Shown: positions 1 through 64,000 of the stretch, in pieces
How positions within the stretch are numbered: position 1 is the first letter of the stretch
Layout: each line of letters opens with the position of its first letter
DNA from: Tubulanus polymorphus
Taxonomy: Eukaryota > Animalia > Nemertea
NCBI RefSeq assembly: GCF_964204645.1
Contig: NC_134027.1
Location: forward strand, 17,570,560 to 17,634,559
Direction of reading: 5' to 3'
Length of the DNA stretch: 64,000 bases
Notes under the pieces: generated by a model
Told to the model about the DNA's origin: nothing
The model's database searches: none
What the model saw: only the letters and a program-made list of their open reading frames with translations
Position numbers and translations under genes: made by a program

Positions 1-1157
1 TCCCATAGTCAGTAACCTGTCTGTGGTTTAGTTTCATGATCGATATTTTCACAAACTACAGTCAGGAATGGGAAGGTCATTTTTCAATGAAATCTTCGTG
101 AGTCAATTTGACTCGCGAGTAATTTGCCTGGCATTTTCTGGTCTTTTGAGATATCTGTCTAATTTTTGTTGTAATCAACGCACGACAGATTTGTACTTTG
201 TTTGATACCTATAACACCTCACCTGACGATCTTAATCCATGTGCAAATGGGCCTTAAAGTGAGAGTAAATTTCCGTCAATTCAATTGCGGCCATTTTGAA
301 AACTTGTGGAGGGTGCTGGCACCTGTGGACTGAGGCCAGGACAACAGCACAAACTAATAAAACGAAACGACGAAATAGAAAAAATTAAGAAATCAACACT
401 ATTTCACATTTTTCTTCATCCAGAATTTATGATTTCATTATTTATCATGGAAAGCACGAAAGATTTGAAATACATGTTGGAAAACCATCAAAAATAAAAA
501 TTGTCGTTTCGTCTTGGAAGTTTTATATAAATCCTTGTAGGTCACCTTGGTTATCATGCCATATGTATGCAATACAGAGAAATGGTGGCCAATGGCGGAA
601 TTTGAGGAGAAATTACATGATTTCTCAAAATAATGTTGATTAATCGCTCAAAACATTCATAAATTTTGAATATTTCGAAAGGTACCTGTGTTAGTTTGTG
701 AATTAGGCCATTATTTGTGGACTGAAGTGAATAGAAAGTATATTTTGTGTTAGTTTGTTCAACCATGTTTTGGCCCTTGTCATCCCTAACGTTGGTATAA
801 GCCCATCCGATTATAAAAAGCTTACCACCAACGATTAGGTAACTAACTAGAGCATCCCAATGCAATTGCAAATTGACCCCGATTTGGTGTGGTGGGGATA
901 CCACGTCCCATCTAAATGGGCCTTCACTGTCCTGACTACATGGTCGCCTACGATCTCCATCGCCTTCCTGCGGTAGTGTATACCCACAAAGTCATTGTCA
1001 GCTAGGTCAGGGTGGTCGATATGGGTGAAACCTGCTCTTACTGAGTCGACATTTATGCGGTCCGTCATGTATTCGTGAACTACATAACATTTCAGGGCAG
1101 CATGATCCGTGCATACCAGAAATGGTTTGCCCAGAAGGTAGTTTCAGAAGTAAATGA

Positions 1158-2440
1158 TCATGTCGACCTCGGTTTCAGTTTCATACCCGCAGCCCAGAAA
1201 CATGAGAAAACCTCAGCCAATTTGTCAAGGTGAGATGTAAGGTCTGCCGATTGGACGATAACATCATCCAGGTAAATCAGGGCAGTCTTCCAGGAAACTC
1301 TAACCAGGGCCATAGACATCAGGCAAGTGAAACATGCCAGCATGTTGGTCACACCAAAAGGCATCACATTCCACTCATACATCTTATTCTCCAGAAAAAC
1401 GCAGTCTTGTATTTATCCTCCTCTTTGGTGGGAACCTGCCAATATCCACTAGTCAGATCAAAGGTAGAAAACCAAGACGAACCAGACAAGTTCTTAAGCA
1501 GGCCATCTATAAGACCGAGCGGTGGACTATCCTTGATAGTACAATCGTTCAGCTTCCTATAGTCACAACAAAGTCTAAGGTTACCGTCAGCTTTACTTGC
1601 AAGTACAATTGGGCTTGCCCAAGCAGTACTGGAGGGGCGAATTAGGGCGTGCTCCAGTATAGCTCTCCAGTGTACCCCTCAACAAATTCCCGACGACCAG
1701 GGGAAGTCTCCATGGTTGCTGTTTTCCCGGCTTTGAATCTCCTGTTGAGGCTGGGCACGTTTAACTACTCTAGTAGGGACTCAAAGTGTTGCCCCCACCA
1801 GGCGGAACAATGTCCCGTTTACAACTCCCATTGGCAACCGTAAGAATCTCCACAGACTGCAGTAGGTTGAAACAGCCAATTGGCTCACCATGCCTGACCC
1901 TTAGCGGCGCGTCCGAGAAGTTTGCTATCCTTACCCCGTTGTATCCTGTTGTTCTGCGGTGTGACCAAGGTCTTACCCGTGCAGAATTGAGTACGCTTAC
2001 TCCCCTCAATCATACTCGGCATGGAATTGTTTTGACCAAACCTTTTCTTTAAGTGGCCGGCAACCACCATCTCACTAATCAGCGAAAATTCGACAACAGC
2101 TTGGGAATTGAGAATTCTGTTGAAGGGGTATCTCACTCAGGCCCCACTGCAGCACGTGGCGTGAGAAATCCAGAACACAGTTATGATGCAGAAAGAAGTC
2201 ATTACCCAGCAAACAGTCTTCTGAAATCTCGTCGGTACAAACCATAGGTACCTGAAATTTCAGACTGACAGGGCCTGCCCATTTGCTGTAGTAAGGTTCC
2301 CAACTATCCCGACTCAGCCCCTAGGCTGGCTTCCCACACTGAAGATCTAAGAATGGTACCGAGGCCCCAGTATCCAAGAGGATCAATGCTGTTGCCCTCG
2401 TGTTAACCAAACCCGCAACTTAAAGCCCAGTGTCCTGGAC
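1158..2440 (-). pseudogene. Gypsy/Ty3 LTR retrotransposon pol fragment (protease and RT), degraded
   Basis: Aspartic protease motif ILLDTGAS at about 2360-2385 (minus). RT motifs YEWNVMPFG and IYLDDVIV in ORF 1158..1382. Multiple stops and frameshifts. Confidence 0.85.
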
Positions 2441-2719
2441 GCAAACGTGGTGAGTTTCATGGTCATTGGGTTTTGCATATGGTCAGCAGGGGGTGTTGAA
2501 TAGTTGAATAACTTAATTATACCCTATTGTTAACTAGGCATATTTTATCATAATCAATTACCAAAATCATAGCTGCTGACATGTTCTATGATTGTGGTGA
2601 GTTTCAAGGTCATTGTTTTTGTATATGATCACCAGGGGGTGTTGAATATTGAAATTGTTAGATCGTTGAGCATTTGAAACAACTTCCCAAGTGGACATGG
2701 TGTCCCTGGACCCCGAGTT

Positions 2720-3225
2720 CCAGTGTCAAGTCAATTTCTCTGAGTAATCTTTCTCTTTTTTTGGTATCTGTTATACTGAAAACTATTTGATCATGAAGCA
2801 TTGAGTCATGTAGGTCACCAAAACTGCAGGTTTTTGCGTTTAGCCTCAATTCTGTATAAAACAAGTCGAAATATTCTCCAGATTTTTGGAGATGGCTTCG
2901 GAATATGTAGCGTTCCTAAGTTTCATTCTTTTTAGGAGAACAGTATTTGCCTTATTGATTGCCTTCGAATCAATTCCCCGATCACCGTCTGTTATATCGA
3001 ATGTGTTGTACAGATCAGTTGCCGCCTGGCCAGCCACCGTGAGAAACAGCACGATTTTTCTCTTATTGGAAAAATCATTGGTCTCAATGGATCATATACA
3101 GTTCGAACCGTTGCTTAAATTTCTCCCAGTTATGGTTCACATTACCCTCTAGCACCAACGGGTCTGGATGTTTAATCGCATCCATTGTATCGTCTTATTT
3201 TTTGGGAATTACATTCCTGGTACCA
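2720..3225 (-). pseudogene. Second Gypsy-type element: gag fragment with putative primer-binding site
   Basis: Minus strand reads MDAIKHPDPLVLEGNVNHNWEKFKQRFELY...LFLTVAGQAATDLYNTF...AKTCSFGDLHDSMLHDQIVF, a typical gag N-terminus. TGGTACCAGGAATG (PBS-like) lies at about 3212-3225. Confidence 0.7.
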
Positions 3226-3670
3226 TATAAACAACTCGTTTATGGTGTTTTAAGATGGCCGACGCCTTTATTTTCCATCCTGCATCCTTCAAGTGTATTC
3301 ATAGATGGCGCGTTGATATTGAGGTTGCTAGGTGACGCCAGCGTCGGTAAGCTGAAGAGAAATTCTGCTCCGTGGATTTTGCACTGTTTCTTAGGTTTTT
3401 CACTTGTGTACAGTAAATGACGCAGTAAATTATTGAAACACTAAGACTGCTGATCCAGTACTGCATGAGTGCGTGAGTGTTATAATAATGCCTGTACCGC
3501 TGATAGTGCTGTATGTTCATGCTGATTTTAGGATTACTGGAAAACAAAATGGCGGATTTCTAGTCATCACATGGCAACAACAAACACTGCGCCTCAGCTT
3601 ATTCGTAGTAGCAGAAATCAGTGAGAATATACTTCCACACCAATTTCTAGATCAAATGATCCGAGTTTAA

Positions 3671-4030
3671 CACTTATTAAAACACAAGAAAATAGGCCTA
3701 CCGATAAAGCAAGGGCACCTGATGGTAGTGATAATACAGATCACTATCTCATTATGGGTTGAACAGTACAGGCCCTACATCTAAACAGTATTACATCAAC
3801 ATAGACCGAGTAAAGAATTCGAACATTTCTTGGATTTTAGTGAGATTTTTCGTGGATTTCACTTATTAAAACACAAGAAAATAGGCCTACCGATGAAGCA
3901 AGGGCACCTGATGGTAGTGATATTACAGATCACTATCTCATTATGGGTTGAACAGTACAGGCCCTACATCTAAACAGTATTACATCAACATAGACCGAGT
4001 AAAGAATTCGAACATTTCTTGGATTTTAGT
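3671..4030 (+). repeat. Local direct duplication, about 171-bp unit at 189-bp spacing
   Basis: cacttattaaaacacaag...ggattttagt occurs at 3671-3841 and again at 3860-4030, nearly identical. Confidence 0.9.
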
Positions 4031-4835
4031 CAGTGGATGGTAAACCTGAAATAAGTGAACACATTCAGTCGTATTTTCATATTTATAACTGATAAATATG
4101 AAGATAATATTGGGTCGATATCCACTACACATATACCATAACGGCTCTAAGAGTAATTTATACTTACGTTCACAAATCGCACCTTTTAAATCATCTGAAA
4201 TTGTTTGAAATGGAACCAAATCACGATAAATTCAGATGTTTTTAATCGTCGCACCTAGAGAAGATGGCTCCAGAAACAATTAAGTACACAATTTGATTAT
4301 CCGGGATTATAACGGCGAGAAGAGGCCGTACTAACATGGCGGACTATTCACTATGCCGCTAATTTGCGCTGTTTAGAGGCTTACAAGGACTAAAGGGTGA
4401 GGGTCTGATGAAAAACCTGCGCAGGTCAATGTGGCGTAGTGTACTTGTGATACAACATGGTTTTGCCGACTGCAAACATAATAGGACGTAAGTTGCGGTA
4501 GTTAATATCCTTCTAGTAACATCCAGAACGAAAAAGAGAAAAAATGTCACTACAATAATACAGTTTCTGCGAAAGCAGCAGAAACTCTAATAATCAGTGC
4601 AATTACAATAGGGTTTCTGGGAAAGCAGCAAAAATCCTAATAATAGTAATAAATATAGCTGCAAAGCACCGATAACGGGTTTTCTGCACAGTCTTAGAAT
4701 CATGTTCAACGGTCAACACTGTTTAATAGAAGGAAGGTAGACAAAAGTGGAAAAAGGAGCATTTCAATATTTCAATATGGTGTTGTATAAACTCTAGTTT
4801 ATTAACCTTCTAACACTTCCAACATTGTTTTCCAG

Positions 4836-5009
4836 ATTACAAATGTAAATCTAGTGAGTACCAGTGTGAAAACAGAATGTGCATCTCTAGCCACAAAAAA
4901 TGTAATGGTCTCAAAGATTGTCCAAAAAATGAAGATGAAAGATATTGCTTTAATGATGAAAATGAAAATAGAATTCATGGTGAAAATGGAGGAGGAAGTT
5001 ATTCAAATG
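4836..5009 (+). CDS. Host gene exon encoding an LDL-receptor class A (LDLa) domain
   Basis: Acceptor ttttccag. Frame reads YKCKSSEYQCENRMCISSHKKCNGLKDCPKNEDERYC (six Cys, DCxxxxDE pattern). Probable donor G|gtaatc; phase 1 at both ends. Not present in the ORF track in this frame. Confidence 0.75.
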
Positions 5010-5068
5010 GTAATCTATCCGGCAATCATGAATGTTTGTCTTGATACGTAGTTTTCATGTGCATTTTA

Positions 5069-6838
5069 TTAGCCCACTTGGTACTTTAGTCTCAGCGGGC
5101 TATTGCGTTCACTTTTTGTCCGTCGTCCGTCCGTCAGTCCGTAGTCGGAATCCAGTTGCGAAGTTTTGAAGATGCTTTAATGTAATGTATTGATATTTTG
5201 GTTACACATGTATCTACCCTAGACACATCTTCAGCCCAAAAACTGGCCCGGTCAGAATCAAGATGGCTGACTAGCAGCCATTGTTGTTCGCCAAGTCAGC
5301 ACGTTTTACACATTTTCAAATTTTTTAAGGGAAATTTTGAAGTTGCTTTGGTCAATTACCTTGATCTTTCGTATATATTTGAATCCCCCAAGGGCCCATC
5401 AGCATAAGAAATATTGGGTCGATTGGACTCAAGATGGTTGTCCAATGACCTTTTTAGTGCCCAAAAATGTCAATTTTGGCCTGAATTGTGAGTCCTGTAG
5501 CTTCCTACTGGTTTGCCATTTCTCATTGCATTTTGTGATGGGTATTCTTTGGAAATGGATGCTTTATACCGTAGACTGGTATTTTTGATCAGCCAATTAT
5601 GGTGCAATTGGTGGCCATCTTTACTCATTCGTATGTGGGAAAAAGTTTTAGCCCACTTGGGACTTAAGTCCCAGCGGACTATTGCGTTCATTTTTCGTCC
5701 GTCATCCGTCCATCCGTAGATGGAATCCTGTTATCTTGGGAAGTTCTGAAGACGCTTCAATGTAATGTCTTGATATTTGGGTTACACATGTATCTACCCT
5801 AAACACATGTTCAGTCCAAAAACTGGCCCTGTCGGAATCAAGATGGCTGATTGGCAGCCATTGTTGTTTGCCAAAATCAGCACTTTTACACATTTTTGAA
5901 CTTTTTGAGGGAAATTTTGAAGACGCTATTATTAATTAGCTTGATCTTTCGTATATATTTGAATCCCCCAAGGGCCCATCAACATATGAAAAATTGGGTC
6001 GATCGGACTCAAGATGGCCGTCCCATGACCTTTTTAATGGCCAAAAATGTAAATTTTGGCCCAAATTCTGAGTCCTGTAGCTTCCTACTGGTTTGCCATT
6101 TCTCATTGCAATTTGTGATGGCTATTCTTTGGAAAGGGATGCTTTATACCTGAGACATGTATTTTTGATCAGCCAATTATGGCGCAATTGGCAGCCATCT
6201 TGGCGTCATCAGTACTCATTCGTAGGTGGGGCAAAAGTTTTTCCTCATTATATTGATACCTAAGCATATTGTGTTACCACAATGTATTGGAAAGTTGTAG
6301 CTCATAACGTTTTCTAGTATTTTGGTGAGTTTCAAGGTCATTGCTTTTTGTATATGGCCACCAGGGGGCATTGAATAATACAATAGCTTAGTATTTCCAA
6401 ATTATATTTGTACCTCCGCATATTTTGTTACCACATTCAATTGCAAAGGTGAAGCTCATGACATCGTCTATGATTGTGGTGAGTTTCAAGGACATAAGTT
6501 ATTCTATATGGTCACCAGGGGGCATTTAATAGTAGAAGAACTTTGTACCCACGCATATTTTGTTACCACAATCAATTGCAAAGTTGTAGTTCATGACATG
6601 TTCTGTGATTGTGGTGAGTTTCAAGGTCATTGGGTTTTGCATATGGTCACCAGGGGACGTTGAATAGTAGAATAACTTAGTATTTCCTTATTAAATTGGT
6701 GCGTAGGGCTATTTTGTTACCGTGATCCATTGCAAAGTTGTAGTTCGTGACATGTTCGCTGATTGTGGTGAGTTTCAAGGTCATTGGGTTTTGCATATGG
6801 TCACCAGGGGGCGTTGATTAATACAAAAAACTTAGTAT
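5069..6838 (+). mobile_element. Helentron-like non-autonomous element (HINE) family A, two heads in tandem plus internal array of about 154-bp units
   Basis: 5' tt-agcccacttgggacttaagtcccagcgggct hairpin followed by (cgtc)n at 5069 and about 5648. Repeated unit gtggtgagtttcaaggtcattgg...ggtcaccagggggc. Interrupted at about 6839. Confidence 0.7.
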
Positions 6839-7665
6839 TTAGAGTTTTCTGTTACATCACAGAAAACCCTATTGAGATTCGCGTGTTTCTTATTATTATT
6901 ATTTTATGTCACACTATTTTCACTAAAATAACAAAGGCTTTGTTACCTTGCCGCTGTTGTCGATACAATCCATATGATATCGTTCAGCTCACTGAGATCT
7001 ACAAATACTCCGCGTGTTTTTTCACGAATCATAGTTACAAAAGCACTGTCGATCGTAAACATCGAAAATTTAGCCCCATTCAAAGAGCCGACATGTTTTT
7101 CGAAGTCGTCTTTCCGAAATCTACCGCACGTTTCTTGTCACGTCAATTATCAATTCAAGCATAAATTAACATATTTATTACCCAAACATTGCACATTCAG
7201 TCGCGGTTTTTAAAAACTAATTTAAACAATAGCCCTTTTCCTCATCAAATCATATTACCGATACACAGGAATTCCCGACATTCTCCGGCGGGCGAGAGTT
7301 AAAAACTTTCATGATCTACGAGATGAGAAAAAGAGAGAAAAAACAAACCTACATCAGTTTAAATTTTTACAGTCACGTTGAATCGAGACGTCTATAGTCA
7401 CGAATAAACCCACAATCTCCATCCATTCCACATTGATGATCACGATTGACCATATAGATAACCAATTAAACACACGCAACACTAACTATCGCTTACTCTC
7501 CACGTTCGTCCTCTGAGGCACAAGAAGTATCATCTCTTAAGTAAATATGTCGGATACACTCCAGCGCATACCCGGCAGCTTTCCTCCTAGAGCGACGAGA
7601 GTTAATCCGGACCTGACCTACATCCTCCTGCATGTCCTGAATTTCCGGTGCTGAAACAACTGAGT

Positions 7666-10600
7666 TCAATTCACAATTTCCAGAGGCACTAATTTCGTAA
7701 TCGGCCGGTTCATCGTACCATTTGCAGTTTTAAGGGTGGCAGACCTAGGGACCCCATCTTTCCCTAGAATCACATCAGTCACAACACCCAGCTTCCACTT
7801 TATCCTAGGAGAATCATCCTGGATGTGAACTAAGTCACCCTTTTGAATTGTGATATTATAGTTACCTGATTTCAAGTAACGCTCTCTCAACGAGGTAATT
7901 TATTCAGAGCGGTACCTGCGCCATAACCTTTGAAATACACAACTCGTGTGTTTCATACGAGCAGTGAGTGTATCTCGTGTAACGAAATCAGGATCTGTCA
8001 GAAAACTAGAATCAACTCGTACATGTGGAAGGTTAACGATACACCGTCCGTAAATTAAATGGGAGGGAGTAATCGGTTCCGGATCGCCGGAATCTGATGA
8101 CATGTATGTAAGGGGCCTATCGTTTACTACTCCTTCAATCTCGGTAACGATTGTGGTCAATTCAGTACTGTTTACAAGAGAACGGCCCAAGGCCTTTTTG
8201 AGGCACGTTTTAACGATTCCTACGAGACATTCCCAATAGCCGCCCATCCAAGGTGCTCTCTTAGGGATAAATTTCCAATCGACTCCTTCTTTTGACAATT
8301 CGTGAGTCAAGTGCGGGGACTCTAATAATTGTTTGATTTCAGATGAGGCAGACTCAAATGTCGTAGCATTATCTGACATCATTCTCTGAGGACATCCTCG
8401 CCTACTCGCAAACCGCCTAAAAGCGTGCATGAACATATCAACGGTCAAATTTGATACGACTTCGAGATGAACGCCCCTAGTGACCGCGCAAGTAAACAGA
8501 CAAATATAAAATTTGTCCGGGTCATCTCTAACGATGATTGCACCGGTGAAATCAACACCACAAATCATAAACGGCCGAGCTTCGCATACCCGTAATGATG
8601 GTAAAGGTGGAATAGGTGGTGTCCTGTAACTTTTACCGATTACTTTTTTACAAATTACACAACGCCGTATTATCATTTTTACTACTTGTCGCGCATGAGG
8701 GACCCAATATTTCTGCCGCAAAGTCGTAACGGTCTGAGCTACCCCCATATGTTTCGCTTTTTCGTGACTGTTCCAAACGATAAGCGTTGTGAACGCATCT
8801 GACGACGGTAGAAGCGCGGGAAAACGCGTTTCCGGTGATAGATCGCAATTATGAATACGACCCACTGATCGCAAAATCTTATCTTGATCTAAAAACAATC
8901 TGAGTTGTTTAATCAAAGGATATAACCTGGCGCTTTTACTCGATTATAAACAATCAATTATGGCACTGAAATGCACAGCTTGTGTCTGTTTAACAAGCAT
9001 CAACTCAGCTTTGTGTATCTCAAGAAAATGTAAAGGAGATATAATCGCTTCTCGAAATTTCAAATATCTGACAAAACGCAAAACATGTGCCATTACATGC
9101 TTTACCTCCCACAAAGAGGAATACCTTGACACGTCAACAATAGCTGGATCAAGCTCAGACTCAGACTTAGAATCAGCCACGATTAGAGATAAGCATTCCA
9201 ACTCAAATGAACCACACCTTTGTATTTTAGGCCAATCATCCTTATGTGTTATCCAATCTGGACCATTCCACCACAATCCACAATTCTCAAGCGTGGAAGC
9301 ATCGCAACCTTGACTCAATATATCACTCGGATTGTCATGCGATGGAACGTACATTCAGTGACCCCCTGAAACTTGTTCCTTGATGATTTTCACCCTATTT
9401 TTTATGAAAACAGGAAGTGATTTAGTTGACTTAATCCATCCAAGGGTTACCAAACTATCAGACCAGAGATATATATCTAAGTCCAATTCTGAGCTATCAA
9501 CAACCTGTTTAGCGAGCTGTGATGCTACGACTGCAGCTTACAATTTTAAACGCGGTATGGAAATTGGTTTTGTCGGTGCTACTTAACTTTTGGCGAGAGC
9601 AAGATAACAGGCCAACAACTGTGGAAAACAAAGATATGCACTTGCACTGTATGCCTTCGAAGACGCGTCAGCGAAGACATGTAATTGCTGTGGACCCGAA
9701 TTTGCCGCTGATATGGGCATCTACGTACACTTATCAAATCAACTGCTCATTGCAGATCTCGAATGATGGGCAACCATGAATCCATAGTGGCTGAATTGAG
9801 CGGTTCGTCCCACTCAGTGCCAAGTGTCCAAAGATTTTGCATGAAAATCCTGGCTTTAATTGTAACAGGAGCAATTAGACCTAAAGGGTTATACACTTTA
9901 CTGGCATCACTGAGAATTTCTCGTTTGGTCGCAAAATTAGATGTAAATTTTAATTTTGTTGAGAAACTCAAACAACCTGTGATACAATTCCAAAGAAGTC
10001 CTAAAAACTTGATTTCCTCTGATTGATCTAAGACATTCTTGGATCTTGCATGTTCACGAGTGGAAGCGCAATTCGTAGCCCACGAACGAAGATTGAACTC
10101 GGCGTTAGACATAATATCGCGACTCTCGTAGAAGTAATGATCCATCTGATCGGAGGTGGAAAGAGAAATACCAAAATTGTCCACGTATACGTTCTTGAGC
10201 ATTTGATTGGCTACAATTGTTTTGTATTGTGACAAATGTTTGATAACGGTAGTATTCAAGATGAAAGGAGATGATGAACTACCAAACAATACTACTCTAA
10301 ACCTATAATGGACAAAACTGCTCTCAGGATCAGATGGATCAATTAACCAGAGAAAACGCGTGTAATTTTTATCTTCATCAGCAAGCAAAATTTGGAGAAA
10401 CGCTTTTTCTAGATCTGAAGTAGCTGCATATTCGAATAGCCTAAACGGAATAAGAACAGAGATGATATCTTGCGGCAATGCAGGCCCCGGTTCTAAACAA
10501 TCGTTTAAGCTACATGCTGTAGTGCATTCGCGGCAACTACAGTCATAAACAATGCGCACGGGCGTCGTAGTCGACTCGCGGAAAACCGGGTGATACGGTA

Positions 10601-11400
10601 TATAGTGCGCGGATGAGTGGTCATTATCCTCTGCGAGTTGTACCAACTCAATAAAACCACGTAATTCTTGATCCAATATCAAATCAGAATATAAACTGAA
10701 TAAATGTGGATATTTAGCTAATTTACGTGCAGTAGCACGAGTACGAGCAGAACAAATTGCGATATTCGATGGCAGAGTACCAAAATTGTCCTTCCATGGG
10801 AATGGTGCTATGTACCGACCTTCTTCATCCCTAGTGATTGTGCTGTTATACCTATGCATGAATTCAGAATCAGGACCGCCTGACAATTCAGATCTGCCTT
10901 CGGACCGGAGAGAACATACCCAACTTTAGTTTTGACTGCAACAGGGTCTAAATCAGTCAATCCCCGAATGAACTGATAATACTGGTCAGCTCCAATAAGG
11001 ATTTGAATATCAAAATCCCCTCCCGATGAGCACGGGTGACTAGCAAAATTCAACTCAGCAAAAGTGGTACAATTTTGGACCTCTTCCAACGAAGGCACAA
11101 TCAAAGATGTTGTGATTTTTGGTTTCACAATAAATCAACTAATACCGACTCCGATGGATCGATGCACTGAACGGAGAGTCGCACTACGTCCCATGCCCGA
11201 CATTCGACAAATTGCGCACCGAACCCTGACAAATCGACAATTTCGTGCCGTATAGGCTGCAACTCAAGTAACTCTGTTAATGGTTCGGATATAAAAGATC
11301 GTTGAGCCCCATCATCAAAAACAATATTAGCGAGCGTACTTGTATTTCGATTATGTATATCAAAAACCTTAACGAGGGCAGTTTTTAAAATTACACGTTT
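7666..11400 (-). pseudogene. BEL/Pao pol (protease, RT, RNase H, integrase), frameshifted
   Basis: Protease IVFDDGAQRSF (about 11290-11330), ILIGAD. RT DLEKAFLQI and YVDN. RNase H HVFADASSKAY. Integrase GVDFTG, SDNATTF, PWMGGYWE. C-terminal WKLGVV...RPITKLVPLE. Confidence 0.92.
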
Positions 11401-11513
11401 TGCATATTTGTTAGCAGTTGTTTACCCTGATTTACTCGATTGCGCGGTCTGGGAGTATGTGGCGAACGGACGTGACTGGGCTGCGTATCAAAAACCTTAT
11501 CCACTCTACCAGT

Positions 11514-12746
11514 TTACTCTGAAATTTGCATATTTTGAGAGTTAGTATTTGAATTGCTACTGAAATGTCCAGGACATATGCTGCTATGATGTTTACGTTT
11601 ACATAACTTGCATGAGAATTTAGAACTGCACTCAGAAACACGATGTGGCCCTAAACAATTGTAACATAGTCTATGTCTTTGAACGAAAGCAACACATTGG
11701 TCGCATTTGACAAATTGAGTACACTCATTCGTAAAATGTAATTTCGACTTACAGTACGTACACATCCTTGATGAACCTGTAGGTATAGAACTGGAAGCTT
11801 TATTTTTACTAGTCGTCAACAATGCGATGGCTGATGACTCTTATTCTTTCACCGTCGTGTCTAATACTTCTAATTCATGACCAAGTAATTCTTGAATTTC
11901 TAACGAAGTGAACTTTTGATTACCGTTGAATCTGACTATGCTCACCCTCATTTCAGACGGAAATTTGTTCCAAAGTATAGAAACAAGCATATCGTTAGAA
12001 AATGTAGAATCAGACTGTGTGGAATCTTGCAATGACTCCAACGATCTTATGTGACTCTCAACATTATCCCTGAATTTTCTCATAGAAATTGAATTATTTT
12101 TTGGGGTAGGTTCTGCCATTAAAGCCTGCATATGAGCATCTTGAACTTTATGTGTTTGGCCGTAGCGAGAAATTAAAATGTCAATAGCTTGCTGATAGTT
12201 CTTATCACATAAAGTCAACCCTTCGATGCATGCTAACGCAGGTCCGGTCAGGAGGGATCGGAAATACTGAAATTTCTGCACGGTCGGAATCTGCGAATTA
12301 TGAATCACTGACGAAAAAGCATCCCAAAATGACAACCATTGCAGAAAATTCCCATCGAATTTGGGTAATGCCAGTTTAGGGAGATTCGCGCTCTGCGTAA
12401 CGTTCGGACCTGGTGGTGGGGAACTATTGTGCAAAAGTTCATCAATATATTGTTCATAAAACAACTTACGATCGATTGTTCCAGTGAGACTCGATTCTGC
12501 CTCCTCCGATGCAGCGTAGTACTTTTCATCGTCAGCAATGCCGTCCAGAATCTGCTTGTTGAGTTCTTGAATCTTCTCGATTCTCTGCTGCAGTAATTTT
12601 GTATTTCTCTGGATTTTCAGAAGGTCTGGACGCAGTCTGGTTCTTGAATTGACGATCTCGTCGGTGGCGTTGACCAGTTTTGTGGCTTGAGTTCTATGCG
12701 CTGCTCTATATCTCATTAACTTTTTGCTTGGTTCTGGATCTGCCAT
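11514..12746 (-). pseudogene. BEL/Pao gag (DUF1759-like region plus Cys/His zinc knuckles), premature stop at 11841
   Basis: LPKLALPKFDGNFLQWLSFWDAF; CTYCKSKLHFTNEC, CYNCLGPHRVSEC, CKLCKRKHHSSIC. Confidence 0.9.
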
Positions 12747-12774
12747 CTTCTTCAGTATTGTAAACTATTCACAA

Positions 12775-12788
12775 GGCTCGAGGGACCA
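12775..12788 (-). promoter_or_regulatory. Primer-binding site (tRNA-Tyr-like)
   Basis: TGGTCCCTCGAGCC directly downstream of the LTR, resembling the complement of the tRNA-Tyr 3' end. Confidence 0.7.
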
Positions 12789-12791
12789 AAA

Positions 12792-13133
12792 TGTGGTGGC
12801 TGACTGTAACACTCTTCCTTAGGTGGCGGTGAAGAGACAGACAGAAGTCAACTCTGGTTGTTGATATATGTAGAACTGATTTTATTGCAGAATAGTAAGA
12901 CTTTTATAAGCCAAGCTGTGAATGGTACAGTCACAAATTGATATACACTACTGAATTTGAATACATTTAATCCTGAAAACTCTGAATTACCAATGATATG
13001 AAAACTATTGTCAATTGAATAACAGGCTAGAGGATAAGTGGTTCGTACTACCATGAGTTTGTACTGTTGTACTTATACATTATTAATATAAATCTAACAT
13101 TGAAAACCACCGAACTAATATCGATTCCCGACA
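12792..13133 (-). repeat. BEL/Pao 5' LTR (342 bp)
   Basis: Starts TGTCGGGAAT (identical to the stub after the PPT) and ends ACA, 3 nt before the PBS. Confidence 0.75.
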
Positions 13134-13639
13134 AAAAGTATTAAGTATTTCGTTCAATGGAACAGAATTGTTTTCATTCAAACATTTGTCGAAAAAAATT
13201 GTTTTCGCTCAACCAAATTTTTTGCCGGGACAAAAAGGTTTTTCATTTCAACAATAACATAGCTTTTTATTCGAACACATTCTTTTGTCAGAATGAAGAA
13301 AGGTTTTGGTTCAAACAAAAAGTGTATTGTTCAATCAAACAGAATCATTTTCATTCGAACAAGATTTTTGTCGGAACATTAAGTTTTTTGTTCGAACAGA
13401 TATATTGTTCGATCGAAGCGTTTTTCGTTCCAAAGAGCAAAATTCTGGTGGAACTAAATAGTCTTTTCGTTACAATGTGTAATCTTTATTCGAACAAAAT
13501 AATCTTCTCATTCGAACACAAAGGTATAATCTGAACCTGAGTTTACTGTGTATCCAATATCCATATTATCCCTTTCAGGTTGAAGCTCATCTTCCATGTT
13601 TCTGACCATGAACGGAACAGCTTGTTTAGGTCGTTTTGG

Positions 13640-14060
13640 AAATATACTATGTCGGGTACATTTTAGATTAGATCGTTTTGGAAATATACTCTGTCCGGTA
13701 CATTTCAAATTACTCTGTATATCATCTATCAGGAGAGCGAAGAGAAGACGACTGAGGATACTACCTTGGTGACTCCACTAGTTAGACCGATTTATTCCGA
13801 GATGAGACAGTTTCGTTGAATTCGGCCACCTGTTTTCGTTCAGAGAAATCTGCTGAGCCATTTGAGCGACCCATCATTGATACCGTTTCCGAATAGATTA
13901 TTTAGTAATCGCTGATGTTGGACCTTATCAAATGCTTTTTTGAAATCCATAAAATTAATTGAGCCTAACAGTCCATTTTCCAGAGTCAAATAACCATCTG
14001 GTCCAGTCATCCATGGTTTCAAAGTAGGCCTCATTGACTGTTTGTCAACCGTCCTTTTAT
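13640..14060 (-). pseudogene. Old non-LTR (CR1/L2-like) RT fragment; second copy at about 17570-17990
   Basis: FMDFKKAFDKVQHQRLL...WLSRFL followed by a degenerate GV(P)QGSIL segment. Confidence 0.65.
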
Positions 14061-14676
14061 AAAACTGTTTTGACAGTTGAACAGGATTCTAACTTCCCTT
14101 CGATTTTTATGGCATGTTGCAGCTGCATCAGCTTACATGCGATCATCGACACAATATTCAGACAAGATCAAGAATAGGAACAAGGATGTGCAGAAAACCC
14201 GTTATCGCTGCTTTACAGCTATATTTCTATATTATGTTTGTACCTACCCATATTTTAGTTACCACAATCAATTGCAAAGTTGTAGCTCATGAAATCGTCT
14301 ATGATTGTGGTGAGTTTCAAGGACACAAGTTATTCTATATGGTCACCAGGTGGCGTTGAATAGTAGAACTTGGTATTTACTTTTAAGATTGGTACCTAGG
14401 GATATTTGGTTACCATGATCGTTTGCAAAGTTGTAGTTCATGACATGTTCTATGAGTGTGGTGATTTTCAAGGTCATTGGGTTTTGCATATGGTCACCAG
14501 GGGGCATTGAATAGTAGAATAACTTAGTATTTCCTGATTAAATTGTTAACAAAGCATATTTTGTTATCACAATCAATTGCAAAGTTGTAGCTCATGACAT
14601 CGTCTATGATTGTGGTGAGTTTCGAGGTCATTGGTTTTTGTATATGGTCACTAGAGGGCAGTGAATATTGAAAATT

Positions 14677-17065
14677 GAGCAGAACAAATTGCGATATTCG
14701 ATGGCAGAGTACCAAAATTGTCCTTCCATGGGAATGGTGCTATGTACCGACCTTCTTCATCCCTAGTGATTGTGCTGTTATACCTATGCATGAATTCAGA
14801 ATCAGGACCGCCTGACAATTCAGATCTGCCTTCGGACCGGAGAGAACATACCCAACTTTAGTTTTGACTGCTACAGGGTCTAAATCAGTCAATCCCCGAA
14901 TGAACTGATAATACTGGTCAGCTCCAATAAGGATTTGAATATCAAAATCCCCTCCCGATGAGCACGGGTGACTAGCAAAATTCAACTCAGCAAAAGTGGT
15001 ACAATTTTGGACCTCTTCCAACGAAGGCACAATCAAAGATGTTGTGATTTTTGGTTTCACAATAAATCAACTAATACCGACTCCGATGGATCGATGCACT
15101 GAACGGAGAGTCGCACTACGTCCCATGCCCGACATTCGACAAATTGCGCACCGAACCCTGACAAATCGACAATTTCGTGCCGTATAGGCTGCAACTCAAG
15201 TAACTCTGTTAACGGTTCGGATATAAAAGATCGTTGAGCCCCATCATCAAAAACAATATTAGCGAGCGTACTTGTATTTCGATTATGTATATCAAAAACC
15301 TTAACGAGGGCAGTTTTTAAAATTACACGTTTTGCATATTTGTTAGCAGTTGTTTACCCTGATTTACTCGATTGCGCGGTCTGGGAGTATGTGGCGAACG
15401 GACGTGACTGGGCTGCGTATCAAAAACCTTATCCACTCTACCAGTTTACTCTGAAATTTGCATATTTTGAGAGTTAGTATTTGAATTGCTACTGAAATGT
15501 CCAGGACATATGCTGCTATGATGTTTACGTTTACATAACTTGCATGAGAATTTAGAACTGCACTCAGAAACACGATGTGGCCCTAAACAATTGTAACATA
15601 GTCTATGTCTTTGAACGAAAGCAACACATTGGTCGCATTTGACAAATTGAGTACACTCATTCGTAAAATGTAATTTCGACTTACAGTACGTACACATCCT
15701 TGATGAACCTGTAGGTATAGAACTGGAAGCTTTATTTTTACTAGTCGTCAACAATGCGATGGCTGATGACTCTTATTCTTTCACCGTCGTGTCTAATACT
15801 TCTAATTCATGACCAAGTAATTCTTGAATTTCTAACGAAGTGAACTTTTGATTACCGTTGAATCTGACTATGCTCACCCTCATTTCAGACGGAAATTTGT
15901 TCCAAAGTATAGAAACAAGCATATCGTTAGAAAATGTAGAATCAGACTGTGTGGAATCTTGCAATGACTCCAACGATCTTATGTGACTCTCAACATTATC
16001 CCTGAATTTTCTCATAGAAATTGAATTATTTTTTGGGGTAGGTTCTGCCATTAAAGCCTGCATATGAGCATCTTGAACTTTATGTGTTTGGCCGTAGCGA
16101 GAAATTAAAATGTCAATAGCTTGCTGATAGTTCTTATCACATAAAGTCAACCCTTCGATGCATGCTAACGCAGGTCCGGTCAGGAGGGATCGGAAATACT
16201 GAAATTTCTGCACGGTCGGAATCTGCGAATTATGAATCACTGACGAAAAAGCATCCCAAAATGACAACCATTGCAGAAAATTCCCATCGAATTTGGGTAA
16301 TGCCAGTTTAGGGAGATTCGCGCTCTGCGTAACGTTCGGACCTGGTGGTGGGGAACTATTGTGCAAAAGTTCATCAATATATTGTTCATAAAACAACTTA
16401 CGATCGATTGTTCCAGTGAGACTCGATTCTGCCTCCTCCGATGCAGCGTAGTACTTTTCATCGTCAGCAATGCCGTCCAGAATCTGCTTGTTGAGTTCTT
16501 GAATCTTCTCGATTCTCTGCTGCAGTAATTTTGTATTTCTCTGGATTTTCAGAAGGTCTGGACGCAGTCTGGTTCTTGAATTGACGATCTCGTCGGTGGC
16601 GTTGACCAGTTTTGTGGCTTGAGTTCTATGCGCTGCTCTATATCTCATTAACTTTTTGCTTGGTTCTGGATCTGCCATCTTCTTCAGTATTGTAAACTAT
16701 TCACAAGGCTCGAGGGACCAAAATGTGGTGGCTGACTGTAACACTCTTCCTTAGGTGGCGGTGAAGAGACAGACAGAAGTCAACTCTGGTTGTTGATATA
16801 TGTAGAACTGATTTTATTGCAGAATAGTAAGACTTTTATAAGCCAAGCTGTGAATGGTACAGTCACAAATTGATATACACTACTGAATTTGAATACATTT
16901 AATCCTGAAAACTCTGAATTACCAATGATATGAAAACTATTGTCAATTGAATAACAGGCTAGAGGATAAGTGGTTCGTACTACCATGAGTTTGTACTGTT
17001 GTACTTATACATTATTAATATAAATCTAACATTGAAAACCACCGAACTAATATCGATTCCCGACA
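14677..17065 (-). mobile_element. Duplicated 5' half of the BEL/Pao element (LTR, PBS, gag, protease, start of RT)
   Basis: Copy of 10745-13133. Confidence 0.9.
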
Positions 17066-18157
17066 AAAAGTATTAAGTATTTCGTTCAATGGAACAGAAT
17101 TGTTTTCATTCAAACATTTGTCGAAAAAAATTGTTTTCGCTCATCCAAATTTTTTGCCGGGACAAAAAGGTTTTTCATTTCAACAATAACATAGCTTTTT
17201 ATTCGAACACATTCTTTTGTCAGAATGAAGAAAGGTTTTGGTTCAAACAAAAAGTGTATTGTTCAATCAAACAGAATCATTTTCATTCGAACAAGATTTT
17301 TGTCGGAACATTAAGTTTTTTGTTCGAACAGATATATTGTTCGATCGAAGCGTTTTTCGTTCCAAAGAGCAAAATTCTGGTGGAACTAAATAGTCTTTTC
17401 GTTACAATGTGTAATCTTTATTCGAACAAAATAATCTTCTCATTCGAACACAAAGGTATAATCTGAACCTGAGTTTACTGTGTATCCAATATCCATATTA
17501 TCCCTTTCAGGTTGAAGCTCATCTTCCATGTTTCTGACCATGAACGGAACAGCTTGTTTAGGTCGTTTTGGAAATATACTATGTCGGGTACATTTTAGAT
17601 TAGATCGTTTTGGAAATATACTCTGTCCGGTACATTTCAAATTACTCTGTATATCATCTATCAGGAGAGCGAAGAGAAGACGACTGAGGATACTACCTTG
17701 GTGACTCCACTAGTTAGACCGATTTATTCCGAGATGAGACAGTTTCGTTGAATTCGGCCACCTGTTTTCGTTCAGAGAAATCTGCTGAGCCATTTGAGCG
17801 ACCCATCATTGATACCGTTTCCGAATAGATTATTTAGTAATCGCTGATGTTGGACCTTATCAAATGCTTTTTTGAAATCCATAAAATTAATTGAGCCTAA
17901 CAGTCCATTTTCCAGAGTCAAATAACCATCTGGTCCAGTCATCCATGGTTTCAAAGTAGGCCTCATTGACTGTTTTTCAACCGTCCTTTTATAAAACTGT
18001 TTTGACAGTTGAACAGGATTCTAACTTCCCTTCGATTTTTATGGCATGTTGCAGCTGCATCAGCTTACATGCGATCATCGACACAATATTCAGACAAGAT
18101 CAAGAATAGGAACAAGGATGTGCAGAAAACCCGTTATCGCTGCTTTACAGCTATATT

Positions 18158-19125
18158 TCTATATTATGTTTGTACCTACCCATATTTTAGTTACCACAAT
18201 CAATTGCAAAGTTGTAGCTCATGAAATCGTCTATGATTGTGGTGAGTTTCAAGGACACAAGTTATTCTATATGGTCACCAGGTGGCGTTGAATAGTAGAA
18301 CTTGGTATTTACTTTTAAGATTGGTACCTAGGGATATTTGGTTACCATGATCGTTTGCAAAGTTGTAGTTCATGACATGTTCTATGAGTGTGGTGATTTT
18401 CAAGGTCATTGGGTTTTGCATATGGTCACCAGGGGGCATTGAATAGTAGAATAACTTAGTATTTCCTTATTAAATTGTTAACAAAGCATATTTTGTTATC
18501 ACAATCAATTGCAAAGTTGTAGCTCATGACATCGTCTATGATTGTGGTGAGTTTCGAGGTCATTGGTTTTTGTATATGGTCACTAGAGGGCAGTGAATAT
18601 TGAAATTGTTAGATTGTTGAGCATTTGAAACCACTTCCCAAGTGGGCATGATGTCCCTGGACCCTAGTTCCACATTATATTGATCCCTTAGCATATTTTG
18701 TTACTACGATCAATTGGAAAGTTGTAGCTCATAACAGTTTCTATGATTTTGGTGAGTTTCAAGGTCATTGGTTTTGTATATGACCACCAGGGGGCGTTGA
18801 AAGATAACATAACTTAGTAATTATATATCATATTTGTACCTATGCATATTTTGTTACCACAATCAATTGCAAAGTTGTAGCTCATGACATCGTCTATGAT
18901 TGTGGTCAGTTTTAATGACATTAGTTATTCTATGTGGTCACCAGGGGGCGCTGAATAGTAGAATAACTTAGTATTTCCATATAATATTGGTAACGAGGCA
19001 TGTTTTGCTATCACAATCAATTAAAAAATCATAGCTGCCTACATATTGTATATTTGTGGTGAGTTTCAAGGTCATTGGTTTTTGTATATGGTCACCAGGG
19101 GGCGTTGAATATTGAAAGTGTTAGG
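18158..19125 (+). repeat. HINE family A array of about 154-bp units and 3' end
   Basis: Same unit as 6320-6838. 3' terminus cccaagtgggcatgatgtccctggaccctagtt at about 18637-18669, followed by further units. Confidence 0.75.
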
Positions 19126-20140
19126 ATAAAAACCCACTATTTACAAATCAAAAGAAATCTAAAATCGAGAGTTTATTAATTGAAACAGTCTAAAATATAA
19201 CAACACGACGTTTTTGATCTCAGATCATCGTCAGGTGTGAGATATTGAAAATGGAACATCGGCCTTCAGATATGGCCACCAGGGTGGCTATTTTGAATTA
19301 TGCACGATAGACCTACAACTCATCCATTATGGTCACTAGGGTAGAACATCTTCATTTTCTTGCACTATACAGCCTACAATTCTTAAAGGATTTACATGAA
19401 ACTTGGTGTGGTGATTGGGGTGGGTTAGATGTTCACAACATCCAAAAATGGAGGTCCTCAGCTATCAAATATGGCCACCAGGGTAGCCATCGAATTTCTT
19501 GTTTAGCAGGATATAGTCTGGTGGATCTGATGGAAATCCATGAAACTTGATGTGTTAAGAGAGGTTTACCTGTGTTCGACTTTTAATCTTACAAAGTTGG
19601 GGAGATTATATTACAGAGGTGAATTTAAGGCCACAAGGCGTAATTCTAGTTTTTAATTAGTGGTTGGTGTATTTTTGAAAAGTTGGTTTTGAACTTAATC
19701 AGTCAAATTCCATGGTAATTTGCTGTTTTGATTGGAATAATATCTCAGCTATTTACATGTTCATATTAGCTTCCTGTAGATCAACTGGCCCCTTGAATAC
19801 ACAGCATTCTCACTTATTTACAGCAAGACTACAGTAGATGCTTCTAGTGTGAGAGCTCTTCAGTAGATGCTTCTAGTCACAATCATCAGTCCTAGAAAAT
19901 TGTATCAGATGTATTTGATCAAGCCCTGGCGATTTAGTTTTAATGTTTTGGATGATTTGATTTAGCTGTGATCCTTAGAACTGGATTTTTTGTCTGAAAA
20001 ATAAATGGAACTTGAATTTCAAATGATAATATTGTTAATTAATGAAGTTTAAAAATCTATGGAGCTTCCTCATCTAACAAGGTATGATAATTAGTAAGGC
20101 TGATATTATATACCATAAAAATTGCTTCAAAGTAATGTTT

Positions 20141-20552
20141 ATTCCGCTTAGCACTCACTCTTTAATTTCACTGTGTCGTGTCAATTATTCCAAGTTTATC
20201 ACGATACTGAATAGCTCATTTGTTGTTTAGTTTCATGCATTACAAGTGTTATTTTGTAGTAAACAGTCGAGGCTTTCATATGATTAAGGTTTGATGAGGT
20301 GGGTCACCAAAATCGTGTCCTTTTGGCCCCATGAAATTCATGCAAACTTACTTGGATTTGAAGTGAGCGCTCAGATCTGTTATGCTCATATTCCCAATAC
20401 TGAAGAATTAAAAAGAGGTAGATGTTGATTTTTGTACGTTACTTTGAGGACGTGGGTGTCTAGTTTTTCATGAGCTATTGCATTCGAACCCACGATAACC
20501 ATATTTGTGCAGCATACGAAAAAAATGTCATGGCGGCTTGAGTGCTAATGGG
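20141..20552. mobile_element. Possible old piggyBac-type MITE
   Basis: Right end gagtgctaatggg followed by ttaa; degenerate inverted match ccgcttagcactc near 20144. Confidence 0.35.
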
Positions 20553-20605
20553 TTAAATGACTTATGAGGCATCTAAATGATAATAAAAAATCTATCATAT
20601 TTTAG

Positions 20606-20791
20606 ATTATGAACTTGACTCAGATGGATTAAACTGGATATATATAGTGTGTGGTGTAGTTGTAGTATTGATAAGTTTGTGTATAGGATTCAGCAGATAT
20701 CAATCGCGACGTTCTAGGCTTACCTTTCTCGGAGATGCACCTGCAGAAACTACATCACCATTAACCGATCGGTCGATTGCTGCTACTTCAG
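20606..20791 (+). CDS. Host gene exon encoding a transmembrane helix and start of a cytoplasmic tail, probably the same gene as the LDLa exon
   Basis: Acceptor ttttag. Reads YELDSDGLNWIYIVCGVVVVLISLCIGFSRYQSRRSRL..., a hydrophobic stretch followed by basic residues. Donor G|gtttgt; phase 1 matches the LDLa exon. Confidence 0.65.
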
Positions 20792-22211
20792 GTTTGTTCA
20801 GATAATTTGAAAAATAATTTTTTTGGCCTGACATGTTAGTTAATATAGCATTTGTATTTTTCTGATTTTTAAGCCCACTTGGGACTTCATTATTCCCAGT
20901 GGGCTATTGCGTTCACTTTTTGTCTGTCAGTAGATAGTTCAGTGAATTTGAGAATTTTTGAAGACGCGTCACTGGATTTACTTGGCGTTTGAATGTATCT
21001 ACCCTAGAAACATCTACTGCCAAAATCAGTACTTAATGCACATTTCTGAAAATTATTAAGATAAATCTCATGTAAGATTAAATTATTGTATTTGTCCAAA
21101 TTTATTAATTATTTCCTATGAATTAATATTAAAAATGGGAAATATAATTGGTTATAATTATCTTATTAAAACTGCAACAATGAATTCATTTGGATTATAA
21201 GATATAAATAAAACAGTTATCACTGCTCCAAAATTAATGGGAGGTGAAAAAAATAAAAAACACATTCAATCAACTGAAATTATAACTAAAAATATTAAAT
21301 TTATTAATGATTCTAAATTAAAAGATTATAATGCATCAGAAAATATTAAAACCGATAATATTCAGCACGATATAATTTAAAGTGATAATGATAATAAATC
21401 ACATGAAAATACTAAATAAGCTATGTCTTGTTTTGGAATTGTAATTGGTGGAATATTATATTTTAAATATTAATTTTTTTATTATATAAATGGCAAGTAA
21501 AATTACAGTTGTAGGCCTAGTGGATGGTGGAGAAGAAAAAATTGAAATGAAAGATTCTAATGAACCTGGTATAACTGAAACAACAAAAACCTGATTTTAC
21601 TGAAACAAGTTTTTATAATGATAATGATGATATAGTCAAATACGTTTAGAAAAAGAAATTAAAGATTTGACTTCAAGAATATAATTTAGAATTACAGAAA
21701 GATGAAAATAAATTATTATTAAAATCATATCATTATTGTATTAATAGATTACAAGTTATTATTAAAAATTGTTAATAGAACCAAATTCTGAGATATCATT
21801 AAAAGAAAAATAAGATTATTATTTAGATTAGAAGGTTTTACCATTTTTCAGTTTTAACAGCTGTAACTATGGTATTTACAACAATTGGATTAGCTATATC
21901 AAATTCATTAAAATCTATACCAAGTCCTAAACCACCAGATAAACCACTAAATAATAATGATTCTATACAAGATAAAGTTATAGATGGATTAAAGAAATTG
22001 GCAAATTGTTTATTGGAATTATCTAAAAAATCTGCTGCAGCTTTACCTGGATTTATAGCATCACTTGTTAGTTTTATATTGAAATATGCTGAAAATATTA
22101 TTAGTCTGGCTGCTGAACATATAATATTATTTTTAATTACAGTTGTAAGTGTTATTATTTTTGGATTTTTGTAAATTTGATAGAAAATAAATAATTAATT
22201 TTTTTTAATAA

Positions 22212-23300
22212 ATGGTGAATGGAAAATATATTGATCCTTCAAATAATTCTAGAATTTCTTATGCAATTAAAGCTAAACGTTGTCATTATATAATTACTCA
22301 TAATCCTAGTAATATTTATCCAAATTAATCCAAACTTACGACCATATTATGGAGCTCTAAACTTTCCACAAAATTCAGTTCTATCCTAGGCAGTGGTCAC
22401 ACAGCAAATCAGCAGAGAAAATCAAAATAAATAAAGAGCAAAAGCTAATAATGCAATAGTAACTAATGCCGCGGATAATTTAATTAAAACGATCTATGGT
22501 AGTAAGTATAAAATTCCTTTAGATTTTGAATTGATAAATAATATTGCACCGTATAAATATGCAATTCAAGAAGATATTATATTTGAAATAACTTTTGCAC
22601 CTGTAAATGAAATAGTATTATCGAGTGTTAAGATATTGGTTATAAATTATCAAATATATGTTTACAATATGATACAGTTACTAATGAAAATATTGCAAAT
22701 ACAATTCAAACTCGATATAATCAAGGATTTTCATTATTATATGATTATATAGATGAATTTAAAACTGTAACTATTAATGCAAGTGATGAAATGATAAATG
22801 AAAATATTAGATTTCCTAGAAGATCAAATAAAGGTATTTTATTATTTTTTGCTAAAATACATTCTAATAATATAAATAATATAATATGCTGATGCAATAA
22901 ATGTTGATAATTATTATAATCCTGAAATATTAAAAGTAGAAATAACAATTGAAGGTATAGCAAATAAAATGTTTTGTCAAGGAATGAGAATGATAGATCA
23001 ATGGGTAGAAATTAAAAAAAAACCTTTCATGAATGAAAAAATAAAATTATCTGAGGACTGTAATATTAAGCAAATTGATATTATACTGGTAATAAATTTG
23101 CATTATGGTTAGATTTTAGAACAACTGAAGATAATTCATTACATGGTTCTGATAAAAAATTAGAAAATACAAAAGATGGAATACAATTATTCATGATAAG
23201 AAAAAAGGAATTGACAATTATGAAATGCATATTTATATTATTTCTGATGCGCAATTAATTATAACAAATTCACAATTATATAGTATTCAATATCCAAAAT
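22212..23300 (+). pseudogene. Major capsid protein remnant
   Basis: YKIPLDFELINN, QEDIIFEITFAPVNEIVLSS, EITIEGIANK and LWLDFRTTEDNSLHGS match 57902-59148. Internal deletion and a foreign stretch at about 22325-22440. Confidence 0.8.
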
Positions 23301-24361
23301 ATGTAGTTGATATTGGTGATATATAAATGGGAGATAAAAAATCACCTAATCCTAAAGAACAATATTTAAGAAATTTATGTTATAATCCTGAGAGTTCAAT
23401 TGCCTATTCTTCTGTATAAAGAATATTTTGTAAGAATATTTGGCGTCAGGTAAACAAGATAAATTGAATAAGATAATCCTACAAAATTTAGTAAAAGATG
23501 AAGATATAAATGAATTTATATTAGAACAACCAACATATACAACACATAAAAAAAATTGTAAGAAAATTCTAAACTCGTAAAACTATGGTTAGTTATGTAG
23601 ATCAACAACGGCAGGGAGATTTAATTGATATGAAAATCTTTAAAAAGATTATAATTATTATTGGTGGATATTAACCCTTTCAATCCCACTACCGTATGGC
23701 ATACGGTACAAATTGACAAGCTAGCATACCTGTACCGTATGTGATACGGTATCACTTAACCCTTCTTCTAGAAGGGCATATCTATCAGTATCAGCCGGTG
23801 CTGCCATCTGCATAAAATCAAAGATGGCAACAGCCATGAAAAAAACAATTTGGCTGGATGAAACGGTTCAGCAGCTCGTATATGATGCTGACAGTGATGC
23901 TGGTGACTTGGAATTTGGTAGTGAACAAATTGAGAGTGACAACGAATATGACAGCAGCAGTTCAGATGATGTGAATTAGTCAGAAAGTAGGTTTATAGTG
24001 CCAGCAATGATTTTGATGATGAAAATGAAATCAGTGACAATTTTTTTAGACCCTGTTGATACGGTTGTCATGGTAACGGACACCAATAACAATAATGAAG
24101 AATCAGAAACTGTCCATCTTCAAGGTCACATATATTCAAATAATTTGTCTTATTTGTAAGCCCAATGGTTATCAACACCATGGTATAAAATGTATCAGTG
24201 TCAAATACATAGGAAAAATTTTCTGAGGCCTGAAATTATACCCCAATGAAACCCCTTACATCCGGACAGAGCAGTTTATCTGAAACTTTTTCGTGAATTT
24301 TTTTCATGGCGGCCATCTTGGAGTATGTGACCTTGACCTCAAGTTCACTTATATCCAAATT

Positions 24362-24462
24362 ATTAGGGTTTTCTGTTTCTTCACAGAAAACCCTATTGAA
24401 ATTCGCGTGATTATTATTAGGGTTTCTGCTGCCTTCGCAGAAACCCTATTGTATTCCTGCTG

Positions 24463-24493
<31 letters not shown>

Positions 24494-27400
24494 TCTTTTT
24501 CACACTGGATCTTACTGAAAGGATATAAACAACTGCAACTTACTTTCACTGTCGGTGAAACCATTCGGTATCACAAGTACTACGCTGCATTGACAAATAC
24601 TGTATATAATATTAATCAGAAGTATATAATATTAATCAGAAATGCACTGTTTACTCACTGTGAGCCTCTAAACATCGAAATTTAAGCCCGATTCAAACAG
24701 TATCCATCTACGTATGTGTATTGCCTGCGTGTCATTCCCACAGCGGCTCCTAAACACGTGTGTTTGTGTCTGTGTCCTTATATCGATAGAGCTGTGTTGT
24801 TCTAGATCTGTAGTAAACACGTAAGCAGTAGTGATATTTTTATCTCTTCCTTCTACAAATCGATTGTTGAATTAGGACATTGCTCGACTGAACGCAACTG
24901 AGGAATTTTTATGGCCTTATTTGTGCCGTATGTTAAAGAGCATCATATATTGCTTCGGCAACACAAGTTAGAGCATCATATATAGGCTTTAATACTTCGA
25001 ATTCCGCTAGTAACAAGAATATTGCTCAACGGATTTACTTGAAACTTACGTGAGATGTACGGAACACAGGTACCTTGAGGTAAGTCGAAGGGATCTTTGA
25101 TTGGGGACCCCGTTCACCCACCAGGGGGTGTTTTACATTTGAAAATTGTGACATCGAAAAGTTACTGTGTGAGAAAATTTTTTGTCTTTGACTTTTCAGC
25201 TTCGGGCGAGCACGAAAGTTGTTCATAACAGCCCGGAGGTTAAAAAAGTCAATGGCACGCCCAATCTACGATTAACCGTTGATACACATGTCCCTGGTTA
25301 CAAAATGAAACGAACCCCTCATATGATTAGTTCCCATTTTAACCACTAGGGGGCGTAAATTTTGAAAAATCGATTTCAGCATCCATTTTTCGCATTTAAT
25401 GCGGTCTGTTTATTATGAAAATCACAAAACTTGGTATAAGTACAAAGACACGTGTGTAATATGCCATCCTGCATGATTAGTTCTTACAACTGCCACCAGG
25501 GGACTGTGAAAACAACGATTTTTGCTCCTAGGTCCTTAACCGTTGGCGATAGAATCGAGGTTGCAATGTGTGGTTAGCAGCCCTTTTCAAGATACTTGGA
25601 TTTATGTATGGTTTAAGTAGGTAACTTATATGATTCTCCAGGAGCGCCACCTACATTTTGCTGGAAATGCATTTTCATTGATAGCTACTAAGTGGATAAA
25701 GGGATCTCTATGAAAATTGATATACATGTACCTGGATATAAGAAACAACGAATCCCTAACATAATTAGTTCCTATTCTAACGACTAGGGGGCGTTAATGT
25801 TGAAAACTCATTCTAGCATCAGTTTTTTCGATTGAAATTCAGTAGTATGCTAACCGGCAAATTACCGGCCACTTGGGCATGGTAAAAGTACCGTATCTTC
25901 GTTATTCTCGGTGTCATATCCCCTAACCTTGGTACATTAGAACTTTTCGCGTAGTATCCCATGTGAATCAACATAGCCATGTTATCAGCTGACCCCTTGG
26001 TGGCGCTCCTCATCCAGCAAGGCAGAAACCCGTTATCGCTGCTTTGCAGCTATATTTATTTTTTTTTTTCCCTTTTCCACATAGTTTTTGTTAAAAGTGT
26101 AAAGGCTTCCTTACCTTACCGATGTCGCCGATACAATCCGTATGATGTCCTTCAGCTCACTTTAATCTCCAGATACTGCATGGGAATTTTGATAAATCCA
26201 CCTTATAAAGGCACTGTCGAGCCGTAAACATCGGAAATTTGGCTCCGTTCAATTAGTAGCCATGTTGTGTTTTCTTACCGATATTTCTCTCTTCTTTTCG
26301 AGGAAGAGCTATCGAATAATTCCCTCTCTTCGCCACAATCAATTTCAAAGTCAATTTTATGAATTTATTGCTCAGCGGGTCCGAGTCCAAGAGTTTACGA
26401 GTCTGGCGTTCACGTGTCTGACAGGTTTACGGGCATTTGTTTGTTACCTCTTTAATATTTTTGATTTCTTGTTATTCCGAATATTTTATTTAAGTATATT
26501 GCTGATCAGTTCATGTAACCAAAAGCGTCAATAAACAGACTTTGAATTGATCAAGTTTAAATCAAGGTCGTTGAGTCGCGGAAGGCTACTAGAATTACGT
26601 TCGTCTTCGTCTCAGAGAGAAAACAAACGACAGAAAAGTATCAGGTGATTATCGATAGCCTACAACGGTACACACAGTTGACAAACAGTGTTAGGCCTGT
26701 GCCGGTTGGTACGTACTGGGACTAAATATACTGGTTGGTCAGTTGGTTCGGTTGTGAAGTGTGGAAGCTAAGATTATCAGAAAGCCTACCGGTATTTATT
26801 TGTCTATAGGCCTATTATATAGAAGCCAATACCATTTTAAGTATGTAGTTGTTAACCGCACGTGACTGTACGGTGATCTCCACAGGTTAACCGTGTACGT
26901 GAGTTCCCTACTAAGTCTATAATGCCATACGTGAGTTCCTAGTTAGTAGCCAATACCATTTTAAGTACGAAATTGTTACGCGTACGTGACTGTACGGTGA
27001 TACAGGTTAACCGTACGTGATTTCCCTAAAAACGCTGTACGTGAGTTCCTATAATCTGCAAACGCGCATGCGTTAAAGAATAGAGTTTGGGTTGGGTGAG
27101 GCTAGGCTATTTGTAAATCAAATTTCATCCACCCTGCAGTTACGTTCTGTAGCACAGTGGGTAAATCACTGGACTACTACTGGATTTTTTTTTTCGTTTT
27201 GTTTCGAATCCCAATATTGCAAGTCTGAGCGTCAACGTACTCACATATGGCTAACCTGTAGAAATCACCGTACAGTCACGTACAGGTTACAACTGCGTTT
27301 TAAGTATTAAGTGAGTACGACAAGCCTACCATGCCTATGTACTACAAAATCAACTTTTTCCCTCTCGTCGGCCCTACAGTGATGTTACTATAACTGGTGC

Positions 27401-29512
27401 CATTATAATATGGATAGGATTTGGTCAGGACTAGCCTAAAGTCTAATTCGGTCTATGTACTAATTCACTCGATAGGCCTATTTTTAAAACAATACAGTGA
27501 AATATTCACACGCAGAAAGGCTAATTGATTTGAGCCATGTGATTAAGTTTGGCCAGGCCTTCTCTGACCTGCTGACATTAATAGTCAAACCAAAACGTTC
27601 ATGTGGTCACGGCTTGTATTACCAGAAATCATTGTAGGCCTGTACATTTTGCTGTTCGTAGGTTTGGTATACCAATTTCTCCATTCTTGACTGATAAGTG
27701 TACGGTACAGCAATTATATATTATACAATTGTTCCAATGGGAATAGGGCCTATTGATTGGGCTTATTATTTCCTGCTTTAGAGTACTGAAATAAACCTAA
27801 TGTTCTTTCAAATATCCAACATCGGTGAAAGTTTGATTAATACTGTATACATGTACTGTAGGTTTTCATGTTGTATGAATATTTTGCAGTTCAAATGGTT
27901 ATGATGCTGATTCCAATGTCAAACGCATGAAGTTAGATGGTCAAGGACAGTCAACACCAAGATATCTCTCTTCGACCGATGTTGTACCATAGAAGATCTG
28001 ATTCTTTCAACTCAAGGAAAGTGATTCAACACGATCGACATAACACTGGAATAGGTTTGCAGTAACTAACGGTTCATTTCATTTAGTCCTATGTACTTTT
28101 TAGCCAATTTGGATTTGATTGTAATTGAAACTCTGGAACTGTTAACAAAAGACAAGTATGACAAGTTGAAAAAATACAAGTTATGCTTGATTCTCATGTT
28201 CAAATTTAATTCAAATTTATTTTATTACATCATATTTACAAAGCATATCATTGGTTCATACAGTAATAAAAATTAGGGCAGAACAAATATTATAACAGAA
28301 ACTCCAAAAAGGCAATGAATTTCTATAACTAAATGAACATTATTTTAAGCCCACTTGGGACTTTAGTCCCAGCGGGCTATTGCGTTCACTTTTCGTCCAT
28401 CGTCCGTCCGTCCGTAGACGGAAATCAGTTATTTTAGGAAGTTTTGAAGACGCTTCAATGTAATGTCTTGATATTTGGGTTTCAGATGTATCTACCCTAG
28501 ACACATCTTCAGCTCAAAAACTGGGCCTGTCAGAATCAAGATGACCGACTGGCAGCCATTGTTGTTCGCCAAAATCAACACTTTTTACACATTTTTGAAC
28601 TTTTTGAGGGAAATTTTGAAGATGCTTTGATCAATTACCTTTGTCTTTCGGATATGTGTGAATACCCCCTGGGCCCATCAGCATAACAAAAATTGGGATA
28701 CGGTCTCAAGATGGCCGTCCTATGACCTTTTTTAGTGCCCAAAAATGTCAATTTTGGCCCGAATTCTGAGTTTGCCATTTCTCATTGCAATTTGTGACGG
28801 GTTTTCTTTGAAAAGGGATGTTTTATACCTTTGATACCTGAATTGTTAGATTTTTGAGCATTTGGAACCACTTCCCAAGTGGGCATGGTGTCCCTGGACC
28901 CCTAGTTCTAATAAATCAGATCAAGAGTGACTCTCCCGTTTATTAGGAAACACACGCAACTAGTGGAATAGGTTTGATTTACACACATGTTGCGGGTATC
29001 AATTGTTTATCACTGTAGAATTTGTAATCCATAAAAGCCAAAATCAACATCAGCCGGAAACCCAGACCAAATCAATTCATAATTTATTGATTGAATCTAC
29101 ACTACAATATATGTATTTATTCAAATATTTCAATAAAAACATTAACTTCTTAAATCTATTCTAAATCATAATACGTTCTTATCTGTGAATTCACTCAATC
29201 TATCGGCTCAGCAGGTGCTTAAGATAAGTTCTTAATAGGACAGATCCATTTTTAAGGATGGTGATAATACAGTATCATGATGTTTGAATGCCAAAATAAA
29301 TGCCTGGTCAAATATATTAATATTTGTGATTGTACGTCCACGTATGTTCGGTTTCAAAGCTGAATCATATTTGACGTTTACACAGTGGTTGCATATTAGG
29401 TTCGAATCTGTCAATGCATTTTATTCTATGTATCGATATTTCAATTTACTACAATTCCCATCATTCTGAATGGCTTTACAGAAAACCCGTCATCGCTGCT
29501 TTGCAGCTATAT
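24362..29512 (+). mobile_element. HINE family B outer element with an inner family-B element at about 24417-26056
   Basis: Heads tagggttttctg...cagaaaaccct and agggtttctgctgccttcgcagaaaccct plus (att)n. 3' ends cagaaa(a)cccgt.atcgctgctttgcagctata at about 26056 and 29512. Absent from piggyBac copy 2 at the equivalent site. Confidence 0.7.
28344..28907 (+). mobile_element. HINE family A, short copy lacking the internal array
   Basis: Subterminal inverted pair gcccacttggg / cccaagtgggc, (cgtc)n, ends ctagtt. Confidence 0.75.
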
Positions 29513-31686
29513 TTTATGTCTAAATTGTTGGCCCAAAAGTTATCAACAACATGCTATATAAATTTTCTGTGTCAGATACCTTGGTAACTATCCTATGAAG
29601 TTTCAAATATAACCCTATAAACCCCTAAATTCCCTCCGGTAAAGCAGTGGAGACACTATGTGGTATTGAAAGGGTTAAATAAAATTGATATTTTTTGTCA
29701 TTATGTATGGATTTTCCCACGATCCAGAAAAGATGCTGTACAAAACAAAAAGTTTAGGAAAATTTCTTTCAGGTGCATTAAAACCAGAAAAAAAACAATT
29801 TGATGATGGAAAAGAATTTGATAATTCATTAGTTCATAGTCTCTTAGATAACCATAATATTAAATATTTTTCAACAAAATCTGATAAAAAAGCAGCAGAA
29901 CAAGAATGTGGAAATATTTCACAGCAAATAATACTTTTAAATGGATTGATATTTGACCATAATTAATAGAAGGATATAATAATACTTACCATTCATCTTA
30001 ATACTTACCATTCATCTTTTGGAGTGAAACCTATCGATGCTAGAAAACCTGAAAATGCTGAAATTGTTTGAAACAATTTATATGGTGCATTTCCTGTAAA
30101 TGATTTTGGTGAACCTAGATATAAAGTTGGTCAAATGTTAGAATTTCTAAGTATAAAAAGATATTTGATAAAGGATATGATCGTAATTTTACTAGAGAAA
30201 TATATGTAAGATAAAAAAAGTTATAACAACAAAACCATATGTCTATAGATTAATAGATTTAGATGGTGACGAAGTTGCTGGGTAATTTTATGAAGAAGAA
30301 TTAAGTTTAACTACAGAAAAACTAGAACAAGAATATACGATTGAAAAATTATTAAAAACAAAAACTGTTAAAGGGGTTGTGAAGAGTTGTGGGAAAAGTT
30401 GATGAATTATCCTAATACTATATTTTTGTGAACCGCTTCGATCGCTAAAAACATTTCAATTGGAATTTTTCTAATTCCACCCATCCAAACCCGAAATATC
30501 CCCTTAGCAATGGCCCTGGCAACAGAATGGGCTCTCTCGCTGATCGTGGGAGATGTCGTCACACCGTGATACACTCAAAACCGGAAGTAAATTTCTACTA
30601 CGTGACACACGCTTTCTGTCGCAATCCGCTGTATTTTCCCCGTGTTTTTTATCATGCCTCGTCGTTGTGTAGCAATATATTGCTCCCACGATGATGGAAG
30701 ACTTTTTAAATGGCCTAAAGATGAGATAACAGCCCGCAAATGGACAAAATTTGTTCAAGTTAAACGAAAAGACTTCAAGTTAGATCGGACTGTCTCCACA
30801 CTGTCGTTGTTGTGTTATAGACACTTTGAAGACGAATGCTTTTCAAATCTAACTCAACTTCACTTTGGATTTGCTAAAAAGTAAGTGTTTGTTGTTTTAT
30901 TGTTATTTTCATTCAATTCTATGCAATTTATTACCCTCAGGACAGTAGGCCTACTCCTACATTATCTGCTAATTTCCTAAGCAAAACAAACCGTCCCAGA
31001 TGTAGGCTATTGAAAATTTCACTTAACAACTGTTTTTCAGATTTCTGTTAAAACCCTCTTCTGTACCAACTATACATCTCACTGGTCCAGATTAATCAGG
31101 AGATAGCACCAGTATTTCAAATAATGAGGCATCAACCAGCACTTCAATGCCATCTTCTAAACGGGGCGCGTTCAGAAAGAGGGAAAACAAACATTTAATA
31201 GAAGATGCCATCACCATCAATGATTCCGATCAGCTCGACCTTTCTGGAATAGAGCCTATTGCTCCATCGGATACATTATCTGATAAATGTTATGTCATTT
31301 TTTTCCTGGAACTACATTGTGAAGGTTCTATTTCAGCCTATATGCGAAAACTGACTTTTTGTTTAAAAGAATATTCTTGCAGGCATAAAGACACTGAAAT
31401 GGAAGCCAAATTGTGAGAGGTGTGTAAAAAAAGCCACGTCAGATCCAAACATGTTGAGTGTTCCTTAGGCCCATCTTACAAAAAAAGGAAGGGTGGTAAT
31501 AACTCTGATATCGATCATTTCTCTGATTCTGAAGAAAGCGATTGTGAAATCAAAGATAGCGATTGTGAAATTGAAAATCCGGATGATATTGATTTTGGAG
31601 AACACGAAAGTTGTTTCAATGATGATTAAAATCTAAATTTCATTATTTGTTTGCACTCATTAAATTATGATTTTCATAAACATATG

Positions 31687-32466
31687 CAGTCAACCTCGGT
31701 TAATCCGTATTAGTACTTATTCCGTATAAATAAATTGGTCCCGTTTTTCAGTAACGTTATTCCCTTTAAAATTCTGTGTCTAATTCGTACTCCCTAATCT
31801 GTATTTTCACTTATTCCGTAGACAAATGCGCGGTCCCGTTGTCTAATTTATATGTAAATCCCTATGTGTAATCCGTATCAGCTGTCTCAGCTGTTGGGAA
31901 CATACACTTGAAGTGAAAAAAGTATAAACATCTGTAGTCTAATGAGGTTAATGTGGTCAGTAGGAAATATGCGAAACTAAGAAAACTCAAGTTAATCCAT
32001 CAATGTCATATTAGTATCAAGCTTCACAAAATATTCAGTACAGATGCTATTATTTGTCAATCAGCAAAAGACCTTTGATGAAGTGTCCTCTAGTACATGA
32101 CCTGTGGGTTATCTGTACTTTTAGACACACGATTGCTTCAAATAGTCCTATGAAACCAGTTGGTTTGTGTTTCATCACACCAGGGGTGTTTTCTTTTCAA
32201 GTATAAATGATATCCAACGGATCTAATGAACCATCGGACACTATAAACTTTTTATTTCCCCCAATGGATTGTTAGAATGTGGTTCTACTGTAGAAGTCGT
32301 CCACAGATTGAGAGATAACCAGCTATTATACGGATTGTGCACTTAAATCATAGTTTACACGGGTAATAGTTAATTCGTATCAATTACAAATTATCTGTTA
32401 TCCGTATATCACTTAATCCGTACTAAAAAGCTCAGTCCCTAGTGACGGAATAACCGAGGTTGACTG
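31687..32466. mobile_element. Tc1/mariner (pogo/Tigger-like) MITE in a transposase intron
   Basis: TIRs cagtcaacctcggttaatccgt / acggaataaccgaggttgactg, with TA on the right flank. Confidence 0.8.
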
Positions 32467-34134
32467 TATATTATAGTTCAGATGATGATCCCTTTCACAA
32501 GCGGAATAAATACATTGTTTTCGAGTCAGAATTGTTTAGCGCTTCATGAGGTTTGCACCTTTTGCCGGGGAACAAATCGCTGTTACAAGCAGGTAGGCTA
32601 CTGTACTGAATTATACTGAAAATTAATGCGCATACGTTTAATATTGACCTAAGCTCAAATAACAATATATGTAATTTTATATTTCATATCTCAGGTAAAA
32701 GGGACACTCATAACTGTCAGAACATGCAGTACGAGTGTTCGTCAAATTCCAATTCTGAATATATTACTCAGTGCAAGCATTCTGTTCTGTGGGGCATTGC
32801 CTTCAAAAATCTTTAGACTTTTTGGGTAAATATTTGAGAAAAGTGGAATTATCTAGTTCGATTCTACATTTAAAAAAAAATCTAAATCTAAATCTAAATC
32901 TTATTTTTAGTTTTCTTAACATCGTGTGCCAGACTTCGAGAACATTCTTTCACCAACAAGGCAAACATGGCATCATTCACGTGAAAAACTCCTTTCTTCA
33001 GTAAAACAAAAGGAGTTAATATTGGGAGGAGATGTACGATGCGATTCAATGAGTCATAGTGCTAGATTTGGCAGCTATAGCCTAATGGAACTGGAAATGA
33101 ATAAATTAATTTCAGTGCAGCTTGTTCAGGTGAATTACCGATCAATGTATGGTAACTCTTGATGTATAAAAATGCGTTCATTCAATATTGTCTATATAAT
33201 TACAGAGTAATGGAACTCAAAGCAGTTACCAAATGGAACTGGAAGGGCTGAAACGATGCCGTGAAGACCTAAAAGAATTTACTGTGAAAGCACTGATCAC
33301 TGACCGACATACCATAGTATTGTCAATCATTTTGCCCCGAAAATGTATAAATTTTCATACAGTGGTATTCAGAGCAGGTACAGTATTCATAATTTTCTAT
33401 ACTTTGACAGAGGAAAGTTCAGAAATTGAACCTCTTTTCTCTTTTTATTTCAGGATATTTCGAGCAGCACTGCACTATAATGAAAATGCTGGTCACTCAA
33501 AAGCTGTCACCCAGACAGGAAAAAATCAGTACAATATTGTGTTCCCCTAGTCCAAAAAGGGTGGTTACTCAATCAAGAAAGTACTGGTGGATTCAACTTA
33601 TCGTGAGTATAGTTATATTACCAACGTATGAATATTGTTGAACTTTCGTTAAATTATATTACTAATCACTAAACTTTAATTTTTAGATTTAACTAGAAAA
33701 TCTAAGGATAAGTATATTATGTTAACCCTTACAATACCACTACCATATGGCATACGGTACAAATTGGCAAGCATACCCATACCGTATGTGATACGGTATC
33801 ACTTAACCCTTCTTCTAGAAGGGCATATCTATCAGTTTCAGCAGGTGCTGGCATCTGCATAAAATCCAAGATGACAACAGCCAGGAAAAAATTTGGCTGG
33901 ATGAAACGGTTCAGCAGCTCGTATATGATGCTCATAGTGATGCTGGTGACTTGGAATTTGGTAGTGATCAAATTGAGAGTGACAACGAATATAACAGCAG
34001 CAGTTCAGATGATGAGACTTAGTCAGAAAATAGGTTTATAGTGCCGGCAATGATTTTGATGATGAAAATGAAATCAGTGACAATTTTTTTAGACCCTGTT
34101 GATACGGTTGTCATGGCACGGACACCAATCACAA

Positions 34135-36246
34135 ATATAGCTGCATAGCAGCGATAACGGGTTTCTGCCTAATTGGTTCATATGTTGAACTGGGAAGCGT
34201 ACGAAGATTTCATCGAAATAATTCTTGCCCATAACATATGACTATTGCTAAGAAGCGCAACCTGGGTCAACATTATGCTGGATATGTGGATATTAGGAGT
34301 CCATTTGTCAAAGCATCGAAGCAATACAGTCCAACTTGTTTATGTCTCAGATGGAGCGCACCGGGCAGGGCCGTCATTATATTGCTGACTTATCCAAATT
34401 ACACTTACTCAGCGCAACGTTTTTCAGTGTGTAAACTCTGTCGTACTCGGCGTTATAGGACAGTGAGGAATTGAATTTTAGCCACCTGAGCTCTTGGCTT
34501 AATTCGAGCAAAAGACGTTAAATGACTTCACAGAATTTGATTATGAGTCTAAGATTTTCTAAATTTTTGAAGAATGCTTTCTCTGGTTTTGAGATCAATT
34601 AAAATTCACTCCTGAATACATTAGTAAAAAATTAGTCATAGATTTTATTTTATTGAAAGAAATTCTACTGAACACAGATTTTGAAATGAATTATGTGTCG
34701 GTTGATCCAGACGAAATAATTACAGCTAAATCAATTGACGATCAACAAGGTGGAGTTTTCATTTATCTTCGGATAATTTGTCTACCCCTGATGATACAAG
34801 CATTTTGACGTCATCTTTTGAAACCTCAACGCTTTATCTGCGCGCATCAATTAGTCAGCCACAGTCGATTTTCATGCCATCTGACCTCTTTCCACCTGTA
34901 ATTAAGCAATCTAATGTAAGAATTACTCAGTTATGTAATATAATAGAGGAGTGAAAGAAAGAATAAATATTTAAATCGTGCGTTTGTCATGAAACATCTA
35001 TTACTACTGTCTCGCAGAGCATAGACACTGACCGTTAAGCCATGTAAAATTGGTATTTTAAGGGCTATTCGGTTTACTCCAAAACCAGTCTATGATAAAA
35101 TTTTAAAAGCTTCATATCAAGGGTATATCGTAGGACTCTTGATGCCCGTGAATTATCATCCCATAATAACAATGAATCCAATTCTGCATGTACACTAGCA
35201 CGACTGATTACCAATCCAAATATTTTAAACATGACATTAGAAAAAACAATTACACAAAACGTCAAGTACTTACAGCATTATTCCCACCAGCTGCAAGAAT
35301 CGGCAAAGGAATTGAAGACCGTAGTGACCAGTTCATTCCACGATTAATAGCTGGAAAGAAAGTAATCGAAATAAATAGTTGTATACATAAGTGTAAACCA
35401 GTCCCTTACTAACTACTAAGGCTTTCCAATGGCTCTACACACTTACATTAAGGGCCTAAATCTATTCTAGGCTTAGCCGAGTACTCATTTGCTATCATAT
35501 GTACTCATATCATAGCACCACTCAGTGGAAACCTTAACTGCAGTTAGACCAAGAAATCATGTCTAACATTCCCTGGTTAGTGGATTCTCACCTTAAATTG
35601 CATAAACTCTGCTGTCGTTGTCATTGATCTGAGTCGTCAAGTGAACGCGGAAGTAACATTCTATAGGAAAATCCCTACTATTCCTGTCCATATTACGTTG
35701 ATTTGAGCCAGAAATCTTCAGGAAATGTAGCCTACATAAATTGATAAACTAATAGAATTAATCAATTGACTCATTTTAGGGATCATTGTTCATTAAAATC
35801 CTAAAACTCGCCATAAATTTCCGATAAATTAAAGCTGAAAATGATTTAAACCATCCGCCATGTTGGCTGCATATTTTCCGCACTAATTGTAAGTCTGAAT
35901 TTGCGATTTACGGTTGAGTTTGACGCTCGAGGTCGTCCGGTAATTTGTAGGCTTTTCGGGATGTACTTTTATCAATGGATGACAATGCTTTGCGTTATTC
36001 TTGTCGCTGTTTAGACCCGGTAATTAACACAGGATTAATTCATAATAAATTACTATACGCAAATTCGAAATGGTCAGGCACTGAGTTATATTATCTGACA
36101 GAAATAAAAATTACGTTCATAAGCTGTTAGTGGTCGAATCTGAGAGGAGTTACATTTTATGAAAAAATCTTGGCTGGAAAGTGGAAAATTTATAATAATC
36201 AACAGAATTACAAGAGGGTTTCTGCAAAAACAGCAGAAACTCTAAT
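34135..36246 (-). mobile_element. HINE family B element; related copies at about 42172-43955 (minus), 45480-45815 and 46150-47555 (plus)
   Basis: Begins tatagctgcatagcagcgataacgggtttctgc and ends agagggtttctgc...cagaaactctaat. Absent from piggyBac copy 1 at the same site. Confidence 0.7.
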
Positions 36247-36467
36247 AATGAAGAACCAGAAACTGTCCATCCTCAAGGTCACATATCCAAATAATATGTC
36301 TTATTTGTAAGCCCAAAGGTTATCAACGCCATGGTATACAATGTATCAGTGTCAAATATATAGGTAACAATTTTCTGAGGCCTGAAATTATACCCCAATG
36401 AAACCCCTTACATCAGGCCTTCCAACATATCGGTGGAGAAGTTGGTAAATGAGTGGAAAAAATAAAT

Positions 36468-37726
36468 TTTTAGCCCACTTGGGACTTAAGTCCCAGCGGG
36501 CTATTGCGTTCACTTTTCGTCCGTCTGTCCGTCCGGGACGCGAAATCCAGTTATTTTGGGTAGTTTAAAGACGCTTGAAGGTAATGTCTTGATATTTGGT
36601 TTATACATGTATCTACCCTAGAGACATCTCAGCCCAAAACCTGGCCCTGTCAGATTCAAGATGGCCGACTGGCAGCCATTGTTGTTCGCCAATATCAGCA
36701 CTTTTTACACATTTTCAAAGTTTTCGAGGGGAATTTTGAAGATGCTTTGATCAATTACCTTGATCTTTTGTATATATTTGAATCCCCCAAGGGCCCATCA
36801 GCATAAGAGAAATTGGGTCGATCTGACTCAAGATGGTCCTATGACCTTTTTAGTGCCCAAAAATGTCAATTTTGGCCAGAATTCTAGGTCCTGTAGCTTC
36901 CTACTGGTTTTCCATTTCTCATTGCAATTTGTGATAGGTATTCTTTGGAAAGGGATGTTTTATACATGAGACAGGTATTTTTGATCAGCCAATTATGACG
37001 CAATTGGCGGCCATCTTGGTGTCATCAGTACACATTCGTAGGTGGGAAAAAGTTTTTCCATATTTAATTGATACTTAAGCATATTGTGTTACTATATTCA
37101 ATTGGAAAGTTGTAGCCCATAACGTGTTCTATGATTTTCAAGGTCATTGTGAGTTTCAAGGTCATTGATTTTTGTATGTGGCCACCAAGGGGCATTGAAT
37201 AATACAATAACTTTGTATTTCTATATCATATTTGTACCTATGCATATTTTGTAACCACAATCAATTGCAATGTTGTAGCTCATGACATCTTCCATGATTT
37301 TGGTGAGTTTTAAGGACATTAGTTGTTCTATATGGTCACCAGGGGGCTTTGAATAGTAGAATAACTTAGTATTTCCTTACTAGATTAGTACCTAGGCATA
37401 TTTTGTTACCATGATCGATTGCAAAGTTGTATTTCATGACATGTACTGCGATTGTGATGACTTTTAAGGTCATTGGGTTTTGCATATGGTCACCAGGGGG
37501 CGGTGAATAGTAGAATAACTCCATAATAAATTGGTAACGAGGCATATTTTGTTATTACAATCAACTGCAAAATCGTAGCTGCTGACATGTTCTATGATTT
37601 TGGTGGGTTTCAAGGTCATTGATTTTTGTATATAGTCACTAGGGGGTGTTATGTATTGAAATTGTTAGATTGTTGAGCATTTGAAACCACTTCCAAAGTG
37701 GGCATGGTGTCCCTGGATCCCTAGTT
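36468..37726 (+). mobile_element. HINE family A, complete copy with internal array
   Basis: Head tagcccacttgggacttaagtcccagcgggct, about four repeat units, 3' aagtgggcatggtgtccctggatccctagtt. Confidence 0.8.
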
Positions 37727-38682
37727 TAGTTGTTCTATTGCTTTGAAATTTTACTACATAAAGTAAGGATATATGGCATACAATTTCAGTTGGAATTGAT
37801 TAGATCAGTGCATTTTGCTGGGAGACAGAGCAGTTTATCTGAAACTTTTTCGTGAATTTTCTCATGGCGGCCATCTTGGAGTATGTGACCTTGACCTCAA
37901 GTTCACTTATATCCAAATTATTTATGTCTACATTGTTGGCCTAAAAGTTATCAACAACATGCTATATAAATTTTCTGTGTCAGATACCTTGGTAACTATT
38001 CTATGAAGTTTCAAATATACCCCTATAAACCCCTAAATTCCCTCCGGTACAGCAGCTGAGACACTATGTGGTATTGAAAGGGTTAAGCATAATTGTCCAA
38101 TTGGTGTATAAGGCTTTGCTCTTTCTGCGTGTTTATTTCATAGATGTTTGTAATCTGTTCTATCTTTCACCTGTCTGATACTATATTGTCACATAATCCT
38201 TTAGATGATATTTGGAAATTTTTCTTTATGTTCTCACCATCTTGTAACTCCTCAATATGCTTTGCTCAAAAAATATCCTGCTACACAGAAACAAAGCTCA
38301 TTGAAATTTCATTGAATACTTCAATATGTATATGATGTATTTCCAGGTTATGTGGATGATTGCTTCGAAAACCTAATTAAAGAAATAACATCTGGATCGG
38401 GAAGAGGCAATGAGTTAAGTTTAGAGCCACCTGCACTTACAAACTGCAGTGGATTTAGCGTTCTCACGGTTTTCTAAATAATGTAATCTTTGTTGTGTAT
38501 AATTGATTTCAGTAAGACCTTCAAATAAAAATGTACAAAGTACATGAATTGTTATTTTTCCATTCTTTCCATAACTCAACTTTACTCCTCTATCAGTGTC
38601 GCCCACATACACAAATTAACTCAAACTAAGAAAAATGGTTAATGTGTGTCAAGACATTTCTATTTGTATATTATACCTTCAA

Positions 38683-39540
38683 TTAGGGTAGATATTTTGC
38701 AGCCACTTTAAATCCTTTAAATTTAAAATCGTCCTCTAGACCAGGTGGAGGGAAATATGCCCTAATGCAGCACACCGCACATGATGGAATGACAACACGA
38801 TAGTCTTTACCCAAATAACCCCAACACCAGTGAACGAACTGACGATAAGCAGTGTGCTGGTACTTTTCATGTGGTGGTCCTTGAAAATGCATTTCCTCTA
38901 TATTACTGTTTGTATTTCGACCATGCCACTTGTAAGCCCCAAACATCCAAAGAGACGGCATTTATACCAGGATGGTCAGTAATACAAGTGGGAACTACTT
39001 GCCCTTCCAGCTCATGCCCTGCTTCTTCCAATTTTGAGGTCACCTGTGGTATGTCCTGACAGCACACAAACTCTCTTGCGGTTCCATGGTCTGGCAGTAT
39101 GAACAGGAACACCTACGTAAAAGTAAAAAGTGACAGGGTTTCTGAGTTTTTGAACATTTATTCAACTCTGAATTAATTTTTTTCTCAATTGCTGTTTATG
39201 AGTTAATGGTAAAAATTACTCTATTACAGAGTAATAGGCTACACACAATGATAATGAATGAACTGAAGTGTGTTATTGTTACATTATCGATGGACTATGC
39301 AAAATGTAGCCTACTATTAGTTTGTTTGTTTGTTTGTTTGTATTGATTCGTAGTCTACGCTAAAAGAGACTTGACTTCTGGTTATTATGACTCTAATAAT
39401 AGTGTGTGGGATGGAAACTCGGTTAAATATTTTTATTTGTCATATATATTTACGTTAATCTACCAGTCGTTTAAACGACTAACATCGAGTTTCCATGAAT
39501 CGTCCATTTGCCGGTCCGCATCCGCATCATCAACAACTTT
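38683..39540 (-). pseudogene. Cys-rich accessory gene resembling the P2X7 C-terminus (KolX-type)
   Basis: Spliced ...SRLNDW|CSCSYC, EFVCCQ, CITDHPG, AYRQFVHWCWGYLGKDYRVVIPSCAVCCIRAYFP...FKGF. Frameshifted and 5' truncated. Confidence 0.8.
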
Positions 39541-42500
39541 CGTGCTCGCTCGAAGCTGAAAAGTCAAACACAAAAATTTGTCTCACAGTAACTTTTCGAT
39601 GTCAGAATTTTCAAAATTTAAACGCCCCTGGTGGGTGAACGGGGTCCCCAATCAAAGATCCCTTCGACTTACCTCAAGGTACCTGTGATCCGTACATCTC
39701 CCGATAGTTTCAAGATAATCCGTCAAGGAATATTGTAATGCTAACAGAATATAGCCATCCAGGCTCTCGCGTATAGATACCGTAGCTGCATTCATTAGCT
39801 CTATCCAGGGAAGTTACTGCAAGGATGCTATTGCTTGTATATGCGGCACAAAAATTCCTCAGTTGCGTTCACTCGAGACTGACCCCATTCAATGCGCCAC
39901 ATATATATATAAAGATACTAAAAAACTACAGGTCTAGTACACCAGCTCTATCACTGCTTATATGGACACTGACACAAACAGACGCACTGACGCTCGCAGT
40001 GAGTAAACAGTGCAATTCTGATTAATATCACATACAGTATTTGTCAATGCAGCGTAGTACTTGTGATACAGAATGGTTTCACCGACAGTGAATGTAAGTT
40101 GCAGTTGTTTATATCCTTTCAGTAAGATCCAGTGTGAAAAAGGATATAATAATAATAATAATAATAATCAGCAGGAATACAATAGGGTTTCTGCGAAGGC
40201 AGCAGAAACCCTAATAATAATAAATATAGCTGCAAAGCAGCAATAACGGGTTTCTGCCTTGCCGGGTTAAATACCGTACTAGGAAGGTTGCAAAAGATTT
40301 CACTGAAATCAGTTCATTACGTGCCACAATCTGTGAAGAAGCGCCACCTAGGGGTCAGCCTGTATCATGGGTCAGCCCATATCATGGATATGTTGACCCA
40401 TTGCTCTTAAGTGCAAAGTAATGATGTACCAAGTTTAGGGAAAATAATTTCAAGAAAATAGGTGATACAGTGTTTTACCATTCCCTCGTAGCATTTGTAT
40501 CAACTAATTTAGCTGGTTAGCCTAGTATACCTATGTACATGTACTCACACCAGGTTTTGTGATATCTATAATAAAATGGCAGAATTACACGTGAAAAACG
40601 GATGCTAGAATGACTTTTCAAGATTTACGCCCCCTAGCGATTAGAATAGGAACTAATATGTGAGGGTTTTGTTGTATCTCATATCAAAGTACATGTGTAT
40701 CAATTTTCATAGAAATCCCTCCATCCGATTAGTAGATATCAATGAAAGTGCATTTCCAACAACTTGTAGGTGGCGCTACTGGAGCACCATATGAGTTACT
40801 TACTTAAACCATACATCAATACAAGTGTATTGTAAAGGGCTACTAACCACACATTGCAACCTCGATTCTATCACCAACGATTAAGGACCTAGGAGCAAAA
40901 ATCGTTGTTTTCACAGTCCCCTGGTGGCAGTTGTATAAACTAATCATGCAGGTTGGCATATTACACACATGTTTTTGTACTTATACCAAGTTTTGTGATT
41001 TTCAAAATAAACAGACCGCATTATATACGAAAAATGGATGCTGAAATCGATTTTTCAAAATTTACGCCCCCTAGTGGTTAAAATAAGAACAGATCATATG
41101 AGGGGTTAGTTGCATTTAGTCACCAGGTACATGTGTGTCAATTTTCATAGAAATCCATTGATACCCTTAGTCGATATAGATGAAAATGTGTTTTCTAGCA
41201 TCTTATAGGTGGCGCTACTGGAGAACTATATGAGTTACATAGTTATACCATACATCAATACAAGCGTCTTGTCAAGGGCTACTGATAACTCGTTGCAACC
41301 ATGATTCTATCTCAAATGGTTAAGGAGCTAGGAGCAAGAATCTCTTTGAAAAATTTGGGGTCCCATTTTCGAGCCCGTAGAGCCCAAACGGTTAATCGCA
41401 GATAGGGCGTGCCACTGACTTCTTTAACCTCCGGGCTGTTATGAACAACTTTCGTGCTCGCCTTAAGCTGAAAACTCAAAAACAAAAATTTTTCTCACTA
41501 CATTTTCGATGTCAGAATTTTCAAAAGTAAAACACCCCTGGTGGATGAACGGGGGCCCGCAATCAAAGATTCCTCAGACTTACCTCAAGGTACCTGAATT
41601 CCGAACATCTCACGTAAGTTTCAAGTAAATCCGTTGAGCAATATTCTTGTTACTAGCGGAATTCAAAGTATTTAAGCCTATATATGATGCTCTAACTTGT
41701 GTTGCCGAATTCGAAGCAATATGTGATGATCTCTAACTTGTGTATACGGCACAAACAAGGCCATAAAAATTCCTCAATTGCGTTCAGTCGAGCAATGCCC
41801 TAATTCAACAATCGATTCGTAGAAGAGATAAAAATATCACTGCTGCTTACGTGTTTACTACAAATCTAGAACAACACAGCTCTATCAATATAAGGACACA
41901 CACACAAACTCACGTATTTAGGAGGCGCTGTGGGAATAAGACACGTAGGCACTACACATACGTATATGGATACTGTTTGAGTCGGGCTTAAATTTCGATG
42001 TTTAGAGGCTCACAGTGAGTAAACAGTGCAATTCTGATTAATATTACGTACAGTATTTGTCAATGTAGCATAGTACTTGTGTTACAGAATGGTTTCACCG
42101 ACAGTGAAAGTAAATTGCATTTGTTTATATCGTTTCAGTACGATCCAGTGTGAAAAAGAATATAATAATAAATATAGCTGCATAGCAGCGATAACGGGTT
42201 TCTGCCTAACTGGTTCATATGTTGCAATGGGAAGCGTAAAAAAGATTTCATCGAAATTATTCAAATCCGTCCCTAACATAGGACTATTTCCAAGAAGCGC
42301 AACCTGGGTCAACAATATGCTGGATTATGTGGATCCAAAAGGGCTACCATGTAAAAAGTACCGATGTACCAAGTCTAATCAAAATGGCTTTGAGGATACC
42401 GAAGATATGGTCCCCCGTTGGCAGTTGTATCAACTTAAACGTCGCTTGTCGAGGCAGGTGGTGGCCAGAAAAAGAAATATTTCTGGGAAAATGTTTTTGA

Positions 42501-44075
42501 AGACGCAAGGCATTGACTGATCAATTGTGTTGTTTTCTTTCTTAATTTATATTTGATTTGGCAGGTCATCTTGCTTAGGAGTCCGTTTGTCAAAGCATCA
42601 AAGCAACACAGTCCAACTTGTTCATGTCTCAGATGCAGCGGGCCAGGGCGGTCATTATATTGCTAACTTATCCCAATTACACTTACAACAGCCCAACGTT
42701 TTTCAGTGTGTAAACTTGAATACATAAAAATAAGTCAATTAAATTTTCATTTTATTGAAAGAAATACTACTGAACACAGATTTTGAACTGAATGACGTGT
42801 TGATTTATCCAAGCCAAAAAATTACAGCAAAATCAACTGATGATCAACGAGGTGAAGTTTTCATTTATCTTCGGATATTTGTCTACTCCCTGATGATACA
42901 AGCTTTTTGGCTACACCTTTTGAAACATCAACACCTGATCTAATCGCACCAATTAGTCAGCCACAGTTGATTTGGAACGTACACTTGCACACTGTGGTTT
43001 AAATTTATTTCCACCAGCTGCAAGAACCGGCAAAGGAATTGAAGACCGTAGTGACCAGTTCATTCCACGAATAATAGCTGGAAAGAAAGTAATCGAAATA
43101 AATAGTCCTACACATAAGTGTAAACCAGCCTCTTACTAACAACTTAGGCTTTCCACTGTCTCTATTCACTACATCTAGGGCCTCTTCTAGGTGTATCCCC
43201 CCAAAAAAGCTAGGTAAAGTAGCTGGCCAACAATGATCATTGCTTCACCGAGTACTCATTTGCTACCATATGTACTAATATTATAAAGAAATCGTGTAAA
43301 ACATTCCCTGGTTAACGGATTCTCACCTTAAATTACGTAAAAACTGCCGTCGTTGTCATCGATCTGAGTCGTCGAGTGAACGCGGAAGTAAAATTCCGTA
43401 TGAAAATTCCTACCATTTCTGTCCATATTACGTTGAATCGAGCCAAAAATCTTCAGGAAATGTAGCCAACGTCAATTGATTTACGAATAGAATTGACCAA
43501 TTGACTCGTTTTAAGGATCATGGTTTCGTGAAATTCATTAAAGATCCTTAAACTCACGATAAATTTAAGCCGAAAATGATTTCAACCATCCGCCATGTTT
43601 CATTCATAAGACTCTTATTACGCACCGGCTGTAGTTATCGTTCGTGGGAAATGACGGATCCGGACTAATTGTTGGTCCGATTCCGTGATTTACGGTTGAC
43701 TCAAGGTCGTGCGGTAAATTTTAAGCTTTTCGGGGTGCACTTTTATCAATGAATGACGATTCTTTGCGTTATTCTTGTCGCTGTTTAGACCCGGTAATTA
43801 TGCCGGATTAATTCATAATAGATTACTATACGCAAATTCGAAATGGTCAGGCGCTGAGTTATATTTCTGACAGAATTTAAAATTACGTTTATAAGCTGTT
43901 GGTAGTCGAATCTGAGAGGAGTTACATTTTATGAAAAATTTTTGGCTGGAAAGTGGACCATAAATAATAATAATAATCAGCAGGAATACAATAGGGCTTC
44001 TGCGAAGGCAGCAGAAACCCTAATAATCATGCGAATTTCAATAGGGTTTTCTGTGAAGAAACAGAAAACCCTAAT
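39535..44075 (-). repeat. Cluster of nested HINE family B elements
   Basis: 40225-42170 and 39535-40215 are reverse-complement relatives of 24417-26056. Paired heads at 43970-44075 mirror 24362-24490. Confidence 0.75.
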
Positions 44076-44880
44076 TAACACATTTATCCATATTTTCAAT
44101 GACAAGGGCAGATTCCATAATGTGACATTTGGTTTTATCGAGACAGGGAAAGATTATAGCGGCATTATCAAAATCAGAATTGTGACTAGTTTCATAAACG
44201 TGATTAGCTACTCCACTCTCGCGTTTGAAATTTTTGACGTCAGTTTTATGTTCTCTGAGGCGCTTGTTCAAATCACGCCCAGTTTCCCCAATATATATTT
44301 TATTACATACTTTACAAGGGATTTTGTATACACCAATGTTCAAAGGTTCCGTGTTGCAGGAATTGTGAGTTAAGTAATGCCTAAGTTTATTATTGTAAGT
44401 GAAAAAAAGCTGTTCGTTAAGGAGATGAAGGGGTTTTTTATTTTTCCAAAAAGGAACAAAAGGTACGACGATGGGCTGTTTCTGAGGGCGTGAAACTCGA
44501 GAATTACAAAAATGGGTGCAACGGGCTCGAAAAAGAGCTTTATTCAAAAGGTCGTTAGGATTAGCTTACTTATTAAGGGAATTCCTGATCTGGGTCAGCT
44601 CATCATCGAGAAAAAGGGGGTCGCAAATCCTCAAAGCTCGAAGAAATAATCCTTGAGCAACACCGAGTTTTATGCTGTAAGTGGTTAAGGAAAAATAATG
44701 CAAGTAGGATCCAGAATGAGTGGGTTTCTTATAACTGAGAATTCCAGACACAACAGATCATTATGAATGCACACATCTAAAAATGGGATTTTCCATCAAC
44801 TTTCCAATTCAAATGTGAAGTTCAACGAGGGGTAAAAGAGTTAATGAATAAGGGAAATAAATCAATATCAAAATCGTCAG
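44076..44880 (-). pseudogene. Penelope-like retroelement fragment (RT C-terminus plus GIY-YIG endonuclease)
   Basis: YKKPTHSGSYLHY...RALRIC; GVYKIPCKVCNKIYIGETGRDLNKRLREH. Confidence 0.9.
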
Positions 44881-47800
44881 GGTGAAGAAAAAAAAATAAA
44901 AATAAAGATCTTTTGGTATTTCATATAACAAAATATGGAAGGGTGAATGGGAAAAAATGAAATAGAAATATCATTTTTATTGCTACTTTATATACTAATG
45001 CGGAAGGGTGAAGGAGAAACTATAAAATAAAAAAAACTATTAGCCGCGAGGTTGTTGACAGAGAGGTGTCCCGCCAATCTCACTACTCGTCTGTCGATCT
45101 CGTGATGCAACTATCTCACGATTACTTGGAAACAGAAAGTTTCATCAACGCCGGCGGCGTCGGCGTGACCGGCCATTTTGTTGCGATACTAACAGCGGCA
45201 CGAAACCGTCAAATTATTCAATTCAAATTCAAATCAAGTTCATTTTCATGAATTTGATGTCCGATGAGAGACGGATCAAACAAAATTTTTATTTTTTTTT
45301 CATACAGAAATTCAATTTCAATTAGGATTGAAGGCAGTCAAAATAAATATAAAAGATTAATTTTTTTACAACATGTAAGAATTTATGTGGAAGGGCGACG
45401 GAAATAAAAATAGAAAAAAATTTTCTTATTACCATAATGACCCAAATTATGGCGGCGGATACATGCTCCAGTAATTTTTAAAAAAATGCCTAATGACTGC
45501 CCTGCCCCGCTGCAGCTAAGACATAAACAAGTTAGAGTGTATTGCTTCGATGCTTTGAAAGAAAAGAACAAAAATCATTGATCAATCAATGCCGTGCGTC
45601 TTCAAAAAAATTTTCCCGTAAATATTTCTTTTTCTGGCTACCACCTGCCTCGACACGAGGCATTTTCAAGTTTCATATTGTTGACCCAGGTTGCGCTTCT
45701 TGGAAGTAGTCATATGTTATGGACGGATTTGAATTATTTCGATGAAATCTTTTTTACGCTTCCAAGTGCGACATATGAACCAGTTAGGCAGAAACCCGTT
45801 ATCGCTGCTATGCAGCTTTTTTTAGTTTTTGGCTCGCATTAGCGAGCCTATGTCAATGGTCTGGCCGATCGATAATCATTCGTATGCTTAATAAGCTATT
45901 TTTAGCACACTCAAACGCAATTTCATTAGCCTGTATTTCCACTCTGACTAATGGGCGAATTGAACGGATTAAGCAAAAATGTATTTTGTAATTGGTTTTT
46001 TCTTCATGGTGCACAAAGTTGAAAGCCGTGGGTTTCATATTTTTTTCATTTTTTTTTTATTTTTATAATTTACAAAAAAAGTTTCAAAAATTCGATTTAT
46101 TTGAGCACGTTATTTATGCAGCATCTTTAACTGTCCAAAATGACACATGTAAAAATTCGATGCTATTTGCGACCATTTCGGATTTATTATGAATTAATCT
46201 CGTGTAATTACTGGGTCTAAACAGCGACAAGAAACACGCAAAGCATTATCATCCATTGATAAAAGTACATCCCGAAACGCCTACAAATTACCAGAAGACC
46301 TCGAGCGTCAAACTCAACCGTAAATCACGGATTCAGACTTACAATTAGTCCGGATCCGTCATTTACCGCGAACAATATACAGCCAACATGGTAGATGGTT
46401 GAAATCATTTTCAGCTTGAATATATCGCATATTTATGGCGAGTTTTAGGAATTTATTGCACTATGATCCCTAAAATGAGTCAATTGATTAATTCTATTCA
46501 GAAATCAATTTACGTTGGCCTCATTTCCTGAAGATTTCTTGCTAAAATTGACGTTATATGGACAGAAATGGTAGGGATTTTCAAATGGAATTTTCCTTCC
46601 GCGTTCACTTGACGACTCGGATCGATGACAATAGCAGCAGAGTTTATGTAATTTAAGGTGAGAATCCATTAACCAGGGAATGTCAGATATGATTTCTTGG
46701 TCTAACTGCAGTTAAGGTCACCTTTCCACTGGGTGGTGCTATGATATGAGTACATATGGTAGCAAATGAGTATTCGGCGAATGATCATTGTTGGCTACCT
46801 ACTTAATGCCTAGCGTTTTTGGGGGATACGCCTAGAATAGATTTACTAGGCCCTTAATGTAGTGTGTCAAGCCAGTGGAAAGCCTAAGTAGTAAGTAAGG
46901 GGCTGGTTTACACTCATGTATACGACTATTTATTTCGATTACTTTCTTTCCAGCTATTCATCATGGAATGAACTGGTCACTACGGTCTTCAATTCCTTTC
47001 GATTTCAATTTATTTTATTCCTTTGCGGATTCTTGCAGCTGGTGGGAATATATTTAAACCACAGTGTGCAAATGAACGTTTCAGATCAAGCTTTTTTGTC
47101 ATTGGCAGTCAAAGCCGTAACTTATGCGCAACTGTCTCAGATGATGTAAGTACTTGACGTTTTGCGTAATTGTTTTTTTTTTCTAATGCCATGTTTACAA
47201 TATTTGGATTGGTAATCAGTCGTGCTGACGTACATGCAGAATTGGATTCATTGTTATTATGGGATGATAATTCATGGGCATCAAGAGTCCTACGAAAGCT
47301 TTTAAAAGTTTATCAGAGACTTGTTTTGGACTAAACCGAATAGCCCTTAAAATACCAATTCCACATGGCTTTACGGTCTATGCTCTGCGAGACAGTAGTA
47401 ATAGATTTTTCACGACAAACGCACGATTTAAATTGGGATCCTTAGATATCTAATATTTTCTTTCACTGCTTTATTATATTATAACTGAGTAAATTTTACA
47501 TTTGATTGCTTAATTACAGGCGGAAAGAGGTCAGATGGCATGAAAATCGACTGCGAACGCAGTCTCAAATGTTTTGTGACTTTCTCAAAATGTATCAAAA
47601 ATTTAACTAATTTTTAGTTCATAAGTCCTCAAATATTCATAAATAAACAGTTAAAAATTGTTGAAACTTGTCGACTCTGCCGTAAAATCAACCTATTAAC
47701 AGTCCGGAATGTGGGATAATGTCGGGCTTTAGAGAACATAATGCCCCCCGAGGTCTGCACATTTACAAAAAAGGATTACGTAAGTGATTCACGCGCAGCG

Positions 47801-47913
47801 CGCGATAGGCGCACAATAGAAATCTGAGCCGCTCGTTCTTTGAGTGTCACCAATTACGAGGACCGCTCTTGTGAAAATTGACCTTAGGAGGAATATTTTT
47901 TTTTTTTTTTTTT

Positions 47914-48853
47914 GATTTAAGATGGCGGATAGCTGGTAGTACGATGTAGATCTCTCCTACAAAAATTATTTTCTGTGGTTCCTACACCACCCATACTCTT
48001 CTGGACTATAACGGACCAAAAGTCTACACAAAAGTGTGTGAGCTCAGATAACTTTTGCTGAGCTACGCCTTCAGAAAACAAGTAGTTTGAATACTTTGAA
48101 CATTTCAAAATCTAGTAAAGCTGGTACGTAGTATATTTGACAAAATTTGCTAACTAAACTTCTCGACCGTAACCGCGTGATCGTGAGAAAATCGTCACGC
48201 ATGGAATACGTCAACAACAACATAATCGATCGACATAATGGCGAACAACATGAACGTAACTCCCGACAATAGAGCTACCGACCCCAGGCCAGGGGATAAA
48301 CGACGCGTTCTCCACCGAAGTCCCGAATTATGCGACGGTGGGTCACTTGACTACCTAGACATTGAAACAGGAAGTATAATCACCTGCCATGTAATTAACG
48401 ATCCGTGTAAGAGCTGTCAAAAACTCGAATCCAAAATTGACCAAATGTTCTAAACTCTCTTAGACAAGATGAGCGTTCTCCCGGACGTACACAGCAAAAT
48501 AAACGATATATCCAGTTCGATGGCCAATCTCTCGGAAAGGGTGTTAAAGGTTGAAAATGAAATCACGGCGACAAAAAACTCTGTGATCAATACCCGTGTC
48601 GAAAACGATATAATCCTTCGAGATATGCGAGAAAATACAGACACACTTCAATCCATCTGAAAAGAAAATCAAAAACTAACTTCCCGCTTAAATTCTCTCG
48701 AGAATTACAATTGACGAGAAAATCTCATCATTTACGGTGTACCGGAATCAACAGACGAAAATCAACCTGAAAACTGCGACGAAATCGTACGAAAAATCAT
48801 CAAAGACTACGAACTAGGGATTACGAATCCCAACGAGATTTGCCTACAACGCG
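47914..48853 (+). mobile_element. LINE 5' part: 5' UTR and ORF1 (coiled coil plus RRM start), cut by the Polinton-like insertion
   Basis: aagatggcgg (YY1-type motif) at 47919. ORF from 48238 with stops, coiled coil, LENYN*RENLIIYGVPES...NCDEIVRKII. Ends at ICLQR. Confidence 0.75.
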
Positions 48854-49042
48854 AGTAATAGGGGAATGTGGCTTTCATACCAAAGGTCGAAAGGTCGAGC
48901 TCGTAAAAAATGAAAATAACAATAATTTCCAGTTGAATTAGTCGCGCACACTCCTAATTCAACTAGAATTTATAGTTATTTTCATTTTTTACTCACTCAC
49001 CCTTTTAACCTTTGATATGAAAGCCACATTCCCCTATTACTC
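48853..49042. repeat. Imperfect fold-back palindrome (arms about 89 bp, 12-nt loop)
   Basis: gagtaataggggaatgtggctttcata...agttgaattag tcgcgcacactc ctaattcaact...tatgaaagccacattcccctattactc. Confidence 0.92.
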
Positions 49043-49293
49043 TTAAAATATTCATTTACATGGATAAAATATATATGAATAACATATAAAAGTAATTAGA
49101 AAAGTGGGGTTTCAAGCCAGAGGTCGAAGGTCGAGCTCTTATAGAATAGATATATAGATATATTTTAAACATATTTCAATATTTATATTTGTATGAGTTA
49201 GATTTTTAAACATTAAAAGTTTTAGTAAAGTGTGATTGAAATAATTCATATATATATATATACATGAATAACATATAAATGAATAAAATATAA

Positions 49294-52200
49294 ATGAATA
49301 AAATGTGTAAAATCAATTTAAAAAAAAAATTTAGTATTAAAATGGAAACAAATAAGTACTACTGTTCAACATGTAAAATCAATATAGATAAATCCCATAA
49401 ATCAAGACACAATAAAACTAAAAAACATTTAGAGAATAAATTGAAATTAGAATATGAAGATGATATATTAGAATCTAAATTAGATGAATTAAATAATGAA
49501 AAAGAAATATATAAATGTGATACATGTAATCAATCATTCAGTGATAAAAGATATTATAATGAACATTTAAAATCTAAAAGTCATATTAGAAATATGAATA
49601 ATGATATTTTAGGTGAAGATTATTTTGATAATGATAATGATAACGATAAGAAACATAAGACAATTAAAAGAATAAGAAATAAATTAAACAATAAAAGACC
49701 ATACATGGAAGATGTAAGAAATTATATTAATTCATTAGGTAATAAAGAAGATATAGAGATAACCGAAGCATTTAAAAGTGATATTGGTCCAGCTGCTATT
49801 GAGTTTAAATTTCATAAAGGAAAAACATTAGAAGAAAATAAAAAACATTTAGAAAATATGAAAAATATTATAAAAATAATCACTGATGTTGAATACCCTA
49901 AAATTAGTATATCAGTTAAAGTAAAGTTTATAAAATCTGAAGATAAACCAATATATAATATAAATTCTCATTCACAACATATTATAACTAAACAACATAT
50001 AGATGATAAATTAGATAAATGTTATAATGAAGTAAAAACTAAAATAGAAGAGAAATATTTTGAAGGATCTGGTTTAATATTTGATGAAATAATATTTATG
50101 ACTTTACATGTGTATAACACAAAATATAATAAGTTAACTAAATCAAAACCAATAGATGAAATGTATCATATTATAAAGAACCAGATATTGAAGCATCGAG
50201 TTATATTAAACTACCATTTAAAACTAATGCTGTTATAAATGTACAAAATTTTGATGATAAATGTTTTCTATGGACAATTATAAGTTGCTTACATCAAACA
50301 GAAGATATTACACATAGTTTTAGATTAACAAATTATAAACAATTTGAAAATAATTATAACATAGATAAGTATCCAGTTAGAATTAAAAATATCCCAAAAA
50401 TAGAAAGAGATAATAATTTAAGAATAAATGTATTTGATTTAATCAAATTACCAAAAACAAAAGGCAACAATATCAAACATTCTACATTAGAACCTTTATA
50501 CCTATCAAAAGATTATGATTCAAATGATGTTATAGATATATTATATTATGAAAATCATTATATGTGGATTAAACAAATCGATTTATTCTTTAGAACAGAA
50601 AGTGATCATCATCGTAAAATTTATCTATGTAGAAAATGTTTACATAAATTCAGTAATGAAAGTACATTATTAAATCATAAACAATTATGTGATAATCATG
50701 ATTATTGTAAATTAGTTTTACCAAATGAAAAGGATAAAATATTAGAATTCAAAAAATATGATTACAAAAATTAAGTACCATTTGTAATATATGGAGATTT
50801 TGAATCATTAAATAAAGAATTAACTGATCAAGATAGAAAAGAAATATATTATAAAAGAAAGAAATTAAATTCTAATGAAAATGATTTTTCAGATGAACCA
50901 CCAAAAACAAATACAATTTGCTTTCGGGTTATATATAAAATCTGATTATCCAGAACTAATTGAAAGTGAATATTATCATTATAGAAATGAAAATGTTATC
51001 AATCATTTTTGTGACTTATTAATTGAATATGAAATAAGATTTAGTAAATTATTGAATACAAATATAGAAATTATAATGACAGAAGAAGATAAAGAAGAAT
51101 TTGTGTTTTCAGGTAAATGTTATTATTGTGAAAAGATATTTAATTATAAAGATAAAAAAGTAAGAGACCATGATCATTTGAATGGAAAGTTTAGCGGTGC
51201 TACATGAGAATTGTAACTTACAAGCCAAAAAAGTAAATTTTTTTCCAGTTATATTTCATGATCTATCAGGATATGATGCACATTTATTTATCAAACAGTT
51301 ATGCCATAAAATAGAAGAAATTAATAATGAAATAGAAAGATTAAATTCAAATAGATCAAAAGATAAAATACCAACTTATAAATTTAAAATGTTAGCTAGA
51401 ACATCTGAGAATTATATATCATTCCAATTTGGTTGCCTAAGATTTATAGATTCATATAGATTTTTAAATAGTTCATTAGATAATTTATCAAAATCATTAG
51501 TTGATGATGAATTAAAGATATTAAAACAACACTATCCAATTAATGATGATTTCCAATTAATGAGATATAAAGGAGCGATTCCATATTCATTCTATAAAAA
51601 TCATAATGATTTTAACATAACTGAATTATTGAAAGAACAATTCTATGATGAATTAAAAAATGAATATGTTAAAGATGAAGTATATAATAGAACATTGAAT
51701 ATTTGGAATCATTTTGGAATGAAAAATCATGGACAATTAGTAGATTTATATTTAAAATCAGATGTATTATTATTATCGGATATATTTGAAAGGTTTAGAT
51801 ATGTAAACCTAAAATATTTTAATATTGATCCTTGTCATTGTTATTCATCACCAGGTTTAACTTGGGACTGTGGTTTAAAATTTACAGATATAAAAATGGA
51901 TTTGTTAACAAATATAGATCAATTATTATTATTTGAAAAATCTATAAGAGGAGGAGTTTCAGGTGTATTAGGTGATAGATATTTCAATGTAAATGGTAAT
52001 CCTGGATATAAATTATTATATATAGATGCAAATAATCTATATGGTTCGGCAATGATAGAACCACAACCTTATGGAGTGTTTGAAATAAGTGAAGTTTTAC
52101 AACATGAAAATAATGATAAATTTGATTGGAAGAAAAGAATCCTAGATATTGCAGATGATTCAGATACTAGTCACTTCTTTGTTGTAGATTTAGAATATCC

Positions 52201-53290
52201 TGAACATATAAAATTTAAATCTAGAAATCTAGCATACTGTCCCGAACATAAAACTGTAACTCATGAAGAATTATCAAATTATCAAAAAAGAATTAAACCC
52301 GAAAATCATATTCATACAGAAAAGTTAATGGTAACTCAAGAATAGAAATATAATTATGTAGTACATTATAGAATGTTGAAGTTTTATTTGAACCAAGGAA
52401 TGGTTCTAAAAAAAGTACATAGATATATTTCATTTAGTCAATCTAAATGGTTAGAAAAATATATAGATTTTAACACCAAACAGAGAACTAAAGCTAAAAC
52501 TGATTTCGAGAAAGATTTCTTCAAGTTAATGAATAATGCATTCTATGGTAAGACTTGTGAGAATATTAGAAATAAAAATGATATTGAGTTAGTTAGTAAT
52601 GGTAAAAGGATAAGGCATTTACAAACATATCCCAAGTTCTTAGGTAACAGAATATTTGATGAAAATTTAGCTGCAGTTAAAATGAGAAGTACTTCTATGA
52701 AATTTAATAAACCAATCTATGTTGGTGCTTCAGTTTTAGAAATATCAAAATTACTAATGTATGAATTCTATTATAATGTATTACAACCTCATTTTGGAGA
52801 AAAACATATAGAAATCATATATTTTGATACTGACAGTTACATTTTAAAGATTAAAACTAATAATCTAACAAATGATTTAAAAACATTAAAACATCATTTC
52901 GACTTTAGTAATTATCCAAAAGATAATGAATTGTTTAGCAATGTTAATAAGAAGCAGCCCGGGAAGTTTAAGGATGAATTAGGTGGTGAAGAAATGATAG
53001 AGTTCATTGGTATTAGATCTAAAATGTATTCATATAAAACTAAAGAACATGAAGCTAAAAAGTTAAAAGGAATTACTAAAAGTGTAGTAGAAAAGAATAT
53101 TCATTTCAAAGATTATATCAATTGTATATTCAATGAAGAAGTTAGAAAACATAAGATGAAAGATCAGAAGATCACGAAATGTTTATTAAAGAAATAGAAA
53201 AGATAAGTCTAAACCCATTTGATGATGAAAGATATATTTTAGATGATGGAATTCATACAGTTGCATATGGTTGCAATTTAGATGAATAAT
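49294..53290 (+). pseudogene. Protein-primed family B DNA polymerase (pPolB) with N-terminal zinc fingers; several frameshifts and stops
   Basis: ExoI VIYGDFES, endonuclease-VII-like CYYC...VRDHDHLNGKF...CNL, ExoII FHDLSGYDAH, YLKSDVLLL, pol motifs YIDANNLYG, KLMNNAFYGK, YFDTDS. In-frame stops at 50772 and 52343. Confidence 0.95.
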
Positions 53291-53380
53291 TAAAATTTAA
53301 AAGAGAAGAAACAAAAGAAAATGAGATTATGAAAAGGATTCTAACGTGTTAATCAATTTTAATACAAATATGTATTATAA

Positions 53381-53734
53381 ATGGAGAGTAAACAAGCAAA
53401 CCGTGAGAACAACAAATTATTTCTAGATAGAATAAAAAATACTTCAAATGTTAAATCAGTAGATTATAAATTTAAGAAGTTAAAAGAATTAACAATCCAT
53501 AAGAAATATCTAATTACAAATATTGATACAGTTACTAACAAATATGGAGATAAATTAGTTATACACTTAGAATATGAAGGATTAAAAGGAAATACATATA
53601 AATTCAGGACATATTTACCTGATAGATTTCATAGATTATCAAGTGAAGATTTAGAAGAATTATGTTTAGGTGATTTCTATTTCGTATACAAAGGTAAGAA
53701 TGAAAAAGGGCACCATGAAATAGATTTCGAATAA
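53381..53734 (+). CDS. Hypothetical viral protein (117 aa)
   Basis: Intact ORF with TAAATG start directly after pPolB. Confidence 0.7.
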   Translation: MESKQANRENNKLFLDRIKNTSNVKSVDYKFKKLKELTIHKKYLITNIDTVTNKYGDKLVIHLEYEGLKGNTYKFRTYLPDRFHRLSSEDLEELCLGDFYFVYKGKNEKGHHEIDFE

Positions 53735-53748
53735 AATATGTAAAATAA

Positions 53749-54506
53749 ATGGTAGAATTAAAAGAATATAGAATAGATGTTGATTCTAGAAAACTTACAA
53801 ATTACAAATCTCATAATTTACTAGTACAATTAGATAGAGAATTTAAGAATTGTGTTGATTTAAAATTAGTAAATGTAAGTTTATGTAATTCTTTTTATAA
53901 TGTATCGAGTAAAACTATTGATCATAATATTTTTTTAATTCATTTTAGAAATATAAATAAATGGTTTCATCTAATTTTAAAACCAGGATTATATAATTTA
54001 GAAACACTAGCTCAAGAAATTAATAGAAGAGCACGGTTAAAAATTAGAAGTGAAGATAAATTTTTAATTAGATTTATAAAAAGTGATAGCACAAATAAAA
54101 TTAAAATAAAGTTACATGATGAAAGTCAACATTCATTTATGGTGAGAAAACCATTGGCTAAATTGCTAGGAATTGCACCAAATATTGTTACAGGAAACGT
54201 AGATGGTAATTCGAAATATAATGCCTTTTTCACACTTGTATATTTATTGCAATTTAATTAATGCTACAAAAAAATTTCGAAGCAACTAAAGATATAACTT
54301 GTAATTCTAGTATATTAAATATACCATTACAAAATGTTAAAAAATTTGGAACACAAATTAATTATAATTTAGCTGAATGTGATTTTAAACCTTGTATTTC
54401 ACGATTTAACAATTTTAAATTAGAAATAAGAAATCATAATGGTTATTTAATTGATTTGAATAACTTTCCTATAATTTATGAATTAATTATAAGATGTAAA
54501 GAGTAA
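53749..54506 (+). pseudogene. Putative minor capsid (penton-like) protein, frameshifted
   Basis: IDVDSR...VQLDREFKNCVDLKLVNVSLCNSFYNV, LKPGLYN, LYIYCNLI, LEIRNHNGYLIDLNN resemble Polinton/PLV penton patterns. Confidence 0.7.
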
Positions 54507-54522
54507 TTTTTTCACTATATAA

Positions 54523-54867
54523 ATGAATATAACTGTTGGATCGAGTAAATGTTTTGGATTTGGTTTTAAACATGAGAAAGAAATGAAATTTAACGTTAAT
54601 GATGTAATAACACATATTAAAAATATTGCATTTTCTAATGAAACAACATTTGAGTATGAAAAAACAATAGATAAAGAAACTTTTAATGTAGAAAAGATTA
54701 CCGAGTCTTTAAGATTTTATGAATTAGATGAAGATTTTATAATTGATGATATTAAAAGAATAATAACTGAAATATATGAAAATGAACCTAATAATACTAT
54801 AAATGTTGAAATAATCATAAATAAGATAACTAAATATTTTGAAGATAGTAATTTTTTTTATAAATAA
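54523..54867 (+). CDS. Hypothetical acidic viral protein (114 aa)
   Basis: Intact ORF, TAAATG start, abuts the next gene. Confidence 0.6.
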   Translation: MNITVGSSKCFGFGFKHEKEMKFNVNDVITHIKNIAFSNETTFEYEKTIDKETFNVEKITESLRFYELDEDFIIDDIKRIITEIYENEPNNTINVEIIINKITKYFEDSNFFYK

Positions 54868-55089
54868 ATGAGTGATAATAAGTGGATAATAACTGGTTTA
54901 TATAATGGAGCATTATTATCAGTTGGAACTGTTGGTTATACAATGGTATTAAAAAAAGTATTTAAAATGGGAAGTGTTAATGTTGATAGATTTGATATAA
55001 ATGATATTTTAAAATTAACATTAGCAGTTACTTTATCTAATTTAACTATTGATTATTTGGAAAAACAAAAATATATTCCTCCTATATAA
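54868..55089 (+). CDS. Small hydrophobic viral protein (73 aa)
   Basis: Two hydrophobic segments; TAAATG stop/start junction. Confidence 0.65.
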   Translation: MSDNKWIITGLYNGALLSVGTVGYTMVLKKVFKMGSVNVDRFDINDILKLTLAVTLSNLTIDYLEKQKYIPPI

Positions 55090-55113
55090 ATGCGTAATTA
55101 TTTTACTAAATAA

Positions 55114-55455
55114 ATGGCTTCTGTAGTTATAACTATTATAGGATCGGCAATTGTTAACGCTTTAGCATTTGGTGGTGGATATTTATTTAAACATGTTGAT
55201 AAAAATGGTACATTATCAGAACAAAAAAGACATAACTTAGCATTAGAGAAATATAATAAAGCTGCAGAAGAATATAGAGAAAAGAGGCAAAACTATATGG
55301 ATTATATGAACAAGGAATTATATGATCAGAAGATTTCACATAGAGATTTTCAATCAGTTGATGATGCAATGAGTTTATATAACGCGGTAACAAATAAAGA
55401 AAAATTACATCTACATAAACCTACAATATCAGATTATTATATGTTTAAAAAGTAA
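55114..55455 (+). CDS. Viral protein with hydrophobic N-terminus and coiled coil (113 aa)
   Basis: MASVVITIIGSAIVNALAFGGGYLF...EQKRHNLALEK; TAAATG start. Confidence 0.7.
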   Translation: MASVVITIIGSAIVNALAFGGGYLFKHVDKNGTLSEQKRHNLALEKYNKAAEEYREKRQNYMDYMNKELYDQKISHRDFQSVDDAMSLYNAVTNKEKLHLHKPTISDYYMFKK

Positions 55456-55468
55456 AATTATATATTAT

Positions 55469-55753
55469 TTGATTATAAGTGGTTCGGTTACAATTAGTTC
55501 TGTAATAACATTTCTAGCAATATTCAGCCCATTAACACCTTTAGCTATATCAATTGGTGTGTTAGGATTAATTTCAAGTGTATTAACTGGCATAAGTTCA
55601 AAATTAAATATAAAAAGTAATAAAGAAAAAATTAGAACTAATATTAAAGAAATTAGTAAATCGAAGAATACACTAGATTATATAATGAGTTTAAATGGTA
55701 ATATTACAGTTGAAGAACAAGATAAATTATTAAAAGAATTAATAAATTATTAA
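55469..55753 (+). CDS. Two-helix membrane protein, start uncertain
   Basis: SVITFLAIFSPLTPLAISIGVLGLISSVLTGI followed by a charged tail. Confidence 0.55.
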   Translation: MIISGSVTISSVITFLAIFSPLTPLAISIGVLGLISSVLTGISSKLNIKSNKEKIRTNIKEISKSKNTLDYIMSLNGNITVEEQDKLLKELINY

Positions 55754-55769
55754 TTTTTTTATTATATAA

Positions 55770-56033
55770 ATGGGGTTTCCAAAAGCTTTCCAATATAATA
55801 AATCAATTAAATATAATATTCCTGCAATAGATTTTAACAAAAATATTACATATAAAAATTTAGTTTTAAATTCATTAACTAATTTAGAAATTTATGTTAC
55901 TGAATCACAGTTTTTTATTTCTAAAATGGAAAATATATTTAATACATATGAAGTTACTTTTACTCGAGATGAATATCATTTATATAAAGTAAAATCCAGA
56001 AAACATTGTAAGATATCAAAATTATTTAGATAA
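55770..56033 (+). CDS. Hypothetical viral protein, possibly truncated
   Basis: TAAATG start; the 3' region is also conserved at about 21045-21130. Confidence 0.5.
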   Translation: MGFPKAFQYNKSIKYNIPAIDFNKNITYKNLVLNSLTNLEIYVTESQFFISKMENIFNTYEVTFTRDEYHLYKVKSRKHCKISKLFR

Positions 56034-56103
56034 ATCACATATTAGATTAAATTATTGTATAGGCCCTAATCTATTAATTATTTCTAATGATTTAGTATTA
56101 AAG

Positions 56104-56454
56104 ATGGGAAATATAATTGGTTATAATAATCTAATTAAAACTGCAACAATAAATAATTCATTTGGATTAAATGATATAAATAAAATGATTATCACTGCCC
56201 CAAAATTAATGGAAGGTGAAAAAAATAAAAAACATATTCAATCAACAGAAACTAAAACTAAGAATATTAAATTGGATAATGATTCTAAAATAAAAGATTA
56301 CAATACATCAGAAAATATTAAAACTGATAATATTCAACATGAAATAATTAAACTAAATGATGATAATAAATCCCATGAAAATGCTAAATTAGCTTTAACT
56401 TGTATAGGAATTCTAATCGGAGGAATATTATATTTTAAATTTTTTATTATGTAA
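56104..56454 (+). CDS. Small protein with Met-Gly start and C-terminal transmembrane helix (116 aa)
   Basis: MGNIIGY...LALTCIGILIGGILYFKFF; homolog at about 21135-21470. Confidence 0.7.
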   Translation: MGNIIGYNNLIKTATINNSFGLNDINKMIITAPKLMEGEKNKKHIQSTETKTKNIKLDNDSKIKDYNTSENIKTDNIQHEIIKLNDDNKSHENAKLALTCIGILIGGILYFKFFIM

Positions 56455-57880
56455 ATGGATGTAGAAGGCGGAAAAGCTTATGAAATGGGAGAAATGGGAA
56501 TTAATAATAAAGGATATATTGATGATGATTATAATGATGCAGAAACTAATATTGATAATTATGATGAATCAGCATATAATACTAATTTAGCAGATAGTGG
56601 TTCTAAAGCCCCATCAACAGATGAATTTGATAGAAGAACTAGATCGAGAATAAATCCTGAAAATGAAAATCCAGATTTAGTAAAACAAAATTTAGAATAT
56701 AATGAATATATTTATAATTTCAAACCTATATTTGAAAAATCTGGATATAATATAAATGCCAGAGGCGCCAGACTTTTAGTAAATATTAAAATCTTTAGAT
56801 GGCGAATATTATTATCATTTGCAAGATGATTATTATATTAATATCTCTTATAAAAATCAAAACGAAATATAAGCAGAATCAACTTTGAGTAATTTAGAAC
56901 CAGATAGAATTAAAAGAATAAGAAATAGTAATGAAATAGAAAATGTAACACAAGAAAAAATAAATCAGAATAGAAAAGTATTTAAACAAAGAATTAATGA
57001 CTTATTTGAAACAATCGATAATAATTTAGATCCAGAAACAACTTCTGAACAGAATATAACTTCCAAAACTAGTAAACCTAATTCAAGAGTAGTTCAAACT
57101 GAAAAACTTTTACCAAATCGATTACTTGATGCAACGAAACAAGAATTAGAAGATTTAAATATATTTTCTGATAGAGCAATTAGATAAATTATTAGTATAC
57201 AAAATAAAGCTGTTAAATTTGCGCATGATAAAAGTGTAAGAGATTTTAAAATTATAACTTTAGAAGATCAGAACAACTAAAATTAGATAGAGATAATAAA
57301 GTTATTGAGGAAATTGAATTTAAAAAAAGAAATGCATATTTAGAAAAAGAAATTGATAATTTAGAATATAACATAGAATTTCAGAAAGAAGATATCAAAT
57401 TATTAAAAAAATCATATGATTATTGTATTAATAGATTAAAAGTTGTTGTTAAAGATTTAATAATTAAACCAGATTCTGAAATATCATTGAAAGATAGAAT
57501 AAAATTATTATTTAAGTTAGAAGGAATCACAATTCTTTCAATTCTAACAGCTGTAACTATGGTATTTACAACAATTGGTTTAGCAATATCAAATTCATTG
57601 AAATCTACTCCTACTCCCAATAAACCGGATAAACCCCCGAATGATAATAATTCTATACAAGATAAAGTTAAGGATGGTTTAAAGAAATTAGCAAAATATT
57701 TATGGGACTATCTAAAAAATCTGCTGCAGCATTACCCGGAGTTATTGCATCAATTGTTGGTTTTATATTGAAATCTGCTGGGAATATTCTTAACTTTGCT
57801 GCTGAACATATTATTTTATTTTTAATTACAGTTGTAAGTGCAATTATTTTTGGGTTAATGAATATGATAAAAAATAAATA
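56455..57880 (+). pseudogene. Large coiled-coil protein with C-terminal hydrophobic helices, frameshifted
   Basis: Acidic N-terminus, coiled coil, LFKLEGITILSILTAVTMVFTTIGLAI, SAAALPGVIASIVGFILK, EHIILFLITVVSAIIFGL. C-terminus conserved in the remnant at 21869-22174. Confidence 0.7.
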
Positions 57881-57901
57881 ATTAATTTTTTTGTTAAATA
57901 A

Positions 57902-59148
57902 ATGAGTGGGAGTTATATAAGTCCTTCTAAGAATTCTAGAATATCTAATGCTATTAAAGCAGAAAGATCACATCATGTAATTACTCATAACCCTTCTAAT
58001 ATTAATCCCGATGAAACTTTATATGTTAGAAATCCTCGATTAACACAAAATACTTTTTATGTTCCAAATAGTATTTATTTATCAGCCGATATAAAAGTAA
58101 CTGGTAATAATAATAATTATGTTGTTGATAATGTTGGGAGATATTTGATTAAAAAATTAGCTGTAAAGATTGGACCAGAAACAGTTTTCTCATTGGATAA
58201 TTATAATTTATTTATGCATTTTAAAGATTTATGGTTAACAAAAGAAAATAGAAATAATATGATATTTCAAGGCATCCAATCAGAAAACCAAAATAAATTA
58301 AGATCTGAACCTAATAATGCAGTAGTAACTAATGCTACAGATAATTTGATAAAAAAGATTTATGGAAGCAAATATAAAATTCCATTAGACTTTGAATTGA
58401 TAAATAATAATGCGCCTTTATACAAATATGTTATACAAGAAGATATTATATTCGAAATAACATTTGCTCCTGTAAATGAAATTGTATTATCTAGCGTTGT
58501 TAAAGATATGGGTTATGAATTATCGAATATATGTTTAGAATATGATACAGTAACTGATGAAAATATTGCTAGCATAATTCAAACTCAATACAACCAAGGA
58601 TTTTTATTATTATATGATTATATTGAAAAATTTAAAACTGTAACTATTAATGCAAATGATGAAATAATTGATGAGAATATTAACATCCCAAGAAGATCTA
58701 TTAAAGGTATGTTAATATTTTTGCCATTGCAACGTATACTAATGGTCCAATAAAAGTTGATAATTATTATAATCCTGAAATATCAAAAGCAGAAATAACA
58801 ATTGAAGGCATAGCAAATAAAATATTTCGTCAGGGAATGAGAATGATAGATCAATGGCCAGAAATTAGAAAACATTTTATGAATGAAAAAGTAAAATCAT
58901 TTGAAAATTGTAATATTAATCAAATTGATTATTATACCAGTAATAAATATGCATTATGGTTAGATTTTAGAACAACAGAGGATAATTCATTGCATGGTTC
59001 TGGGAAAAAACTACAAAATACTAAAGATGGAATACAATTATTCATGAAAAAGAAAAAAGGAAGTTTAAATTTCAAAATGCGCGTTTATATTACATCCGAC
59101 GCGCAATTAAATATTGTAAATTCACAATTAGATAGTTTTATGTTTTAA
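57902..59148 (+). pseudogene. Putative double jelly-roll major capsid protein, one frameshift near 58720
   Basis: About 415 aa when joined. VITHNPSNI...LYVRNP, LSNICLEYDTV, YYNPEISKAEITIEG, ALWLDFRT...LHGSG, ITSDAQLNI. Size, context and conservation between the two copies fit a capsid gene. Confidence 0.75.
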
Positions 59149-59197
59149 GTGTTATGAAATATTAAAATTTTAACTTTAATAAAAAATCTTATATTAG

Positions 59198-60393
59198 ATG
59201 GAAGGTGGAATATATGAAATACAAACTCCAAGTGAAATGATATCAGATATATATTATATATTACCTATGATGAATACAGTAATTATTTTGGAGAATACTT
59301 TAATCAATTCAAATATAGAATAAGTAAAATAGATAAGAATATTGAAACAAAAAAAGAAAATAATATTGAACTTAAAATAGAAGATAAGAATGATATTGAA
59401 TATAAGATAGAAGATAATATTGAAACTAAAATAGAAGATAGTAATAATATTGAAACAAAAAAAGAAGGTGTAACATCATCTACATCTTATAATATACCCT
59501 CTACATATCATATTGAATCAAAAAAAGATTATTATAATCAAAAATATTGTGATGTATGTAAGAAATATATATCATATAAAAATTGGGCATCACATAAGAA
59601 ATCAAAGAAACATATAGAAAAAGAAAAGAATAATAATGATAATAATATATCTGGTAATAATATAATAGATAATATCATAGATAATGTTAATACAATTGAA
59701 ACAAATGATACCATAGATAATATAACAGATAATGTTGATATAATTGAAACTAATGATAATGAAACAATTGATGATTCTAAAAAAAAAAATTTTTACATTT
59801 GTGATTTAGATATTTCTAAAAGTAATTTTTCTAAACATAAAAAATCTCAAGCGCATATCGAAAATGAAAGGAAGTTAGAAGAACATGAACAGAAATTAGA
59901 AGAAATAGAAAGAAATAAAATGTGCCAATATTGTAATAAAAAAATTGAACCTGTTGATGAAAATACTCATTATAAATCAAAATTACATCTAATAAATGTT
60001 TATAAAATAATGGGTATGATACCATTGTTAAATAACCCAGAGAAATATATGAAATATTTTAATCCTAAAACTAACCAATATTATATATTCTATAAGTTGT
60101 TATTTGATAAATTATTAGCTTATGCAGAAGATAATCATGAACAAATCTATTTTTTATTATATTTTAGAAAAATAGATTTAATTTATCTAATCAAACATTT
60201 TGGATATCAATTTGATTTTGATAATGATGATTTTGATGAATACTTAGAAAAATAAAGAGAAAAAGCTAATATACCTACTAATTATCAATCAAAGATGACT
60301 CGACTAAAATTAATAAATCTACCTAAGACTTTTGATGAATTAGATATAAACAGAGATGATTTTATAGATGTATTAGAAACAAAATTAGAATAA
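59198..60393 (+). pseudogene. Multi zinc-finger protein with low-complexity Asn/Ile/Glu repeats, disrupted
   Basis: YCDVCKKYISYKNWASHKKSKKH, a second degenerate finger near 59790-59860, and CQYCNKKIEPVDENTHYKSKLH. Confidence 0.65.
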
Positions 60394-60411
60394 TTATTAT
60401 AAAACTATTTT

Positions 60412-60760
60412 TATATCTATGTACTAGACGTACGTAAGAATCTTGGTAAGAATCCAAGAATCCAAGAAATCTTACTTTCTTACTCGTACGTCTAGTACAT
60501 AGATATATATGTACATATATAATAGTTTTCATAAAAATTAAAAACACAAAATTATTAATCTAAGTATAGAAATAGTTATAATATAATCTATTTTTATTTT
60601 TATTAAGAGAGAACATATAATTTATTCATTTTTATATAATTCATTTAATAATTTATATATCTATGTACTAGACGTACGTGTAAGAATCCAAGAATTCTTA
60701 CTTTCTTACTTTCTTAGCAAGAATCTTGGATTCTTACGTACGTCTAGTATATAGAAATAT
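60412..60760. repeat. Two related hairpins (60412-60507 and about 60656-60760) between convergent genes
   Basis: Arm tatatctatgtactagacgtacg / cgtacgtctagtacatagatata (perfect 23 bp in the first); interiors built from aagaatcc and ttcttact units. Confidence 0.9.
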
Positions 60761-60793
60761 AAATTAGTTTCTATAATATTCCAAATTAGGATT

Positions 60794-61405
60794 TTATTTT
60801 ATAAATTTATATTCATAGGGAAATTGAAGCCTCAGTAATAATTTTGAACCTTTATTATTCTTTAATTTATTCATATATTCATCATGTAATTCAGTAGGTA
60901 TAATTTGATTTTCTTCCAATGATTGTTGCATAGATTTTCTATCTTTATTGTAGAATAAAACTAAAAATCTTATATTCTCCCTAAAGTTTTTAACAATTGA
61001 ATTATATTTTTGATTTAAAACCCATGTTCTTATCCCAAAATGTCTCCCAGAGAAAGCTAGATAACATAACTCACTTTCTCTAACTTTTGAATCATGTAAA
61101 TTAGCACAATCATCTATAATGAATAATGTATTTAATCCTGTATAAATATCTAATGCTATTTTTATACAATTATCTAAATTTTCTTTTACTGTTTTAGGAT
61201 TTAATATAATAAACTTTTTTATCTTAACTATATCTCTATTATATGTTTTATTCATTTCATAAGTGGGGCAGAATAATATTATATTATCAAAATAATTCTT
61301 ATAAATAGTTTCTAACAAATCTAATATGAAATGTGTTTTACCGCAGTTTGTTACTCCAGTAACTAACATATTATGCGGTTCAAATATAAATAAATCTTTA
61401 TTCAT
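60794..61405 (-). CDS. A32/FtsK-like DNA packaging ATPase (203 aa, intact)
   Basis: Walker A GVTNCGKT, Walker B LFIIDD, SGRHFGI...LNQ motif. Confidence 0.92.
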   Translation of the reverse strand: MNKDLFIFEPHNMLVTGVTNCGKTHFILDLLETIYKNYFDNIILFCPTYEMNKTYNRDIVKIKKFIILNPKTVKENLDNCIKIALDIYTGLNTLFIIDDCANLHDSKVRESELCYLAFSGRHFGIRTWVLNQKYNSIVKNFRENIRFLVLFYNKDRKSMQQSLEENQIIPTELHDEYMNKLKNNKGSKLLLRLQFPYEYKFIK

Positions 61406-62479
61406 TTATTCTTTTAATTTTACTAGATAAAATCCATTCATTAAATTTATCATCGTATCCTTTATATTTCACCAAAGAATACTTTTTTCCTTTAAGAGTT
61501 TTTGTTTTCAATACTTTTTCTATTTTGTATTCTATTTCATCTGGGTTTGGTACAAGTGATAATTCTTGTTCATAGAAATAACCTAATATTTCTTCATCTT
61601 TTAGATCTTCTAATTTATAAACAAATGGTTTAGTTAATATTATCTTTTTAATCTTAAATATTTCTTCAGTAAAATTAGGGGTATAACCTTTATAAAAGGT
61701 TTTTCTATATTTAGATATTCTAACGTGTTGTCCAATTTAAATTTAGGTTTTCCAAAATCATGTGTTACAAACGCGCCATATAAATTATTCCAAACTATTT
61801 CTGAATTATCTTCTTTTCTAGCTTGTATAGGTTTCATATTTATAGAACTATGTTTAGAATTATTATAACCTTTCACTAAATCATCTAACACATCGATATA
61901 TTTATATGTTTCATTAGCAGTAAAGTATTTCCACATTCTAGTTTTCGATGTTTTATTAAATCTTTCTATAATAGATGCTTTTTTATCTGAATGTGTTGAA
62001 AAATACTCTACATCGTTAACAGATAATAGTTTTTTTAATTGTTTGTTATAGAATTCCTTACCTTCATCAAATTGTATCTTACCTGGAATAGATTCAAATA
62101 TATTCTTAAAAGCATTTGTCACTTCTATTCCACTTTTATTTTTGATTGGAATTGACCACGCGTATCTACTGAATATGTCTATAACATTCAGTATCCAGAA
62201 ATATCCTTTGTTGTATTCTTCTAAGTTCTTCATGTCAATTAAATCAGCTTGCCATTGTTGATCGATATATGAAACCATTACTTTTCTTGTTAAATGAGTT
62301 TTATCCATTTTCTTGTGGATTTGATATGTTGGTTGATTTTGTAACCATGATTTTAATTCGCTATATTTTATATTTTCTTTATCGGATTTAATTTTACCCC
62401 ATAATTCTGAAACGTTAGAATATGATACTTCACTTTCTGGGTTATAATATAAATCTCTTAAATATTGTTCTTTTTTCAT
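61398..62479 (-). pseudogene. Retroviral-like (rve) integrase with C-terminal chromodomain, frameshift near 61730
   Basis: WQADLIDM, IDIFSRYAW, QFDEGKEF, KASIIERFNKT. After the shift: YKIEKVLKTKTLKGKKYSLVKYKGYDDKFNEW. Confidence 0.92.
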
Positions 62480-62499
62480 CTTCTTTTAATCCATTAATA

Positions 62500-62856
62500 A
62501 TAATTTAGATTTAGTTTCAATGACTTAATGATTTGACTTATTTTCTGGTATAATAGGTTTATCATCATTGGAATCATCTTTATCATCAGATTTGAAATTT
62601 GATTTATATATTACACCGGATAATATAATAATTGTGATTAACACAATTGTAATATATAAGTAGTTATTTCTTCCAGCATTATAAGAATTAGATGGATTGT
62701 TATTTGAATCAATATCAGATAAAGTCTGTGATTCATTTATATCAGTTAATTTCTTTTTCTTAGCTTTTTTTTTAATTCTGCAGATCTTTTACCTAATTCT
62801 CTTGCCCATTTAATTTGTTTTTCAGATCTAACCTTTTTCTTAACGCCATCACTCAT
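62500..62856 (-). pseudogene. Small basic protein with a C-terminal transmembrane helix, frameshifted (not in ORF track)
   Basis: TAAATG start MSDGVKKKVRSEKQIKWARELGKRS, then YLYITIVLITIIILSGVIY after a shift in an A-run. Confidence 0.55.
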
Positions 62857-63319
62857 TTATTTTAGTTAATTTTTGTTCTGATTCATTTTCTGTTTCGCCG
62901 TTTGGTTGTAGTACATCTGTTTCGTTCTTACCTGATTTATATTCCATAGGTTTGATGTTCGAAAATGTTATGACACCAGTAGAAATTAATGTCATAACCG
63001 ATCCTAATTGAAATGAAGCGTAACCAACCCATTTTTGTAATTCAGTCATAACTAAGTAGTCATTTTTCGAATCATTATATAATTTATTGGTATCATCAAT
63101 TGGTATTAACTGGTTACATAACTTAGAGTAACATTTGATAATACCATCCGAAATAGAATCATTTATTCTAGCTAATCTAGCTTCTTCATAAATCTTAAAA
63201 TATTTTATTACTTTATCTGGTTTCATAGAGTCTAGTTCTTGAAAAGTAATGGTCTTAGTTAAAAACTCCTTAGATTTCCCGCCAGCAATTAGTAATTCAA
63301 GATGGTGTTTACAATTCAT
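62849..63319 (-). CDS. Hypothetical viral protein, probable start MNCKHHLE
   Basis: Long open frame within the gene block; the stop overlaps the next start. Confidence 0.6.
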   Translation of the reverse strand: MNCKHHLELLIAGGKSKEFLTKTITFQELDSMKPDKVIKYFKIYEEARLARINDSISDGIIKCYSKLCNQLIPIDDTNKLYNDSKNDYLVMTELQKWVGYASFQLGSVMTLISTGVITFSNIKPMEYKSGKNETDVLQPNGETENESEQKLTKINE

Positions 63320-63609
63320 AATCAATATTGTTATTAACTTGAATATTATTTTCAATTTTGGTCGGAATATCCTTATTATCACTAATACCCAAATCATCTA
63401 ATGTTTTTTCAATATCAATTCTATTCTTACTCGATATCTTTGAAATTTATATTAGAGAAAAAAAGCAAGAAAAGTATTATAAGTATTCTTCAAATGATAT
63501 TAGTATCTCTTTGGGCTAATACTAGCTTAGTTCAGTTAAAGAATTTGAGTATTAGTTATTGTTTTTTTAGTATTTTTCATTTGTGATATAAAGTATTCCC
63601 TTTTGAAAA

Positions 63610-64000
63610 TATGAGAGATCCCGAAACGAGACCAACAATAAAACAACTAATCCCAATCAAAAGAAATAACAGAAATAACAATGTCAGAATTTGCAAACTT
63701 GAGCTACCCAACGTCCTCAACTTATTCAAAAATAATGATATCGTGCTGATATCAGAAACATGGAATTCCGCGGAAACAGCGTTCCAAACACCAGATGGAT
63801 TCTCATATTTTCAACAGACAAGAAAGAAAAAATCGCGCGCGAAACGTCATTCCGGTGGTCTGCTGCTTTTTTGCTTTTGAACTGAAAACCGGGATAAAAC
63901 TTTTAAAATCCGATAACGCGGACTATCTCTGGATTAAACTTGATAAGACGGTTTCACGCCTGAACGAGGACACTTTTATATGTTTGGCCTATGTATCGCC
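63610..64000 (+). pseudogene. LINE ORF2 apurinic-like endonuclease fragment
   Basis: NDIVLISETW, RHSGGLLLF, YLWIKL, YICLAYV; GC content returns to the host-like level. Confidence 0.85.

Follow-up and report, generated by a model that had tools for sequence, protein, structure and literature searches.

The element and its genes

The window, which is the whole stretch of 64,000 nucleotides from Tubulanus polymorphus that was analysed, contains an AT-rich element at about 48854-63600 (GC 21-26%) that encodes a protein-primed PolB (pPolB), an integrase, an A32 ATPase and a double jelly-roll capsid. The features are as follows, with positions in the window, strand, and homologs in relatives such as L001.

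21048-23680, plus: remnant of a second subfamily in which a capsid gene and then an integrase lie on one strand, TAAATG at 21490, 22212 and 23327
48853-49042, no strand: foldback of 190 nt at the left edge of the AT-rich block, with 89-nt arms that are 88% complementary
49294-53290, plus: broken pPolB gene in several ORFs, zinc fingers at the N-terminus (PF03175, E 1.5e-13)
53381-53734, plus: conserved gene of 117 aa, TAAATG start, aligned to L001:125 from residue 1
53749-54506, plus: putative minor capsid gene in two ORFs, TAAATG with core (homolog L001:565; PF19254 weak)
54523-54867, plus: gene of 114 aa, TAAATG with T-run core (homolog L001:1333, N-terminus)
54868-55089, plus: gene of 73 aa, TAAATG start (92% identity to L001:1733)
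55114-55455, plus: conserved gene with truncated 3' part, TAAATG start (homolog L001:2014, residues 1-110)
55445-55750, plus: remnant of a SLATT-like membrane-protein gene, 5' end missing (matches L001:2541, residues 43-144)
55770-56454, plus: internally deleted gene of about 440 aa, TAAATG at 55770 (both parts match L001:2996 and L020:59)
56455-57880, plus: broken gene of about 450-485 aa with hydrophobic C-terminal part, TAAATG with core (L001:4328, L020:1388)
57902-59148, plus: double jelly-roll major capsid gene in two ORFs, TAAATG with core (homologs about 415 aa)
59198-60393, plus: broken zinc-finger-like gene, start TAGATG, by comparison with relatives
60385-60773, no strand: nested palindromes between convergent genes (inverted repeats I2, I3, I5 and I11)
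60794-61405, minus: A32 packaging ATPase, TAAATG start (PF04665, E 5.4e-12)
61404-62479, minus: rve integrase gene, broken near 61700, start AAGATG without the motif (PF00665, E 3.5e-8)
62500-62856, minus: broken small gene, TAAATG with core, 3' limit approximate (homologs L003:6613, L008:5420, L001:9951)
62849-63580, minus: broken conserved gene, start CAAATG at 63580 (homologs L003:7251, L008:6069, L001:9410)

The element is a decayed, multi-copy Polinton-like provirus, of which the host has dozens to about 200 copies. The repeats that flank it point to an animal host. It has the gene set of Polintons and Polinton-like viruses (Polisuviricotina), comprising pPolB, which is broken in the window copy, rve integrase, A32 ATPase and a double jelly-roll major capsid protein. 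The last was assigned from the predicted structure of the homolog P0001 (pLDDT 77), which matches the SGIV, PBCV-1, mavirus and Sputnik capsids with E values from 1e-13 to 1e-10, and the resemblance of this model to iridovirus, PBCV-1 and virophage capsids is the basis for the call at 57902-59148. There was no match to PF21738, the capsid of group 1 Maverick-Polintons, in the window or L001 proteins, and three control capsids do match it. Four putative cysteine protease queries matched nothing in the window or in the family loci, every one of which is incomplete; the two of these queries that were run against Pfam had no match there. RNA polymerase and capping families gave no match among 16 L001 proteins or 18 window proteins, and a 442-aa gene had no match in the Atlas.

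The foldback at 48853-49042 (-66.1 kcal/mol, z -19) is probably the left terminal structure of the element, the alternative being a separate foldback element, and many reads diverge from the window sequence at 48870. With regard to terminal inverted repeats there is only this left foldback, with no second copy within the window, and the right end of the element is apparently lost. The greater depth of the element in run X1 than in run X2 was considered as amplification and rejected, because summed contig depth is not a copy number and the library types are not given.

Some of the starts need comment. The pPolB start is ambiguous, as the TAAATG at 49294 sits in a tandem repeat of 15 nt and is not preceded by the core described below. 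The in-frame ATG at 49342 does have this core, with the reading TAAAATG. At 54868 the TAA of TAAATG is the stop of the upstream gene in the window copy, and L001 has a 19-nt gap instead. The start at 56455 was placed by position, its N-terminus not aligning to relatives. The remnant at 55445-55750, for which a weak PF18142 match was obtained with its homolog, has no 5' end and thus no start that can be scored.

The TAAATG start motif

A sequence-only reading of this stretch had placed TAAATG over the start codons of most genes of the element and of the second-subfamily remnant, and it is present at all of the positions given (11/11 and 3/3), as are the upstream runs TAATTTTTT at 54523, 54868, 55770 and 57902 (4/4). 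As exceptions it had named 59198 (TAG) and 62479 (AAG), which are indeed exceptions, and 56104, which is not one, being a Met inside the 55770 gene; 63580 (CAA) is a further start without TAAATG. The orthologous starts of the 59198 gene in L002, L003 and L008 do have the motif.

The enrichment over other ATGs that the claim calls for is found: TAAATG is at 10 of 21 ORF starts as against 38 among the 597 remaining ATGs (Fisher p 5.8e-7), the ORFs being of at least 70 aa, chosen without regard to the motif and including fragments of broken genes. Thirteen starts of the window element could be placed by homology to relatives or by position, and 10 of them read TAAATG (p 2.8e-10 at a background of 0.064). 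In 12 intact metagenomic relatives the motif is at 51/57 ORF starts and 78/1850 other ATGs, and it is kept at 40-44% GC in L005 and L006. However it is at only 3 of 77 starts in six other pPolB elements with matched upstream AT content (0.84 vs 0.86), and at 1 of 36 in host flanks under the identical ORF rule; the close relatives L015 and L016 have it at none of 8 starts.

Nor is the motif just stop/start coupling, as 21 of 22 starts in head-to-head gene pairs have TAAATG, and among 68 starts in relatives only one is abutted by the stop of an upstream gene. At the level of sequence we take it as confirmed that the start motif is real, family-wide, lineage-specific and independent of stop codons and GC content. 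In the literature searched there is no report of a TAAATG start motif in Polintons.

The upstream core

The motif is preceded by a core with A at -18, T at -12 and a T-run ending near -10, followed by 6 nt to TAAAT. T is found at -12 in 90% of 68 starts, and A at -18 together with T at -12, positions that played no part in choosing the starts, are in 41/55 start TAAATG as against 8/83 non-start TAAATG. The T-run has a fixed position relative to the next ATG, with T at -12 in 18/21 head-to-head and 32/34 tandem TAA starts. At position -3, 54 of 60 family starts have T and 54 of 77 control starts have A, and T at -3 is a poor context for ordinary initiation. Some head-to-head starts are only 19-30 nt apart, so that there is no room for ordinary 5' UTRs.

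The sequence-only reading had interpreted these features in poxvirus terms. Its proposal of a TTTTTNT early terminator in the upstream T-run finds no support in that form: the run is tied to the next ATG, and TTTTTNT is within 60 nt at only 1 of 16 convergent gene ends; the run fits a promoter core better. The other part of the interpretation, that the sequence is promoter-like, is strongly supported at the level of sequence by the layout, its lineage specificity and the relatives. On the coding strand, relatives have fewer TTTTTNT-like runs than expected (9 vs 22.4; 103 vs 99.8 on the antisense strand), and in the window copy there is no depletion (4 vs 4.2). Coding-strand avoidance of TTTTTNT would not be required by strict vaccinia-type late transcription, and the depletion counts against a strict pox-type late reading. 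Sense AATAAA is undepleted in family and controls alike and therefore does not discriminate, and splice-signal depletion likewise fails to do so.

Comparison with known systems

Vaccinia late promoters have an A/T stretch, a 6-bp spacer and a TAAAT(A/G) initiator (PMC7117657, PMC5294985). The three-part layout in the family is the same as judged from sequence, with a TAAAT initiator overlapping the ATG and an upstream A/T core with a 5-7-nt spacer. It differs in that the window motif fronts what appear to be nearly all genes, including integrase and ATPase, and in that the element is an integrating one of about 15-17 kb with no polymerase match.

The Polinton-like viruses (PLVs) associated with entomopoxviruses (Barth et al. 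2024, PMC11296320) are similar in being Polinton-like and proposed hyperparasites of poxviruses. However the link to poxviruses there comes from co-purification, and the main text has no analysis of promoters ("promoter", "motif" and "upstream" each occur 0 times); a protease is encoded by all four, and none was found in the incomplete loci of the window family. The virophages Sputnik and mavirus and the PLV Gezel-14T borrow their helper's promoter motif and are comparable in size and gene kit, but have protist hosts, Mimiviridae-type helpers and motifs, and a helper dependence that is experimentally shown.

Classical Maverick-Polintons (group 1) share pPolB, rve integrase, A32 ATPase, a jelly-roll capsid and many genomic copies. 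The window capsid differs in having no PF21738 match and only a remote relationship to theirs, with profile scores of up to 21.6 bits; no protease was found in the incomplete loci of the family, and the PF21738 elements examined have A-rich starts and not TAAATG. The yeast cytoplasmic virus-like elements pGKL1/2 are AT-rich with pPolB and are not known to have a capsid or integrase. They resemble the window element in their TAAAN initiator and compact genes, and differ in that they encode an RNA polymerase themselves and have an upstream motif of the early type.

How the genes may be transcribed

The motif is shared with poxvirus late genes and the element is therefore likely to be read by the enzymes of a larger co-infecting virus. 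We put at somewhat under 60% the probability that its genes are monocistronic and that a co-infecting nucleocytovirus, whose late initiation is of the pox type but which need not be a true poxvirus, supplies the RNA polymerase that reads them. The combination of core, 6-nt spacer and TAAATG found at the majority of gene starts would then be a late promoter for the helper's polymerase. Each gene would be transcribed singly with initiation within the AAA of TAAATG, and slippage would add a poly(A) leader, such that the T at -3 is replaced to give the start context AAAAUG(G). The element's own pPolB, ATPase and capsid would work in the helper's factory, and re-entry into host DNA would be by its integrase, as in integrating virophages. 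There are precedents for several steps: in vaccinia, slippage at TAAAT produces poly(A) leaders (PMC6211774), helper promoters are used by virophages, of the late type in Sputnik and mavirus (10.1101/2022.07.28.501842), and PLVs are present in entomopoxvirus occlusion bodies (PMC11296320). Against transcription by a helper, the host copies could also arise by helper-free nuclear transposition, the access of a cytoplasmic polymerase to an integrated copy is not accounted for, and L015 and L016 lack the motif although close relatives.

The alternative that survives best, though we consider it unlikely, is that host Pol II starts at or just before TAAATG to give near-leaderless nuclear mRNAs, perhaps with a zinc-finger factor of the element, with no helper and the pox likeness convergent or inherited. 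The element does integrate, is multi-copy and encodes zinc-finger proteins, WATAAA is similar to a TATA box, and coral polintovirus genes are transcribed in ordinary colonies with no named helper (PMC11131425), although that family may differ from the one discussed here. However a TATA box sits 25-30 nt before the start site (PMC5294985), and the ATG would therefore be skipped; the T at -3 is opposite to the control elements, and the exact pox spacer would be a coincidence.

It is much less probable that the polymerase is a cytoplasmic pox-derived one of an autonomous partner like yeast pGKL2, with the window element as its dependent, pGKL1-like partner. The yeast linear elements have an upstream motif of the ATNTGA type. 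In favour of a partner of this kind, they have pPolB, and they use a TAAAN initiator with slippage (PMC6211774). Against it, no such upstream element is seen in position counts of the family starts, no such partner was seen, and the window element has its own capsid and integrase.

We give equally little credence to the motif being a translation or 3'-end signal, be it an in-frame stop by which extension from upstream is blocked, stop-restart coupling on polycistronic RNA, or the AATAAA poly(A) signal of the upstream gene where it overlaps the next start. At 54868 and 56455 the TAA doubles as the stop of the upstream gene, and AATAAA arises in 16/34 tandem TAA starts vs 6/21 head-to-head, but the rarity of abutting stops and the head-to-head starts discussed above are against it, and the fixed -12/-18 core and the preference for TAA over TAG or TGA would be left unaccounted for. 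An artefact of AT-richness and first-ATG-after-stop calling, for which one could cite the low GC and the TAA directly before 48 of 615 element ATGs, is refuted by the AT-matched controls and host flanks, by retention of the motif at 44% GC and by the difference in core between start and non-start TAAATG.

Search for a helper

A motif scan that covered 27 of the 64 parts of IMG/VR and 121 loci found none that uses the motif as the window family does. The matches were mostly by chance, with 33 of the 121 at an ORF start, and the best large-virus-like contigs have TAAATG at 4/10 other starts and 5/16 starts. Capsid and ATPase queries of IMG/VR found no relatives, and the 53-sequence capsid alignment was too divergent for use as a query. 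The dNK gene of L001, considered as a pointer to the helper, was uninformative: its single IMG/VR match is at 37%, on a contig without the motif (1 TAA start among 17 listed), and it has four further homologs and resembles eukaryote-like dNK structures.

Wider significance

A wider suggestion, which we make tentatively and think may well be wrong, is that a widespread family of Polinton-like viruses endogenous to animals consists of integrating virophages whose helper is a pox-like virus yet to be discovered, with the start motif labelling the helper of each lineage. TAAATG would then indicate pox-type late transcription (window family and L033), TATATA an asfarvirus type (L027, L032) and TAAAA the classical Mavericks (L026, L028, L031). 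L033 and the window family are not joined in trees (bootstrap 0% for ATPase, 0% for pPolB and 10% for integrase), which are unrooted and poorly resolved, with L029 absent from the ATPase tree and several loci lacking one gene. If this were true, animal Mavericks generally would be helper-transcribed satellites, possibly serving as a germline defence against giant viruses.

The strict, lineage-specific pox-late layout on almost every gene provides a direct test and a search image for the helper. If transcription by a helper is confirmed, the borrowing of promoters known from protist virophages would be extended to elements of the animal germline, and pox-like viruses would be predicted in hosts with none known.

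The element and its surroundings

The element, a decayed provirus at about 48854-63600 of the window, stands out as a block of 21-26% GC in host DNA of 35-40%, and three of its genes have Pfam matches.

pPolB gene, in the element, PF03175 match
A32 ATPase gene, in the element, PF04665 match
rve integrase gene, in the element, PF00665 match

The gene at 57902 has homologs of about 415 aa, and the predicted structure of the closest of these matches the double jelly-roll capsids of iridovirus, PBCV-1 and virophages; on this model the product is a double jelly-roll capsid. It belongs to a large family, with 238 clusters at E<=1e-30, that has no match to the PF21738 profile and shows only remote kinship with classical Maverick capsids. 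A preprint (10.64898/2026.06.19.733378) describes Polinton-like virus (PLV) ATPases of animal origin, outside the Maverick groups, from octocorals, hydrozoans and bivalves.

The majority of long genes in the window copy are broken. Read depth is about 200-790 over most of the element and 4-10 in the least-covered bins of the same run, which indicates dozens to about 200 related copies. Relative to host repeats, element depth (49000-63400) is several-fold higher in sequencing run X1 than in X2 or X5, which may be library bias; the longest X1 contig is 83 kb. A third remnant of the family, integrase only, lies at 29675-30375.

The DNA flanking the element has matches to BEL/Pao, THAP and P2RX7_C, which point to an animal host. 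A BEL/Pao gag segment forms a near-identical tandem duplication (11514-14359 and 15446-18291, spacing 3932 nt). The segments at about 48200-48850 and 63600-64000, neither with a Pfam match, resemble what we take to be LINE ORF1 and endonuclease pieces, and the element may have inserted within a LINE. The left arm of a 190-nt hairpin (48853-49042) is echoed just inside the element at 49100-49150, suggesting that the hairpin is part of the terminal structure. The interval at 60385-60773, where two genes converge, holds two nested palindromic units for which related loci have no long match; they are possibly a small foldback insertion.

The start motif in the window and in relatives

The sequence-only reading listed 14 TAAATG starts, all present in the window, and the motif is enriched, with TAA at -3..-1 in 10/21 window starts against 38/597 other ATGs (p 5.8e-7), the 21 coming from a motif-blind ORF rule and including broken-gene fragments. 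For starts placed against relatives the count is 10/13 (p 2.8e-10). By this placement 56104, formerly an exception, is internal to a gene, 59198 and 62479 are indeed starts lacking the motif, as is 63580, and either 49294 or 49342 could be the start of pPolB.

A metagenome search gave 24 related loci, of which 12 were pooled for start counts; near-duplicates (L002, L010, L011, L013), the broken L017 and weak matches (L018, L021-L024) were left out and L015 and L016 counted apart, with L010 put back for orientation, gene-end, T-run depletion, start-context and core counts. The pooled relatives have TAA at 51/57 starts against 78/1850 other ATGs (p 1e-57, for loci of common ancestry, which are not independent samples), and the motif persists at 40-44% GC. 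Nine pPolB loci came from IMG/VR: six controls, L033, L025 and L029, the last left out as too short. The motif is at 3/77 starts in the controls, whose upstream AT content equals that of the family, at 0/1 in L025 and at 1/36 in host flanks. These low counts, with its retention at 40-44% GC, mark the motif as lineage-specific rather than an artefact of AT content.

The close capsid relatives L015 and L016 have it at 0/8 starts; they may have changed helper or the way in which their genes are transcribed. L033 is a distinct element (9034 nt, 38% GC) that carries a putative protease-integrase fusion. It has the motif at 7/7 starts and did not group with the family in three trees, all poorly resolved; it is a possible second origin of the motif. 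The intact relative L001 carries a deoxynucleoside kinase gene (PF01712; 10343-10981, minus strand) with a TAAATG start, and an identical protein is encoded on a 16,883-nt contig.

Promoter-like layout

Among 68 starts (13 family loci and L033, ORFs >=60 aa), TAA is present at 21/22 head-to-head, 34/39 tandem, 6/6 unassigned and 1/1 abutting starts. Stop-start coupling is thus not the cause, since head-to-head starts carry TAA and only one case abuts. Outside the selected bases, A at -18 (0.71) and T at -12 (0.90) are conserved, and the layout is a T-run to about -10, six bases, then TAAAT. Both bases occur together at 41/55 start TAAATG and 8/83 non-start TAAATG in relatives, and at 8/10 and 9/37 in the window. 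In PMC7117657 and PMC5294985, vaccinia late promoters consist of an A/T stretch followed by a 6-bp spacer and then TAAAT(A/G); ASFV late genes have TATA instead of TAAAT (10.1101/847343).

The -3 base is T in 54/60 family starts and A in 54/77 control starts, and +4 is G in 41/60 family starts. A slippage-made A leader, of the kind treated in PMC6211774, would convert TAAATG to an A-rich context, the one that the control elements encode directly.

The upstream T-run had been read as the early terminator TTTTTNT. The run keeps a fixed position relative to the following ATG, and TTTTTNT is within 60 nt at only 1/16 convergent gene ends, so the run fits a promoter core better; the pox-like interpretation is supported for promoter layout but not, as first put, for termination. 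Inside relatives' genes the coding strand has fewer TTTTT-V-T than expected (9 vs 22.4). There is no such deficit on the opposite strand (103 vs 99.8) or for TTTTT-V-V (44 vs 51.1). Controls have no such contrast (18 vs 24.1; 50 vs 64.3), the window copy has no depletion (4 vs 4.2), and AATAAA is undepleted in family and controls alike. The depletion in relatives may reflect a polymerase that responds to T-rich signals, something that strict vaccinia late transcription would not need.

Start signals of other lineages

In L026, L028 and L031, classical PF21738 Mavericks from IMG/VR, TAAAA lies <=12 nt from the ATG in 33/41 ORFs, with about 4.7 expected from upstream windows. This signal resembles the initiator of pox intermediate genes or of yeast VLEs, but it could also be an A-rich Kozak context. 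TATATA, resembling the ASFV late initiator, is <=14 nt from the ATG in 3/7 ORFs of L027 and 7/15 of L032 (expected 0-1).

Which polymerase reads the element

A partial motif scan of IMG/VR (121 loci) identified no helper virus. Two contigs carry genes of the kind found in large viruses (D5 primase, Rab GTPase) and have TAAATG at a minority of starts (4/10 other starts; 5/16 over a whole contig); a third has it at 3/24. This faintly suggests that non-pox nucleocytoviruses may also use the initiator.

In the literature searched, mostly open papers without supplements, we found no TAAAT(G) starts reported for Polintons, nor this signature in an endogenous Polinton-like family. Virophage promoter borrowing (10.1101/2022.07.28.501842) and the idea of pox-associated PLVs (PMC11296320) are already known, and the supplements of the entomopoxvirus-PLV (PMC11296320) and coral (PMC11131425) papers could bear on novelty.

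Reading of the element starts by host Pol II is unlikely, and a plasmid-like partner as reader of its genes is quite improbable. We give equally little credence to a translation or 3'-end signal, given the TAA at head-to-head starts, and practically none to an artefact, given the control and host-flank counts. We favour, with a probability of about 0.6, the reading that the element starts are pox-type late promoters, read by a co-infecting helper nucleocytovirus.
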